Below are positions 1 to 64,000 of a stretch of 64,000 nucleotides of DNA, in pieces (position 1 is the stretch's first letter; each line of letters begins with the position of its first letter). Under the pieces are notes generated by a model. That model saw only the letters and a program-made list of their open reading frames with translations, made no database searches and was not told the origin of the DNA. The DNA is taken from NCBI GenBank assembly GCA_963745025.1, contig CAVUWD010000011.1:480001-544000 (forward strand), read 5' to 3'. Both the position numbers and the translations under genes were made by a program. The stretch comes from an uncultured delta proteobacterium (GTDB lineage: Bacteria; Desulfobacterota; Binatia; JACPRU01).

Positions 1-647
1 CGGCGCGGATGGCCACGTCTATCTGAAGTACAAGAATTCCGACGTCGGCCCGCGCATCTGGAAGAACATCGTCGCGGCGCCGGTATGGGTGCCACCGGAC
101 GGGACCCCCGGGAAGGACCTCTTGACGAAGAAGGTCTTCGACCGCAAGCAAGGAGTCGGTCAACGTCGTCAACACCGAAGTGATGGGACCGGGATTTGCC
201 TCGGCCTACGGCCTCGTCATGGCGATCCACCTGAAGAAGCTCGAGGATGGCGGCCTCTTCGACAACCAGATCCGCACGCACGGCTCGGTCGACTACACCT
301 CGATCGCCCGGCGCTTCTCGCACGGCTGCCACCGCCTGGTGAACAACCGCGCCGTGCGGCTCTTCGATTTCGTGCTGCGCCACCGGAAGTTCGCACGGCT
401 CGGCAATCATGCGCTGCCGGGTTCCAAGCGAAGGTTCACGTACCGAGGCCGGCGATACGAGTACGCGCTCACGACGCGCGGCTACTATTTCGACCTCCGG
501 CCGCCCGTCCCAGTCACCGTGCTCGAGGGGCGCGTGCTCGGCGCGGCCAAGGAGCCGATCAAGCAGTACGTTCGCAAGCCCGGCGTCGACTACGGCCCGC
601 CTCCCCCCGACAGTCCGGTGGAAATGCAGCCGGTCGTCGGGCCATGA
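1..647 (+). CDS. L,D-transpeptidase (YkuD family), 5'-partial, apparent frameshift near 150-160
   Basis: IRTHGS...FSHGCHRL catalytic motif in ORF 180-647. Upstream sequence reads as coding (IVAAPVWVPPDG) in a different frame from the window start. Confidence 0.75.
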
Positions 648-741
648 GGGGGGACGTTGCGGCATCCACGGAAGAGTTGGCGGCCCGTGAGACCTCGCCG
701 GTCTCCGCCAGAATTCAGCAAGGCCGTCACGGAAATTATGC

Positions 742-905
742 GCGCGCGTGTTTGTGTTCGAGCCGTACTCGGATCGAACTCACACACGCGCAACCGCGCG
801 AAGCGCGGAACGGCTCGATGCGCGCGTTGGATATCGCTTTCCGCGCTACGCGCGGTGGCGTGGGTTTGCGGTCGACCCGACTACGGATCGACCGCAAACC
901 CACGC
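742..905. repeat. REP/REPIN-like element, copy A (two inverted hairpin modules)
   Basis: Hairpin with loop CCGTACTCGG, then ACCGCGCGAAGCGCGGAA, spacer, TTCCGCGCTACGCGCGGT, then hairpin with loop CCGACTACGG. Confidence 0.8.
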
Positions 906-998
906 GCGGTTCCTTCTTCCGCACACTGCGGCAGCCGCCCTCTGGCAGAAACTGAGGCGTCACGCCAATCAAGCTTCCCGACCGGCCCACTATTCCGT

Positions 999-1856
999 TT
1001 GTGCCGCAACGTCCCCACTGTCGCCCTCCTTCTTCTGCCGCTCGCGGCAGGCGGCGCCGACCCAACGTGGACGGCCGCCACACGCTGGAGCGCAGTGCAA
1101 ACCGCGAAGAGCGGCCCGGCGCGCGCGATCGGCACATACAACGGGGGCTGCGTCCAAGGGGCGGTCGCCCTGCCGCCAGACGGGCCGGGCTTCGAGGTGA
1201 TGCATCTCGGCCGCCACCGTTATTTCGGACACCCTGAGCTCATCGGCTTCGTGCGCCGGCTGGCGATCGCCGCGTCGGAGGATCACCTACCGATGCTGCT
1301 CGTCGGCGATCTCGCGCAGCCGCGCGGCGGTCCGACGCCGACCGATCACGGCAGCCACCAGTCCGGCCTCGACGTCGACATCGCCTACACGCGCCCCGCG
1401 CAGATGCTCTGGCAGCCCCTGCCCGCCTCCGAGCGCGAGGGCCTCGAGCTTCCGCCCGTCGTCGATCTCGAGACCGAGAAGTTGAACGCGGCGTGGACTC
1501 CGATGGTCGCGCAGCTGATCGAGCTCGCAGCCTCGGATCCAGCAGTAGAGCGTATCTTCGTCAACCCGGTGATCAAGCGCGCGCTCTGCGCGCACCAGAA
1601 GCCCGGAGCGCACTGGCTCGCCAAGCTCCGGCCGTGGTGGGGCCACCACGATCATTTCCACGTGCGCCTGAAGTGCCCCGCCGGCAGCGCCGAGTGTCGG
1701 CCGCAGCCGCCGGTGACCGACGACGACGGCTGCGACCTGTCGCTCGCCTGGTGGTTCACAAATGACGCGCACGCGGCGGCTGTGAAACGCCGTCAAGCCC
1801 CGCACCGGCTCGCGGGGGCGCTCCTTCCGGCGCGCTGTCGAGATATATTGCGATAA
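999..1856 (+). CDS. mepA: Penicillin-insensitive murein endopeptidase MepA
   Basis: AIGTYNGGC, RYFGHP, GDLAQPRGG, HGSHQSGLDVDI, RPWWGHHDHFHVRLKCP motifs. Signal-peptide-like N-terminus; start approximate (TTG 999). Confidence 0.9.
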   Translation: MCRNVPTVALLLLPLAAGGADPTWTAATRWSAVQTAKSGPARAIGTYNGGCVQGAVALPPDGPGFEVMHLGRHRYFGHPELIGFVRRLAIAASEDHLPMLLVGDLAQPRGGPTPTDHGSHQSGLDVDIAYTRPAQMLWQPLPASEREGLELPPVVDLETEKLNAAWTPMVAQLIELAASDPAVERIFVNPVIKRALCAHQKPGAHWLAKLRPWWGHHDHFHVRLKCPAGSAECRPQPPVTDDDGCDLSLAWWFTNDAHAAAVKRRQAPHRLAGALLPARCRDILR

Positions 1857-1898
1857 CGCCCGAGCGCCTGTACGAAGAGGCCGCGGGAGACATCCGAC

Positions 1899-2918
1899 AT
1901 GCCCGACAAGAATCGCAAGTGGGTTCTCAAGTCACGTCCGCGAGGGCTCGTCGAGCGCGGCAACTTCGAGTGGCGTGAGGAGGCCGTCCCGTCGATCCGC
2001 GACGGCCAGTTCCTGGTTCACAACCTCTGGCTCTCGTGCGATCCCACCCAACGCGGCTGGATGGAGTTCGACACCTACCTTCCGGCGATTCCCATCGGCG
2101 ACGTGATGCGGTCGGCGTCGGCCGGCCAGGTGATCGAGTCGAAGCATCCGGGCTTCGCGCGCGGCGATCTCGTTTCGGGCGCCTTCGATTGGCAGGACTA
2201 CGCCGTGAGCGACGGCAGCGGTCTCGTTCCGCCGATGAAGATCCCTCCGGGAGTCGATCTGCCGACCGCCCTCTCGCTCTTCGGCATCACCGGTCTCACC
2301 GCGTACTTCGGCCTGCTCGACATCGGGGCACCGAAGGCGGGTGAAACCGTCGTCGTTTCCGGCGCGGCGGGCTCGACCGGATCCTTGGCGGCGCAGATCG
2401 CCAAGATCAAGGGCGCTCGCGTGATCGGCATCGCCGGCGGCGCGAAGAAGTGCGAGTGGCTGACGAAGGACCTCGGCCTCGACGCGGCGATCGACTACCG
2501 CGGCGAGAACGTCGCCGCACGCATCCGGGAGCTCTGCCCGCACGGGGTGGACGTGTACTTCGACAACGTCGGCGGCGAGATCCTCGACGCGGTGCTCGCC
2601 CGTCTGGCGATGGCGGCGCGCATCGTGCTTTGTGGCGCGATCTCGGTTTACAACGACTTCGCGCACATGCCGGGGATCCGCAACTACGTGAGCCTCATCC
2701 TCCGCAGCGCCACGATGCGCGGCTTTCTCGTCTTCAGCTATGCGGCGCGTTTCCCCGAAGCGATCGCCGAGCTGGGCGCCTGGGCTCGGGCGGGAAAGAT
2801 CAAGAACCAGGTCGACGTGATGACGGGTCTCGAGAACGCCCCGGACGCGCTCCGCCGTCTGTTCACCGGCGAGAATCTCGGCAAGCAGCTCGTCAAGCTC
2901 GCCGAGCCGTCGCTCTGA
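1899..2918 (+). CDS. NADP-dependent oxidoreductase (MDR; prostaglandin reductase/CurA-like)
   Basis: LSCDPTQRGWM, GLTAYFGL, VSGAAGSTG, YFDNVGG, GENLGKQLV motifs. Confidence 0.9.
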   Translation: MPDKNRKWVLKSRPRGLVERGNFEWREEAVPSIRDGQFLVHNLWLSCDPTQRGWMEFDTYLPAIPIGDVMRSASAGQVIESKHPGFARGDLVSGAFDWQDYAVSDGSGLVPPMKIPPGVDLPTALSLFGITGLTAYFGLLDIGAPKAGETVVVSGAAGSTGSLAAQIAKIKGARVIGIAGGAKKCEWLTKDLGLDAAIDYRGENVAARIRELCPHGVDVYFDNVGGEILDAVLARLAMAARIVLCGAISVYNDFAHMPGIRNYVSLILRSATMRGFLVFSYAARFPEAIAELGAWARAGKIKNQVDVMTGLENAPDALRRLFTGENLGKQLVKLAEPSL

Positions 2919-2919
2919 C

Positions 2920-3981
2920 ATGCGCGTCGAGACCGCGCTGCCGATCGGCAAGGTCGACCCCGGAGTGCGTCAAGCCGAGGAGCGGCTCGATCTGCGACGC
3001 GTACCGGATCTCGCGCGCGAGGTCGAAGCGCTCGGCTACGACGGCCTGGTCGCGCTCGAGACCAAGACCGACCCCTTCCTTCCGCTCGCGCTCGCGGCGG
3101 CGGTCACCGAGCGCGTGCGCCTGACGACGGCCGTCGCGATCGCATTCCCGCGGAGCCCGATGGTGACGGCGCTCACCGCCTGGGGGCTCCAGAGCCTCTC
3201 GCGTGGACGCTTCACGCTCGGCCTCGGCACGCAGGTGAAGGGCCACAACGAGCGTCGTTACAGCGTTCGCTGGACGCCGCCGGGCCCACGGCTTCGCGAG
3301 TACGTGCTCGCGCTGCGGGCGATCTGGGATTCCTGGCAGAGCGATCGGCCGCTCGACTTCCGCGGCCGGCACTACACGTTCACGCTTATGGTGCCGCTCT
3401 TCAATCCCGGACCGATCGAGCACCCACAGATCCCGATCCAGCTCGCGGCCGTGAACCCGCTCACGTGCCGACTGGCGGGCGAGATCGCCAACGGCGTCCG
3501 GCCCCATCCGATCTGCACGCGGAAGTACATCGACGAGGTCATGCTGCCTGCGATCGAGGCCGGAGCGCGCAAGGCGGGGCGGAGCGCGGGCGAAGTCGAG
3601 GTCTGCGTGAGCCCGCTGATCGCCACGGCGGCCGATCCTGCCGGCGTCTCGCAGCGAGCCCGGGACGTGCGCGCGCGCGTCGCCTTCTACGCCTCGACGC
3701 GCACCTATCGGAGGGTGTTCGAGCTCCATGGCTGGGGCGGGCTGACGGACGAGCTAAGCCACCTCTCGCGCAGCGGCCGCTGGGAGGAGATGCCCGCGCT
3801 CGTTTCCGACGAGATGCTCGAGACGATCGCCGTCGTCGCTTCGCACGATTCCGTGGCGGACGAGTGCCGACGGCGCTACGCGGGCGCGGCGACCGCGATC
3901 GAATTCGGAATCCCGCTCCGCACGAGCGAGGATCGGGCGCTTCTCAAGGCCTTCGTGAGCAAACTCCAGGATCGCCCTTGA
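2920..3981 (+). CDS. LLM-class (probably F420-dependent) oxidoreductase
   Basis: DPFLPLALAA, AIAFPRSP, GRFTLGLGTQVKGHNERR and AFYASTRTY motifs typical of the TIGR03617-like LLM family; 1 bp after the upstream gene. Confidence 0.85.
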   Translation: MRVETALPIGKVDPGVRQAEERLDLRRVPDLAREVEALGYDGLVALETKTDPFLPLALAAAVTERVRLTTAVAIAFPRSPMVTALTAWGLQSLSRGRFTLGLGTQVKGHNERRYSVRWTPPGPRLREYVLALRAIWDSWQSDRPLDFRGRHYTFTLMVPLFNPGPIEHPQIPIQLAAVNPLTCRLAGEIANGVRPHPICTRKYIDEVMLPAIEAGARKAGRSAGEVEVCVSPLIATAADPAGVSQRARDVRARVAFYASTRTYRRVFELHGWGGLTDELSHLSRSGRWEEMPALVSDEMLETIAVVASHDSVADECRRRYAGAATAIEFGIPLRTSEDRALLKAFVSKLQDRP

Positions 3982-4021
3982 GAAAAAGGGGAAGGGGTCC
4001 CCTCTGCGGAACTCGCGTATC

Positions 4022-4483
4022 CTACCGGAGCGCCTGGAGCCGCACGAGCACCACGCCCTCGTCGACGATGTCGAGCGCCCGGGCGGCGGCGAGAGAGAGA
4101 TCGATGACGCGGCCGTCGACGAGCGGCCCGCGGTCGTTCACGCGGACGATCACCGAGCGGCGGTTCTCGAGGTTCGTCACCCGTACCCGCGTTCCGAACG
4201 GCAGCGTCCGGTGCGCCGCGGTCATCGCGAACTCGTCGAAGCGCTCGCCGCTCGCGGTTTGCTTCCCTTGATGGCGCTTGCCGTACCAGGAAGCATTCCC
4301 CACCTCCTGCCGGCCGGTCCTGAGCGTCGCGGCCGTCGGTCGGACGAGCGAGCACGCGCTCGCCGAGAGGAGCCAAAGCGCGAAGAGCGCGAGCCCTTCT
4401 CTCGGCGCGACCGAGGTGCTCCGGTGCGGTCCGCTTTGCGCCGCTGGGATCCACTCCGCGTCGAGCTTTTGGGGAGGTGTCAT
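4022..4483 (-). CDS. rlpA: Septal ring lytic transglycosylase RlpA family lipoprotein
   Basis: Lipobox-like SASAC; GNASWYG, TASGERF, TAAHRTLPFGT, VNDRGP, IDLS motifs. Confidence 0.9.
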   Translation of the reverse strand: MTPPQKLDAEWIPAAQSGPHRSTSVAPREGLALFALWLLSASACSLVRPTAATLRTGRQEVGNASWYGKRHQGKQTASGERFDEFAMTAAHRTLPFGTRVRVTNLENRRSVIVRVNDRGPLVDGRVIDLSLAAARALDIVDEGVVLVRLQALR

Positions 4484-4616
4484 CGGCTCTGGCTGGCGGC
4501 CGGTCGCTTTCCTTTGCTCGCCGTCTTTGAACCCGCGGCATCCTGAAACGTTTTGCACGGCGATCGCCGAAGTACCCCCTCGAGTTCCGCACGACGCTTC
4601 GAGCGGACGGAGGAAC

Positions 4617-4884
4617 GCGGTCGGTTGTGATCGGCCCGGACTCGGGTCGATCACAACCGACCGCAACCGCGCGCAAGCGCGGAAGGCAATAGACCACACC
4701 GAAGGGTGCTGGCCGGTTTTCAGCGATAACTCGTTGAACCTGCGGGGATTTCCCGCGCCATTTTCTATGGAACCGAGGGTTTTGGGCTTAGGACAGTACC
4801 CACCGAAAGCTATTGCGTTTCGCGCTCCGCACGATGGCTGGAGTTTCCGGTCGGGCCGAGTACGTCCCGATCGGAATCTCCAGC
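4617..4884. repeat. REP/REPIN-like element, copy B
   Basis: Hairpin 4617-4664 (loop CCGGACTCGG) plus ACCGCGCGCAAGCGCGGAA. Inverted partner hairpin 4837-4884 (loop CCGAGTACGT). Confidence 0.8.
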
Positions 4885-4975
4885 GCTTCTCGAAATCGCG
4901 GCGTTCATGCCGCAGACCGAGGCGCCACCCGCCGAAAGCCGTTTCGTTTGTGGCGGCGGATCGCTTTCGGGAAAG

Positions 4976-7900
4976 ATGCGAGCGATGGATGCGCCCGCAA
5001 AGATCGGTCTCCGCTCGCCCCGGTTCTGGAGCTTCCTTCTCGCGCAATTCCTCGGCGCCGCCAACGACAACGCCTTCAAGGTCACGCTCGTTCTGCTGAT
5101 CCTCGCGACCGTGTCAGGAGAGAGCACGCAGGTCCTTTACTCGAGCCTCGCCGCCGCATGCTTTCCGATTCCATTTCTCCTCTTCTCGCCGATCGCCGGT
5201 TATTTCGCCGACCGCTTCCCGAAGCACCGCGTGCTGTTTTGGACCAAGTCTCCGGAGATCATGGCCATGGGGCTGGCGACGTTCGCCTTCGCTTCGGCGA
5301 GCGTTCCGCTGCTTTTCGTGGCGCTCTTCCTGATGGCGACGCACAGCGCCTTTTTCAGCCCCGCAAAGTACGGCATCTTTCCGGAGGTCTTCGAGAACAA
5401 GGACCTCTCGTTCGCCAACGGCATCCTCGAACTCGCCACCAACCTGGCGATCCTCAGCGGATCGATCGCCGGCGTGTACGTGTACAGCCTCTTCAAGGGA
5501 CACCTGGCCTCCGCAGGGCTCACCTATGTCGGCGTCGCCCTGGTCGGTACGACGGCGGTCGCGTTCGCGCCCCGCGCCCCTGCCGGCAATCCGAATGCCC
5601 GATTCGTCTGGACGCTCGCTGCCTCCGTCGCGAGCGACTGGCGCGAAATGCGCAAGAGCCGTGTTCTCGGCTACACGCTTCTCGGCATCGCCTACTTCGG
5701 GTTTCTCGGCTCGCTGTTTCTCACCTTGATTCCGGTCTTCGGCCGCAACGTCCTCGCGCTCGCCGAAGAGGACGCCGGCATCCTCCTCGCCGTGCTTTCG
5801 ATCGGCATCGCCGCGGGCTCGCTGATCGCCGGCCGTCTGTCGCGCGGCCACGTCGAGATCGGGCTCGTTCCGCTCGGCAGCCTCGGCATATCGCTCTGCG
5901 CGTTCGACCTCGCACTCTTCGGCAACGGCTCATGGCGGTTGCCGTTCGGCATCCCGGCCCGCGCCGCGCTCGATCTCGTGCTCCTCGGCCTGTCGTCCGG
6001 CCTGTTCATCGTGCCGCTCAACTCGCTCCTCCAGCAGCGGAGCCCCGAGGGGATGAAGGGCCGGCTCATCGCCTTTTCGAACGTGCTCACGTTCACCGCG
6101 GTTCTCTGCGCCGCCGGGCTGCCCTCGTTGCTCACGAGCCTCGCGGGGTTCACCACCGCTCAAGTCATCCTCTCGACGGCGTTCCTCACGGTGGGCGGAT
6201 CTCTCTACGTAATGAACCTGCTGCCGGATTTTTTCGTCCGCCTGATTCTCTGGCTCGTCACGAACACGATCTACCGGGTGCGCGCCGTCGGCGAGAGCAA
6301 CGTCCCCCGCGAGGGGGCGTTGTTCGTCGCCAATCACACGTCGTGGGTGGACTTCCTGCTGATCGGCGCGGCCTGCGATCGCATGATCCGCTTCCTGATG
6401 TTCCGGACGTACTACGAGTGGCCGGCGCTCAACTGGTTCTTCCGCCGCATGGGAGCGATTCCCGTGGCCGCGGGCGATCCGCCGAGCAAGACCGAGGAGT
6501 CTCTGGCGATCGCGCGACGACAGATCCGCGACGGCCACGTGGTGTGCATCTTCGCCGAGGGCGCGATCACGCGCACCGGGAATCTCCTCAAGTTCAAGCG
6601 CGGCTTCGAGAAGATCGCCTCGGGCGTCGACTGTCCGATCGTGCCGGTCTACGTCGAGGGCATCTGGGGGAGCATCTTCAGCTACGAGGGGGGCAAGTTC
6701 TTCTTCAAGTGGCCGAAGGGGATCCGCCGGCCCGTGACCGTCGTGTTCGGCGAGCCGCTGCCCTCGACCGCCAGAGCGCACGAGGTACGGAGCCGCATCC
6801 AGGAGCTTTCCGTCGACGCGTACGGGCATCGCAAGGAGCGGCAGCGGCCGCTCGCCATCGAGCTCCTGCGCGCGGCGCGCCGTTACGGGAGCCAGCCGCT
6901 GCTCGTCGACGGCGCGTGCCGAGAGCTCGGGTTCCGCCAGACGGTCGTGCAGGCGATTGCGCTGCGCGATCGGATCTTCGCTCGCGCGCAGAGCGACGAG
7001 CGGATCGGCATCCTGCTTCCTCCGGGCGTGCCGGCCGCGCTCGCCAACTTCGCGACCACGCTCGCGGGCCGCGTGCCGGTGAACCTCGATCCGACGCCGC
7101 CCGGCGACATCGCTCGCTCGATGATCGAGACCTGCGGCATCTCGACCGTGCTGACGAGCCGGGCGTATCTCGAAAACGTCCGCGCCGAGGCGAAGCTCCC
7201 GCGCAAGGGGATCCTCGACGTGGCCGAGATCGTGAGCGATCTCGCCGTTTCGCGGCTCGCCGCGGCTGCGGTTCGCTGGCTCCCCGCACGGGCCGCCGCC
7301 AGGCTCCTCGGTGTTTGCGACACGCACGACGTCGACCGGGTGGCGACGATCCTCTTCTCCTATCCGACTGAGTCGCCGGACCGTCCGCGCGGCGCGCTCC
7401 TCTCGCACCACAACCTGCTCTCCAACCTCGAGGCGCTGCGGCAGGTGCTCGACGTCACGCCGCGGGATGCGATCCTCGGCCTGCTGCCGTTCTCGAACGC
7501 GATGAGTTTCGCCACGACGCTCTGGCTGCCGGTGCTGAGCGGGGCGCGTGTCGTCTACGGATTCGACCGACTGCATGAAGGACTCGGCGAGCTCGTCGCC
7601 GCCGAGCACGTGTCGCTCGTGGCGGTCAATCCCACGCTGCTCGCGTCGCTCACCGCGTCCGTGAGCCGCGAGCAATTCGCCAGCTTGCGCTTCGCCGCGG
7701 TCGGCGGTGAGGACTTGCCCGACGAGCTCGGCGAGGCCTTCGCCGCAAAATTCGGCATCGATCCGCTCGAAGGGTACGGCCGGCCGGAATGCGCGCCGAT
7801 CGTCTCGCTGAACGTGCCCGACGTGGCGCACGGGCGGGAGCGCCAGACGGGTTCCCGCCCGGGCACGACCGGTCATCCGCTTCCCGGCGTGTCGGTGCGG

Positions 7901-8110
7901 ATCGTCGATCCGCAAACCGGAAAGGCACTGCCGCCGGGGACCGACGGCATCCTCTGGGTACGCGGCCCGAACGTGATGAAGGGCTACGCGGACGGCGACG
8001 GCGACGTCCTTCGCGACGGCTGGTACGTGACCGGCGATCAAGCGCGCATGGACGAGGACGGGTTTCTCACGGTGTACTACCCGCCGCCGCAGGGAAGGGG
8101 ACGTTCTTGA
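4976..8110 (+). CDS. aas: LplT-type MFS / 2-acyl-GPE acyltransferase / acyl-ACP synthetase fusion (Aas-like), ligase domain degenerate
   Basis: N-terminal MFS (QFLGAANDNAFK, FSPAKYG), NHTSWVD and FAEG acyltransferase motifs, then an AMP-binding domain (EGYG...EC, GPNVMKGY, WYVTGD). Confidence 0.85.
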   Translation: MRAMDAPAKIGLRSPRFWSFLLAQFLGAANDNAFKVTLVLLILATVSGESTQVLYSSLAAACFPIPFLLFSPIAGYFADRFPKHRVLFWTKSPEIMAMGLATFAFASASVPLLFVALFLMATHSAFFSPAKYGIFPEVFENKDLSFANGILELATNLAILSGSIAGVYVYSLFKGHLASAGLTYVGVALVGTTAVAFAPRAPAGNPNARFVWTLAASVASDWREMRKSRVLGYTLLGIAYFGFLGSLFLTLIPVFGRNVLALAEEDAGILLAVLSIGIAAGSLIAGRLSRGHVEIGLVPLGSLGISLCAFDLALFGNGSWRLPFGIPARAALDLVLLGLSSGLFIVPLNSLLQQRSPEGMKGRLIAFSNVLTFTAVLCAAGLPSLLTSLAGFTTAQVILSTAFLTVGGSLYVMNLLPDFFVRLILWLVTNTIYRVRAVGESNVPREGALFVANHTSWVDFLLIGAACDRMIRFLMFRTYYEWPALNWFFRRMGAIPVAAGDPPSKTEESLAIARRQIRDGHVVCIFAEGAITRTGNLLKFKRGFEKIASGVDCPIVPVYVEGIWGSIFSYEGGKFFFKWPKGIRRPVTVVFGEPLPSTARAHEVRSRIQELSVDAYGHRKERQRPLAIELLRAARRYGSQPLLVDGACRELGFRQTVVQAIALRDRIFARAQSDERIGILLPPGVPAALANFATTLAGRVPVNLDPTPPGDIARSMIETCGISTVLTSRAYLENVRAEAKLPRKGILDVAEIVSDLAVSRLAAAAVRWLPARAAARLLGVCDTHDVDRVATILFSYPTESPDRPRGALLSHHNLLSNLEALRQVLDVTPRDAILGLLPFSNAMSFATTLWLPVLSGARVVYGFDRLHEGLGELVAAEHVSLVAVNPTLLASLTASVSREQFASLRFAAVGGEDLPDELGEAFAAKFGIDPLEGYGRPECAPIVSLNVPDVAHGRERQTGSRPGTTGHPLPGVSVRIVDPQTGKALPPGTDGILWVRGPNVMKGYADGDGDVLRDGWYVTGDQARMDEDGFLTVYYPPPQGRGRS

Positions 8111-8199
8111 CCTTCGTAACCTTTGTCGCGTCTCTCTCCGTAGAGGACTTCGCCAAAGCGAGGAACGTGACGAAGGTTACGAAGGTCAAGAACGTCCCC
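8097..8199. mobile_element. MITE-like element with 27-bp perfect terminal inverted repeats, copy 1
   Basis: GGGGACGTTCTTGACCTTCGTAACCTT ... AAGGTTACGAAGGTCAAGAACGTCCCC; second copy at 27916-28017. Confidence 0.7.
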
Positions 8200-8200
8200 C

Positions 8201-11200
8201 TCACCAGGTGTCGATGCACGGCCGCTTCTTGCCGGCGCCGCGGCGGCGGCGGCGGCGCCGAGCGCGAGCGCGCTCACGATCCAGCGGCGCGACTCCGCCG
8301 GGTCGATCACGTCGTCGATCTCGAAGTGCGACGCGGTGTTCACGCGCCTTGCCGTGCTCGTACATGCGCGTCGACCATCTCCTCGAAGAGCGCCTTGCGC
8401 TCGGCCGGATCGTCGAGCGCCGCGAGCTCCTTGCGGTAGCCGAGCTTCACCGCACCCTCGAGGCCCATGCCGCCGAACTCGCCGGTCGGCCACGCGACGC
8501 GTGAAGAGCGGCGCCTTGAAGCTGCCGCCCGCCATCGCCTGCGCGCCGAGGCCGTAGCCCTTGCGCAGCACGATCGTGAAGAACGGCACGGTGAGGCTCG
8601 CGCCGGTCACGAACATGCGCGCGCGCGTGGCGCACGAGCGCGGTCTTCTCGACCTCGGGCCCGACCATGATGCCCGGGCGTGTCGCAGAGGAACAGGATC
8701 GGGAGGTCGAACGCGTCGCAGAGCTGCATGAAGCGCGCGGCCTTGTCGGCGCCGTCGCGTGTCGATCGCGCCGGCGAGGTGCGTCGGGTTGTTGGCGATG
8801 ACGCCGAGCGGCCGGCCCTCGATGCGCGCGAGCGCCGTGACCATGCCGAGGCCGAAGCCGCGGCGCAGCTCGAGCACCGAGCCGGTGTCGGCGAGCGTCT
8901 CGATCACCGCGCCGCACGTCGTAGACGCGCAGGCGGTTCTCGGGGATGACGGCGCGCAGCACGCGCTGGTCCGCGCATCGCCAGTCGCGACAGCGCGCCC
9001 TGGAAGTAGGAGAGGTACTGCTTCGCGACGCGCGACCGCCTCGGCCTCGTCGGCGACCGGCGACGTCGACCACGCCGTTCGGCACCTGCACGTCGATCGG
9101 GCCGACCTCCTCGGGGCGGAAGACGCCGAGCCCGCCGCCCTCGATCATCGCCGGGCCGCCCATGCCGATGTTCGAGTTCTGCGCGTCGCGATGACGACGT
9201 CGCAGCAGCCGAGCAGCGCGGCGTTGCCGGCGAAGCAGCGCCCGGAGTTGATGCCGACCAGCGGCACGAGCCCGGAGAGCCGCGCCGAAGTAGTGGAACG
9301 CCATGCAGTCGAGGCCCGCGACGCCGAGGCCGTCGGTGTCGCCCGGCCGCCCGCCGCCGCCCTCGGTGAAGAACACGACCGGCAGCCGCCGCTGCTCGGC
9401 GAGCTCGAACATGCGGTCCTTCTTGCGGTGGTTCTGCACGCCCTGCGTGCCGGCGAGCACGGTGTAGTCGTACGACATCACGACGCAGCGCGCGCCGCGT
9501 CGGCTCGAAGAGCTGCCCGTTCACGCTGCCGATGCCGGCGACCAGGCCGTCGGCGGGCGTGCGCTGCGATCAGATCCTCGAGCGTGCGGCGCGCGCGCTG
9601 CGCGGCGATCACGAGCGGGCCGTACTCGACGAAGGTCCCGGGATCGCAGAGGTCGTCGACGTTCTCGCGCGCGGTGCGCTGGCCGGTCTTGCGCCGGCGC
9701 GCGACCGCGTCGGGCCGCGCCGTCGTCGAGCCCGACCGCGTGGCGCTCGAGCACCTCGGCGAGGTCCGGGCCGGATGCGCGTCGAGATCGACCGTCGCCG
9801 CCGCGGCCTCGCGCCGCGCCGTCGACCGTCGCTCGGCTCGAGCGAACACGAGCAGGATGGCCCTCGAACGACGGTGTCGCCCGCGCGCGACGCGCGACGC
9901 GCTCGCACGACGCCGCTGGTCTCGGCCGCGATCACGTGCTCCATCTTCATCGCTTCCATCACGAGCAGCGGCTGACCCGCGCGCACCGCGTCGCCTTCGG
10001 CGACCTCGATGCGCGACGATCGTGCCCTGCATCGGCGCGCGGACGACGGCGGCGCCGGCCGGCGCGGCGCTCGGCGAGGCGGCGCGCCCGCCGCCGAGCC
10101 GCGGCGGCTCTTGCCGTGCGCGAGCACCGCGAGCGGATCGGCGCGCGTCGACCCGCGCGCCGGCGAGCTTCTGTGCCGGCCGCGCCGTCGAGCTCTCGAA
10201 AAACAGTCGTCGCTGCTCGTCGCTCGCCGCCGGAGCCAGCTCCGCGGCGTGCTCCTCGACGAAGCGCGTGTGGATCTCGTTGGCGGCCACGGCGGGATGC
10301 CGGAGCAGCGCCTGCAGGAACGCGAGGTTCGTCGCCACGCCCTCGATCCGGAACTCGCCGAGCGCGCGGTAGGCCCTCGCCACGAGCGCTCGCGAAGCTC
10401 CGGCGAGGCCGAGTGCACGATCAGCTTGGCGAGCAGCGAGTCGAAGCGCGGGCTCGTCGTCGTAGCCGGCGTAGCCGAGCGTGTCGACGCGCACGCCCGG
10501 TCCGGACGGCGGCTCGAACGCCGTGAGCGTGCCGCCCGCCGGCGTCGCCGTGCCGTCGGCGCGCATCGTCTCCATGTTGACGCGCACCTGCGATCGCCAA
10601 GCCGCGCGGCTCGGGAACGTCGCCTGTCGCAAGCCCGAGGGCTTCGAGCGAGCGTCGCCCGCGGCGAGCCGGAGCTGCGCCTCGACCAGGTCGACGCCGG
10701 TCACCTCCTCGGTCACGGTGTGCTCGACCTGCAGGCGCGGGTTCGCCTCGATGAAGACGAAGCCATCGCCGGCGTCGCCGGCGTCGACCAGGAACTCGAA
10801 CGTGCCGAGGCTCTCGTAGCGCGCCGCCTCGGCGAGCCGCACCGCCGCCGTCGGCAGCCGCTCGCGCAGGCTTCGCCGAGCCCCGGGCTCGGCGCGATCT
10901 CGACGAGCTTCTGGTGGCGGCGCTGCAGGGTGCACTCGCGCTCCCAGAGGTGACTGACCGCTCCCGTGCCGTCGCCGACGATCTGCACCTCGACGTGCCG
11001 CGCCCGGAGCAGGTAGCGCTCGACGTAGAGGTCGCCGTTGCCGAACGCCGCCTGCGCCTCGGAGCGGCAGCGCTCGAAGGCGTCCTCGAGCGTCGCGGGG
11101 TCCGCCACCACGCGCATGCCGCGGCCGCCGCCGCCGGCGACCGCCTTCAGACGATCATCGCACCCGCGCCGAGCGCGGCGAGGAACTCACGCGCCTCGGC

Positions 11201-11621
11201 GACGGTCGTCGGCCGCGACGTCCCGGGCAGGACCGGCACGCCGCAGCGCTCGGCGAGCGCCCGCGCCCGCCCTTGTCGCCGAAGAGCTCGAGCAGCTCCG
11301 CGCGCGGCCCGACGAAGCGGATCCCCGCCTCGGCGCAGCGCGCGCGAAGGCCGCGTTCTCCGCGAGGAAGCCGTAGCCGGGATGGATCGCGTCGCAGCCG
11401 GCCTCGCGCGCCACGGCGACGATCTGCTCGACGTCGAGGTAGGCGGCGGCGCCGCTTCCCCGCAGCGGCCGCGCCTCGTCGGCCCGGCGGACGTGCAGGC
11501 AACGCGCGTCGTCCTCGGAGAAGACCGCGACGGTGCGCATGCCGAGGTCGGCCGCCGCCCGCAGGATGCGGATGGCGATCTCGCCGCGGTTCGCGACCAG
11601 AAGGCTCTTCGGACGGCTCAA
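8201..11621 (-). pseudogene. Single-chain acyl-CoA carboxylase (biotin carboxylase-BCCP-carboxyltransferase), many frameshifts
   Basis: [47 protein letters not shown] (biotin Lys), DYTVLAGTQG and RKGYGLGA motifs spread over many frames; ends KKRPCIDTW*. Pseudogene or local sequence error. Confidence 0.8.
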
Positions 11622-11749
11622 CGTCTGTACTCTAGCGAGCTTCCCTAGGGACTCCAACGAGGGGCTAGCTTGTGGACTAGAACCTCGCCCGAACCCGGGA
11701 GACCGTACGGAGGATCGCGACCAACGGGAGCGATCTGTGACCGAGGCTC

Positions 11750-12262
11750 CTAGACGTCCCCGATCGGACGGTCGCGCGCGAGCTCGCGCATCGTCGTCAG
11801 CGCGAAGGCGGCGAGCGTGTCTTCGGGATCGAAGAAGCGCGTCTCGACGAAGTTCGTGCGGCCGCGCCGCTTGACGAGCCGGCTCTCCATGAGGAACTCG
11901 GGGCCGACGATCGGCTCGAAGAAGTCGACTCGCAGATTGGTCGTCGCGAGCCAGGTGCGAAAGCGCTCCTCCACCCGCGACTCGCCCGCGCGCACGGTGA
12001 AGAGAGCCACGAGGTCGACGTAGGTCGGCGTGAAGCCGCCGAAGAGCTGGCCGCGCGGGTTGCGGACGTGGTGCGGCAGATGCGCACGGATCTTCAAGAA
12101 CCCCTGGCTCTCCTCGAGGACCTTCCACTCGTGGGCCTGCAAGAAATCGCCGGCCGGATGACCCTTGCCGAGGAGCTGGCCCGGTTTGCGGGAGGCCCAC
12201 GCGCGGAGGAACGCCGGCTGCTCGGGCTTCACGCTGCTCATGAAGGGATCGAGTCGGGGCAT
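11750..12262 (-). CDS. PaaI-family hotdog thioesterase
   Basis: [10 protein letters not shown]...[13 protein letters not shown] and RGRT hotdog-fold motifs; 170 aa. Confidence 0.8.
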
Positions 12263-12346
12263 GACGGGCGCACACTCTACCTGCGTGCGGCGCGGAGTCT
12301 AGGGCCGCTTGACTTCGCGCCCCCGAGGGCGGAGGCAATCCCCCGC

Positions 12347-13366
12347 GTGAAGCCCGTATCGTTCGAGACGCTCCGGCGGCAGGCCGCGACCCTCCAGGTC
12401 GCGGAGCGATTCTTCGACTCGGCGGTCCTCTTCGCTCTGTTCGAGCTCGGCATCTTCGCCGCGCTCGCGAGCGGGCGAAAGACGCTCGACGACCTGCAGC
12501 AACAGACCCGCGGGGACCGCGACACGCTCGAGGCGATCCTCGACGCCGCGGTCGCTCTGCGGGTGCTGTCGCGGAAGGATGGGGCGTACGAGGCGAGCGG
12601 CGTGCTCCTCGATTGCCTGGGACGTGCCGGCTCGCCTCAGTACGTCGGCGAGTGGATCTCGTGGCTGCATGCCGTCGCGCCCTCGCTGATGCGCTTGGCC
12701 TGGTCCGTGCGGTCCGCAGAGCCGGGAATCGCCGCCGACCTCGGCCCGGGCGACGGCATGCTCGATCGCATCCGTACGCGCGCCATGGACGTCTATGCCC
12801 GCACGCACGCTCCGGAGTTGGCGGAGCGGATCGACTTCTCCGCGACGAATACGCTGCTCGATCTCGGCTGCGGATCGGGCGCCTATTCGTTCGCGATCGT
12901 GGAGCGGCATCCCAAGGTCTCTGCCACCCTGCTCGACGTCCCGGAGGTCATCGCCGAGGCGCGCGCGATCGCCACCGGCCGCGGGCTCGCCGAACGCTTG
13001 GACTTCATCGCGGGCGACGCCCTGACGTGCAAGCTCGGCCGATCGTTCGACGCCGTCCTCGTCTCGAACGTCCTCCACATGCTCGGCGAGGCGGGCTCTC
13101 GCACGCTCCTGCGCCACTGCCACGAGCTCTTGCGGCCGGGCGGTCGGATCGTCGTCCAAGGACAGTTCCTCGACGAGGACCGCGCGTCGCCACGCTGGGC
13201 GACGCTGCTCAACTTGATTCTCCGTGCCGTGACGAGGGAGGGCCGGAACCACAGCGCGGCCGAGGGCTTGGCGTGGCTCCGCGAGGCTGGCTTCGCGGAG
13301 GCGCACCACGTTCGCTTCTCCCCCTGGAACGCGAACAGCGCCTTGGTGGGTAGCCGAGCGAATTGA
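12347..13366 (+). CDS. SAM-dependent methyltransferase (O-methyltransferase type with dimerisation domain)
   Basis: N-terminal ALFELGIF winged-helix; [22 protein letters not shown] motifs. Confidence 0.85.
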
Positions 13367-13415
13367 CGATCGCCGAGAAGTCGTGCAGCAAGCGGCGCGA
13401 AGGAGTCGAAGCATC

Positions 13416-14753
13416 ATGCCGATCAAGCCGGAGTTCGACGTTGGGATCATCGGAGGCGGGCCGGCCGGCTCGGCAGCCGCAGGCTATCTCGCCAAGGCAG
13501 GCGTTCGCTGCGTCGTGTTCGAGCGCGAAATCTTTCCGAGGCCTCACGTCGGCGAGTCGTTCGTCCCCTCGACGACGAGGGTGCTGCGGGATCTCGGCTT
13601 CATCGATCAGATGGAGAACGCGAAGTTCCCCAGAAAGTACGGCGCGGCCTGGACCAGCAGCGCGCAGGCCACCTACAGCCACGACTTCCAGGATCTGCCC
13701 ACCGACTACAACGTCGACGTGCGCTTCGAGGAACGGGAGCAGCCGGGGGTGGACCGGAATTACACGTACCACGTGGACCGCGGGCTCTTCGACATGATGT
13801 TACTGCGCCACGCGAGCACCCTCGGCGCCGACGTTCGGGAAGGCGTCCATGTGGGTCAAATCGACTGCGAAGGCGATCCGTTTCCCGTCATCACCGCGAC
13901 GACCGACGGGAAAGAGTTCCGCACGTCGGTTCGCGTGGTGCTCGACGCGAGCGGCCGTCACACGACCCTCGGCTCGCAGCTCCGGTTGAAGGTGACCGAC
14001 CCCGTATTCAACCAGTTCGCGATCCACACCTGGTTCGAGGATTTCGACCGCGGATCGGGACCGAAGGCCGATTACATCTTCATTCACTTCCTCCCGGTCA
14101 CCAATAGCTGGGTCTGGCAGATTCCCATCACCACGACCGTGACGAGCTTCGGCGTGGTGACGCAGAAGCACAACTTCGCCAAGTCTCGCGCCTCGCGCGA
14201 ACAGTTCTTCTGGGACTGCGTCGCCAGCCGGCCCGAGCTTCTCGAAAAGCTCCGTCAGTCGCGTCAGGTCCGGCCGTGGAAGGAAGAGGGCGATTACAGC
14301 TACGCGATGAAGCAGATCTGCGGCAACGGATTCGCGCTCATCGGAGATGCCGCTCGGTTCGTCGACCCGATCTTCTCGAGCGGGGTGTCGATCGCCATGA
14401 ACAGCGCGCGGCTGGTCGCCGCGGACGTGCTTCGCGGGCTCGAGCGCGGCGGACCGTTCACCCGCGAGAGCTTCCGCGAGTTCGAGGCGACCATGCGCCG
14501 CGGGACCAACAACTGGTACAAGTTCATCACGCTCTACTACCGCCTGAACGTGCTGTTCACGTACTTCGTGTCGAACCCGAAGTACCGCACGCAGGTGATT
14601 CAGCTGCTCCAGGGAGATCTCTACGACGAGGACGAGCCACCGGTGCTGACGAAGATGCGCGAGCTCGCCAAGACCGTCGAAGACAACGAGAACCACATCT
14701 GGCACTCGATGCTCGGCACGCTGACGGCGAACGCGTTTCGGCCGGCGTTCTAG
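13416..14753 (+). CDS. Flavin-dependent halogenase, carrier-protein-tethered type (PltA/CndH/Bmp2-like)
   Basis: GGGPAG FAD motif, FPRPHVGES, Lys in FPRKYG at the catalytic position, WVWQIP (WxWxIP) and GDAARFVDPIFSSGV. Confidence 0.85.
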   Translation: MPIKPEFDVGIIGGGPAGSAAAGYLAKAGVRCVVFEREIFPRPHVGESFVPSTTRVLRDLGFIDQMENAKFPRKYGAAWTSSAQATYSHDFQDLPTDYNVDVRFEEREQPGVDRNYTYHVDRGLFDMMLLRHASTLGADVREGVHVGQIDCEGDPFPVITATTDGKEFRTSVRVVLDASGRHTTLGSQLRLKVTDPVFNQFAIHTWFEDFDRGSGPKADYIFIHFLPVTNSWVWQIPITTTVTSFGVVTQKHNFAKSRASREQFFWDCVASRPELLEKLRQSRQVRPWKEEGDYSYAMKQICGNGFALIGDAARFVDPIFSSGVSIAMNSARLVAADVLRGLERGGPFTRESFREFEATMRRGTNNWYKFITLYYRLNVLFTYFVSNPKYRTQVIQLLQGDLYDEDEPPVLTKMRELAKTVEDNENHIWHSMLGTLTANAFRPAF

Positions 14754-14782
14754 CCTGAAGCGAACGTACTTGGAGCGATCGC

Positions 14783-14910
14783 GCACACGGGCCCGGACCC
14801 GACTTGGACGCACACGAGCTCTTCCTCGGAGCCGCGGATGCCTCCAAGGACGACCCCCGCGACTCCCCTGGCGTTCGCGAACGTGTCCGAGTCGGGTGCG
14901 GGCTTCGTGC
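14783..14910. repeat. Imperfect ~28-bp inverted repeat between convergent genes
   Basis: GCACACGGGCCCGGACCCGACTTGGACGC versus GTGTCCGAGTCGGGTGCGGGCTTCGTGC; the core motif recurs at ~31266-31283. Confidence 0.5.
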
Positions 14911-14941
14911 ACTCCGCGGGCGAGACTATTTCCGGTCGAGC

Positions 14942-16087
14942 CTAGAGACCGAGCTTCGTCGCGATGATGTGTCGCTGGATCTCGGAGGTGCCGGAATAGA
15001 GCGTGCCGCCGATCGCGTCGCGGAGCTCTCGCTCGTAGGGTAGCGCGGTCGTGTAGCCGTATCCGCCGTGGATCTGAATCGCGTCGAGGCACGACTCGAC
15101 GAACGCTTCCGAGACGTAGAGCTTGGCCATCGCCGATTCGAGCTCCGCGCTCCGCCCTTGCTCCTTCAACGATCCGACACGGTAGACCAGCGGCCGCGCA
15201 GTCTCGAGGCGAAGCTTCATGGCGACGATGCGGTTCGCGACCGACTGGAACTTGCCGATTGCCTGTCCGAACTGCTTTCTCCGCTGGGCGTGCACGATGC
15301 ATTCCTCGAGCTGCCGTCGCATGGTACCGAGGCAGCTCGCGAGAATGCATCCGCGCTCCCACTCCATCGAGGAGTGAAACACCTCCGCACCTCGCCCTTC
15401 GCGGCCGAGACGGTTCTCCACAGGCACGCGAACATCCTCGAAGGTGACCTCGGCCATCGGCGAGGTCCTGAGACCCGTCTTGTCGATCGGGCTCCGCACG
15501 GTGACGCCCGGCGTGGAACGCTCGACGAGAAACGTCGAGATGCCCAGGACTCCACGCGCGGGGTCGGCCGTGGCGTACGTCAGGAACAGGTCGGCGACGG
15601 GCGCGTTGCTGACGAAGGTCTTGGCGCCGTTCAGCGCGTAGCCGTCGCCGTCGCGGACGGCGCGCGTGCGGAGCGCGAACACGTCCGACCCCGCGTCCGC
15701 TTCGCTCGCGGCGTTCGCGCCGATGGACGTGCCGTCCGAGAGTCCGCGAAGATATCGCTCCTTCTGCGCGCTCGTGCCGTGGAGCAGGATCGGCATCGAC
15801 ACGCTCCAAAGGTGCGCGTTGATCGAGAAGAGCAGGCCGTGGTCTCTGCAGGCGTAACCGAGTCCCTCCATCACGGCAATCGTCGCGAGCGGTCCCTCTC
15901 CCCGTCCGCCGTACTCGGGTGGGATCGGCAGACCGTGAACGCCGAACTCCGCGCAAGCGCGCCAACCTTCGCGCGAGAACGTGCCCGACCGATCCGCGGC
16001 GGAGACGTCGAAGGTCAACCGGCTGCGCGCGAACGCGATGGCCGCCCGCTGCAGCTCCTCGTGCTCGGGGCTCAGGCCGAAGAGCAT
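14942..16087 (-). CDS. Acyl-CoA dehydrogenase family, probably L-prolyl-PCP dehydrogenase (PltE/RedW-like)
   Basis: ACAD motifs (SEADAGSD, GAKTFVSNAP, QIHGGYGY) plus GLLFSINAHLW, MEWERGC and YSGTSEIQR as in prolyl-PCP oxidases; overlaps the A-domain gene. Confidence 0.8.
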   Translation of the reverse strand: MLFGLSPEHEELQRAAIAFARSRLTFDVSAADRSGTFSREGWRACAEFGVHGLPIPPEYGGRGEGPLATIAVMEGLGYACRDHGLLFSINAHLWSVSMPILLHGTSAQKERYLRGLSDGTSIGANAASEADAGSDVFALRTRAVRDGDGYALNGAKTFVSNAPVADLFLTYATADPARGVLGISTFLVERSTPGVTVRSPIDKTGLRTSPMAEVTFEDVRVPVENRLGREGRGAEVFHSSMEWERGCILASCLGTMRRQLEECIVHAQRRKQFGQAIGKFQSVANRIVAMKLRLETARPLVYRVGSLKEQGRSAELESAMAKLYVSEAFVESCLDAIQIHGGYGYTTALPYERELRDAIGGTLYSGTSEIQRHIIATKLGL

Positions 16088-17664
16088 CGTTCGATCATTA
16101 CCCCACGCCGCTCGTCGGCTTCGAGTCGGCGGTAATCGACCTTGCCCGTCGACGTGCGCGGTAGTGCATCGGCAAAGGCGAAGTGGTCGGGAATCATGTA
16201 GTCGGGCAATACGTCCGCACAGAAGCGCTTGAGCTCGATCACCGACGGACGAGGCTTGCGAGACAGTCCGAGAAACGCCTTCACGCGAAGACCGTCGACG
16301 TCGTCGGCAAGCGCGATCACCGCCGCCTCGCGAACCACCGGATGACGATGAAGGGCCGCTTCGATCTCGCCGAGCTCGACACGATACCCGCGACGCTTCA
16401 CCATCCGGTCCCGCCGGCCGAGAAACTGGTACTCTCCCTCGCCGTTCTCCACGACGACGTCGCCGGTCCGGTACCATCGCTCGCCCGGGGCCATCTCGAG
16501 AAAGGCTCGCTCCGTCTCCCCCGGCCGGTTCCAGTAGCCGAGCATCACCGTGGGCCCGCGCACGCACAGCTCGCCTTCCGAGCCGGCAGGCACGGGGCGA
16601 CCGCTTGCGTCGACGACGATCGTGCGGAGATGCGAGCAGGCTCGTCCGATCGGGTAAGGCCGAGCGCGATCCTCGGGAATCGTCGGCGGGATCTCGAACG
16701 CGGTACAGACGTTGGTCTCGGTCGGCCCGTAGAGGTTGAAGTACCGGGGCGCTGGCCAGAGCGACTGTAGCGCGCGCAGAGGCACGACCGGGAATACCTC
16801 TCCGGCGAAGAGCACCAGACGCAAATCGGGATAGCGCCGGCGCGCGAGCTTGCCGTACCTCGCGAGCAAGGCGAGCACCGAAGGAACGGAGTACCAAACC
16901 GAGATCCGCCGCTCGGCGATGAGCGCCGCCAGCCGCAGCGGCTCCTTCCCCGTGGCGTCGCTGATCAACACGACGCGCGCGCCGTGGCGGATCGCGACGT
17001 AGAGATCGAAGGCAGACAAGTCGAAATGCAGGGGCGCGTGCGACGAGAAGCAATCGGCGGACGTGGGGTGGAACGTCTGCGAAGCCCAGTCGACGAAGCT
17101 CAAGGCGGCGGCGTGCGAGATCATCACGCCTTTCGGCGTCCCCGTCGACCCCGACGTATAGAGGACGTAGGCGGGCTCACCGGGGTGAGCGTCCACGGCG
17201 TCAAGCGCGGGCGGGCGGCCAGTTCGAGGGCTCTCTGCCAGGGCTTTCCGCAGACCGTCGCCGCGACCCACGTCGTCGAGCGTGACCACGGACGCCTCCG
17301 CGAGATCCTCGCGGAGCGGATCGGCGGATCGGCGCTCGAGCACGGCCGCGCTCACCCGAGCGTCCCTGACGATCGCGCGGTTTCGCTCGGCCGGTGCGCT
17401 CGGGTTCAGGGGCAAGTACGCGGCACCCACCTTCATCGCGGCGAAAATGGCGGCGACGGCGTCGATCGACTTCGGTACGCAGACGGCCACACGATCTCCG
17501 CGCCGTACTCCGAGCCGCCGAAGCGCCTCGCCGGCCGCGTCCGCGAGCGCCGCGAGCTCGTCGTACGTGATCGAGGCACCGCCTTCCTCTTCGAGGGCAA
17601 CTCGGGCCGGCCAAGCTTCGGCGGCACGCCACAGGAGCTCGTGCAGGAGCCGAATCTCAGCCAT
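16072..17664 (-). CDS. Stand-alone amino-acid adenylation enzyme, proline-type (PltF/RedM-like)
   Basis: YTSGSTGTPKG, FDLS, NLYGPTETNVC, YRTGD, PRTSTGK. Specificity residues read by eye as DLFYLALVCK. Confidence 0.85.
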   Translation of the reverse strand: MAEIRLLHELLWRAAEAWPARVALEEEGGASITYDELAALADAAGEALRRLGVRRGDRVAVCVPKSIDAVAAIFAAMKVGAAYLPLNPSAPAERNRAIVRDARVSAAVLERRSADPLREDLAEASVVTLDDVGRGDGLRKALAESPRTGRPPALDAVDAHPGEPAYVLYTSGSTGTPKGVMISHAAALSFVDWASQTFHPTSADCFSSHAPLHFDLSAFDLYVAIRHGARVVLISDATGKEPLRLAALIAERRISVWYSVPSVLALLARYGKLARRRYPDLRLVLFAGEVFPVVPLRALQSLWPAPRYFNLYGPTETNVCTAFEIPPTIPEDRARPYPIGRACSHLRTIVVDASGRPVPAGSEGELCVRGPTVMLGYWNRPGETERAFLEMAPGERWYRTGDVVVENGEGEYQFLGRRDRMVKRRGYRVELGEIEAALHRHPVVREAAVIALADDVDGLRVKAFLGLSRKPRPSVIELKRFCADVLPDYMIPDHFAFADALPRTSTGKVDYRRLEADERRGVMIERCSSA

Positions 17665-17941
17665 GGGTCGAGCGAAGCTTCGAATGCACGAAGCGAACGA
17701 TTCGTCCGATCGAGTCCAGATTGTCGAAGTCCGCCTCGTGGGCTTCGACCTCGAATCCAAATCGAGTCTCCAAGAAGCCGACGAGCTTCAGGGCCGCGAT
17801 CGAATCGAGGATCTTTCCGCTGATGAGCAGAGTGTCCTCACCGAGCTCCGAGGGATCTTCGCCGGGCAGAAATTCCGTCAGAATGAAGCTCTTCACGGCT
17901 TCGCCGATCTCGCTGTCCACGGGGGTAGACGGATCGTTCAT
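17657..17941 (-). CDS. Acyl/peptidyl carrier protein (PltL/DltC-like)
   Basis: 94 aa acidic protein with ILDSI phosphopantetheine-attachment Ser; overlaps both neighbours. Confidence 0.85.
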   Translation of the reverse strand: MNDPSTPVDSEIGEAVKSFILTEFLPGEDPSELGEDTLLISGKILDSIAALKLVGFLETRFGFEVEAHEADFDNLDSIGRIVRFVHSKLRSTHG

Positions 17942-20430
17942 TGCCCCTCCAGCGCCTGCCGAAATCCGGGACGGAGCAGATCGATTCCGCCCCGCTCGAG
18001 GATCTCGGCGTACAGTCTATCCGCGATCATGCGATGCCCCTCGGCGTTCGGGTGGAAGTCCCAATCTGTGAGCCTCAAGCCCGCGAGGTCTCGTCCGTCG
18101 AACAGCCCTTCGAGGTTCATCGCGACGAAGCCGGGCGGCGGATGCGGAGCCGGCATGGATGCCGTTCGCGGATCCAGCGACGGCAACCATGCCCACAACG
18201 GCAGCACACCCCGTTCCGCACACTGCTTGGCGATCGTATCGTCGACCCATGAGAGCAAGGTTTGCGCGCGCGGTCGAAGCCGTCGCAGCATCTCCGCCTC
18301 CGACATCCCCTTGCGAACGCCCGCCTGCTGCAGAAGTTCGCGTACGAACGGGTACGGCGGCCAACTGTCGCGCTCGGTCGCGAGCCGCAAGTCGTGAATC
18401 TCCATCAGGAGGTCGCCGGCCTGGGCGACGTGCAGAACCGCATCCGGTTCGAAGGCGAATGCCTTGAGCTCGAGGCTCATGAGCCTCTGCAGCGGACCGT
18501 AGCCGCCGACCGCGAAGTTGAGGATCTCGTAGCGGAGCCCACTTCGCGCGCCGAGCTCGCGGTTGAGACGTTCCTCGAGTAGCGTCTCGAACGTCTCGTC
18601 GTCCCCGACGCCGCTTCCCATGACGAAGGAGCCGCCGAGCAGCGCGATTCGATACGTCCCTCTTGGCTTGCTGCGGCTGTACTCTCGATCTCGCATCCCC
18701 CAGCCGTTCGTGTGGAGACGAGCACCCTTGAAGACGAGGTTCGCAAATGGGATCAGCTCGTGCCCTCGATAGTCCCTCGTCGGGCCCCATAGCGGGGTCT
18801 TCCCCCAACCAGGAGACCGTTTGAGCGTGAGCTCCCAGAGCTGCGAGTTGAAGCGGTCCGCGTTCATCAAGTCCTCGTAATAGCCTCGTTGCAGCCTGGC
18901 GAGGTCGACCCGGTTCAGCGATACGGAGCGCAGCGGCGCCATCGCTTCATCGAGCGGCGGAGCGAAGGCTCGGCACACTTCGGGTGATCCGGCCAGAGCC
19001 AGCACCAGCAGCGTGACCGAGGTGACGCCCGCGGCGTTCCAGAAGGAAGACGCCCCCTGCAAATGCCGATCCGAGGCCACCGCGCTGCGCGCCGCCGTCG
19101 CTTCCGGGATTGTGCTCGCGACAGCCAACAGGGCGGTGCCGATCACCACGCCGACCGGCCCCATCAGCCGAGAAGCCGTCTCCCCCGCCCAGCCGTTACC
19201 CAGCACGGACCAAACCGCAATCCATTCCTCGAGGGAATCGCTCGTCCAGAGCGACCAAAGGATGGAGATGCCGACGAACGTGGCGGCGACCCTCGCCGCG
19301 CGCACCGCGAGGAGCCTCGGCCGGCTGATGATGACGGCGTCGCCCCTCGGCTCCTTGCGACGAAACTCTGCAAGCGTCGCAGCCGTCATCAGGATGGCGA
19401 GAATCGTCCAGAAGACCCCGTCCTGCCAACGCAGCGGGAACGATCCCTCGATCCAGAACCATTGGCAGGCATGCAGAAACCAAGTCATCACCACTACGTA
19501 GACCGTCGACAGCACGAGCGCCGCGGCCGCGCCGCGACGGCGAAGCCGAAAGTAGGCGGGGTAGAAGAAGAGCTTCAGCATGAAGTCCTTCCAGTAAATG
19601 TTGATCCGCCGCCAGAAGTCGCCGACGCCTGTCGAGAGAAAGTAGCGGTGGTGGGTCTCGGGAAGTGCGAAGCCGAAAAGATGCAGCATCCCGACGACCA
19701 CGTGAAAGATGCCCGAGACCCGCATGTAGAGGGCGAAGCTCGTCACCACGAAGCGCGCGAGGTCCCAAACGGACGTGACCTCCGAGGGGGGGATCGTCGC
19801 GTAGAGATAAACCGCCCGGTAGAGCACGAGGTGTACGATTCCCCGGCTGATCCATTGGAGGCCGACCTGCGCGTTCCAATCCGGGTCGTCCTGAAGATGT
19901 GTACGCCGGAAGGTCTTGAAATCGACCACCGGGAAGAGCGCGAAGCAGACGTTCGGCAACAGAAAGAAGTACCCGAGCGCGTAGCCGGGCGACCACGCGA
20001 AGCGTTCGTGGCGGAGGTCGTAGAAGTAGATCAGGGTGCGAAAGACGAACATCGATCCGAGGACCGGGAGGACGGCGGCCTCGAAGGGTAGCGGCAGCCA
20101 CTCGAGTCGAAGTGCCGCGAGAGCTCCACAGGCGACGACCAATAACGCTCCACGGATCCGGAAGGACAGAGGGAGATGACAAATTGCGAGAACCGCCAAA
20201 CCGATTGCCACGACCCACGTGCCGGCCCAAGCGCCCAGCACGAGGTAGATCGCGCAAATCGACAGAGTGACGAAAAAGCCGAGTCGAAGCCGAGCCGGTA
20301 GAACGGCGTGCACCGCCGCGCCCGCCAGCGCGGCCATGGACGTGCGGACGAACGCCGTCCCGCCGATCTCGAACTGGCGGATGACGAGCGCCGCGACCCC
20401 GAGCTCGACGCAAAGCGCGAGCCGCTTCAC
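17938..20430 (-). CDS. MBOAT (AlgI/DltB-like) membrane acyltransferase fused to a C-terminal SGNH domain
   Basis: Multi-TM N-half with DFWRRINIYWKDF and TWFLH. C-half has LGGSFVMG, NFAVGGYG and DFHPNAEGH (SGNH blocks). Start may extend to 20556. Confidence 0.8.
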   Translation of the reverse strand: MKRLALCVELGVAALVIRQFEIGGTAFVRTSMAALAGAAVHAVLPARLRLGFFVTLSICAIYLVLGAWAGTWVVAIGLAVLAICHLPLSFRIRGALLVVACGALAALRLEWLPLPFEAAVLPVLGSMFVFRTLIYFYDLRHERFAWSPGYALGYFFLLPNVCFALFPVVDFKTFRRTHLQDDPDWNAQVGLQWISRGIVHLVLYRAVYLYATIPPSEVTSVWDLARFVVTSFALYMRVSGIFHVVVGMLHLFGFALPETHHRYFLSTGVGDFWRRINIYWKDFMLKLFFYPAYFRLRRRGAAAALVLSTVYVVVMTWFLHACQWFWIEGSFPLRWQDGVFWTILAILMTAATLAEFRRKEPRGDAVIISRPRLLAVRAARVAATFVGISILWSLWTSDSLEEWIAVWSVLGNGWAGETASRLMGPVGVVIGTALLAVASTIPEATAARSAVASDRHLQGASSFWNAAGVTSVTLLVLALAGSPEVCRAFAPPLDEAMAPLRSVSLNRVDLARLQRGYYEDLMNADRFNSQLWELTLKRSPGWGKTPLWGPTRDYRGHELIPFANLVFKGARLHTNGWGMRDREYSRSKPRGTYRIALLGGSFVMGSGVGDDETFETLLEERLNRELGARSGLRYEILNFAVGGYGPLQRLMSLELKAFAFEPDAVLHVAQAGDLLMEIHDLRLATERDSWPPYPFVRELLQQAGVRKGMSEAEMLRRLRPRAQTLLSWVDDTIAKQCAERGVLPLWAWLPSLDPRTASMPAPHPPPGFVAMNLEGLFDGRDLAGLRLTDWDFHPNAEGHRMIADRLYAEILERGGIDLLRPGFRQALEGQ

Positions 20431-20772
20431 GCTAGGCGAGACGGCGATGTCCCATTGCAGTCCTGCCGACCGCGCCGACTGCAGAGTGAGGGTCGGCCAT
20501 GTCGATGTGCCTCTAATTCGTAGTTCGTCCGGCACGCGATATACGACTCGACACAAGCGCCCGTCATCTCACAGGCCGGTGGCCGCGCGGACCTTCTTAT
20601 TCGAACGATAGGCCGCCTGCAAGCAGGGCCGCGGCGCAAAGGTCGCTGCGATCGCGCTGGAGGCCAGTGTTGCTCGACGCGCGCGGCAGGAACGCGATCG
20701 TCGCAGCTGTCAGCTGCTGCTTGCGGGGGACCGGACCATTGCCTATCTAATTCGGGCGGGGAATCGGGATTC

Positions 20773-22488
20773 GTGAGGATCGTCGCGCTACTCACCGTTC
20801 GAAACGAAGAACGCTTCCTCCGCCGATGCCTTGATCATCTGGTCGGCCACGGGGTCGAGGTCTGCGTCGTGGATAACGACTCGACGGACGGCACCCCGGC
20901 AATCGCCAGGACCTTTCTCGGCCGCGGCGTCTTCCGCATCGAGCGGGCTCCGTACCGCGGTATGTTCGCATTGCACGAGCAACTTCGCGACAAGGAACGA
21001 CTCGCGGCGGAGATCGACGCCGACTGGTTCCTGCACCACGATGCGGACGAGATCCGCGAGGCGCCTCCGCCCTATTCCACGCTGCGCCAGGGGATCGAGG
21101 CCGCGGATCGCTTCGGGTCCAACGCGATCAATTTCGATGAGTTCGTGTTCCTGCCGGCGAGCGAGGACGAATCATTCGAGGGGGCGGATTACGTAGCAGC
21201 GATGCAGCACTACTATTTCTTCGAACCCCGTCCGCTGGCGCGAGTGAACGCTTGGAAGAAGCTCCCCGGCGTCGCCGTTCGCTTGGCGGAATCCGGCGGT
21301 CATTCGGCGGATTTCCCGGGCCGACGAATCTTCCCCGTTTCCTTCGTGCTTCGTCACTACGTCACGCTCAGCCGCGCACACGCGATCGCGAAGTACGCAG
21401 GGCGCGTCTATTCCCGGACGGAAGTCGCGGACAAGGGATGGCACCGGGCGCGAGCGAGCTTTGCTCCCGAACGGCTCCGTTTTCCGCCTCGCGAGCGCCT
21501 GAAGCGGATCGGTCCGCCGGGGGTCTGGGATCGTTCGGACCCGTGGCGTCGGCATGAATTCCTCGGAGAAGAGTCGCCGCGGCCGGCCGCGGCGGCAAAA
21601 TCGCAGAGGCCCGGCGCATCGGCCGATTTTCCCCCAGCCGTGTACATCGTCGGTGTGCCTCGGTCGGGAACGACGCTCTTGCGCTTGATGCTGGACGCGC
21701 ACCCCGAGGTTTCGATTCCACCCGAGACGCATTTCGTTCCAGCGGTGCTGGCGCTGCGAAGCGACGGTGACGACCTTCGTCGCGAGATCCTCGCTGTTGT
21801 GACGGGGGCCGACTCGTGGCCCGATTTCCACGTCCCCGCGGAAGCTTTCCGGCAGGCCGTCGCGGACATTCGGCCGTTCGATCGAGCGGCTGCACTCCGT
21901 TGCTTCTATCGACTCTATGGCGGCCGTTTCGGCAAGGCTCGCTGGGGCGATAAGACGCCGGGCTACACGAATCACCTGCGCGCCATCCAGGAACTGTTGC
22001 CTGAAGCGCGATTCGTTCACGTCATCCGCGACGGTCGTGACGTGGCGCTCTCGTCCCGCGACCTACGGTTCGGACCGGGCGCAGATCTCGAAGCTCAAGC
22101 CAGCAATTGGCTCTGGCGGATCCGTGAAGCGCGACAGCAAGGACAAGGATGCAATCACTACCTCGAAGTGCGTTACGAGGACCTCGTCGTCGACACGCGA
22201 GTGGTGCTCGAACGAGTCTGTCGTTTTCTAGAGCTTCCTTACGATCCCATCATGGAGGCTTACCACCACACAGCCGCGGCGCGCTTGAACGAGCTTGGCG
22301 ACCGTCGATACCCGAACGGATCGATCATGGTATCCGCAGAACGCCGTCGGTCATTTTTCGCATGGACGCTCCGTCCTCCGGACGTGTCGCGGATCGAGCG
22401 CTGGCGAACGGAGATGCCTACCGACGAGAAGCGCTGCTTCGAGGTCATCGCCCGCGACATGCTACTCGATCTAGGTTACGCATGCTGA
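20773..22488 (+). CDS. GT2-like glycosyltransferase fused to a PAPS sulfotransferase
   Basis: RNEE, DNDSTDGT and HHDADE in the N-half; VGVPRSGTTLL, WGDKTP, IRDGRDV and RYEDLV in the C-half. Confidence 0.85.
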   Translation: MRIVALLTVRNEERFLRRCLDHLVGHGVEVCVVDNDSTDGTPAIARTFLGRGVFRIERAPYRGMFALHEQLRDKERLAAEIDADWFLHHDADEIREAPPPYSTLRQGIEAADRFGSNAINFDEFVFLPASEDESFEGADYVAAMQHYYFFEPRPLARVNAWKKLPGVAVRLAESGGHSADFPGRRIFPVSFVLRHYVTLSRAHAIAKYAGRVYSRTEVADKGWHRARASFAPERLRFPPRERLKRIGPPGVWDRSDPWRRHEFLGEESPRPAAAAKSQRPGASADFPPAVYIVGVPRSGTTLLRLMLDAHPEVSIPPETHFVPAVLALRSDGDDLRREILAVVTGADSWPDFHVPAEAFRQAVADIRPFDRAAALRCFYRLYGGRFGKARWGDKTPGYTNHLRAIQELLPEARFVHVIRDGRDVALSSRDLRFGPGADLEAQASNWLWRIREARQQGQGCNHYLEVRYEDLVVDTRVVLERVCRFLELPYDPIMEAYHHTAAARLNELGDRRYPNGSIMVSAERRRSFFAWTLRPPDVSRIERWRTEMPTDEKRCFEVIARDMLLDLGYAC

Positions 22489-22574
22489 ACGACCCGATCA
22501 TCATCGGCGGCTGCGATCGCTCGGGAACGAGCCTGCTGCGACGCATGCTGCACGGACATTCGCGGATCCACTGA
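22482..22574 (+). pseudogene. Truncated sulfotransferase (N-terminal 30 aa only)
   Basis: MLNDPIIIGGCDRSGTSLLRRMLHGHSRIH* is a PAPS-binding N-terminus, coupled to the upstream stop and ending at the convergent gene. Confidence 0.7.
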
Positions 22575-22578
22575 CGCC

Positions 22579-23484
22579 TCAATCGCAGCGCGTTTCGAAG
22601 CCTAGGCCTTTCACGTACGCGACGTCCTCGACGTCGAAAACGTCCAGCCCGAATTTCCTGAAGCGTCCTTTGGAGCTTGGTGCGTGCACCACATTCTCCA
22701 GAGCCCGCTGGTCGTCGGCCCGCTCGCCGAGGAACCGGAGGAGCCTGTCGAGACCTTCGTGCGGCGACGAACAGAGACGGTCGTAGTCGAGCAGCAAAAA
22801 CCGCCCCGGCATCGTTTCCCCGACTGCCAGGACGCGTCGATGGACGGCGCACCAATACTTCAAAGACCACCGCGGGCTCACGCTGTAGTCATGCGTCCCC
22901 AAGAATGAGGGACCCCAGAAGAGGAGCTGGCTCTGGTTCGAGCTGTGCGCCATGTCTAGGCCGTTTCTCATCACGTGGACGTATTTCATCTCCGGAAACG
23001 CAACCACGAGCCGATCGAGGAAGACGTGCGTGTTCGGCTCCTTCCATCCCCAGCGCCGAGGGGACCGGCCGGTTCTTCGCAGCGAAGCGAAATGCTTCGC
23101 GAGCCACTGCCGCCAACGTGGCGCGCGCCCCGCGGCGCGCACCAGCGAGTCCACGCGCGCGCGGAGCCACGCGGCGTCGTGCTGTGGCCGATCCTGTGCC
23201 GCGAGGCCATGCACCCACGCCACCTGGGCATCCGTGAGAGGCAGGCCATCCGCCATCACGCTCCGGAAGATGTCGACAGCTCGATCGAAGCTCTGCGAGC
23301 TCCGGTCAGCCCTCCCTAGCTCGGCCCGTTTGAAGAGCAGCGTGAACCAAAGATTGTCCGTGGCCTCATTCAAATCTCCGCCGAGGTAGTAACCGAGCCG
23401 TCGGAGAAGCTCCGCGACCAAGCGCGTGCCGCTCCCTCCCACGCCGCCGACAGCCACGGGCGGAACCGAGACGCGACTCCACAT
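22579..23484 (-). CDS. Sulfotransferase family protein
   Basis: GGVGGSGTR, WGWKEP, RNGLDMA and YDRLC motifs; GAGGGAGG RBS. Confidence 0.8.
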   Translation of the reverse strand: MWSRVSVPPVAVGGVGGSGTRLVAELLRRLGYYLGGDLNEATDNLWFTLLFKRAELGRADRSSQSFDRAVDIFRSVMADGLPLTDAQVAWVHGLAAQDRPQHDAAWLRARVDSLVRAAGRAPRWRQWLAKHFASLRRTGRSPRRWGWKEPNTHVFLDRLVVAFPEMKYVHVMRNGLDMAHSSNQSQLLFWGPSFLGTHDYSVSPRWSLKYWCAVHRRVLAVGETMPGRFLLLDYDRLCSSPHEGLDRLLRFLGERADDQRALENVVHAPSSKGRFRKFGLDVFDVEDVAYVKGLGFETRCD

Positions 23485-23611
23485 CCTGCCTCCCTCCCGC
23501 TGGACTGGCGGATCCGTTTTCACGACTGGCGAACCAGTCGCCGCAGGACTTCTTGACGCAGCGTTCGCCCGGCCGCTACACCGTTCTTTGCACTCATTCA
23601 ATCAGGATCAC

Positions 23612-23665
23612 GGACGCCGAGGAGGGCGTGACGGATGCTCCACACCATGCTTCGGCTCGGCGATC
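23612..23665 (+). repeat. Degenerate copy of the gloA RBS and first codons
   Basis: Matches 28904-28966 apart from a 7-bp deletion removing the ATG, a 2-bp deletion and two substitutions. Confidence 0.7.
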
Positions 23666-23723
23666 GTTTGGACGCCATCGTCGGAATCCCGCCCGGGCTC
23701 CGCTCCTTGGAAGGATCCGGGTC

Positions 23724-24422
23724 ATGAGGGTCGCGGTCGTCACTCCTTATTACAAGGAATCGCTCGAGGTCCTGCGCAACTGCCACGAGAGCGTGACGCG
23801 CCAAAGGCATCCCTGTCTTCACGTGATGGTCAGCGACGGGAATCCGCGGCCGGAGCTCGCGAGCTGGCCAATCGATCACGTCACATTGCCCCGGCTCCAC
23901 GCCGACGTCGGCTCGACGCCGCGACTGATCGGCTCGTATCACGCGATCGGCCTCGGCTTCGATGCGGTCGCGTTTCTCGATGCGGACAATTGGTATCGAG
24001 AAGACCACATCGAGAGTCTGGTACGCTTGCATCAGACGACGCGCGCCGGCCTGGTCTCGTCTTCGCGTATGTTGTGTCGACTCGACGGGTCGGTGATGGG
24101 GCCGTGCCCGATCAGCGACCCGGACAAGTTCGTCGACACCAGTTGCATGATGGTGACACGCGCTGGTTTTCGCATCCTCGCGCAGTGGGTGCTGATGCCG
24201 CCGTATGCCCACCTCATCGGCGACCGTGTGATGCTCTACTACTTCAAGCAAGCCGGCGTGTGTCACGCGCACTCGGGCGCGCCGAGCGTCTTCTATCGAT
24301 GCGGCAAGGAGGGCCCCTACCGAAAGATGGGAGAGCCGATCCCTGCCGAAGTCAAGCCTCCGCCGGATTACGATTCTTCCTTTCGAAAGTGGATCGAGGA
24401 CGGAAACCCGCCTTTGATCTAG
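23724..24422 (+). CDS. Glycosyltransferase family 2 (GT-A)
   Basis: MRVAVVTPYY, VSDG, AFLDADN and FVDTSC motifs. Confidence 0.8.
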   Translation: MRVAVVTPYYKESLEVLRNCHESVTRQRHPCLHVMVSDGNPRPELASWPIDHVTLPRLHADVGSTPRLIGSYHAIGLGFDAVAFLDADNWYREDHIESLVRLHQTTRAGLVSSSRMLCRLDGSVMGPCPISDPDKFVDTSCMMVTRAGFRILAQWVLMPPYAHLIGDRVMLYYFKQAGVCHAHSGAPSVFYRCGKEGPYRKMGEPIPAEVKPPPDYDSSFRKWIEDGNPPLI

Positions 24423-24435
24423 GCTCGGAGGTCGA

Positions 24436-25173
24436 TCAGCCCTCGGCGAGCATCGAGGCGTACCCCGCCCTCTCGATCAGTTCACGGATCGCGTCGTAAT
24501 TGACGAGAATCTCGGCCAGAGAGAAGGGGTTGGTGCGTGAAAACAGCACCTCGACCTCGCCCGGTTCGATGCCGAGAAATGCGCACACCTTCCGGTAGCC
24601 GATTCGCGGGTCTCTCTCCAGGTCCTCTTCGTAGACCACTTCGCAGTGAGGATGCCGGGCGAGCAATGATCCGAGTCGCGCATACGCGTCGTCGAACTCG
24701 CGGAACCAGGCGAGGAGGGATTGCCTCTTTTCCCCGACGCGGATCGAGTGCGGGTCGAGCACGATGCGGTGGAGCGTCGCGACTGAGCGCCGTCCGACGT
24801 GATATCGTCCGTTCGCTTCCGCGACGCAGTGCGAGACCATTCGGCGCAGATGGTTGCGGCGCTTGAGGATCACGAACCGGTCGAAGCCGCGCTCGAGAAA
24901 CATCGCGAGCATGTCGGTCGGGTTGGTGCCGAAAATGTCGGGGTGCTGCGCGTCGAGGAACTTGACTTCGATCGCTTGCACCGGCTTTTGCTTACGAGCA
25001 GACACTGCCGCGACCGTCTCGCTCATACTGGGAATTTGTTGACCGGCACGCTTCCGTAACAGGAGCGGCCGGAAGATCTCGTTCTCCCACTGGACCGCGG
25101 GATTCTGATTGAGCGTGCTTCCAAGGACCGTGCTCCCGCAACGCCCGATGTGCCAGATGACGACGTCGCCCAT
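24436..25173 (-). CDS. Sulfotransferase (Stf0-like)
   Basis: HIGRCGST, LKRRNHLRRMVS and YEEDL motifs. Confidence 0.75.
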   Translation of the reverse strand: MGDVVIWHIGRCGSTVLGSTLNQNPAVQWENEIFRPLLLRKRAGQQIPSMSETVAAVSARKQKPVQAIEVKFLDAQHPDIFGTNPTDMLAMFLERGFDRFVILKRRNHLRRMVSHCVAEANGRYHVGRRSVATLHRIVLDPHSIRVGEKRQSLLAWFREFDDAYARLGSLLARHPHCEVVYEEDLERDPRIGYRKVCAFLGIEPGEVEVLFSRTNPFSLAEILVNYDAIRELIERAGYASMLAEG

Positions 25174-25178
25174 GGGGC

Positions 25179-25733
25179 TCAGACCGGCTCGGTCCGGTAC
25201 GAGTGAGGGAAAGCGCTCCCGGGTACCGGCAGCCCGAGGAAGCGGCAGAGCGGCGGGTAGTCGAGCTCGTTCTCCGTGCGGAGCGACAGAAAGTTCGATC
25301 GGCCTCGGAAGAAATCCGCCACGGCCTCGTTGTGTCGTCGATAGACCTCCAGATGTCGCTCTTCGTGCCCGTGAAGCATGGCATGGCCATAGACGATGCG
25401 TCGGGCTTCGGTGGGTCCCGTGCGCTCGGCATGGCGCATCAGGCTCTTCAGCCAGGAGCTCGGTTCTCTCACGGTGAGAATGAACCGCGCGTCGCGATAC
25501 CGCTCGGCGAGCTCCCGGTAGAGGAGCGGCCATGGCCAGTCGCGAAGCGCATCGTAGCTCTCGGCGACGGCGAGGATCGAGGAGCGCTCACCGGCCGCGT
25601 AACGGCCGAGCAATTCGCCGTCGAACCCTTTGCAGCGCAGACCGAGAGCCTCCAGAGCATGGTGCAGCGAGGTGGTGCCGGTCTTGTGGAAGCCGACGCA
25701 AAAGACCTTGGGTGCCGTGGTCACGATCGTCAC
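25179..25733 (-). CDS. Sulfotransferase-like protein (Sulfotransfer_4 type)
   Basis: KVFCVGFHKTGTTSL, DWPW, FILTVR..WLKS and LCRFLG..P...FPH motifs. Confidence 0.8.
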   Translation of the reverse strand: MTIVTTAPKVFCVGFHKTGTTSLHHALEALGLRCKGFDGELLGRYAAGERSSILAVAESYDALRDWPWPLLYRELAERYRDARFILTVREPSSWLKSLMRHAERTGPTEARRIVYGHAMLHGHEERHLEVYRRHNEAVADFFRGRSNFLSLRTENELDYPPLCRFLGLPVPGSAFPHSYRTEPV

Positions 25734-25743
25734 GCTCCGGACC

Positions 25744-26502
25744 TCATTCTCGCGCGCGCCGCATCAATTCGTCGAACACGTCCTGCGTCGCACCATCGAT
25801 CGCAAACTCGGAGTGCGACCGCTTCAAGGAACGAGTGGGAAACGACCGGTCGACCGCCGTGTTGCTGAACGCTTCGATTCGTTCCAGAACGCGAGGCTCG
25901 AAGAGGTCGTCGTAGTGGAGGAAGAGCCATCGTCCGTGCCGGCAGTGCCGTGCGAGGACTCGTTGATACATCAATCGCCAGAGCTCGAAGGCTTGCGAAA
26001 CGCTGATGGCGAAGTCGTGAAGGTAAGTCGCGGTCCGCACTTCGGTGAACATGCTCGCCACCACCTCGCCCGGATGCCGAAAGACGCCGATCATGCGCGC
26101 CTGCGGGGCTTCGCGGCGCCAGTTCTCGAGGGTGTAGCAAAAGCGCGGATCCTTGAAGCAGAAGGGCGACCGGGCGACCTGGGCGCGAATGCGCGCTCGC
26201 TCACGTTCGCCGGCCTCCACCTCGACCTCCATCGGGAGCCGTGCGAGCCATAGCTGACCGCGGCCAGGGGCATCCATTCCATAGGGCAGGCCGTCGTGGA
26301 CGGTCCGTCGGGGCAGGAGCGGGCGAAGAATGTCCTCGTTGATTCCGTTGATCTCCGCGTCTTCGAAGAAGCCAAGCGAGTTGCTGATCCGAGGCTTCAC
26401 CAGACGCTCGCCCATGAACGCCCCGGTGGCGCGAAAGAGGCCCGCAACCATGCTCGTACCGCTTCGGCCGGAGCCCGTGATGAAGAGATCAAACAAGGGC
26501 AT
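25744..26502 (-). CDS. Sulfotransferase family protein
   Basis: ITGSGRSGTS, GFFED, FKDPR, FRHP and HYDDL motifs. Confidence 0.8.
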   Translation of the reverse strand: MPLFDLFITGSGRSGTSMVAGLFRATGAFMGERLVKPRISNSLGFFEDAEINGINEDILRPLLPRRTVHDGLPYGMDAPGRGQLWLARLPMEVEVEAGERERARIRAQVARSPFCFKDPRFCYTLENWRREAPQARMIGVFRHPGEVVASMFTEVRTATYLHDFAISVSQAFELWRLMYQRVLARHCRHGRWLFLHYDDLFEPRVLERIEAFSNTAVDRSFPTRSLKRSHSEFAIDGATQDVFDELMRRARE

Positions 26503-26645
26503 CTCCGCTCCGATCCATTTCGTCCGCTCTTACCCGTGGGGTTCTCTCCGGACAAGCGCCTGACCACCGCGGCTTACGCGCGAACAGAGCGGAGCCCGCG
26601 ACGTCCAGTCGAACGGCGGGATCAATGTCCGCCGTCTCGCACGTC

Positions 26646-27905
26646 TTACCGCGGCGACCTACCCCTCCGGCGACGACGCCCCGGCGGCGCCGCGTACCCG
26701 CGCGAACGCTGCCGGTGCGGACGATCCCTCGCCTCGGTCGAGACGCCCGGCGGAACGTGCTCGTGAACCCCATGGTCGAAGCTCGGCAGGAACACGCGCG
26801 GCAGCGCCGAGCCGATCCTCTTCTCGATTTCCACGAGTTCGTGCTCTTCCTCGGGCGATACGAATGTGATGACCTCTCCGACCGCGCCCGCGCGCGCCGT
26901 GCGTCCCCCGCGATGAACGTAGTCGTCGGCCGAGAAGGGCACGTTCAGATTGACGACGTGCGAGATGCCTTCGACGTCGATGCCGCGCGACGCCACGTCC
27001 GTCGCCACCAGCACGGGCGTCGCGCCGCGGCGGAAGGATTCGAGCGCCGCGATGCGCTCGTCCTGGGAGCGATCGGCGTGGATGCTGGTCGCGCGCACGC
27101 CCGAACGCACGATCTGTCGGGCCACCCGGTCGGCGTCCGACTTGCGCTTGACGAACACCAGCACCGAGCGCATCGCTTCGTGGCGAAGCAGCGTGGTGAG
27201 CAGGGCGAGCTTGCGCGCTTCGGCGACAGGATAGACGCTCTGCACGATGCCCGCCGCGGGCCTCTGGGCGCCGACCACGATCTTCACGGGATCGCGGAGG
27301 ATCGCGCCGGCGAGATCGACGATGGCCGGCGCCATGGTCGCCGAGAACATCATCGTCTGGCGCTCGGAGGGGAGCACGGCGAGGATGCGGCGGATGTCCG
27401 GGAGGAATCCCATGTCGAGCATGCGATCGGCCTCGTCGAGCACGAGCACCTCGAGACCGGCGAGGTCCACGTAGGCGAAGCGCATGTGGTCGAGGAGCCG
27501 GCCGGGCGTCGCGACGACGATCTCCGCCCCGGCTCGAAGCGCCCGCTCCTGCGGTCGCATGTCCATGCCCCCCACCACCGAAACCGCCGTCAGCCCGACG
27601 TGATAGCCGAGCGCGAGCACTTGCTCGTCGATCTGAAGAGCCAGCTCGCGCGTGGGAGCGAGCACCAGCGCGCGACACTTGCCGCGTCCTGCGCGAGAGA
27701 GGCGCTGCAGGATCGGCAGCACGAACGCGGCGGTCTTGCCCGTGCCCGTCGAAGCGCAGCCGATCAAATCGCGGCCGGCGAGCGCGACGGGGATCGACTC
27801 TGCCTGGATCGGCGTCGGCCGCGCATAGCCCATGTCGGCCACCGCGGCTTTCAGCTCCGGCATCAACGCGAACTGGTCGAAGGAGGTCGTCGTCGTGTGA
27901 GGCAT
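26646..27905 (-). CDS. DEAD-box RNA helicase (RhlE-like)
   Basis: PTPIQ, TGTGKT, PTRELA, TPGRL, DEAD, SAT and HRGGRTARAG motifs; basic C-terminal tail. Confidence 0.95.
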   Translation of the reverse strand: MPHTTTTSFDQFALMPELKAAVADMGYARPTPIQAESIPVALAGRDLIGCASTGTGKTAAFVLPILQRLSRAGRGKCRALVLAPTRELALQIDEQVLALGYHVGLTAVSVVGGMDMRPQERALRAGAEIVVATPGRLLDHMRFAYVDLAGLEVLVLDEADRMLDMGFLPDIRRILAVLPSERQTMMFSATMAPAIVDLAGAILRDPVKIVVGAQRPAAGIVQSVYPVAEARKLALLTTLLRHEAMRSVLVFVKRKSDADRVARQIVRSGVRATSIHADRSQDERIAALESFRRGATPVLVATDVASRGIDVEGISHVVNLNVPFSADDYVHRGGRTARAGAVGEVITFVSPEEEHELVEIEKRIGSALPRVFLPSFDHGVHEHVPPGVSTEARDRPHRQRSRGYAAPPGRRRRRGRSPR

Positions 27906-27915
27906 GCGTCGTGGC

Positions 27916-28017
27916 GGGGACGTTCTTGACCTTCGTAACCTTCGCCGTGCTCTCTCCTTACAAGATTTCGTCAACGCGAGGAACACGACGAAGGTTACGA
28001 AGGTCAAGAACGTCCCC
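27916..28017. mobile_element. MITE-like element, copy 2
   Basis: Same 27-bp terminal inverted repeats as 8097-8199; related but diverged interior. Confidence 0.7.
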
Positions 28018-28059
28018 GTCGGTCGACCCGGAGGGATGCAAGCGCAAACGTGATCCGCT

Positions 28060-28878
28060 ATGCCTGGTGCTCGAATCATGAGTGCCGAAGAGTCCCCGCG
28101 GTTGCACTACGACGTGCACGACGGCAACGGCCCTTATGCGCTGCTCGTCCATGGCATGCTCTCGAGTCGGAGCCAGTGGCTCTCGAACCTCGATGCGCTC
28201 CGCGCCGTCTGCCGGCCCGTCGTCGTCGAGCTCTTCGGGCACGGGCGATCGTCCACCCCGGAGGACCCATTCGCCTATTCTCCCGCCGGCTATGTCGACG
28301 AGTTCGAGCGCTTGCGGCGGGCACTCGGGGTCGATCATTGGCTTCTTTGCGGCTATTCGCTCGGCGCGGCGCTCACGGTTCGATACGCGCTCGACCACCC
28401 CGAGCGCGTGATCGTTCAGGCGTTCACCAACTCGATGTCGGCGTTCGCGGACGCCGCGTGGCGAGACCGAGTCTCACCTTCGATCGAAGCCGTCGCTCGC
28501 GCACTCGAGGAGCACGGCCGAAGCGCTCTCGAGTCGTTGCCGATGAATCCGAGCCGCGGCCAGAGGCTTCCCGCCGCCGCGCGCGAGGCGCTCGTCGCCG
28601 ACTATCGCTTGCACGATCCTCGCGGTGTTGCGCGGACGTTCCGTCATACGGTCCTCGGCTCGCCGCTCGGCGAACGGCTCTCGGAAAACCGCGTACCCGC
28701 GCTGCTCGTCGCGGGACGGCGCGAAGCGGCGTTCGCGCCCCATCGGCGCCGCGCCGAGCAGAGCATGCCCGCGCTCGAGGTCGTCGAGCTCGACACCGGC
28801 CATGCCGTCAACCTCGAAGACGCCACCGGCTTCAACACCGCGCTGACGCGGTTCTTCAGACGGGCCGCGACGCGATAG
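28060..28878 (+). CDS. Alpha/beta hydrolase (MenH-like fold)
   Basis: LVHG, GHGRS, GYSLG nucleophile elbow and GHAVNLE. Confidence 0.85.
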
Positions 28879-28930
28879 TGGACGGCGCCGCGCGCGGCTG
28901 GTAGGGACGCCCCGAGGAGGGCGTGACGCC

Positions 28931-29326
28931 ATGCGGATGCTCCACACCATGCTTCGGGTCGGCAATCTCGAGCGCTCACTGCAGTTCTATTGCGACGTGC
29001 TCGGCATGAAGCAGCTCCGGCGGAAGGACTACCCTTCCGGTCGCTTTACGCTCGCCTTCGTCGGCTACGGTGACGAGGACACGCACACCGTGCTCGAGCT
29101 CACGCACAACTGGGACACCGATCACTACGCTCTCGGCTCCGGCTACGGCCACGTCGCGCTCGGCGTCGACGACATTTACGAAGCCTGCCGTCAGATCCGC
29201 GCCAAAGGCGGAAACATCGTCCGCGAGCCCGGACCGATGCAGCACGGCGGCACCGAGATCGCGTTCGTCGAGGATCCGGACGGCTACCGCATCGAGCTCA
29301 TCCAGCTGGGCGGCCGCAACGACTGA
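28931..29326 (+). CDS. gloA: Lactoylglutathione lyase (glyoxalase I)
   Basis: [23 protein letters not shown] and [10 protein letters not shown] motifs. Confidence 0.95.
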
Positions 29327-29392
29327 AACGAACCGAGGGCGACCGCTTCTCACGCACAATTGGGGCTCACGCATCGGCTCCATGCATGGATC

Positions 29393-29426
29393 TTGCAAAT
29401 GAATGATTTTCCAGTTATTCATTCAT
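29393..29426 (+). promoter_or_regulatory. Putative promoter/operator of the RES-Xre TA operon
   Basis: TTGCAA followed by inverted repeat ATGAATGA-N12-TCATTCAT in an AT-rich patch just before the ATG. Confidence 0.5.
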
Positions 29427-29429
29427 CTG

Positions 29430-29807
29430 ATGAAGCCGCGCCCTCACGCTCAGGCGACCCATGATCCCGAAGCCGTTCTGGCAAAGGCCGCGCTCTCCGC
29501 GGCCCGCTGCCTCGGCCTCACCAACCGGGAGCTGGCGAAGATCCTCGGAACGAGCGAAGCGTCGGTTTCTCGACTGCACCGACAACGGGCGCTTCGGCTC
29601 GGCAGCCGCGAAGCCGAGCTCGCCGCGCTGTTCGTGCGGTTGTTTCGCAGCCTCGACACGTTGACCGGCGGAGACGAGGCGAAGGCACGCGCCTGGTACG
29701 GTGCGCCGAACTCTCATCTGGCAGGGGTTCCGGCCGAGCGCGTCTCGTCGGTGGAGGGGCTCGTCGGTGTCGTCCAGTATCTGGACGCGATGCGCGGGAA
29801 GCTCTGA
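29430..29807 (+). CDS. Xre/MbcA/ParS-type antitoxin
   Basis: HTH (LAKILGTSEASVSR) and C-terminal W..PN..L...P...GL..V..YLD motif; overlaps the RES gene. Confidence 0.85.
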   Translation: MKPRPHAQATHDPEAVLAKAALSAARCLGLTNRELAKILGTSEASVSRLHRQRALRLGSREAELAALFVRLFRSLDTLTGGDEAKARAWYGAPNSHLAGVPAERVSSVEGLVGVVQYLDAMRGKL

Positions 29808-30522
29808 GATCCGCGCGCTCGCATCGGAGCCTTGGCGGGTCGTCGAGGCGCAGCATCAGATCTCGACCCGCAAGCTCGTCGACAGCGACGAGGAGCAAGC
29901 GATCCTCGAGGAAGTCCTCGAGCGGACGAAGCCTCCCCTTCCCGAAGGCCCGCGTCTCCACTACTTGCTCTTCACGTCGTTCCGTTACCCGCCGCTTCGC
30001 CACGGATCGCGCTTCGGATCTCGCCACGAGCGCGGAATCTGGTACGGCTCCGAGAGCCTGCGGGCGGCGTTCGCCGAGGTCGCGTATTACAGGCTCCTCT
30101 TCCTCGAGGGCACGGAGGCCGACCTCGGTCCCGTCGACGCGGATCTCTCGACGTTCAACATCCGCGTGAAGACGCGACGGGGCATCGACCTGACCGCGAA
30201 ACCGTTCGATCGCTGGCGCTCCCTGCTGACCTCCAGGACGAGCTACGTTGCGACGCAGGCCCTCGGCACGGCGATGCGCGAGGTCGGCGTCGAGGCCTTC
30301 CGCTACGCTTCCGCGCGCGACACCGAGGGCGGCATCAACGTCGGCCTCTTCGCGTCAACCGCCTTCGCGGCACGAAGGCCGCGGCATCTCCATGCCTGGC
30401 ACTCCGTCGCCACCCGCGACGCCGTCGAGTTCTCCAAGCGAGATTACTTTTCTCGGGAAGCCCACCGCTTCCCGAGAGAACAGTTCCTCGTCAGAGGCTC
30501 GCTGCCGAGCCCCGCGACGTAG
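29767..30522 (+). CDS. RES-domain toxin (NAD+ phosphorylase family)
   Basis: WRVVE, FRYPP..GSRF, AEVAYY, Y..TQ and YASAR motifs. Confidence 0.85.
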   Translation: MSSSIWTRCAGSSEIRALASEPWRVVEAQHQISTRKLVDSDEEQAILEEVLERTKPPLPEGPRLHYLLFTSFRYPPLRHGSRFGSRHERGIWYGSESLRAAFAEVAYYRLLFLEGTEADLGPVDADLSTFNIRVKTRRGIDLTAKPFDRWRSLLTSRTSYVATQALGTAMREVGVEAFRYASARDTEGGINVGLFASTAFAARRPRHLHAWHSVATRDAVEFSKRDYFSREAHRFPREQFLVRGSLPSPAT

Positions 30523-30599
30523 CACGCATTCGCTTTCTGGGACGCTCCTGCTTCGCAGGAACGCGGCCCGGAACGCCCCCCAACCCCCGTCCCTAGCCG

Positions 30600-31184
30600 T
30601 TATTCCGTGAGCCCGCCCCTGTAGATCGAGCGCTTGGGTGCGACGAAGAGCCGGCGCAGCATCGGCTCGAACGCTCCGAGGGGCATGGTCTCGGCCTTCG
30701 GATCGAACGCCGGCCCATCGTATTTTTCGCAGAAGAGCGCCGTGCGCTCGAACCAGGGATGGCCGCGGAATTCTTCGCGCGCGTTCCGACCGAGGCCGAT
30801 GTGATGGAAGAAGTAGTAGCCCTGAAAAATCCCGTGCTTCTCGACCATCCACTGGTTCGCCTCGGAGACGAACGGCTGGAGGATCGCGCCGGCGATATCC
30901 GCATGATTGAACGAGCCGAGCGTGTCGCCGATGTCGTGCAGAAGCGCGCAGACGACGTACTCCTCATCCTCGCCCGCGCGGTGCGCGAGCGTGGCCGTCT
31001 GCAGCGAGTGGGTGAGCCGGTCGACCGCGAAACCGCCGTAGTCTCCGTCGAGCAAGCGGAGGTGGGCGAGAATTCGGTCCGGCAGCTTTTGCGCGAACGA
31101 AACGAAGCCCGCTGCGATGATCGCCCAGTCGTCTACGGTGGATCGCTCCATCGATGTGAACGCCGCGCGTGGTTCGTCGTGCAT
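30600..31184 (-). CDS. HD-domain metalloprotein
   Basis: HSLQTA, LLHDIGD, NH, H and YD metal-ligand pattern. Confidence 0.8.
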   Translation of the reverse strand: MHDEPRAAFTSMERSTVDDWAIIAAGFVSFAQKLPDRILAHLRLLDGDYGGFAVDRLTHSLQTATLAHRAGEDEEYVVCALLHDIGDTLGSFNHADIAGAILQPFVSEANQWMVEKHGIFQGYYFFHHIGLGRNAREEFRGHPWFERTALFCEKYDGPAFDPKAETMPLGAFEPMLRRLFVAPKRSIYRGGLTE

Positions 31185-31445
31185 TGCGCCATCGTGCCGC
31201 TTGGCGCGGCGGCGATCAAGCCAGCTGGCCTCGAGGCGAAAAACTTGGACCCGTAGAGCGTTCCGAGCCCGCACCCGACTTGACCGCCACGAGCTCGACT
31301 ACGCGAGCCGGCAGATGAGCGCGCTCGAGATCAACGGCTTCTGCGATTCACTGCAACGGCCCGAGAAATACCGCCGTGAGCGCCTAGCGTAAGCGCGTGC
31401 AGTAATGCCTCAGTCTTGGCCACACGCGCTGGGAATTCCTGAAGT

Positions 31446-31608
31446 GCTAGATCTTCCGGTCGGCCCGTGCTCGGGTCGACCGGAAGATCCAGCCACCGCG
31501 CGCAAGCGCGGAGAGCAATAGACCATCTCGTGGGTTATTGGCGTCCGCGCTCCGCGCGGTTACGGTTGGTTGTGATCGACCCGAGTACGGGCCGATCACA
31601 ACCAACCG
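31446..31608. repeat. REP/REPIN-like element, copy C
   Basis: Hairpin 31446-31493 (loop CCGTGCTCGG), ACCGCGCGCAAGCGCGGA...TCCGCGCTCCGCGCGGT, hairpin 31563-31608 (loop CCGAGTACGG). Confidence 0.85.
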
Positions 31609-31712
31609 CGCTCTTCGTCGTTCCGAAGCATTCGAGGCGAAGACTGAGGCGTAAGCGCGCCCGACCCTTCTCGGTGGACGGCGGCGATCGCGCCGTGCGA
31701 GAAGCCAGCGCA

Positions 31713-32978
31713 ATGTCTCGCGTCAGCGAGTTGGCCGAAAGGACAGAGCCGGGCGTCGGCGAGCGGACCACCTACCGGTGGTGGATCCTCGGAGCCGCGA
31801 CGCTCGCCAACGTCATCGTCCCCGGCATCGGCTGGAACTACGTGATCATGGTCGTGCCGCAGGTTCTCGCCGATCTTCGACTCGACGTCGCGATGTGGGG
31901 CATCCTCTGGTCCGCGATCTCTCTCGGCGTCCTCGTGTTCTCGATCCCGGCGGGAGCTCTCGCCGACCGCTTCGGCGTGCGCTCGGTGGTCGGCTTGGGA
32001 ATCCTGCTCGCCGGCGTCTCGCTACTCCTCCGCGCGGCCGCGGTCGGCTTCGTCTCCATGTTCCTGGCGATGCTGCTCTTCGGCTTTGCGCTCGGCGTGG
32101 TGTTTGCCGTCATGGGGAAGGTGATCGGATCGTGGTTTCCTCTGGAGGAGCTCGGCACGGCGAGCGGGATCAGCCAAGCAGGGATCGGCGCGGGATTCAC
32201 GACCGCGATGCTGTCGACTCCGATCCTCCTCGCCCGGGTCGGTGACTGGCGCGGCGTGACGCGGCTCTTGGCATTCGTGACGTTCGGCGTGGGCGCGCTC
32301 TGGCTCGTCGCCGTGCGCGATCGCAGGGCCTCGCCGGGCTCGCCCCACGCGGCCATCGAACGGCCGATCCGCCGAGTGCTCCGCGTGCGCGACGTCTGGA
32401 CGCTCGCCGCGTGCAATCTTCTCTATCTCGCCGGCTATCTCGGCGCGCTCGGCTACGTGCCGACCTACTTCACGACGGTGCAGAAGCTCCGCCTCGAGAC
32501 GGCTGGCTTCGTGACCTCGGTCGGGGGCATCGCGTTCATCGTCGGAAGCATCCTCCTGCCGGGCCTCTCGGACCGGATCGGACGGCGGCGCGTGGTGTAT
32601 GCCGTGGCGATGCTCGCCAACGGCGCCGCCGTGCTCGGCTACGCATACCTCGTGGGCGTTCCGCTCGCGTTGGCGGCGATTGTCTGGGGTACCTCCGCCG
32701 GAGCCATCGCTCTCCTGTTCGTCGTCCCGATCGAGATGAAAGACGTCGGGCCCGGACTCGCCGGATCGGCGATCGGCGTGCTGCAGACCGCGGGGTTCGC
32801 GGGCGGCTTCGTCGGACCCGTGATCGGCATGCTCTTCGTCGCCATCGACCCCGTGCTGGGCTTCGTCTTTTGGATGGGCTGCTACGTGCTTTCGGCGCTG
32901 CTCTTCCTGACGATCCGCGAGACGGGCTGGCGCGCTGCGATGAGCGAGCGGGCGAAGCGGGCGCGGGCGCTCGCGTGA
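31713..32978 (+). CDS. MFS transporter
   Basis: About 12 hydrophobic segments; GALADRFGVR and SDRIGRRR MFS motifs. Confidence 0.85.
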   Translation: MSRVSELAERTEPGVGERTTYRWWILGAATLANVIVPGIGWNYVIMVVPQVLADLRLDVAMWGILWSAISLGVLVFSIPAGALADRFGVRSVVGLGILLAGVSLLLRAAAVGFVSMFLAMLLFGFALGVVFAVMGKVIGSWFPLEELGTASGISQAGIGAGFTTAMLSTPILLARVGDWRGVTRLLAFVTFGVGALWLVAVRDRRASPGSPHAAIERPIRRVLRVRDVWTLAACNLLYLAGYLGALGYVPTYFTTVQKLRLETAGFVTSVGGIAFIVGSILLPGLSDRIGRRRVVYAVAMLANGAAVLGYAYLVGVPLALAAIVWGTSAGAIALLFVVPIEMKDVGPGLAGSAIGVLQTAGFAGGFVGPVIGMLFVAIDPVLGFVFWMGCYVLSALLFLTIRETGWRAAMSERAKRARALA

Positions 32979-32979
32979 C

Positions 32980-33067
32980 CGACGTCATTGCTCGGCCGCG
33001 AGCTCGCGGATCGCTTGCGATCAAGAAGGAGGAACATGACAGCGTTCGTGTGGAGGGCGATGCGCAT
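32980..33067 (-). pseudogene. PIN-domain toxin remnant
   Basis: MRIALHTNAV resembles the PIN start MRxVLDTNV with D>H; it abuts the antitoxin stop and similarity is lost quickly. End coordinate approximate. Confidence 0.5.
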
Positions 33068-33303
33068 TCAGCGCCGCCCGCGTCGTGCCCAATCGCCCCG
33101 GCAACGGTCTGTTCGGTAAGCCCGAGGAGCTTGATCTTGGCGCGCACGGCCTTGAGCCGCTCGCCCAGGACACTCACCGCGACCGGCTTCAAGATCACCT
33201 CGCCTTCCCGGACCGAGACGTCGAAGTAGTCGACCTGCGGAAGCTGTCGCGTGATCGCCTTTGGAAGCGTGATCTGGTTCTTGGAGGTTTTTTTGGCCAA
33301 CAT
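33068..33303 (-). pseudogene. AbrB/MazE-type antitoxin with a frameshifted C-terminus
   Basis: MLAKKTSKNQITLPK...EGEVILKP; the expected end WARRGRR* lies in another frame. Confidence 0.65.
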
Positions 33304-33368
33304 GGGAGTTCGCCTTGTTCCGAAGATGCAAGGATTTCTTACATGGGGAAAGGGCCGAGCAACGCGGA

Positions 33369-33414
33369 TTGACGTACTACATCACCTGCTAGTACTACTT
33401 TCCCTGAAGGTAGT
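33369..33414 (+). promoter_or_regulatory. Putative vapBC promoter/operator
   Basis: TTGACG -35, repeated GTACTAC, and inverted ACTAC-N11-GTAGT just before the ATG. Confidence 0.45.
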
Positions 33415-33417
33415 GCC

Positions 33418-33648
33418 ATGGCTCAGTCGAAGATCACCCGCAAAGGTCAGGTGACGATCCCCGCCGAAGTTCGCAGACGGCACGGGCTGCGGCGCGGGGG
33501 GCGAGTCGACTTCGTCGAGGAGAAGGACCGGATCGTCCTGAGGCCCGTGTTGAGTGACGTGGAGGCGGCCTTCGGCCTCGTAAGGCCGAGGAAGAGCGTC
33601 AGTCTCGAGAAGATGGACGAGGCGATCCGCAAGCGCGCCGGGCGGTGA
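33418..33648 (+). CDS. AbrB/MazE-family antitoxin (VapB)
   Basis: SKITRKGQVTIPAEVRR..GL motif; GTGA overlap with the toxin. Confidence 0.9.
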   Translation: MAQSKITRKGQVTIPAEVRRRHGLRRGGRVDFVEEKDRIVLRPVLSDVEAAFGLVRPRKSVSLEKMDEAIRKRAGR

Positions 33649-34043
33649 TCGCCGTCGACACCAACGTCCTGGTCCGGGTGCTCGTCGACGACCCTGGGCA
33701 GAAAGCGCAGGTTGCAGCGGCGCGATCCCAGGTGAAGCGGGCGGGCCAGGTCTGGGTGGCGCAGATCGTTCAGGCGGAGACCGTGTGGGTGCTGGAAAGC
33801 GCGTACGGCCTCGACCGGGCGACGATCCTGAGAGTACTGGAACACCTGCGGAGCAATCAGGCCTACGTCCTCCAGAACGAGGAAGCATTCGCGAGCGCGC
33901 TCGGCGAGTTCAGAGAGGGAAGAGCGGACTTCGCCGATTACCTCATCCTCGCCGAATGCCACACCGCCGGACACCCGCTCGTGACCTTCGACAAGCGACT
34001 GCGGGAGGCGCCGGGCACCCGCCCGGTTACTGCTGAGCGGTAG
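33645..34043 (+). CDS. vapC: VapC PIN-domain toxin
   Basis: AVDTNVLVR, AETVWVL, DFADY and TFD acidic PIN residues. Confidence 0.9.
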   Translation: MIAVDTNVLVRVLVDDPGQKAQVAAARSQVKRAGQVWVAQIVQAETVWVLESAYGLDRATILRVLEHLRSNQAYVLQNEEAFASALGEFREGRADFADYLILAECHTAGHPLVTFDKRLREAPGTRPVTAER

Positions 34044-34235
34044 CAGGCAGGGTGCCGTCTTCACGCCGCTCCGGTTCACCGGCCGCAGGGCGGAGCAAAC
34101 CGCCGATGGAGCCCCGGAAACGACACCACCCACACCGACAACCGCCTCGATCCCGCGACCGACATCGAGACCCTCCTCTGCGCACGTGTCGCGAGGTTGC
34201 GTCAGCCGAGGCGGTCCGGCTTCACGGCGCTACCC

Positions 34236-34680
34236 TCATCGTGTGATCCCGCGCTCGACCTTCACTTCGGGAGTCGCGACCGCAACCGTTCCGTATAGCG
34301 GTCAACGGCGCTTGAAGGTCGCGATCAGCTCTTCGGCCTCCGCTTCGTCGACGCCGTCGAGCGTGAACGCCAAGTGAACCGCTTTGAAGAGGGCTCACGC
34401 CGCTCCACACGGGGCGACTTCGATCGAGCACACTGCGAATCGAGCCCCGCACGCGCCGAGCGGAACGTTCCGATCGCGCGCGATCACCTGCATAAGCTCG
34501 CCCCCACAGGCCGCCACGCCGGAGAGGAAGATTCCTCGGGGCGCGATGGCTTCGCCGGGGCAACCGTCCTGCACCGGCCCTCGACGACGAAGTGCTGGTC
34601 GCGGGCGTTGCAGGGCACGCGACCGAAGACGGCGATCGCGCCGCGACCTGGTGCTTACGAACGTCGACTGCGATTATCAC
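34236..34680 (-). pseudogene. OsmC-like selenoprotein, frameshifted (about 4 indels), UGA at 34302-34304
   Basis: Reconstructed FGRVPCNARDQHFVVEG-PVQDGCPGE...FLSGVAACG...FKAVHLAFTLDG...FKRR-UGA-PLYGTVAVATPEV; the UGA sits at the second catalytic Cys. Confidence 0.65.
34268..34293 (-). promoter_or_regulatory. Bacterial SECIS-like hairpin
   Basis: CGG-AAC-GGUUGC-[GGUC]-GCGACU-C-CCG; the G-led apical loop starts 20 nt after the UGA. Confidence 0.55.
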
Positions 34681-34912
34681 TCTCGCTCTCTGCCCCTTTG
34701 GTGCCGGATTCGGAGCGGAGCCTCAACTGCGGTCAGAGGACGGCGGCGTCCTTCGCGCAGCCTGATGCACAGCCCGCAGACGACGTCGCCTCGAAGGTAT
34801 CGCCGACGTCTTATTTGACTCCATGACGATTCCTCCGTTCGTTCCAAAAGGTCAATTCCTGGAGAACGATTACGGATTGTCGATCGCGGATTGGAAGAGT
34901 TTATAAGGGACG

Positions 34913-35003
34913 AGGGGGCTCTTGGTGAAAGAGCCCCCTTATTCACCCCATTCCCGGGGCAATGCTGAGGGCGGGGATCCTCCTACTGTAATCCCCGCCC
35001 TCA
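34913..35003 (-). terminator. Two GC-rich hairpins downstream of the giant Cys-rich gene
   Basis: AGGGGGCTCTT/AAGAGCCCCCT (34913-34939) and TGAGGGCGGGGAT/ATCCCCGCCCTCA (34966-35003). Confidence 0.5.
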
Positions 35004-35033
35004 ACTACCGCTATGGGCTCTTTCCTTTCTCTC

Positions 35034-38000
35034 TTACTTCGTGAAATTGAAGTACGCTACGTGATCGGTGTTGTCTGTAAACTTCACGGTCAGCTTACGA
35101 CAGGTGCCCCCCCACGTCTTATCTGTCTTCCAGACGTAGATGTAACGGTTGGTGGTGGGATCGTAATTAAGGCTGCTGCCGCCCGCGGTGACAGTCTCCT
35201 CGATGTCATCAATGGTGCTGGAATCAGCGCAGCTAACTTTCTCCGACTTCGGATAGCCTGCCCAGAAGATGTTCAGGCCGAGATTGCAATTCAGGCTGAA
35301 CTTCGTGGGTATGGCACTTCCGGCCTTCACCTTGTTGAACACATGGGTTGGCCCTAGTCCGGGATTGTCAACCGGCGGGAAGAAGCCGGTGAAGTCATAC
35401 GTATACACACTGCAACTACCACCACTGCATGTATCACCCATGGTGCAGGCGTTGCCGTCGTCGCAGGAGGCGGTGTTGTTGGTGTGCACGCATGCACCGC
35501 TGTTGTTGCAGAGATCATCCGTGCACGCGTTCCCGTCGCTCGTGCAGCCGAAGCCCGCCGCCTCGTAGTTCGACCGGCACGCGCCTGAGCCGTTACAGGT
35601 GTCAGGGTTGTCGCAGTCGGTGTCGGCCGGATCACCGCAAGTCGTGCCGACCACCTTGAATCCGTCCGCCGGGCAGGCGCCCGACGAACCCGTGCAGCTC
35701 TCCGCGACGTCGCACTCGTTCACCGCCGCGCGGCAGGTCGTCTCCGCGCCCTTGAACACGTCCACGCACGCGGCCGCGCCCCCGCTGCAGTGATCCGCCC
35801 CGTCGCACACGCCACCATTCGAGGTGCCCGTGCAGGCCGTCGTCGCTGTCTGGAAGCCGTCCGGCGCCGTGCACGCACCGCTGTCTCCCGCGCAGACCTC
35901 CGCGACGTCGCACTCGTTCACCGCCGCGCGGCAGGTCGTCTCCGCGCCCTTGAACACGTCCACGCACGTGGCCGCGCCCCCGCTGCAGTGATCCGCCCCG
36001 TCGCACACGCCACCATTCGAGGTGCCCGTGCAGGCCGTCGTCGCTGTCTGGAAGCCGTCCGGCGCCGTGCACGCACCGCTGTCTCCCGCGCAGACCTCCG
36101 CGACGTCGCACTCGTTCACCGCCGCGCGGCAGGTCGTCTCCGCGCCCTTGAACACGTCCACGCACGTGGCCGCGCCCCCGCTGCAGTGATCCGCCCCGTC
36201 GCACACGCCACCATTCGAGGTGCCCGTGCAGGCCGTCGTCGCTGTCTGGAAGCCGTCCGGCGCCGTGCACGCACCGCTGTCCCCCGCGCAGACCTCCGCG
36301 ACGTCGCACTCGTTCACCGCCGCGCGGCAGGTCGTCTCCGCGCCCTTGAACACGTCCACGCACGCGGCCGCGCCCCCGCTGCAGTGATCCGCCCCGTCGC
36401 ACACGCCACCATTCGAGGTGCCCGTGCAGGCCGTCGTCGCTGTCTGGAAGCCGTCCGGCGCCGTGCACGCACCGCTGTCCCCCGCGCAGACTCTCCGCGA
36501 CGTCGCACTCGTTCACCGCCGCGCGGCAGGTCGTCTCCGCGCCCTTGAACACGTCCACGCACGTGGCCGCGCCCCCGCTGCAGTGATCCGCCCCGTCGCA
36601 CACGCCACCATTCGAGGTGCCCGTGCAGGCCGTCGTCGCTGTCTGGAAGCCGTCCGGCGCCGTGCACGCACCGCTGTCCCCCGCGCAGACCTCCGCGACG
36701 TCGCACTCGTTCACCGCCGCGCGGCAGGTCGTCTCCGCGCCCTTGAACACGTCCACGCACGCGGCCGCGCCCCCGCTGCAGTGATCCGCCCCGTCGCACA
36801 CGCCACCATTCGAGGTGCCCGTGCAGGCCGTCGTCGCTGTCTGGAAGCCGTCCGGCGCCGTGCACGCACCGCTGTCCCCCGCGCAGACCTCCGCGACGTC
36901 GCACTCGTTCACCGCCGCGCGGCAGGTCGTCTCCGCGCCCTTGAACACGTCCACGCACGTGGCCGCGCCCCCGCTGCAGTGATCCGCCCCGTCGCACACG
37001 CCACCATTCGAGGTGCCCGTGCAGGCCGTCGTCGCTGTCTGGAAGCCGTCCGGCGCCGTGCACGCACCGCTGTCCCCCGCGCAGACCTCCGCGACGTCGC
37101 ACTCGTTCACCGCCGCGCGGCAGGTCGTCTCCGCGCCCTTGAACACGTCCACGCACGCGGCCGCGCCCCCGCTGCAGTGATCCGCCCCGTCGCACACGCC
37201 ACCATTCGAGGTGCCCGTGCAGGCCGTCGTCGCTGTCTGGAAGCCGTCCGGCGGGCAGGCGTTAGTCGAGCCGTCGCAGGTCTCCGCGACGTCGCAGACG
37301 CCGGCTGAAGCGCGGCACAGGAACCCGGCCGGTTGCTTGGCATCGGCGGGACAGTCGGGGCTGGTGCCGGTGCACTTGTCCACCAGGTCGCACACGTCGA
37401 CGGGAGGCCGGCAAGCGGAATTGGCTTGCTTGAACTCGTCCACCGGGCACGCGCCCGAGGTCCCCGTGCAAGTCTCCGGCTTGTCGCAGTCGCCCGCCGC
37501 CTGGCGGCAGACTGCGCTAGGGGACTTGAAGGCGTCTTCACAGGAGTCGCTCGTCCCCGAGCAGTGATCGGCCGCGTCGTTGTCGCACACGCCACCCTGC
37601 GATGCGCCGCCCGTGCAGATCGTCGCCGCCGACTTGAAGCCGTTGTCGTGGCACACCCCGGCAAGGCACGTGTCCTGGTTCGTGCACTCCGTGCCCGCAT
37701 CGCCGCAGTTGGTGCCGTCTGCCTTGTGGTTGGACTGGCAGGTGCCGCTGCCGTCGCAGGTGTCGGCAGCGTCGCACTCACTCGTCGAGGCGCTGCCGCA
37801 CGCCGTGCCAATGGCAGCGTTTGGATTGGAGCACGTGCCGGTAGCGGGGTTACAGGTTCCCGCCACGTGGCACTGGTCGGAGGCCGTGCAGACGACGGGG
37901 CTGCCGCTCGTGCAGGTGCCCGCCTGACAGGTGTCACTCTGCGTGCAGCCGTTGCCGTCGCTGCAAGCTGTGCCATTGGCAGCGTTTGGGTTGGAGCATG

Positions 38001-39759
38001 TGCCGGTAGCGGGGTTACAGGTCCCCGCCACGTGGCACTGGTCGGAGGCCGTGCAAACCACAGGATTGGAGCCCGTGCACGTGCCGTTCTGGCAGGTGTC
38101 GGTCTGCGTACAGCCGTTGCCGTCGCTGCACGTCGTGCCGTTGGGGGCCTTCGGGTCGGAGCATGTGCCATTAGCGGGGTTACAGGTCCCCGCCACGTGG
38201 CACTGGTCGGAGGCCGTGCAAACCACAGGATTGGAGCCCGTGCACGTGCCGTTCTGGCAGGTGTCGGTCTGCGTACAGGCGTTGCCGTCGGAGCAGGTTG
38301 TGCCGTTGGTAACAGGCCCGTTCACACACGAGCCACTCACGCACGTGTCGACCGTGCAGTCGTTGTGGTCGTTGCACTGGTTGTTATTGTTGCACGCATC
38401 CGTAAACGACGTCTGAGCCGTCCGGCCCGACGTCTCGCCCTTCGCCGTCACGGTGTACGTCACGCCGGCGTCGTACGACTCCGGGGCGTAGTCGGTATTG
38501 ATGAGCGCACCGCTCGGATCGGCGACCGAATAGAACACGTCGTCAGAATGGAATGTCGGCTCTTCGTGGAGGATGATCTTCACGGTCTCGCCGGACTCCC
38601 ACCCCGCGCCGGTAAGCGTCACCACTGATCCCGGGGCGTAGTCGGTCTTCTCCGTGCTGATGCTCGCCGTGGAGCTATTCAGCACGATCGCCGACTTCAG
38701 CACCTGGGCGGAGCTGTTCACGCCGCCGGCGACCAGCGCCTGACTGCCGTTCGCCGTCTCGGTGATCGAGCGCTCGCCGCGATCGGCGAGCTCATACAGG
38801 TCGGAGTCGAGCTGACCGGTGAGCTCGGTGTCGTCGGGGTTCAGCGGATGGATGACCGCGCCGCGCGTGAGCGCACGGAGTACGTCGGTGAGCGTCGTCG
38901 ATCGGTTCAACACCCGCGCGCGCGGCCCGAAGCCGGCGGCCGGATCGAAGACCTCGAGGGTGCTGTCCTTGTCGCCGCCGATCACCTGGACCTTGCCGTC
39001 CGGAAGAACCCGTATGCCGGCGCGCGAGCGCGCGGACTGCATGGATCCCGCCGACGAGAACGTCATCGTGGCGGGATCGAAGATCTCGGCCGACGCGAGC
39101 GGCGCGCCGCCCGACGCGAGGCCGCCGACGAGCAGAACCTTTCCGTCCTGGAGCAGAGCGGCCGCGTGAAACGCGCGCGCAGTCCCCAGAGGGACGGGAA
39201 CGAGGGTGAAGGTGTGGAGCGTCGGATCGAAGAGTTCGGCGCTTCCCCCTGATTCGCCGCCGGCAATCAAGATCCGGCCGTCCGGCAGCGTGGTCGCCGT
39301 GTGTCCTGCGCGCGCCTGACCCAGCGCGGGGCCCGAGGAGAATTGAGCGCTCGCCGGGTCGAAGATCTCCGTCGAATCGAGAGGTCCGCCGCTCTCACCG
39401 CGGCCGCCGGCGATGAGAACCGAACCATCGGCAAGCGGCGAGGCAGTATGCTCCGTGCGCGCGGCGATTAGAAATGCGCCGTCGGCGACGCTGCCGGCAG
39501 CGGGATCGAAGATCTCCGATGCGCTCACCGGACCGTTCGCGTTCTCTCCGCCGACGATCAGGATCTTCCCATCCGGCAACTGTGTAGCGGTGTGTCCGCG
39601 ACGCTCGACCTTGAGCTCGGTCTTGCTGACGATCTGCGCGAACGAGGTGGAGAGAAATGCCAGCGCCGCCGCCACGACGAGCGCGCTGCTTGCGGCGAGT
39701 CGATTGCGTGCGATCCAAGAGCGGGCCTTTCGACTAGAGAGGAGTGCAATGGACAGCAT
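35034..39759 (-). CDS. Giant secreted protein: Kelch propeller, Cys-rich (disintegrin/myxobacterial-like) repeats, C-terminal PxKF domain; +1 frameshift near 36492
   Basis: Signal peptide (..STSFAQ); R..HTAT.L.DG..LI.GG Kelch repeats; CDVAE.C and C.DGN.CT repeats; C-terminal [28 protein letters not shown]. ORFs 35632-39888 and 35034-36404 join if one base is removed. Confidence 0.8.
35701..37253. repeat. Intragenic tandem repeat, 198 bp x ~7.8, near-identical
   Basis: Unit starts at 35701, 35899, 36097, 36295, 36494, 36692, 36890 and 37088; one unit is 199 bp. Confidence 0.95.
37815..38305. repeat. Intragenic tandem repeat, 165 bp x 3
   Basis: CGCCACGTGGCACTGGTCGGAGG at 37861, 38026 and 38191. 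Confidence 0.85.
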
Positions 39760-40151
39760 TGAAGAGTTCCCCTTTCTGCGAGCTGCCCCGCGCCAGCCGA
39801 TCGCGGCGGATGCCTGCGAGAAGACCCTCAAAATGTGCGTGCGACGTGGGCTCAACGAGATCGGCAAGACATCGGAGGAACCCCACAAGCCTCCAATGTT
39901 TCCCGCATTCTCGCCTCCCGTGCGTCACGGTCATCGGCGATCAAACGAGCAATCCGCGTACCGTCACCTTGCTGACGGCAAATTCGCAAAGATTACGCGC
40001 TTTCCGACTTCGGACTGCGGAAGCAAAATCTGGCTGTAGCCGCGATTTGTCGCGAGGAAGCGCCGATTCGCGCCACTTCTCGCGTCAGAAGAGGCTGAGT
40101 AGCGGAGCGGTAGCGTCGTTCGCGATGCGGAGTTTCCCTACAGCATCGCTG

Positions 40152-41417
40152 CTATCCTCTTTTCTCGCGGAAGAAGCCGAAGAGGTACTGCGCGACGCGG
40201 CGCATCTGGATCTCCTCCGCTCCCTCGGTGATCCGATAGCGGCGGTGGTGTCGGTAAATATGCTCGAACGGCTTGTGCCGCGAATAGCCGAGTCCCCCGT
40301 GCACCTGCATGGCGCGATCGGCCGCGTCGCATACCAGGCGGTTTGCGCGGTAGTTGCACATCGCGACCTTGTCCGAGATCTTCCGCGCCACTTCGGGCTT
40401 GGTCATCCGATCCATCTCCCAGGCGGTCTTGTGGATCAGCGTGCGCACCATCGCCGCTTCGGTGTGTAGCTCGACGAGCGGCCACTGGATCGCCTGATTC
40501 GCGGCGAGAGGTCTGCCGAAGGGCTTGCGCGCCTTGGCGTACTTCACGGCTTCGTTGATGCAGTACTGCGCGGCGCCGAGCGACGAGGCGGCTTGCCGGA
40601 TGCGGTTCTCGTGCACGAAGTGCTGTGCGACGGCGAGACCGTCTTCCGGATCCCCGAGTATGGCATCGGCCGGAACGACGACATCGGTGAGCGACACGCG
40701 CGGATGGTCGGTCGGCATGTTGAACGTCCAGAGATACTCCTCGACTTTGAATCCCTCGCTCTTCGTCGGGACGATGAAGCAGGTGATGCCCTTGGCGTCG
40801 CCGGGCTTGCCGCCGGTGCGGGCGAAGACGAAGTCGTGGGTCGCCACGTGCAGGCCGGTGTTCCACATCTTCGCGCCGGTGATCCGCCACACGTCGCCGT
40901 CGCGCTCGGCATGCGTGTCCATCCACGTCGCGTCCGATCCGTGCTCGGGCTCGGTGAGGCCAAAGGCGACAGTCACGGACCCGTCCAGGATCTTCGGGAT
41001 GAACTGGTCCTTCTGCTCCTTCGTGCCGAAGTCGCGGAACATCAACACGGTCGGAAGATTGCCGACGATCGAGCTCTCGTTCTGGAGGTCGTTATGGAGT
41101 CCGAGGCCCTTGGCCGCGAGATGCTCGCGGATGACCGCCATCGCCAGGTTCGATCCGTCCTTGCCGCCGTATTCCCTGGGGAGCGCGTAGCGGAAATAAC
41201 CGGCCCGGTCGGCCCGCCGCCGCATCTCGTGGAGGAGATCCTCCCATTCCTTCCGCGGCAGCCCCCCTCGCTCGAAATCGGTGCGCGCCCATTCGCGGCG
41301 ATGGTCGAAGAAACGGATGTTGTCGTTCTCGCGCTCGAGCGGCTTGATCTCCTTCTCGATGAAAACATCGAGCTCGGCGAGATACGCTTGGATGTCGGCC
41401 GGGATGTCGAAGTCCAT
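40152..41417 (-). CDS. Acyl-CoA dehydrogenase
   Basis: FGLTEPEHGSD, GAKMW, QVHGGLG and RITEGAEEIQ motifs. Confidence 0.9.
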   Translation of the reverse strand: MDFDIPADIQAYLAELDVFIEKEIKPLERENDNIRFFDHRREWARTDFERGGLPRKEWEDLLHEMRRRADRAGYFRYALPREYGGKDGSNLAMAVIREHLAAKGLGLHNDLQNESSIVGNLPTVLMFRDFGTKEQKDQFIPKILDGSVTVAFGLTEPEHGSDATWMDTHAERDGDVWRITGAKMWNTGLHVATHDFVFARTGGKPGDAKGITCFIVPTKSEGFKVEEYLWTFNMPTDHPRVSLTDVVVPADAILGDPEDGLAVAQHFVHENRIRQAASSLGAAQYCINEAVKYAKARKPFGRPLAANQAIQWPLVELHTEAAMVRTLIHKTAWEMDRMTKPEVARKISDKVAMCNYRANRLVCDAADRAMQVHGGLGYSRHKPFEHIYRHHRRYRITEGAEEIQMRRVAQYLFGFFREKRG

Positions 41418-41560
41418 GAGTGTTTCCTCCGGAAGGATGCTCTAGTTCAGCCGATCCGCTTTTGACAATCGGTTTCGTGCGGTGAAGCAGGCCGGCGACG
41501 AGGTTGCGACCCTCCGGAAGCCGACACGCGACGGATCGTGCTCGAAAAACGGACGACGCT

Positions 41561-41665
41561 GTTCGAGGTTCGTGGGACAGTCGGCCGACGGTGCTGAGTG
41601 CGTCGTGCCACAACTGGGGGTACGTGGGGTACCGCGAAGGCGACTTCGGCTTCCGCTGCGCTGCG
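41561..41665 (+). pseudogene. C-terminal remnant of an FGE-sulfatase (SUMF1/EgtB/PvdO) domain
   Basis: VRGSWDSRPTVLSASCHNWGYVGYREGDFGFRCA resembles RGGSW...R.S.R......GFRCA. Confidence 0.5.
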
Positions 41666-41722
41666 AATCTTCCGCGCGAACAAGCGGCCTTCGATGCCGC
41701 CACGGCGGAGATGCGTATCGCT

Positions 41723-42946
41723 CTACGGCGAAGGATTTGCGTGTCGAACGGCGCGAAACGAGATCGGCAGCCGCGCGGGAACGCGGAACAGCGAGCGGCC
41801 CCAGTCGACCACGTCCGATTCGAGACGAAGATCGTCGAAGCGGCGGACGAGCGTGCCGATCGCGGCTCGCGCCTCCAGCTGCGCGAGGTGGTATCCGAGG
41901 CAGAAGTGTGCCCCGCCGCCGAACGCCAGGTGATCGTTGTCGGGGCGCTCGATGTCGAAGGTATCGGGGTCCGGAAACCGCTCGGGATCGCGGTTGGCCG
42001 ACGCGAGCATCGCCCACACCATGGAATTCTTCGGGATCGTCTTGCCGCCGAACTCGGCATCCTCGTGCAGGATGCGCACGGTGAGGACGATCGGGCCTTC
42101 GTAGCGCAGGCACTCCTCGATCGCGCCGTCGATGAGCTCGGGGTGCGCGCGGAGCTTGGCGAGCTCGGCCGGATGGCGGATCAGAGCGCGGATGCCGTTG
42201 CCGATCAGGCCGATGGTGGTCTCGAAGCCGGCGATCAGCAGGCCGATCGACTGTGAGATCAGTTCGCGACCGCTCAGGCGGTCGCCCTGCTCTTCCGCAC
42301 GAATCAGCCCACTCAAGATGTCTCCGGTGAGATGTGCCCGCCGGCGCTCGATCAGCTCCTCGAAATACGCCGCCAGCGACTCACCCGCAGCGCGCGCCTG
42401 CTGGAGCACCTCCGGCGGCAGGATCGGCGCGGCGAGGCCGAACGTCGCTTCCGCAGTCCATACGGTGAAACGATCGCGGTCCTCGACCGGCACGCCAAGC
42501 ATCTCGCAGATCACGGTTGCCGGCACCGGCAGCGCGAGGTCCGCGATCACGTCCATTTCCCCTTGCCCCGCGACGCGCTCGAGGCAGTGGTCGACGATGC
42601 GCTGGATCGTTTCGCGGAGATCCGACAGCGCGCGCGGGGTGAAGGCGCGGCTCACGAGCTTTCGCAGGCGCGTATGCGTGGGAGGGTCCTGCTGCAACAT
42701 GAACAGGCGCTGGCTGGCGAGTTCCGACTCGTCGAATCCGGGGAGGATCCCGTCGGTCGTGCGCACGCCGCAGCGCACCTCGCCGAGCAGGCGTGCTACG
42801 TCGGCGTAGCGGAGAAGCCGCCAGATGCCGATCGGCGTCAGGTTGACGGGATCGGTTTCCCGCAGCTTTCGCAGGCCCGGATACGGATCGTTCCGGAAGA
42901 CCGGATCCAGCGGATTACAACCGCCCCAGGGGTCATCCACGCTCAT
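41723..42946 (-). CDS. Cytochrome P450
   Basis: DPPTHTRLR, AGFETT, EECLR and HLAFGGGAHFCLG heme motif. Confidence 0.95.
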   Translation of the reverse strand: MSVDDPWGGCNPLDPVFRNDPYPGLRKLRETDPVNLTPIGIWRLLRYADVARLLGEVRCGVRTTDGILPGFDESELASQRLFMLQQDPPTHTRLRKLVSRAFTPRALSDLRETIQRIVDHCLERVAGQGEMDVIADLALPVPATVICEMLGVPVEDRDRFTVWTAEATFGLAAPILPPEVLQQARAAGESLAAYFEELIERRRAHLTGDILSGLIRAEEQGDRLSGRELISQSIGLLIAGFETTIGLIGNGIRALIRHPAELAKLRAHPELIDGAIEECLRYEGPIVLTVRILHEDAEFGGKTIPKNSMVWAMLASANRDPERFPDPDTFDIERPDNDHLAFGGGAHFCLGYHLAQLEARAAIGTLVRRFDDLRLESDVVDWGRSLFRVPARLPISFRAVRHANPSP

Positions 42947-42999
42947 CGGACTCAATCCACGTTGCTCGAGCCGCGCGACGGATGCAACCGACGAGCTGC

Positions 43000-43218
43000 G
43001 GCGAGCGCCATGTAGGCGCATCCGCCAGCGTGAAGCTGCCGCAGAGATACTCGCGGTCGCCGAGCTCTCGTTCGAGACAGGGAAAGACGCGGCTTCGCAG
43101 CTGCTCCCTCCCCTTCTCCATGCCGTGCGTGTCGCGATCCTCCGGCTTCGACCACCAGGGCATCCAGACGCTCGGCAGAGCCCCGACGAGGATCGCCTCG
43201 TCGCCGAAGTTCTCGAGC
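43000..43218 (-). pseudogene. Duplicated internal fragment of the GST gene
   Basis: Near-identical to 45508-45727, with a few substitutions and a 1-bp deletion. Confidence 0.9.
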
Positions 43219-43335
43219 CGCCATACACACGAAACTGAACGTATGGAGATCAATTTCGTACGGTAAAGTTCACAATTATGATGACAAAAACAATCGGCGG
43301 CACGAAAAAAATGGATATTTTTTTGGCGCATATTA

Positions 43336-43351
43336 TGGCACGAGATCTGCT
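43336..43351 (+). promoter_or_regulatory. Sigma54 (-24/-12) promoter
   Basis: TGGCACGAGATCTGCT has exact GG-N10-GC spacing and is preceded by A/T tracts. Confidence 0.65.
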
Positions 43352-43748
43352 TTTCCAATCGCTGCAAAGAACGCGGTCGACGTGATCACGGGATTGGTTT
43401 CGAAGGGCCCGGCCTCGATGCGGCTCGCAAAGCCGGCCGCTGTCGCTCTCCGCGATGACCCTAGAGCGGCTGGAGGGATTTCATCGATCGACAAACGCCC
43501 GGAAACATTTTTTGGCGAGCAGCGGCTTATGGGACAGTTTGCAAGAGGGCGGCGGCGCTATGTTCCGCACAACTCATCGAGGATGGAAGGGTGCGTAGTC
43601 ATCCTCCTCGCGGCCGCGATGCTCGCAGGAACGGCGGCTCTGCACACTCAGCGCGGGCACGCGAGCGCGGCCCGCCGAATTGGGACTAGCAACTGATGTT
43701 TTGGGGCAGTGCCTGTGGTGGAAAGTAGTGTTACAAAAGGAGACGTGC

Positions 43749-44486
43749 ATGACGACGAAACTTGCAATCATCGGGATCGCGCTCGGCCTAGCTACCGGAA
43801 GTGCTCTCGCGCAAAATAATAATCCCTGCCCCGGAGATAAGGCGTACCAAGTCAACATCATCGGCGTCCCCAAAGGGAAGAACCCGACGATGGACAACAA
43901 CAACGGACACCGGATCTTCGTGCCTCTAAACGGGCCAACTAACATTTACATGAGCGGGGATGTCGATAATAATGCTTCTGATGGCCTGCAATGTGGGAAC
44001 GACTTCCGGGTAACCGACGCCAATGGAACAGACCAGAACGGAGCCAGGTTGCTCGTTCCCTGCGACAACACGGACATAACCAATGTTTGTTACACCGTCT
44101 TCGCGACTCCTCTTGGAACACCGGGCGGACGAGCCGACGTAGACGTCGTTTGCTCGTTCGATAGCACGGTTATTGGCGGGAACATCGATGCAGGTGACTG
44201 CGCCCAGGGAGAAATCGACTTCTCACTGGTGCGCAACAGCGGCAAGCCGGTCCAGAAGGACATCACGAAGTTCATGAGAGCCTCCGGCTGCATCGATGTC
44301 GGCGGCGAAACTGGCGTCTGCGACGCCGGTGACACTCAGTTCAACAACATCTGGATCTTCAACCTCGACCAGTTGCAGGACTATTTCTGGATCTACGACA
44401 ACCAGGGCCTGCGGGTAGCGCAGCTCCGGTTCTGCGATGTGAGCGACATTCCGGGGGCCTGTGGCTCTGTAACAACCGTGCAGTAG
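43749..44486 (+). CDS. Secreted Cys/Asn/Asp-rich hypothetical protein
   Basis: AAGGAG RBS, signal peptide (..ALAQ), 10 Cys, lower GC than flanks. Confidence 0.8.
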   Translation: MTTKLAIIGIALGLATGSALAQNNNPCPGDKAYQVNIIGVPKGKNPTMDNNNGHRIFVPLNGPTNIYMSGDVDNNASDGLQCGNDFRVTDANGTDQNGARLLVPCDNTDITNVCYTVFATPLGTPGGRADVDVVCSFDSTVIGGNIDAGDCAQGEIDFSLVRNSGKPVQKDITKFMRASGCIDVGGETGVCDAGDTQFNNIWIFNLDQLQDYFWIYDNQGLRVAQLRFCDVSDIPGACGSVTTVQ

Positions 44487-44517
44487 GTATTGACGTCGCC
44501 TCCGAGTATCCGGAGCT

Positions 44518-44559
44518 AGAGCGGGGCCTGGCATTCCCGGGCTCCGCTCTGTCAGTTTT
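44518..44559 (+). terminator. Putative intrinsic terminator/stabilising hairpin
   Basis: AGAGCGGGGCCTGG / CCGGGCTCCGCTCT stem followed by GTCAGTTTT. Confidence 0.45.
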
Positions 44560-44562
44560 CCG

Positions 44563-45303
44563 ATGCCTTCCTCGTTTCCACGTCTTGTCGCTGTAGCCGC
44601 GCTTCTATGGGCGGTTTTCACGACTTCTCGAATCGGAGCCCAGATCCCGATCCCCGCATTTCCCGTACAAGGCATCGAGTACCAGCCTTTGCCGGCCATC
44701 TTCATCGTGGCCGCACGAGGCACGGTTCGGGAGAGTTCGATTGAGATCCTCAATCACAAGCCGGAGTCCTTGGAGATCAAGGAAGTCGAGAACCCCAGCA
44801 AACGGTTCACCGCCCGCGTCGAGACTCTCGAGCCAGGGCGGCGTTATCGCTTCACGGTGACGCTGAAGGGCGAAGGGCCTGCCGGAAAGCAGCGCCAGGA
44901 TGTCTCGCTCAAGACGAACCTCGCCAGCGCCCCCGTGCTTCGCATTCCGGTGAACACAGCGGTCCGGGAGAAGGTGTACGCGCTCCCCGAGTCCCTCTTC
45001 CTCGGACGCTACGGAATCAGCGAGATCAAAGGAAATCCGAACCTAGCCCGGCAACTGGCCCAGATTTTGATGGTCTATCGCGACAACACGAACCAGTTCC
45101 AGGTTCAGGTTTCGACGGATGTGCCTTTCTTGAAGTTCACCTCCGAAAGGGGTCCGCAGGGCGACCGTTATGAGAGCTGGTTTTGGCTCGATCCGGACAA
45201 GGTCAAACCGGGAGAAATCAGAGGCACTGTCTTCCTCGAAACCAACGACACGGACTTCCCGAAATTATCGGTGCCGGTTACGGGCACAGTGCTGCCGAAG
45301 TAA
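44563..45303 (+). CDS. Secreted protein with two predicted beta-sandwich (Ig-like/DUF1573-like) domains
   Basis: Signal peptide; repeated G...KTN...P.L.IPV and G...ETND...P.LSVPV.G domain ends. Confidence 0.65.
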   Translation: MPSSFPRLVAVAALLWAVFTTSRIGAQIPIPAFPVQGIEYQPLPAIFIVAARGTVRESSIEILNHKPESLEIKEVENPSKRFTARVETLEPGRRYRFTVTLKGEGPAGKQRQDVSLKTNLASAPVLRIPVNTAVREKVYALPESLFLGRYGISEIKGNPNLARQLAQILMVYRDNTNQFQVQVSTDVPFLKFTSERGPQGDRYESWFWLDPDKVKPGEIRGTVFLETNDTDFPKLSVPVTGTVLPK

Positions 45304-45369
45304 ACTGTTGCCGAAACCTTTTGCTTCTTCCAAATCCCAACCAAGTTGGGTGCCGTTCGCCGGCATCCC

Positions 45370-46035
45370 CTACGCGCTCCCTGCCGACTCGGCGAGCGGC
45401 GTCCGCGGGCTGATCGAGCGATAGCTCGCGCGCGAGCGCAGACGCGCGAGGTAGGCGGTGAGACGCGGAAACGGATCGGTCGCCATCCCGTCGACCTCGA
45501 GCACCATGGCGAGCGCCATGTAGGGCGCATCCGCCAGCGTGAAGCTGCCGCAGAGATACTCGCGGTCGCCGAGCTCTCGTTCGAGATAAGAAAAGACGCG
45601 ACTTCGCAGCTGCTCCTTCCCCTTCTCCATGCCGTGCGTGTCGCGATCCTCCGGCTTCGACCACCAGGGCATCCAGACGCTCGGCAGAGCCCCGACGAGG
45701 ATCGCCTCGTCGCCGAAGTTCTCGAGCATGCGGGCGCGCGCCCGCGCGATCGGCTCGCGCGGCAAGAGCGACGGCTCGGGATAGCGGTCTTCCAGGTACT
45801 CGTTGATCACCGACGAGTCGTAAACGACCAGACCCTCGTCCTCGATCCACGGCACCTTGCCGAGCGGGTGCTTGGCGAGCATCTCCGGCGGCTTCTTCCA
45901 GAGATCCCCGGGTCGCAGACGCTCGACCCGATACGGAAGGCCCTTCTCCTCGAGAACGACCTTGACCTTGCTGGCGTTCGTCGAGCGCAAGGTCCCCCAG
46001 GGATATTCGCGCTCGGTCGTGTAGAGAACGATCAT
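45370..46035 (-). CDS. Glutathione S-transferase family protein
   Basis: HPLGKVP, YDSSVINEYLE and FTLAD motifs. Confidence 0.9.
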   Translation of the reverse strand: MIVLYTTEREYPWGTLRSTNASKVKVVLEEKGLPYRVERLRPGDLWKKPPEMLAKHPLGKVPWIEDEGLVVYDSSVINEYLEDRYPEPSLLPREPIARARARMLENFGDEAILVGALPSVWMPWWSKPEDRDTHGMEKGKEQLRSRVFSYLERELGDREYLCGSFTLADAPYMALAMVLEVDGMATDPFPRLTAYLARLRSRASYRSISPRTPLAESAGSA

Positions 46036-46124
46036 GGCGAGGCTCTCCGCGTAGCACTCGAGGAGGGCTAGAAGAAGAGGGAGTCGCCTCGGCCCCTGCC
46101 ACGACCATATGCCGTGATGACAGC

Positions 46125-46268
46125 GGTCGAGCTTCCGGTCGAGCCGTACTCGGGTCGATCGGAAGCTCGACCCACCGCGCAGAGCGCGGAATGTTGCAGC
46201 GCTTCGCGCTGTGGCGTGTGTTTGCGGTCGACCCGAGTACAGAGTACGGATCGACCGCAAACACACGC
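46125..46268. repeat. REP/REPIN-like element, copy D
   Basis: Hairpin 46125-46172 (loop CCGTACTCGG), ACCGCGCAGAGCGCGGAA, hairpin 46214-46268 (loop with a short GAGTAC duplication). Confidence 0.85.
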
Positions 46269-46355
46269 GTAGCTTCTCATCGATCAGTTAGGTCGAACAC
46301 AAGGGAAAGTGATTTACGACGTACCCTCGGCAGCGCGCGTCTCTCCACAGGCCCG

Positions 46356-46808
46356 CTACGAAAGCCGATCGCGGCTGAGATAGAGATGGTACGCGCCGCC
46401 GCTCGAGACGCCGATCGCCGCTAGTGCATAGAGGACGAGGCCGATCAGCGGCGCGTCGGAGCCGGGAGGCGGGTTCAGCGAGAAGAGGAGAAGGTTTGCC
46501 AGCACGTACAACGCGTAGGCGCCGGCGAGCGGCACCACCCAGCTGCGCATCGTCCAGACGCCGTAGGCGTAACTGCCGAGAAGCAGGCCAAAGAGCGGCC
46601 CGACGATCGCGTTGGCGAGCCCATGCAGGCGATGGCCGAAGAACACGAAACCGGCGTTACTATCGGGAGCGAAGGCCTGGCTGATCGGCTTCATGAGATT
46701 GGACAGCGCCAACAAGCCCATGAGAACGGCGAGCGTCGTGAGAACGCCGCCGCGCGCTTTTCCAACACTCGCTTCCAGGCCGTGATCCTCGCCGCCGTGA
46801 TGCCACAT
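46356..46808 (-). CDS. Hypothetical membrane protein (4 TM)
   Basis: Four hydrophobic segments; start uncertain. Confidence 0.6.
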   Translation of the reverse strand: MWHHGGEDHGLEASVGKARGGVLTTLAVLMGLLALSNLMKPISQAFAPDSNAGFVFFGHRLHGLANAIVGPLFGLLLGSYAYGVWTMRSWVVPLAGAYALYVLANLLLFSLNPPPGSDAPLIGLVLYALAAIGVSSGGAYHLYLSRDRLS

Positions 46809-47409
46809 TCACCCGCCGAGCCCAAACGGAACGCGGTCGTCGCGACGGTCGCCCGCGCCTTGACCCTGGCGCGGCTGGTCGGTGTCGGACCGTTTCTCTG
46901 GCTGCTCGTCCGTGTCTCGCGGGGAGCTTCGCTGGGCGAGCGCGCGATGCTCGGCTTCTCTTACCTGTTCCTCGCGCTTTCGGATTTCTTCGATGGCCGG
47001 CTGGCTCGCCGGGCCCGCGCCGCAAGCCCGCTTTGGGCACGAGCGGACGTCGTCGCGGACATCGTCTTCAACGTCTGCTCCCTCGGCGTCGCCGCCTGGC
47101 TCCGCCTCGTTGGCCCGTGGGTGCCGGCCGGCGTCGCGTTGCTCGGCGGGCGCTTCCTCGTGCGGAGCGTGCGTGACGGAGGATGACGGAGGATACGGAG
47201 GATCGGGAGGGGATCTTCCCGAAGACCGCCTCGGCAAGCTCGCCGGAGTCGCGTACTACGTCCTCGTCGGATGGATCGTCGCCGAGCTGGCGATCGGCGG
47301 CGTGCTCGGCCGGTTCGCGCTCGCGCGCGCGGGGGATGCCGTGTTCCTCTATACGCTCGTCGCCTTTTGGCTCGGGCGGGACCGGCCGATGTCGTCTCGC
47401 CGACGGTGA
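46800..47409 (+). pseudogene. CDP-alcohol phosphatidyltransferase, frameshifted by a 10-bp tandem duplication
   Basis: LTLAR and SDFFDGRLAR..S...D..AD motif; removing one GACGGAGGAT copy at 47175-47194 restores the frame into DRLGKLAG. Confidence 0.7.
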
Positions 47410-48308
47410 ACGAAGAGATCGATGTAGGCCTTGGGAAGGAAGAGCGCGCCGAGCGCGCCGTTGGCGAGCATGAAGGTCAGATGAGCGGCGAGGCTGTACG
47501 CAAGCAGGTCAGCCTCCGGCGCGTAGTCGTTGAAGAAGAAGATCCACGCCGCCTGCGAAGTGCCGAGATGCGCGACGGTCACCGGCAGCGCCGCGACCAT
47601 GAAGACGATCGGCAAGAAGGCGAGCAACCGGGAGAGCGGGACGTGGATACCGAAGAGCGGCAGCGCAAGCGCGTGCACCGAGAGCGCGCAGAGGAACGTC
47701 GAGGCTTTGAGCCCCAGGACGACGAGAAGTTGAGCGGGGCTTGCGCTGCGAAAGGTCCGGGAGAGCGGGTTCCGGGCGTAGCGACCGGCGGCCGGCGTGC
47801 GCACGACGGCGACGAGGCCGATCCACAGCGCGGCAAGCACGAGCGGCGCGAGAAACAGGCCGGCGGGAACGTCACGCGGAAATGCGAGCATCCCCACGGT
47901 GGCGAAGAGCACGAGCTGCGTCACCTCGAGAAGGATCAGCGTCGCGACGGTGCCGGCGATTTCGCCGAGCGGAGTCATGAAGCGGCGGTGGATGTAGAGC
48001 GCGAGCGCGCCCTGTGCGAGCTGCGTGTTGACGATCGAGACCAAGTACGTCGAGGCGCGTACCGGCAAGAGGTCGCGGTAGGCGAGAGGGCCGTGGAACC
48101 AACGGACCATTTTCAGCAACACCAGCGTGTCGACCGCGAAGTAGAAGAGCGAGAAGCCGGCCATCAGAGCGAGAAACGGCACCAGGCGCGCCTGCGACAA
48201 TGCCTCCACCAGGCGCTGAAACGGGACGCGAGCGAAGATGACGGCGAAGATCGCGACGGTCAGGGCGAGCGGCCAGAGCTTCGCCAGGCGATCGCGTAAC
48301 CGCTCCAT
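47349..48308 (-). CDS. Lysylphosphatidylglycerol-synthase TM / flippase-like membrane protein
   Basis: Multi-TM protein with LPVTVAHLGTSQ motif (LP.T..G.G..E type). Confidence 0.7.
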   Translation of the reverse strand: MERLRDRLAKLWPLALTVAIFAVIFARVPFQRLVEALSQARLVPFLALMAGFSLFYFAVDTLVLLKMVRWFHGPLAYRDLLPVRASTYLVSIVNTQLAQGALALYIHRRFMTPLGEIAGTVATLILLEVTQLVLFATVGMLAFPRDVPAGLFLAPLVLAALWIGLVAVVRTPAAGRYARNPLSRTFRSASPAQLLVVLGLKASTFLCALSVHALALPLFGIHVPLSRLLAFLPIVFMVAALPVTVAHLGTSQAAWIFFFNDYAPEADLLAYSLAAHLTFMLANGALGALFLPKAYIDLFVHRRRDDIGRSRPSQKATSV

Positions 48309-48408
48309 GGGCAGGCTATAACCGGCGCCGCCGAGCGACCTCAAGGACCGGCGGCGCTTTCGGGTCAACCCATGGCGAGCTTCGTTCGTCATTATCAGGC
48401 GGAGGCTC

Positions 48409-48819
48409 GTGATGGCGTTCGAATCCCCAGCGGCGGCAAGAAGCTCCCTCTCGAGGTCGTGGACGGCCCCCTTCGTTACGCAGCCGGCGATTCTGCTGCC
48501 CTGCCAATACGCCGCCGCGAGCGCGCCTCAACTCGTGTTTGAGCTCGCGCTAGTCGCGGCGATTCTCGAAGACGCCCTCCGCTCGCTCTCCCACCGCGAT
48601 CCGAGCGGCCCGCGGCGGCGAGAATTTCGCGAGGCACGCGACTGGCTACTCAACGACGATCGAACCTGGCCCTTCGCGTTTCGCAACGTCTGCGATCTCC
48701 TCGGGCTCGATGCGAGCGCGCTCCGCGAGAGCTTCCGGGAGCGCCTGGAGCCGCGAAGACGGCCGTGTCAACCGAATCGCCGCCCCCCTCGTTCTCCCAT
48801 CGAGGAGGCTCCTCCATGA
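48409..48819 (+). CDS. Conserved hypothetical protein
   Basis: AILEDA...EARDW...WPFAFRNVCDLLGLD pattern; GGAGG RBS. Confidence 0.65.
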   Translation: MMAFESPAAARSSLSRSWTAPFVTQPAILLPCQYAAASAPQLVFELALVAAILEDALRSLSHRDPSGPRRREFREARDWLLNDDRTWPFAFRNVCDLLGLDASALRESFRERLEPRRRPCQPNRRPPRSPIEEAPP

Positions 48820-48974
48820 CCCAGCCGGGCACGGCGTTGCTGAGGCTCGCATTGTTTCTGTCAGTCGTAGCGCTCGGCGCTCTCACGCTGTGGGTGAGCG
48901 CCGGACACGTGCAGTAGCGGCGACCGGCAGCGATGGGGGCTCAGCTGTTTGCATTCGGGATCGCACCGGGCACG

Positions 48975-49508
48975 ATGGCCGCGACCGCCCAGGTGCCCGC
49001 CGATCGCATGGACTATGAGCAGCTCTACCGGGATCACCGGCCGCAGGTTCTGCGCATTTGCCGGCTGCTGCTCGCCGACCCCGACGAGGCCGACGACGTC
49101 GCACAGGAAGTCCTCTTGAAATTGCTGAACGAGCATCGCGCGAATGGAAACACCATCGCCTGGAGGCCCTGGCTCAACCGTGTCACGGTCAACGCCTGCC
49201 GGGACCGCCGGCGTTCGGGCTGGTGGAAGCGGTGGCGCTCGCAGCCGGCCGAGTTCGAGGAAAGCGAATTCGCCCACCGCGGCCCGACCCCGGAGCAGCA
49301 GGCTCTCGGTGAGGAAACGCGGCGGGCGATCTGGGAAGCGTTTCGGCGACTTCCGGCGCGTCAACGCGACGTATTCGCGCTTCGTTACCTGGAGGGATGC
49401 TCGACCGAAGAGACCGCGGAAGTGCTCGGGCTGAGCACAGGCAGCGTCAAGACACATCTCTTTCGCGCCGTGCACCAGATGCGCACGAGCTTACGAGGTG
49501 CACCATGA
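48975..49508 (+). CDS. ECF sigma-70 factor
   Basis: ADDVAQEV, WL.RV.VNAC.D and region 4 ETAEVLGLSTGSVKTHLFRA. Confidence 0.9.
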   Translation: MAATAQVPADRMDYEQLYRDHRPQVLRICRLLLADPDEADDVAQEVLLKLLNEHRANGNTIAWRPWLNRVTVNACRDRRRSGWWKRWRSQPAEFEESEFAHRGPTPEQQALGEETRRAIWEAFRRLPARQRDVFALRYLEGCSTEETAEVLGLSTGSVKTHLFRAVHQMRTSLRGAP

Positions 49509-50056
49509 ATCGTTGTCTCGAAGAGCGAGCCTTGCTGCTGGCCGCGATCGGCGAGGGCCGCGCCGAGGAGAGCGCGCATCTCGCCTCCTGCCGGTCGTGC
49601 AGCGGTCGATACGCGCGGATGGTGGGCGATCTGGACGTGATCGGCAACGCGTTGCGCGGGGCGCCGACGCGCCTCGCGTCCGCGCCCTCGTCGCGCCACG
49701 CCGACCGCTGGTGGGTGGCGGGTCTGGCGATGGCCGCCACGGTCACACTGATCGTCGCGCTGCAATGGCTCCGCAGGCCGGCGAGCACCGAGCTCGCCCG
49801 CGTGAGCGCAGCGGCATCCGCCACGGCGCGGGACGTCAGCACCGATGCCGAGGAGGTCTCCGCGGCGATGTTCGACACGGCGAGCGAGCGGCGCCTGTCG
49901 AGCGAAATCTTCGACGTCGCGACGCGGGACAACGGCCAGAGGCTGACACCGGAAGCAGCCACGCTGCAGGAAGCGCTCGAGGCAGGCCCCGTCTGCACCG
50001 GCGGGCGATTCATCGACGGCGACTGTGACGACTACGTTTCGGCGCTCTTCTTCTGA
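49505..50056 (+). CDS. Putative zinc-binding membrane anti-sigma factor
   Basis: C...HLASCRSC (HxxxCxxC) plus one TM helix; ATGA overlap with the sigma gene. Confidence 0.7.
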   Translation: MNRCLEERALLLAAIGEGRAEESAHLASCRSCSGRYARMVGDLDVIGNALRGAPTRLASAPSSRHADRWWVAGLAMAATVTLIVALQWLRRPASTELARVSAAASATARDVSTDAEEVSAAMFDTASERRLSSEIFDVATRDNGQRLTPEAATLQEALEAGPVCTGGRFIDGDCDDYVSALFF

Positions 50057-50089
50057 GCGACGCGCAGATGACATGAAAGGACGATCGCC

Positions 50090-50638
50090 ATGAGAGGACG
50101 AACGATCTTGATCGCAGCGCTGACAGCCGCCGCGCTTTGCTGGGGGAGCGCCCGTGCGGAGCCGCCGAACAAGCCCATGCCCGGTCCGCCGCACGGCGGG
50201 CACAGGTTCATGATGGGCCCGGGGAGCGGGCACGGCATGATGGGCGAAGGCGGTGGATTCATGTTGCCGCTGGTGCTCCACCGCGCGAACCTGACCCCCG
50301 AGCAGCACGACAAGGTGCGCAAGATTCTCGAGTCGGACCGCCAGGACCTGCAAAAGCTCTCCTCCGAGCTCGGCAAGGCCAACGACGAATTGTCGAGGAA
50401 ACTGTTCGCGCCCGGCGACGTCGCGCTTGCCGATCTCAAGACACAGCTCGACGAGATCGCCGGTCTCCGCCGGCAGCTGATGGAGCAAGGAATCAAGACG
50501 GCGCTGGCGATCCGCAAGGTGCTCACGCCGGAGCAGCTCGCCAAGGTGGCGGAGGTGAAGCAGCGGATGGACAAGCTCCGCGCCGAGATGCGGGAGCTGA
50601 TGGAGGGAGACGGCCTTCCCCCTCCTCCCCCTCTCTGA
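50090..50638 (+). CDS. Spy/CpxP-family periplasmic protein
   Basis: Signal peptide, Met/Gly/His-rich linker and two LTPEQ motifs. Confidence 0.85.
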   Translation: MRGRTILIAALTAAALCWGSARAEPPNKPMPGPPHGGHRFMMGPGSGHGMMGEGGGFMLPLVLHRANLTPEQHDKVRKILESDRQDLQKLSSELGKANDELSRKLFAPGDVALADLKTQLDEIAGLRRQLMEQGIKTALAIRKVLTPEQLAKVAEVKQRMDKLRAEMRELMEGDGLPPPPPL

Positions 50639-50821
50639 CCTCGAATTCCCCCAAGCCGGGCGAGTCGCAGTGTCAGCGCTCGCCCGGCCCCCTCGTTCTC
50701 ATCCGAGCGCGGTGATCGCTTGACGCCGCGAGCGCAGCCATGGTACCGGCGGTACCGAAATGCGATTTTGGATACCAACTTCGGGCGTTTCGTGCGACCA
50801 TGCATCGCGAGGAGGATCGCC

Positions 50822-51580
50822 ATGAGACAGCCGAATCGGGTGTTCACGAAGGAGGAGTTGGCCGAGCTCGCGAAGGACTTCACCGGCCTCGCCATGGAGG
50901 CGCTGGAGGCGGGTGACGTCGAGAAGGCGAAGCACTGGCTGCGTCGCCACGACGAAACCAAGGATATCCTCCACGATCTCTACCTTCACTGGGTTACCGC
51001 GCTTCTCTCTCACATTTACGACCGCTGGGGCGAAGACGAGGCCGTGCGGGCGGTCCGCGACAGCGGGCGGAACTTCTCCTTGCCGCTGCTCAAACAGAAG
51101 ACGGCGCTGATCCGCGAGAAGGGAATCCGCGCCTGGGTCGAGTGCGTCGTCGACATCTGGCGCCAGCATTCGATGTATCCCGGGATGACCCTCGAGGAAG
51201 ACGACGAGAAGTTCGTCTTCACGCTGAATCCGTGTGGCAGCGGCGGCCGGCTGATCAACATGGGCGCCTACGAGGGCCCCTTCGCTTACCGCAAGCTGCA
51301 GAAGGCCGGACCGCACACGTGGGGAGAAAAGGACTTGCCGATCTACTGCGCCCATTGTCCATGGGTGCACGAGATCTTCCCGCTCGCCGAGGGGGGCGAG
51401 GGGGCGCAATTCTGGGTGCACGCGTCTCCCTTCCCGAAGAAGCCCGGCGATCCCTGCATCCATCACGTCTACAAGGACCCGAAGAAGATTCCGGACCGCT
51501 ACTACGATCGCATCCAGATGACCCGCGAACCGAAGCAGATGCCGCGGACCTACGGCCTCGAGCCGGAGCGACCGAAGTAG
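50822..51580 (+). CDS. Conserved hypothetical protein with Cys/His motifs (V4R/ATC-hydrolase-like)
   Basis: GAGGAGG RBS; PCGSGG, YCAHC and PC motifs. Confidence 0.7.
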   Translation: MRQPNRVFTKEELAELAKDFTGLAMEALEAGDVEKAKHWLRRHDETKDILHDLYLHWVTALLSHIYDRWGEDEAVRAVRDSGRNFSLPLLKQKTALIREKGIRAWVECVVDIWRQHSMYPGMTLEEDDEKFVFTLNPCGSGGRLINMGAYEGPFAYRKLQKAGPHTWGEKDLPIYCAHCPWVHEIFPLAEGGEGAQFWVHASPFPKKPGDPCIHHVYKDPKKIPDRYYDRIQMTREPKQMPRTYGLEPERPK

Positions 51581-51588
51581 GAGACGCG

Positions 51589-52353
51589 ATGGCGTGCGCG
51601 CTGATCACCGGGGGCAGTCGCGGGATGGGGCGCGCCACGGCGCGCAAGTTCGCCCGCGAGGGCCACGACGTCGCCATCACGTATCGGACTCGCCGCGACG
51701 AGGCGGAAGAAGTGGTTCACGCGATCGAGGCGCTCGGCCGGCGCGGCCTCGCGGTGGCGATGGACGTCGGCGATCGAGCCGCCATCGAGCGCGCCTTCAC
51801 GCAGGTCGAGGAGCAGCTCGGCAAGATCACTCATCTCTTCGCCAACGCGGCCCTATTCCCGGGGCTCCGTCCAATCTCCGATCAAACCTGGGAAGGCTGG
51901 GAACGGCTCCTCGCCGTCAACGTCATCGGCCAGTGGTGCTGCGCGAAGCTCGCGATCGCGAGCATGCTGCGGCACGGCGGGGGCGGGGCGGTGCTCTATA
52001 ACTCGTCGATCAGCGGGGTCATGACCTTTCCGCTGGCTTCGGACTATGCCGCCTCGAAGCATGCGGTGGTCGGCATGGCCAAGGCGCAGGCGCTCGAGTT
52101 CGCCCGCCACGGGATCCGCGTCAACGTGCTCTGCCCGGGCTTCTTCCGCACCGACATGTACGAGGAGAGCTACGGCGCCGCGACCGATCAGTTGACGGGG
52201 AGCGTGATTCCCGCCGAGCGGATCGGCGATCCCGAGGAGATCGCCGCGCTCGCCTATTGGCTCCTGGTCGAGGGAACGTACTGCAACGGCTCGATCGTGG
52301 TCGCCGATGGCGGCATCACCGCCGGCCCCAAGCTGCAGCAACCTCCGGCCTGA
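51589..52353 (+). CDS. Short-chain dehydrogenase/reductase
   Basis: TGGSRGMG, YAASK, IRVN..PG and DGG motifs. Confidence 0.9.
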   Translation: MACALITGGSRGMGRATARKFAREGHDVAITYRTRRDEAEEVVHAIEALGRRGLAVAMDVGDRAAIERAFTQVEEQLGKITHLFANAALFPGLRPISDQTWEGWERLLAVNVIGQWCCAKLAIASMLRHGGGGAVLYNSSISGVMTFPLASDYAASKHAVVGMAKAQALEFARHGIRVNVLCPGFFRTDMYEESYGAATDQLTGSVIPAERIGDPEEIAALAYWLLVEGTYCNGSIVVADGGITAGPKLQQPPA

Positions 52354-52450
52354 CGCCCGTCGCCACGCGGCTGCGCGAATCCGTGGGCGCTCAGACAAGA
52401 GGCCCGCCGATTCGCGGCGGGGTGGCGATTCCGGAGCTGATTTGAAACAA

Positions 52451-52534
52451 CGGTTACCGGCTACCGGCTGCCGACTACCGCAAGAGACTTCGTGACGTTT
52501 ATGCCGGTAGCCGGTAGCGGGTAGCCGGTAGCCG
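52451..52534. repeat. Inverted heptamer arrays (CGGCTAC)4...(GTAGCCG)4
   Basis: Read directly from the sequence; related arrays at 61008-61042 and 61277-61299. Confidence 0.75.
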
Positions 52535-52549
52535 AAGGAGGTACCGCAC

Positions 52550-53443
52550 ATGCATACCATCGAGACCATCGGCGTCATCGGCGCGGGGCAGCAGGGACGT
52601 GGGATCGCGCAGCTCGCGGCGACGAGCGGCTATCAAGTGAGGCTCGTCGACATAGATCTCTCGCGTGCTCAGCGGGGCCGCGAGCGCGTCGCGCAAGACC
52701 TTGCCCGCCTCGCCGTACGGCGCAAGATCAGCGGCGACGAGGCCGACCGGATCCTCGAGCGCATTCGTGCCGAGCCCGGGCTCGCCGCTCTCGCCGATTG
52801 CGATTTCGTGGTCGAGGCCGTGACGGAGGACGTGGCGCTCAAGCAGCGCATCTTCCGGGATCTCGATGACATCCTGCGCGCGAACACGATCCTCGCTAGC
52901 AACACCTCGAGCATTTCGCTCACCAAGCTCGCGGCGGCCACCGAAAGACCCGATCGCGTGATCGGCCTGCACTTCATGCATCCCGTGCCGGCCATGAAGC
53001 TGGTCGAGATCGTGCGCGCGCTGCAGACGAGCGACGAGACCTATGAGACGACCTGCGACCTCGCGCGCCGGCTCGGCAAGACGATCATCACCACCAAGGA
53101 CATGCCGGCGTTCATCGTCAACCGGCTGCTCATCCCGCAGCTGAACGAGGCGTGCTTCGCGCTGACCGAAGGCCTCGGGACGGTCGAAGAGATCGATCTC
53201 GCGGTGCGACTCGGCCTCAACCACCCGATGGGTCCCTTCGAGCTCGCCGATCTGCTCGGCCTCGACACGGTGCTGACCATCGCCGAGGTTCTGCAGAAGG
53301 AGTTCGGCGACGACAAGTACCGGCCGCCGACGATTCTCCGCAATTACGTGGCGGCCGGCTGGCTCGGGCGAAAGACCGACCGTGGCTTCTACCGATACGA
53401 GGACGAGCAAAGCCAACCGGCCTCCGAAAGGAGACTGAAGTGA
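52550..53443 (+). CDS. 3-hydroxybutyryl-CoA/3-hydroxyacyl-CoA dehydrogenase
   Basis: GVIGAGQQG, EAVTE, ASNTSS, GLHF, FIVNR and HPMGP..DL.GLD motifs. Confidence 0.9.
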   Translation: MHTIETIGVIGAGQQGRGIAQLAATSGYQVRLVDIDLSRAQRGRERVAQDLARLAVRRKISGDEADRILERIRAEPGLAALADCDFVVEAVTEDVALKQRIFRDLDDILRANTILASNTSSISLTKLAAATERPDRVIGLHFMHPVPAMKLVEIVRALQTSDETYETTCDLARRLGKTIITTKDMPAFIVNRLLIPQLNEACFALTEGLGTVEEIDLAVRLGLNHPMGPFELADLLGLDTVLTIAEVLQKEFGDDKYRPPTILRNYVAAGWLGRKTDRGFYRYEDEQSQPASERRLK

Positions 53444-53486
53444 CGAATTCCCGGAAGGTCGTCGTTTCGGGGGCGAGCGGTCATAC

Positions 53487-54761
53487 CTAGAGGGCGTTGG
53501 CGGCGATCACGTCGCGGTAGACGAACGCGGTCGGACGCGGCCGGCGCTCGAGGGTTCTCCGGTCGACGGCGACGAGGCCGAAGTGTCGGGCGTAGCCCTC
53601 GGCCCACTCGAAGTTGTCCATCAGCGACCAATAGAAAAAGCCCCGCACGTCGACTCCGTCCCGAACCGCGCGCGCGACCTCTTCGAGATGGGCGCGCAGG
53701 TGTCGGGTTCGTGCGTCGTCGTCTAGCGTGGCCATGCCGCTCTCGGTGACGTAGACCGGCTTACCGAGTGTCTTCAGGCGGACGAGATTTCGATACAGAC
53801 CCTCGGGATAGATCTCCCAACCCATCTCATCCACGAGCCGGTCGGGCTCCGCGCGGCGGCGAGCGCCGTCGAGCACGACGTCTCCGCGGCGACCGTCGCA
53901 CAGCACGCGCATGTAGTAGTTGATGCCGACCACGTCGTAGCTCCCGAGCAGGCCGGCGATCGCCTCGCCCGCACCGACCGGCGGAGCGACGACTCCGTCG
54001 CGGAGCCCGAGCAGAAAGTATTCGTTCAGGAACCGGTCGCTCGCTTCCGCCGAGCGCCGGTCGCTCTCGCTGTCTGGGTCGAGCGGCTCGAAGTAGGGCA
54101 TCGCCAGGACCGCGCCGACCTCGATCGGGTGCCTTGCCCCTTCGTGGATCGCGCGATAGCTCGCGCCGTGGGCGAGGAGCACGTTGCGCGCCACCTGCCG
54201 CGCCCGCGCCGGGTCCTTCACGCAGGGCGGATGGATGCCCAGAAGGTAACCGAGCACTGCAACGATCATCGGCTCGTTGATCGTCCACCAGAGCTTCACG
54301 CGCTCTCCGATCTCCCGCGACGCATAGGCGGCGAACCGCGCGAGCCACGAGGACATTCGCGGGTTCTCCCATCCTCCTTCGTGCTGCGCCCAAATCGGGT
54401 TCGTGAAGTGATGCAGGGTCACGGTCGGCTCGAGCCCTCGTTCGAGCATCGAGTCGCAGAGGCGCTTATAGTGGTCGATCGCGGCGGTGTCGAAGCGATC
54501 CCGCTCCGGCTCCACCCGGCTCCATTCGATCGAAATCCTGAGCGAGCGATGACCGAGCGCGGCCGCGAGGCGGTGATCCTCGTCGAAGCGGTGGTAGTAG
54601 TCGCAGGCGATGCCCGAGACCGAGCCGTCACGGATGCGCCCGCGCGACGAGGCGTGCAGGCCCTCCTGCTCCCACTCCCACCAGTGGTTGCGATCGCAAT
54701 TGCCTTCGACCTGATGCGCGCTGGTTGCCGAGCCCCAGAGGAATCCCTTGGGGAAGATCAC
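53487..54761 (-). CDS. Glycoside hydrolase family 1 beta-glucosidase
   Basis: FPKGFLWGSATSAHQVEG, TINEP, VTESG and WSLMDNFEWAEG motifs; GTGA overlap with opgH. Confidence 0.9.
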   Translation of the reverse strand: MIFPKGFLWGSATSAHQVEGNCDRNHWWEWEQEGLHASSRGRIRDGSVSGIACDYYHRFDEDHRLAAALGHRSLRISIEWSRVEPERDRFDTAAIDHYKRLCDSMLERGLEPTVTLHHFTNPIWAQHEGGWENPRMSSWLARFAAYASREIGERVKLWWTINEPMIVAVLGYLLGIHPPCVKDPARARQVARNVLLAHGASYRAIHEGARHPIEVGAVLAMPYFEPLDPDSESDRRSAEASDRFLNEYFLLGLRDGVVAPPVGAGEAIAGLLGSYDVVGINYYMRVLCDGRRGDVVLDGARRRAEPDRLVDEMGWEIYPEGLYRNLVRLKTLGKPVYVTESGMATLDDDARTRHLRAHLEEVARAVRDGVDVRGFFYWSLMDNFEWAEGYARHFGLVAVDRRTLERRPRPTAFVYRDVIAANAL

Positions 54762-57364
54762 GGCGCCGCCCCCGGCCTTCCCCAGCGGTGGGCTCGTTCT
54801 CCGTTCGGGAGCTCCCAGACCCGCCGGTGGAGCTCGTCCACTCGCTCCGGATCGAGCAAGAGAACCCGCCTCTCCTTCGGCGCCAGAGCGCCCGGCCCGG
54901 CCAAGAGAGCCCGCTCGACGAGCGTGCGACGCCTCTCGCGGATCGACGGCTTCAGCGAGCGGGGGCCGCGGAGGAGCCAGCGATGGAGCGCGTTGACGTA
55001 AGGATCGACGATCGCTCGCACGAACCCATCGCGCTCCTCCGGGACGAGATCGTGCTCCTTCTGCCGAACCGTCGCCAGGCACGCTTCGAGCTCGAGGATC
55101 TCGCGCGGGGGCGCGATCTCCTCGGGGGTCGCGAACAGGCGGGCGCGGCACGCGAACTGGCCGATCCATACGCGACTCACCAGCACCGAGAGCGGAACGG
55201 AGAGGATCAGCGCACCGATAATCGGCGTGAGCCACCAGAAATACTCGGGGCTCAGGAAGTACATACCGCCACCCCACGCGGACGCGAAGAGCGTCATCAG
55301 GCCGTGATAGCGGATCGCCTCGCCCCAGCTGGTCTCGTGCTCCCCTCTCGGCGGGGAGCGCCAGACGACGATTCGGCCGATCAGGTTGGTCAGCACGAAC
55401 TTCGTGTGGAACAGCATGCGGATCGGCGCGAATAGGCTCGAAGCGAGAAACTCGAGGACGACGCTCGCGAGAAAGCGGATGACTCCTCCGAAGCGGCGGG
55501 CGTCGCCGCGGAAGAAGACGAGCACGGCGCTCAGCATTTTCGGCAGGAAGAGGATCGCCAAAGTCACGGTGAAGAGCGCGATCGCCCAGTCGGGCCGCCA
55601 GATCGGCCATTGCGGGAAGAGGCTCGGCCCCGACGGGAAGTAGTCGGGCTCGCGGAGCACTCGCACGATCACCTCCGCGGTGCTGAGGCTCAGGAAGCAG
55701 AACCAGAGCAGCGCCGAGACGTAGGCGAACACGCCGTTCAGAAACAGCGCGCGGTGCACGTGAAACAGCCCTTCGACGAACACCAACCGCAGATGCTGGA
55801 AGTTGCCCTGGCACCAACGGCGATCGCGACGAAGGTCCTCGAGAAGCGACGAGGGGAGCTCCTCGTAGCTCCCACCGAGATCGTAGGCGAGCCAGATTGA
55901 ATAGCCCGCGCGCCCGAGCATCGCCGCCTCCACGAAATCGTGGCTGAGGATCTCGCCGCCGAGCGGCGGCTTGCCCGGCAGGCGGGGAAGGCTGCAATGC
56001 TTCATGAACGGCGCCAGCCTGAGGATCGCGTTGTGCCCCCAGTACTGCGCATCGCCGAGCTCCCAGAAGTGCATGCCGGTCGCGAACAGCGGGCCGTACA
56101 CGCGGTTGGCAAACTGCTGGATTCGCGCGTAGAGCGAGCGCGCATGGATCGCGACCGGCGCCGTCTGGATGAGGCCCACGGCGGGGTTCGCCTCCATCAG
56201 GCTCGCCAGGCGGACGATCGTCTCGCCGCTCATCAAGCTATCGGCATCGAGCGTGATCACGTAGCGATAGCGGCGGCCGAACCGCCGACAGAAGTCGGCG
56301 ATGTTTCCGCTCTTGCGCTTCACCCGCACCCGTCGCCGCCGGTAGAAGATCCGGCCGAAGCCCTGGACCGCACGGCACCAGTCGAGCCAGGCTTCCTCCT
56401 CTTTCACCCACGTCTTGGGATCGGCCGTGTCGCTCAGCACGAAGAAGTCGAATGCGTGGAGTGCGCCTGTCCGACCGAGCGAGCGGTACATCGTCTGCAA
56501 GCCGGCGAACACCCGATCGACCGGCTCGTCGGCGATCGGCATCACGATCGCCGTGCGCGCCCGACGATCGAGCTCCGGCGGAGCCTCGTCGAGCGACCCG
56601 GCGATGCGAAACCGGTCGCGCCGGGAGAGCAGGATCACGAACCCGGCGAGCGCCGTCCAGAAGCCGATCGAGATCCAGCCGAACAGAGCTCCGAAAAAGA
56701 TCACGATGCCGCCTTCGAGAAACGTCCGGCCCTGGTAGGGCAGAACCTGGAGCATGAAGCCGCTGGCAATGACGGTCGGGATCAGTACCAGCAGCAACAG
56801 AAGCGCGCGCCGGCGAAACGCGACCCGCACCCAGCGCAAGCGAAGCCGCATCGCGCGCACGGCGCGCGGGACACGACCGCCGTTGTCGGCCGGCGCAGGG
56901 CCACTGCGCTCTGCCCTTTTGGTCGCGATCAGCCGTCGGCGGAGACCCCGCCGCTGAATCCGGTGCGGCTCCATCGATCGTCGGGCGAGCGCCGGCATCG
57001 GCGGCGGAGCGACGCCCTTGCCGAACAGGCGAGCCAGACGCCAGTCGAGAAAGCTTCGCTCGTGGAAGGGCTCCCGCCCCCCGACGATCTCGTCGCGAAG
57101 GGTCCGGAAGGTCTCCGAGTAGGCGTCGCCATCGGCGGGCCACTCCGGAGCGGAGACCGCTCCTTCCACGGAGCGCAGTGCGAGCGGTTGGTCGCTCGAC
57201 GAGCTCAAGCCGAGAGCCGAGAGGTACGCACGCCCCCGATCGTACGCCCCTTTCCAATCCTGCAGGAGCGCCGCCAGGCTGACCTCGATCCGCTGTGGGG
57301 TCGCCGGCTCCTGATATGCGGCCTTGGTGTCGACCACTGCGGGGCCCTTATCGGCGTTCCTCAC
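54758..57364 (-). CDS. opgH: Glucans biosynthesis glucosyltransferase H
   Basis: YRRR...KSGNI.DF, LDADS, YWGHNAI, LSHDFVEA and RDRRWCQGN motifs. Confidence 0.95.
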   Translation of the reverse strand: MRNADKGPAVVDTKAAYQEPATPQRIEVSLAALLQDWKGAYDRGRAYLSALGLSSSSDQPLALRSVEGAVSAPEWPADGDAYSETFRTLRDEIVGGREPFHERSFLDWRLARLFGKGVAPPPMPALARRSMEPHRIQRRGLRRRLIATKRAERSGPAPADNGGRVPRAVRAMRLRLRWVRVAFRRRALLLLLVLIPTVIASGFMLQVLPYQGRTFLEGGIVIFFGALFGWISIGFWTALAGFVILLSRRDRFRIAGSLDEAPPELDRRARTAIVMPIADEPVDRVFAGLQTMYRSLGRTGALHAFDFFVLSDTADPKTWVKEEEAWLDWCRAVQGFGRIFYRRRRVRVKRKSGNIADFCRRFGRRYRYVITLDADSLMSGETIVRLASLMEANPAVGLIQTAPVAIHARSLYARIQQFANRVYGPLFATGMHFWELGDAQYWGHNAILRLAPFMKHCSLPRLPGKPPLGGEILSHDFVEAAMLGRAGYSIWLAYDLGGSYEELPSSLLEDLRRDRRWCQGNFQHLRLVFVEGLFHVHRALFLNGVFAYVSALLWFCFLSLSTAEVIVRVLREPDYFPSGPSLFPQWPIWRPDWAIALFTVTLAILFLPKMLSAVLVFFRGDARRFGGVIRFLASVVLEFLASSLFAPIRMLFHTKFVLTNLIGRIVVWRSPPRGEHETSWGEAIRYHGLMTLFASAWGGGMYFLSPEYFWWLTPIIGALILSVPLSVLVSRVWIGQFACRARLFATPEEIAPPREILELEACLATVRQKEHDLVPEERDGFVRAIVDPYVNALHRWLLRGPRSLKPSIRERRRTLVERALLAGPGALAPKERRVLLLDPERVDELHRRVWELPNGERAHRWGRPGAAP

Positions 57365-58917
57365 GGATGTAGCGTGTACGACCAGGTCTCGGTCAACGTC
57401 TCGTCGCCCTTCTGCAGGAACGCACGCAGCTCGATCGGCTTGTTGTCCTTCGGACGAATCTGGAATCCGAGTCGCCAGCCCCCGGTGGCCGTGTTCTTCA
57501 CCACGTGCTGACCGAGGAGCTCCTCGCCGATCTCTTTCCCGGACCCCACGGTGATGACGCCGCGGACGATGGTTTCGGCAGGAAGCTCCTTCAAGCGGGC
57601 GCCCTCGAAGTCGATGATGAGCCGCTGCGCGCCTTCGACGGTGCCATGATCTCGCCGCGTGGCGACCGCTCGACCCCCCGGCGGCCGATCACGGTCATCG
57701 CGATACCAGTAGAGATCATACGCGAAGGACATCGATTCTCCCGCTTGCGGTCGTTTCTCCGGAACCCAGTAGGCGACGATGTTGTCGTTGACCTCGTTCT
57801 TGGTGGGAATCTCCACGAGCTCGACGTGCCCGTTTCCCCAATCTCCACGGGGCATCACCCACGCGCTCGGGCGCGCCTCCGAGTGGGTCTCGAGCTCCTG
57901 GTAATGATCGAAGTCGCGGTCGCGCTGCAAAAGGCCGAAGCCCTTCGGATTCGGCATGCGGAACGAGCTGACATCCAGGCTCTCCGGGTTGTCGAGCGGC
58001 CGCCACAGCCACTCCCCGGTCGGAAACCACAGCAAGAGACCATCGGAGTCGTGCACCTCGGGCCGGAAATCGTCGTATTTTTGCAGCGTGTTCTCGCCGT
58101 GGAAAAACATGCTGGTGAGCGGCGCGATGCCGACTTTGGCGATCTCTTTGCGTGCGAAGAACTTCGACTGCACCTCGACCACGGTCTGCTCGCCGGGCCG
58201 GATCGAGAACCGGTAGGCACCGGTGATCCGCGCGCTGTCGAGAAGCGCGTAGACGACCATCTCGGTCGCGTCGACCGCCGGCCGAACCAGCCAGAACTCC
58301 TTGAAGTAGGGGAACTCCTCGCCCGACGGTAGCGCGGTGTCGACCGCCAGTCCGCGGGCGGACAAGCCGAACGCGAGGTCCTTGCCGAGGGCGCGGAAGT
58401 AGCTCCCGCCGACGAAGACGATGACCTCGTCGCGGTAGTCGGGCCGGTTGATCGGGTAGTGGACGCGGAAGCCGGCGTAACCCAGATTCTGCGGCACGCG
58501 GCTCGCGAAGTCGTTCTTCCCGTAGTCGAATTGGCTCGGCGAAAACGGAACCTGGTGTACCCCCCGGTCGTCGACTACGTTGATCCCGACGACGCGATCA
58601 TAATAGAGCCCGGGATGGAAGAACTGCACGGTGAAGCGCTGCTTGCCGTCGAACCACAGCGATCGGTCGGGCCGGAAGCGGATGTCCCGCCACTGGTCGT
58701 AGCTCACGTCGAGAAGCCACTTCGGCACGGTGCCGGCGGGGTCCTTGAAGGGCGCCTTGGCAAGCTCTTCCGCAAAGGCGACGACACGATTCATGTCGAA
58801 GGCCGCAAAGGCGTTCGTGACCGGGCCGCAGAGGAGCGCGAGCACGGCGAGAAACGGGATTCCGAATGGTTGGTGGCCGGGAGAGGCGTCCATGTCGAAG
58901 GGCCCTGGATACTTCAT
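57361..58917 (-). CDS. opgG: Periplasmic glucan biosynthesis protein G/D (GH186)
   Basis: IRFRP, GSYFRA, GLSARGLA, EEFP.F, DFRPEVHDSDGL, DNIVAYW and ETWSY motifs; start 58917 or 58893. Confidence 0.9.
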   Translation of the reverse strand: MKYPGPFDMDASPGHQPFGIPFLAVLALLCGPVTNAFAAFDMNRVVAFAEELAKAPFKDPAGTVPKWLLDVSYDQWRDIRFRPDRSLWFDGKQRFTVQFFHPGLYYDRVVGINVVDDRGVHQVPFSPSQFDYGKNDFASRVPQNLGYAGFRVHYPINRPDYRDEVIVFVGGSYFRALGKDLAFGLSARGLAVDTALPSGEEFPYFKEFWLVRPAVDATEMVVYALLDSARITGAYRFSIRPGEQTVVEVQSKFFARKEIAKVGIAPLTSMFFHGENTLQKYDDFRPEVHDSDGLLLWFPTGEWLWRPLDNPESLDVSSFRMPNPKGFGLLQRDRDFDHYQELETHSEARPSAWVMPRGDWGNGHVELVEIPTKNEVNDNIVAYWVPEKRPQAGESMSFAYDLYWYRDDRDRPPGGRAVATRRDHGTVEGAQRLIIDFEGARLKELPAETIVRGVITVGSGKEIGEELLGQHVVKNTATGGWRLGFQIRPKDNKPIELRAFLQKGDETLTETWSYTLHP

Positions 58918-58952
58918 TTGCAAGCGAAGGTCATCTCGATAAGGAGGGGGGG

Positions 58953-61004
58953 GTGGCTCGCTCGGTCCGGCGTGGGTTGGTGGCGGTTTGGCTTGGGCTT
59001 GCGTGCGCAGGGTTGGCAGAGGGCAACCGCACCGTGGCCGCGCCCCGGGTGGCGGTGCTGAAGAGGCTCGTGCTCGACGATTTCGAGGCGGCGCCCGGGG
59101 AGCGCAGCTACGGCACCCTCGATCAGACTCTCCCGGCAAAGTCACGCGGCCGCATCCAGTGGAAACGGGAACGTTGCCGACGCTCACGCGCAGAAGGTCA
59201 GTGCATGCGAATCGAGTACGAGTTCGGTGCCGAAAACCCGATGAAGGCGAGCTTCGCGATCGACCTCGGTAATCTCGACGCCTCTGCGTACGACCACGTG
59301 GAGTTCTGGATCAAGGGCGACGAGGAGCGGGGTTACGGTCCGGCGCTGAAGATCGGCTTCCGGCGCCCGAAGGCGGGCGAGCCCCGGCTCGTGCAGGATG
59401 GCACCGCCGTGATCACGGGAATCACGGGAAGATGGCGGCGGATCGTCGTGCCGCTCAACCGCATGGCGGGAATCGAGGAGTGGAAGCATCTTCGCGCGTT
59501 CTTCGTCGCGCTCGAATCGCGACGGGCGGGGGCCGCGCGGCGCGGCGCCTATACGATCGACGACGTCGCGCTCTTGAAGCTCGGAGGGCCCGGTCCGACG
59601 ATCGCCGACAAGGTCGTGCCGCGGAAGAAAGAAGCGTGGGAGGCCGCCGTCGGAGGGCCTTCGGCAGCGAGCCGTTTGGTGCAGAAGCGGCTCACGGGGT
59701 GGCCGCAGCGCCTGCTTACCGACCGCACCACGCTTCCCGGCACAAATCGCGAATTCGTCGAGCGGCTGGCGCGCGATACGTGGCGCGGCATCGAAGCGCT
59801 GACCGACCGCGACAACCACCTGCCGGTTGATCACGTGACGCTGTCGCGATCCCTCGAGCCGCCGCATTCCGAGGTCGCCGACTATACGAACATCACCAAC
59901 GTCGGCCTTCACCTGATCGCCATCGCGGCCGCTCACGAGCTCGGCTTCGTCCCCGCGGACGAAGCGACCCGGCGGATCGGTGAGGTCCTCGACACGCTCG
60001 GCGAGCTCGAGACCTACGAAGGGTTCTTCTTCAACTACTACGACACGACCTCGCTCGAGCGAACGAGCAACTTCATCTCGTTCGTCGATTCCTCTTGGCT
60101 GACGGCCGGGCTCATGGTCGTGCGGTCGACGTTTCCCGCTCTTCGCGATCGAGCGAGCGAGATCATCGATCGCCAGAACTACGCCTTCTTCTACGACGAC
60201 GTGGCCCAGCAGATGTCTCACGGCTATTACGTCAACGTGCCGACGCGATCGGAGTACCACTACGGCCTCCTCTACACCGAGCCGCGGCTCGGCAGCCTGA
60301 TCGCGATCGGCAAGGGCGACGTACCGGAAGACCATTGGTTCGCTCTCGTCCGCGCCTACCCGCCGGAGGCCGACTGGCAGACGCAGCGGCCGCTCGGCTG
60401 GCGAACCGAGATCGTTCGCGGCCACACCGTCGACGAGGGCTACTACGAGTGGAAGGGCTCGAGATTCGTGCCCTCGTGGGGCGGCAGCATGTTCGAGGCG
60501 CTCATGCCAACGCTCGTGCTCGACGAGCAGCGCTACGCAGCGAAGAGCCTCGGCCGAAACGACGAGATCCATGCCGCCGTGCAACGTCGCTACGCGACCG
60601 AAGACCTCGGATATCCCGTGTGGGGCCTCTCGCCGAGCGCGGATCCGTCCGGCAAGGGATACGGCGAGTACGGCGTCAAGGTGCTCGGCTCGCTCGGCTA
60701 CGGGCCCGGCGCCGTCGCGCCCTATGCCGGCGCGCTGGCGCTCCTGGTGATGCCGGAGGAAGCGGCGGCGAATCTCCGCGAGCTCGCACAGCGGTACGAC
60801 GTCTACGGCGAATACGGCTTTTACGACTCGCTGGATCCGCATTCGGGAACGGTCGCCCACCAGTATCTCGCCCTCGATCAGTCGATGATCTTGATCTCCG
60901 CGGCGAACAGCCTGAAAGATCATTGCCTCCAGAAGCGCTTCGCCGCCGACCCGATCGCCGAGCGCGCGCTGTCGATCATCGGGGATGAAAGTTTCTTCGA
61001 ATGA
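58953..61004 (+). CDS. Secreted glucoamylase-like/DUF3131 (SGL-clan beta-1,2-glucan-active) enzyme with an N-terminal CBM-like domain
   Basis: AAGGAGG RBS; TNITNVG, FVDS.WL, EPRL.S, SWGGSMFEALMP, WGLS, YGFYDS and LDQ.M motifs. Confidence 0.75.
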   Translation: MARSVRRGLVAVWLGLACAGLAEGNRTVAAPRVAVLKRLVLDDFEAAPGERSYGTLDQTLPAKSRGRIQWKRERCRRSRAEGQCMRIEYEFGAENPMKASFAIDLGNLDASAYDHVEFWIKGDEERGYGPALKIGFRRPKAGEPRLVQDGTAVITGITGRWRRIVVPLNRMAGIEEWKHLRAFFVALESRRAGAARRGAYTIDDVALLKLGGPGPTIADKVVPRKKEAWEAAVGGPSAASRLVQKRLTGWPQRLLTDRTTLPGTNREFVERLARDTWRGIEALTDRDNHLPVDHVTLSRSLEPPHSEVADYTNITNVGLHLIAIAAAHELGFVPADEATRRIGEVLDTLGELETYEGFFFNYYDTTSLERTSNFISFVDSSWLTAGLMVVRSTFPALRDRASEIIDRQNYAFFYDDVAQQMSHGYYVNVPTRSEYHYGLLYTEPRLGSLIAIGKGDVPEDHWFALVRAYPPEADWQTQRPLGWRTEIVRGHTVDEGYYEWKGSRFVPSWGGSMFEALMPTLVLDEQRYAAKSLGRNDEIHAAVQRRYATEDLGYPVWGLSPSADPSGKGYGEYGVKVLGSLGYGPGAVAPYAGALALLVMPEEAAANLRELAQRYDVYGEYGFYDSLDPHSGTVAHQYLALDQSMILISAANSLKDHCLQKRFAADPIAERALSIIGDESFFE

Positions 61005-61007
61005 AAA

Positions 61008-61299
61008 CGGCTTCCGGCTTCCGGCTACCGGCTACCGGCTTCAGCAAAGGATTCGAGGAGTAATGCCTCAGTTTCAGTACCAGCGCTCGCACCACTGGAT
61101 AGCGCGCTCGGTTTCGATCGGCGCGTACTCGAGCCGATCGAAACCGAGCGCAACCGCGCGTAAGCGCGGAAGACAAATAGCCCGCCGAATCAGTCTGTTG
61201 AGTTCAGCGCTTCGCGCGCTATTCGTATCCCCGAGCATCCTACGAAGACTGAGAGCCCTTACCTCGAGGAGTCTTCCCGTAGCCCGTAGCCTGGAGCCC
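61008..61299. repeat. Composite repeat region: heptamer arrays enclosing REP-like copy E
   Basis: (CGGCTWC)5 at 61008-61042; hairpin 61104-61151 (loop GCGTACTCGA) plus ACCGCGCGTAAGCGCGGAA; GTAGCC-type repeats at 61277-61299. Confidence 0.75.
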
Positions 61300-61307
61300 T
61301 CTCACCC

Positions 61308-62426
61308 ATGGCCACGGTAGATTTCGAGCACGTCGACAAGGCCTACGCGAGCGGTAGCCTCGCCGTCTCCGACTGCAACCTGCACATCGAAGACGGCGAG
61401 CTGATGGTGGTCGTCGGGCCGTCGGGGTGCGGAAAGTCGACGTTGCTCCGGCTCCTCGCCGGCCTCGAGGCCGTGAGCCGCGGCACGCTCCGCATCGGAG
61501 CGCGGGTGGTCAACGATCTCACCCCGCAAGAACGCAACGTGGCGATGGTGTTCCAGGATTACGCGCTGTATCCGCACCGCACGGTCGCGGGAAACCTGGA
61601 GTTCCCGCTGCGCATGCGAAGGCTCGCGCGCGATGAGATTCGCCGCCGCGTCGACTGGGCGGCGAACCTTCTCGGTCTTTCCGAAAAGCTCGCACGACTG
61701 CCGAAGCAGCTCTCGGGCGGCGAGCGCCAGCGAGTGGCCATGGGGCGGGCGCTCGTCCGCGAGCCGACCGTCTTCCTGCTCGACGAGCCGCTCTCGAACC
61801 TCGACGCCAAGCTTCGAGGCGAGATGCGTGCGGAGATCGCCGAGATACAGCAACGAACCGCGACGACGATGATGTACGTGACCCACGACCAGGTCGAAGC
61901 CATGACGCTCGGTCATCGCGTCACCGTGCTCGATCGCGGCCGCGTCCAGCAGATCGCACCACCGCGCGAGCTCTACGAGCGACCGGCGAACGTCTTCGTC
62001 GCCGGGTTCATCGGCAATCCGCCGATGAACCTCTTTCCGACGTCCGTCGCCGCCGACGACCGCGGCCGAACGCTGCTGGCCATCGCCGACCAAGCCGTGG
62101 CGCTCGCCCCGCGGGGCGAGCGAGCGGTCCTGCTCCATGAGCTGAGCGGCCGGCATCTGACGGCGGGCGTGCGCGCGGAGGCGCTACGGCTCGGCCCGAC
62201 CGAAGCCGGCGACGGCTCGATCCGCGGAATCGTCGAGCACACCGAGGCCCTCGGTCACGAGACCTTGACCGCCGTTCGCGTCGGCGACGGCTCCGGCGCG
62301 GCCGGTGGGGTACGCCTCATCGTCCGTCTGCCCGCCATCCAAGAGCTCGCCAAGGGCCGACCGATCGAGCTCTCGATCGACGCCGAGAGCGTCTACCTGT
62401 TCGACGAAGACGGCCGGACGCTCTGA
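61308..62426 (+). CDS. Carbohydrate ABC transporter ATPase (MalK/MsmK family)
   Basis: GPSGCGKST, LSGGERQR, LLDEPLSNLD, YVTHDQ and C-terminal TOBE-like region. Confidence 0.95.
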   Translation: MATVDFEHVDKAYASGSLAVSDCNLHIEDGELMVVVGPSGCGKSTLLRLLAGLEAVSRGTLRIGARVVNDLTPQERNVAMVFQDYALYPHRTVAGNLEFPLRMRRLARDEIRRRVDWAANLLGLSEKLARLPKQLSGGERQRVAMGRALVREPTVFLLDEPLSNLDAKLRGEMRAEIAEIQQRTATTMMYVTHDQVEAMTLGHRVTVLDRGRVQQIAPPRELYERPANVFVAGFIGNPPMNLFPTSVAADDRGRTLLAIADQAVALAPRGERAVLLHELSGRHLTAGVRAEALRLGPTEAGDGSIRGIVEHTEALGHETLTAVRVGDGSGAAGGVRLIVRLPAIQELAKGRPIELSIDAESVYLFDEDGRTL

Positions 62427-62490
62427 CCGCGGCAACCTCTGCGCGGCGGTTCTGCTTGGACGGGAAGGCCCGCCCTCGCCGGGCCCACGT

Positions 62491-64000
62491 TCAGCCCCCG
62501 CCCGTGGTCTTGGTCGCGGGTTCGGGCGGAGGCGTCGCTTCCGGGGCGGCGTTGGCGACGGGTGGAGGGGCCGGGGCGGAATCGAGCACCACGTTGGCGG
62601 GGAACTCGCTGATCATCGCCTCGTCCGCCGAGAAGCTCTGGATCGGCCTCCCGTTCACCCGCACCGACTGGAGCGGCCGATCGAGCGGCGGCCGGATGAC
62701 GATGTTGCCCGGCGGCATGCGGAGGTCGCCGGAGAGCTGGAGGCGCAACCGATCCGGGCCATCGCTCTCGAGCGTGTAGCTGAGCACTCCGAAGTACGTC
62801 GGCAATCGCTTGACCCCGACCGGGTGCCCCTCACCGAGCCACGCTCGCGGCACCCCTGCGGCGACGATGAGCGCGTGGTCGAACTCGCGCTCGTACGCGA
62901 ATAGAGTCCGCACCGCACGCACGAAGCTCGCACCCACCCAGGTGTGGGGCATGTCACCGATGAAGCTCGGCATCGTGGAATCTCGCCACACGATCTCTTG
63001 CCATTCGTTCCACCCCGTGGGTCGCTGATTTGCGAGCATGAAATCGAGCACGTCGAAGGCCTGCTGCCGTCGATCCAATCGCACCAGCGCTTCGGCGGTG
63101 CGAACCTCGTAGGGCGCGAACGCGTCCCAACCCTCCTCGCCGTCGCGCCGCTTGCGGAAGAAATCGTAGTACTCGTCGAACGTGCGTCGGAGCCCCGGCT
63201 TCGGCAGGTTTTCGAGCTCGCCCCCGGGATCGAGCGCGATCGCCGTCGAGCTCGGGTCGAAATCACCGAGCTCCACCGAGCCCGGCACGAAATCGATCGC
63301 GTGTTCCTCCATCGTGCGCGAGATCGACGCGTAGAGGTCGTCCCGAAAGGCGTCGCGCAGCTTCGCGAAGCTCTCGGCGTGCTCCTCGTCGTCCATGGCG
63401 ACCGCGAGGTGGGTTGCATCCTTGAAGGCGCGCAGCGCGAAGAAGTCGTCCCAGTACGAGTGGACGGGCCGGGAGGCGTAACCCTCGTGGCTGATCGATG
63501 CCGGCAGCAGGCCGAAGAATGCCTCCTTCCCCGGCGATCGATAGGTCTCCGTGGTGCGCAGACGACGTAGACCATCGAGATATTCGACCCCGCGCACGAC
63601 CCGCGGCCACATCTCGGTGAGGAAGCCGATGTCCCGGGTATAGCGGTAGACTTCTGCGACCCCATAGATGAACTCGCCCGTGCTGTCGTTCTCGGCCACC
63701 GGATCGGCGCCGCGCTGGTCCACGCAGCAGGGAATCTTGCCGTCGGCGAGCTGATACGGGGCGAACCACTCGAAAAACTCGCGCGGCTCCTGCGTGAATC
63801 CCATCTGCAGCAGCGCTGCCGACGTGAGTGCGCCGTCTCGGATCCAGGAGCGGGCATAATTGCGCGGTCCGGGCTGGAGACGAGGGCCGTCCCGATTGAT
63901 GAGGATGTAGGCGAGCGTGCTCTTCAGCACGCGCGCGATCCCCTCGCCTGCGGCGGGCAGCTCGAAGTCGACGTGCGCGAGCCGCCGTTTCCATCGTCGC
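62491..64000 (-). CDS. (alpha/alpha)6 glycoside hydrolase-like protein, 5'-partial
   Basis: PGPRNYARSWIRDG, SISHEGY, HSYWDDF, WNEWQE and GDMPHTW motifs; the ORF runs off the window end. Confidence 0.7.
   Translation of the reverse strand, partial: RRWKRRLAHVDFELPAAGEGIARVLKSTLAYILINRDGPRLQPGPRNYARSWIRDGALTSAALLQMGFTQEPREFFEWFAPYQLADGKIPCCVDQRGADPVAENDSTGEFIYGVAEVYRYTRDIGFLTEMWPRVVRGVEYLDGLRRLRTTETYRSPGKEAFFGLLPASISHEGYASRPVHSYWDDFFALRAFKDATHLAVAMDDEEHAESFAKLRDAFRDDLYASISRTMEEHAIDFVPGSVELGDFDPSSTAIALDPGGELENLPKPGLRRTFDEYYDFFRKRRDGEEGWDAFAPYEVRTAEALVRLDRRQQAFDVLDFMLANQRPTGWNEWQEIVWRDSTMPSFIGDMPHTWVGASFVRAVRTLFAYEREFDHALIVAAGVPRAWLGEGHPVGVKRLPTYFGVLSYTLESDGPDRLRLQLSGDLRMPPGNIVIRPPLDRPLQSVRVNGRPIQSFSADEAMISEFPANVVLDSAPAPPPVANAAPEATPPPEPATKTTGGG

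Follow-up and report, generated by a model that had tools for sequence, protein, structure and literature searches.

A cassette that joins proline-to-pyrrole carrier enzymes to a membrane enzyme of the surface-acylation type is found as the same four-gene set in many bacterial phyla, and one copy lies in the window, the 64,000-nucleotide stretch of DNA from an uncultured delta proteobacterium that was analysed here. We somewhat favour a Dlt-like route for it, in which a pyrrole-2-carbonyl group, here probably halogenated, would pass from the carrier to an MBOAT domain, on to an invariant tyrosine and then the serine of an SGNH domain, and from there to an extracytoplasmic acceptor. The likeness to the Dlt pathway lies in the carrier-dependent transmembrane acylation, whereas the load here would be a proline-derived heteroaromatic acyl group. 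A literature search found no described example of a pyrrole-loading MBOAT-SGNH cassette, and the sequence-only reading of this DNA had known of none.

The core consists of four overlapping genes on the minus strand, as had been read from the sequence. They encode an MBOAT-like and SGNH fusion (17938..20556; 865-872 residues, the start probably being the GTG at 20535), a stand-alone carrier protein of 94 residues (17657..17941), a stand-alone adenylation (A) domain (16072..17664) and an ACAD-fold enzyme, predicted to be an FAD-dependent prolyl-carrier-protein dehydrogenase (14942..16086). The stop of the fusion gene and the start of the carrier gene share an ATGA, the carrier and A domain genes overlap by 8 nt and the A domain and ACAD genes by 16 nt. 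Converging on them from the plus strand, also as described earlier, are a FADH2-dependent halogenase of the PltA/Mpy16/ChlB4 type (13383..14753) and an O-methyltransferase-family gene (12068..13366), the real start of which is probably near 12250.

In the fusion, a divergent MBOAT domain of around 13 helices at the N-terminus is joined by two more TM helices, a flexible linker carrying the invariant motif GYYE and a C-terminal SGNH domain. The MBOAT label that it had been given is unreadable from standard profiles: Pfam PF03062 does not match the window protein, is absent from 16 of 16 fusion family members tested at E<=1 and from a six-frame search of the whole genome, and a sequence search of the PDB with a profile built from 60 members of the family turned up no MBOAT. 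The fold, however, is supported. With hhalign the family aligned to 14 canonical MBOATs over 333 columns (Prob 96.6%, E 5.6e-10), and Foldseek, given an AlphaFold2 model of the fusion (mean pLDDT 84.8, pTM 0.80), returned DltB (6bug_C, E 9e-6) and 8jem as the best matches, followed by HHAT, PORCN and LPCAT3. From the profile alignment and the predicted model we place the membrane domain in the MBOAT superfamily. The C-terminal part was matched by Foldseek to GDSL/SGNH esterases, with a weak Pfam GDSL match of 23 bits. The fusion family is large, with 2077 matches among 8000 candidates scored and 619 clusters at 50% identity (E<=1e-30).

Three residues of the membrane domain, His278 (19702-19704), Asn312 (19600-19602) and His355 (19471..19473; P0001 numbering, all minus strand), are present in each of 131 full-length representatives. 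His355 aligns with the WHG histidine of canonical MBOATs and is the putative catalytic histidine, while Asn312 aligns with the 'WH' histidine of canonical (bacterial) MBOATs. The SGNH catalytic residues (18052..18630, minus strand) are Ser636 (18628-18630), Asn673 (18517-18519), Asp826 (18058-18060) and His828 (18052-18054), found in 131, 129, 126 and 131 of the representatives respectively; the codons of all these residues were checked against the DNA. Tyr552 and Tyr553 of the GYYE motif (18877..18882, minus strand), in 131 and 130 of the 131, come after the second TM helix beyond the LWSLWTS helix. This is the topological place of the C-terminal FIYFQF-type acyl-shuttle motif that 13 of the 14 canonical MBOATs carry; the motif, which belongs to acyl-CoA-using MBOATs, was not found in the fusion. 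Conservation and position make the tyrosine pair a candidate for an internal acyl shuttle, the argument for the role itself being a positional one. Residues 551-566, around GYYE, have a pLDDT of less than 50, which fits a flexible stretch of chain. An acyl-Tyr shuttle mechanism is described in PMC12148441.

In the Dlt-like route the A domain would adenylate L-proline, a specificity that its sequence supports, and load it onto Ser47 of the carrier, after which the ACAD-type flavoenzyme would convert prolyl-S-carrier to pyrrolyl-2-carbonyl-S-carrier. In the lineage of the window the carrier-tethered pyrrole would be chlorinated or brominated by the halogenase, and a methyl group may come from the methyltransferase. 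The membrane steps are proposed by analogy to DltC/DltB/DltX/DltD and PatA/PatB: the loaded carrier would dock with the MBOAT domain on its cytoplasmic side, where His355 would catalyse acyl transfer across the membrane, probably onto Tyr552 in the flexible periplasmic linker. Ser636 in the fused SGNH domain would then receive the group from Tyr552, and this domain would, on the same analogy, esterify a hydroxyl of the acceptor, for example a polymer, lipid or protein. The transfer itself, the kind of acceptor, be it a glycan, a lipid or something else, and the outcome as pyrrole or pyrroline are what we infer.

The same chemistry could also run as far as acyl-Ser636 and end in hydrolysis by the SGNH domain, such that free (halo)pyrrole-2-carboxylic acid would be secreted as a diffusible metabolite with no surface decoration. 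Sequence alone cannot separate an SGNH transferase from a hydrolase, and the structural neighbours of this domain in Foldseek are mostly esterases, thioesterases such as TesA, and lipases. Moreover, the neighbourhood of the cassette shows no conserved gene for glycan or lipid biosynthesis over the 80 loci compared, and the cassette occurs in unrelated genomic contexts; the glycosyltransferase/sulfotransferase island of the window is missing even in its syntenic relative, L001. We nevertheless consider release unlikely, as the same end could be reached more simply with a cytoplasmic thioesterase and an exporter, and the characterised bacterial MBOAT/SGNH pairs described in passages of PMC12148441 are transferases. 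Retention of the invariant tyrosine motif and of the fused architecture over 131 diverged representatives fits a relay, though it is compatible with hydrolysis too.

The A domain is by its sequence of the proline type, not the D-Ala, Gly or fatty-acid type. It scores 385.9 bits with TIGR01733, and over its full length the best single-domain match in the PDB is PltF (6o6e; 354.7 bits against 217 for DltA). A segment of 126 residues, which holds 7 of the 10 code positions, gave PltF at 99.4 and PigI at 80.2 bits, the next match being at 57 and DltA at 53. The code DLFYLALVCK, previously read by eye, was reproduced; the residues aligned to its positions are D-L-L-Y-L-A-L in PltF and D-L-F-Y-I-A-W in PigI, and the PigI from a pig cluster has DLFYIAWVC. 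Of the A domains from 57 cassettes, 42 have the code DLLYLALVCK and 6 have DLFYLALVCK. The phosphopantetheine serine of the carrier is Ser47 in the motif LDS (17801-17803), and D46 and S47 are invariant across 32 cassette carriers. All 32 match NCBIfam ACP_for_OlsHI, the window carrier with 103 bits, below the cutoff of 130, and 30 match the DltC model PRK05087, the second most frequent NCBIfam match. Pfam PP-binding gave 19.8 bits, just below cutoff, and the PDB matches include the PCP 2my5 (35 bits), the Bmp1 carrier, DltC and PltL.

The ACAD, too, groups by sequence with prolyl-carrier dehydrogenases, so the prolyl-PCP-oxidase-like character first seen in it held up against ordinary ACADs. 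PigA (433.6 bits) and RedW (402.9 bits) are its two top NCBIfam families, with the next at 287.8, and both scores lie under the equivalog cutoffs of 500 and 650. In the PDB it matches AnaB with 425.7, Bmp3 with 320.5 and the PigA type with 312.8 bits, while ordinary ACADs reach at most 265.5. A quick tree puts it in a clade with pig-cluster PigA (SH-aLRT 100), apart from seven ACAD paralogues of the same genome, and among 58 ACAD-type matches in that genome it is the best by far (403.8 bits versus 257.7 for the next).

The solved enzyme most closely related to the ACAD is AnaB, whose oxidation ends at a pyrroline. If the ACAD performed only such a two-electron oxidation, a dehydroprolyl (pyrroline-carbonyl) group would be moved instead. 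The halogenase bears on this, as its full-length PDB matches are Mpy16, ChlB4 and PltA (559.5, 548.4 and 538.8 bits), with CndH next at 176, and it carries WVWQIP and GGGPAG. The substrates of those three enzymes are pyrrolyl-S-carrier proteins, and flavin-dependent halogenases require an electron-rich ring. We infer a four-electron (pyrrolyl) outcome because a pyrrolyl-carrier-type halogenase is present, and PigA and RedW head the NCBIfam list. Trp_halogenase-family ORFs stand beside the cassette in 12 of the 80 loci, with a WxWxIP copy in 10 of those 12, and on the ACAD tree halogenase-like ORFs occur in 10/11 genome loci of the window's subclade against 0/38 of the other, larger one. The pyrroline cargo, which as a whole seems to us quite improbable, is most plausible for this halogenase-free majority and possible for the window if its halogenase acts on something else. 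Halogenation is a lineage-specific addition of a minority subclade that includes the window; the halopyrrole proposed earlier is probable for the window, but halogenation does not belong to the core.

Of the loci compared, 39 have 6 kb or more of flanking sequence on each side, and in 35 of these the carrier, A domain and ACAD genes are all no more than 10 kb from the fusion; the three stand beside it in 49 of all 80, many of the others being interrupted by contig ends; the loci span 13 named phyla, and these counts overstate the statistical weight since related genomes are not independent. A fusion that had none of the three partners was seen in only one of the 39. Recurrent neighbours over the 80 loci include no PKS, NRPS or FabH family, and no other real gene family adjoins the cassette in more than 12, the more frequent neighbour clusters being shadow frames on the four core genes. 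The window likewise has neither condensation nor ketosynthase domains, as had been noted. It is very unlikely that the A domain, carrier and ACAD prime a natural product made by a PKS/NRPS on other contigs, with the fusion serving separately, for example in polymer acetylation from acyl-CoA: known pyrrolyl-carrier cassettes do supply PKS/NRPS lines (pyoluteorin, prodigiosin, bmp), and this genome (a MAG, 92.65% complete, 7.6% contamination) has a single C domain on contig C10 and one large PKS ORF on contig C12, but the core genes overlap, their linkage recurs without PKS, NRPS or FabH partners and the fusion lacks the motif of acyl-CoA-using MBOATs. The four core genes form a mobile module that is complete in itself, and the halogenase and methyltransferase are accessory to it.

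A hotdog-fold (4HBT) thioesterase (11750..12262, minus strand; Pfam 4HBT, 25.6 bits) adjoins the cassette and is not conserved with it, being found in 0/80 cassette loci; in L001, where it is absent, an alpha/beta-hydrolase-like ORF takes its position. A parallel cassette on Mycetohabitans and Streptomyces plasmids combines a KAS III-like transferase with an ACP, an A domain and an ACAD (ACADs 54-56% identical), the transferase gene filling the position upstream of the carrier. The SAM-dependent methyltransferase, which has Pfam Methyltransf_2 (PF00891) and dimerisation domains, is only 25% identical to PigF. Relatives with at least 50% identity stand beside the cassette in only two loci, L001 (83%) and the Pirellulales locus L058 (50-56%), and the latter, from Planctomycetota, has every gene of the set again, the halogenase (58%) and the methyltransferase among them.

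The main result is the conserved linkage of four genes. In the window these lie in tandem on the minus strand with overlaps of 4, 8 and 16 nt, and encode an MBOAT-SGNH fusion, which is a membrane protein of 865-872 aa (17938-20556), a carrier protein of 94 aa (17657-17941), an adenylation (A) domain of 530 aa (16072-17664) and an ACAD-fold flavoenzyme of 381 aa (14942-16086). Two plus-strand genes converge on the cassette, one for a flavin-dependent halogenase (13383-14753) and the other for a methyltransferase of the Methyltransf_2 type (12068-13366), and beyond them is a hotdog thioesterase (11750-12262). The sequence-only reading had described four overlapping minus-strand genes with a converging halogenase and methyltransferase and, as the observed layout agrees, that description was correct. 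The window, with a G+C content of 62-74%, sits on contig C11 of a 5.65-Mb MAG with a completeness of 92.65% and a contamination of 7.6%. Scanning for terminators and promoters gave no signal above shuffled expectation. No RNA datasets were listed as matching positions 13383-20556 and DNA datasets matched partially, with at most 0.49 of words.

The fusion family gave 2077 matches among the 8000 candidates scored, and species-representative genomes contain the fusion in at least 535 stretches. The best 80 loci come from 13 named phyla, and 49 of them have the carrier, A domain and ACAD all no more than 10 kb from the fusion. Where there was at least 6 kb on both sides (39 loci), all three partners were found in 35, the exceptions being L055 and L066 with the carrier only, L057 with the ACAD only and L069 with none. 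The usual gene order is fusion, carrier, A domain, ACAD. No PKS or NRPS is linked to the cassette at these homologous loci, and MBOAT-SGNH does co-occur with PltE/F/L-type genes, the pattern for which the sequence-only reading had suggested a test. Clustering of the ORFs over the best 80 loci revealed no other real gene family beside the cassette in more than 12 loci; what recurred were shadow frames over the core genes and, in 12 loci each, a GT4 family and halogenase-like genes. On both sides of the cassette the window is syntenic with its closest relative, L001, which is without the glycosyltransferase/sulfotransferase island and the thioesterase found in the window. The fusion was found in none of 150 other genomes sampled from the same phylum (E ≤ 1e-30), so that its distribution is patchy, and only one plasmid, from Microvirga, carries it. 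Given that the linkage is kept while the neighbours vary, the cassette is a self-contained, patchily distributed module of four genes. It is also present in the cultured, non-pathogenic bacteria Mesorhizobium temperatum, M. ventifaucium, Pseudothauera rhizosphaerae, Pelomicrobium sp. G1 and Microvirga sp. VF16, which makes it directly testable. A search for an acceptor pathway among the neighbours in two cultured carriers returned only unrelated housekeeping genes.

As standard profiles returned nothing for the membrane part of the fusion, profile-profile and fold comparisons were needed. Pfam PF03062 matched neither the window fusion nor 16 family members (E ≤ 1), nor did it give a match in a six-frame search of the genome, while NCBIfam returned nothing for this part and a PDB profile search no MBOAT. 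Comparison of 60 family members with 14 canonical MBOATs from related genomes using hhalign aligned 333 columns (Prob 96.6%, E 5.6e-10), with His355 falling on the histidine of the WHG motif and Asn312 on that of the FWRRWH motif. In a Foldseek search, the AlphaFold2 model of the fusion (pLDDT 84.8, pTM 0.80) matched best to DltB 6bug_C (E 9e-6, TMt 0.53) and 8jem_A (TMt 0.61), and then to HHAT, PORCN and LPCAT3; the matches of its C-terminal third were GDSL/SGNH esterases. Pfam Lipase_GDSL_2 scored 23 bits against the window fusion, where the cutoff is 32.9, and matched 14 of the 16 family members at E ≤ 1. For a stored homologue, P0094, the only MBOAT-bearing clusters in the ESM Atlas came at 0.83 and 0.77, no more than a lead. 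By its predicted transmembrane fold and invariant histidine the membrane domain belongs to the MBOAT superfamily, as a divergent member that PF03062 does not match. The C-terminal domain, with the serine of block I, the asparagine of block III and the Asp-x-x-His of block V, is likewise a member of the SGNH/GDSL superfamily.

Conservation was counted in 131 full-length representatives of clusters at 50% identity. His278, Asn312, His355, Tyr552, Ser636 and His828 are invariant in all 131, and Tyr553 (130), Asn673 (129) and Asp826 (126) are nearly so. A FIYFQF-type motif is found at the C-terminus of 13 of the 14 canonical stand-alone MBOATs and is absent from the first 12 members of the fusion family examined. 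PMC12148441 describes this motif as an acyl-tyrosine shuttle between MBOAT and SGNH. The invariant GYYE of the fusion is preceded by the same number of helices as the FIYFQF-type motif, in a segment of the model that has a pLDDT below 50 and is probably flexible, and is a candidate for an internal acyl shuttle. Helix parity with the canonical MBOATs suggests that the SGNH domain is periplasmic. The acyl group may then pass from the carrier thioester to Tyr552, from there to Ser636 and finally to an acceptor, presumably an extracytoplasmic one. Were the SGNH domain instead to hydrolyse the acyl group, halopyrrole carboxylate would be set free; we consider this unlikely.

A predicted complex of the MBOAT domain (residues 30-460) and the carrier, both given as alignments, had a median score of 0.47 against 0.00 for the best of three controls, which gives weak support to the carrier docking on this domain. 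At least 79% of contacts recurred between runs, and the pLDDT of the partner was at least 77. Of the complexes used for calibration, 58 of the 80 solved ones and 2 of the 110 mismatches attained the mark, with scores of 0.60 or below for only seven of the 80 and for both mismatches. Since the DltB-DltC complex has already been solved, the pass may reflect likeness to it.

The A domain finds its best single-domain match in the PDB in PltF (6o6e), both over its full length (354.7 bits, compared with 217 for DltA) and over a 126-residue segment containing seven of the ten code positions (PltF 99.4, PigI 80.2, the next match 57 and DltA 53 bits). The aligned code residues are D-L-F-Y-L-A-L in the window, D-L-L-Y-L-A-L in PltF and D-L-F-Y-I-A-W in PigI; the PigI gene from the pig cluster of Pseudoalteromonas xiamenensis has the code DLFYIAWVC. 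The full code of the window domain is DLFYLALVCK, in which the residues of the proline type II code are present, and amongst 57 cassette A domains 42 have DLLYLALVCK, six DLFYLALVCK and nine single-residue variants. The code read by eye is thus reproduced, the domain is of the proline type, and it would seem likely that it loads L-proline. Identity with the D-alanine-specific DltA is ruled out by PltF outscoring DltA and by the NCBIfam DltA models, which score 274-279 bits against cutoffs of 476-560.

All 32 cassette carriers match NCBIfam NF052616 (ACP_for_OlsHI, ornithine lipid biosynthesis acyl carrier protein), the best model for the family, with the window carrier scoring below the cutoff; the searched passages of the OlsH/OlsI paper mention no carrier gene for that operon. 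DltC is the second most frequent match, being found for 30 of the 32 (best E 1e-10), with 17.2 bits for the window carrier, under the cutoff of 68. On these profiles the carrier family resembles DltC more closely than it does most ACP families.

The flavoenzyme scores 433.6 bits with the NCBIfam model for PigA and 402.9 with that for RedW, compared with 287.8 for the next family. Both scores fall short of the equivalog cutoffs, so the enzyme is related to PigA and RedW without being orthologous to either. Among solved structures, the three that score highest are all prolyl-carrier dehydrogenases (AnaB 425.7, Bmp3 320.5 and PigA-type 312.8 bits). A quick maximum-likelihood tree of 61 sequences (SH-aLRT only, midpoint root, loci with an ACAD match of less than 330 residues excluded) puts the window enzyme in one clade with 52 homologues from cassettes or plasmids and PigA of the pig cluster (SH-aLRT 100), separate from seven ACAD paralogues of the same genome. 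Profile and tree both place the flavoenzyme among the prolyl-carrier-protein dehydrogenases, and it would carry out the four-electron oxidation of prolyl-carrier to the pyrrole. Within the tree the cassettes split into a larger subclade (38 rows), in which the gene order is strict and none of the loci has a halogenase, and a smaller one (15 rows) that contains the window, L001, a Pirellulales locus (L058), Chloroflexota loci, the Microvirga plasmid and two plasmid cassettes with a KAS III-like enzyme.

Halogenases are a feature of the smaller subclade, where 10 of the 11 genome loci have ORFs of the Trp_halogenase family, nine of these with WxWxIP. The window halogenase matches Mpy16, ChlB4 and PltA in the PDB end to end over residues 14-456, with 559.5, 548.4 and 538.8 bits respectively, and the next match at 176. 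With this full-length similarity and its GGGPAG (GxGxxG) and WVWQIP (WxWxIP) motifs it can be assigned to the PltA-type pyrrolyl-S-carrier halogenases, and would act on the pyrrole while this is on the carrier. In the Pirellulales MAG two paralogous fusions, two carriers, an A domain, an ACAD, a halogenase and a methyltransferase form one cluster (L058, 6123-17227), with identities to the window of 65% for the ACAD, 58% for the halogenase and 50-56% for the methyltransferase. As this locus repeats the whole set, the halogenase and methyltransferase are true accessory genes of the window's subclade rather than chance neighbours. Comparison of the methyltransferase with PigF is uninformative, the identity being only 25%.

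The presence of these two enzymes argues for an aromatic pyrrole as the tethered intermediate here. The nearest solved relative of the flavoenzyme points the other way: AnaB, of the proline-loading stand-alone system AnaC/AnaD/AnaB for anatoxin-a, stops at the pyrroline and feeds a PKS. That system differs from the cassette in having neither halogenase nor MBOAT. We regard pyrroline as the cargo here as quite unlikely.

In its logic the system would be Dlt-like. As DltA does with DltC, an A domain that stands alone would charge a small carrier, and the MBOAT would accept the acyl group from its thioester for delivery beyond the membrane by the SGNH part (the Dlt mechanism after PMC12148441); DltB is the best structural match for the membrane domain of the fusion. 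It fails, however, on the defining D-Ala feature, the A domain being of the proline type; it fuses the DltB-like and DltD-like parts into one chain; and it adds tailoring at the level of the carrier, with an ACAD-type oxidase and here also a halogenase and methyltransferase acting on the tethered cargo. No DltX microprotein was seen, an internal GYYE being in its place, and an asparagine stands where MBOATs carry the upstream histidine. The hosts named for the 80 best loci belong mainly to Gram-negative-type phyla and Chloroflexota, and in place of a cationic aminoacyl ester the system would yield a neutral aromatic one. Dlt is the only MBOAT/SGNH pathway described with a carrier protein; the others, according to that 2025 paper (PMC12148441), are without one. 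PatA/PatB, AlgI/AlgJ/AlgX and related O-acetylation pairs resemble the cassette in combining an MBOAT with an SGNH partner. Their acyl-Tyr shuttle comes after the last TM helix, and they use acetyl-CoA as donor with no carrier (PMC12148441). They also consist of two separate proteins, whereas the cassette has a fusion that lacks the C-terminal hexapeptide and has an MBOAT too divergent for Pfam.

The system also contains a cassette like those of PltF/PltL/PltE with PltA, PigI/PigG/PigA, Bmp4/Bmp1/Bmp3 with Bmp2 and RedM/RedO/RedW, sharing a proline A domain with a near-identical code, a prolyl-carrier dehydrogenase and a PltA-type halogenase, without their assembly lines. Those cassettes pass the pyrrole to a PKS, an NRPS or a thioesterase; here the conserved fourth gene is the MBOAT-SGNH fusion. 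The genome does have one NRPS C domain and one PKS, on contigs other than C11, but use of the pyrrolyl carrier by such a distant enzyme is hard to square with a conserved, overlapping four-gene unit and is very improbable.

In the biosynthesis of clorobiocin and coumermycin (CloN1-7/CouN1-7) a proline-derived pyrrole-2-carbonyl is moved from a carrier onto the noviose sugar, ending as an O-ester on a hydroxyl by way of an acyl-serine enzyme intermediate. That route differs in being cytoplasmic and soluble, with a FabH-like enzyme, an alpha/beta-hydrolase and a small-molecule acceptor, and in having no membrane passage, MBOAT or SGNH. The KAS III-like cassettes of the smaller ACAD subclade, on Mycetohabitans rhizoxinica pBRH01 and a Streptomyces microflavus plasmid (L103:6137-10113 and L104:6106-10113), keep the order carrier, A domain, ACAD, and their ACADs are 54-56% identical to that of the window. 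For S. microflavus the A-domain code is DLFYLALVCK; it can be read only in part for Mycetohabitans, where the gene is split. With a KAS III-like enzyme in place of the fusion, these cassettes resemble a version of the MBOAT cassette built on a soluble transferase; we know of no characterisation of them.

The gene families, conserved residues, operon structure and conserved linkage are supported by the sequences and predicted models. We tentatively propose, giving it not quite an even chance, that the module is a second carrier-fed MBOAT/SGNH pathway of envelope acylation beside Dlt. It would esterify an extracytoplasmic molecule with a proline-derived pyrrole-2-carbonyl, halogenated and perhaps methylated before export in the window's subclade, with the relay running through an invariant internal tyrosine (GYYE) that replaces the terminal FIYFQF-type motif. 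No description of this combination was found in the open full-text literature. Searches there for MBOAT, SGNH, carrier protein and adenylation together, for an O-acyltransferase with a pyrrolyl carrier, and for DltB/DltA with an acyl-CoA dehydrogenase in Gram-negatives found nothing, the A-domain code string did not occur, and no work on MBOAT-pyrrolyl cassettes was apparent; a survey of the family, if there is one in the supplementary material of PMC12148441 or of its reference 25, might affect the novelty. If the proposal is true, a conserved and widespread module couples carrier tailoring of the natural-product type (oxidation to pyrrole, halogenation) to a transmembrane acyl relay. Heteroaromatic, sometimes halogenated esters would be a new chemical class among bacterial envelope modifications, the window's subclade would have an organohalogen-decorated cell surface, and Dlt-type logic would reach well beyond Gram-positive bacteria. 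The fusion would also offer mechanistic work a natural variant of the acyl-tyrosine shuttle with a different motif.

Several features around the cassettes were noted in passing. L001 has an additional gene, for a 507-aa multi-pass membrane protein, between its ACAD and halogenase, and an alpha/beta-hydrolase-like ORF where the window has the thioesterase; its fusion gene occupies two frames, so is either frameshifted or an assembly error (L001:9767-12506, L001:15483-17003 and L001:19560-20330 cover these observations). The window island at 20773-25533, comprising a GT2-sulfotransferase fusion (571 aa), two more sulfotransferase-family genes and a GT2 gene, lies outside the conserved unit, since other DNA replaces it in L001. 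On the minus strand at 8077-11650 an acyl-CoA carboxylase gene with biotin carboxylase, biotinyl and carboxyltransferase parts is split over several reading frames; the L001 orthologue reads through without a break for at least 724 aa, and the window copy either is a pseudogene or was broken by assembly indels in sequence with 72-74% G+C. A single ORF of 1067 aa (4907-8110, plus strand) joins an MFS transporter, a PlsC-type acyltransferase and an AMP-binding domain, resembling a lysophospholipid transporter fused to an Aas-type reacylation enzyme, and is not kept beside cassettes elsewhere. The RES-domain protein at 29665-30522 (plus strand), of a type known from RES-Xre toxin-antitoxin pairs, appears unrelated to the cassette. 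In Pseudothauera rhizosphaerae an AcpH-type acyl carrier protein phosphodiesterase (Pfam ACP_PD; L062:8920-9684) lies directly upstream of the cassette, possibly by coincidence.
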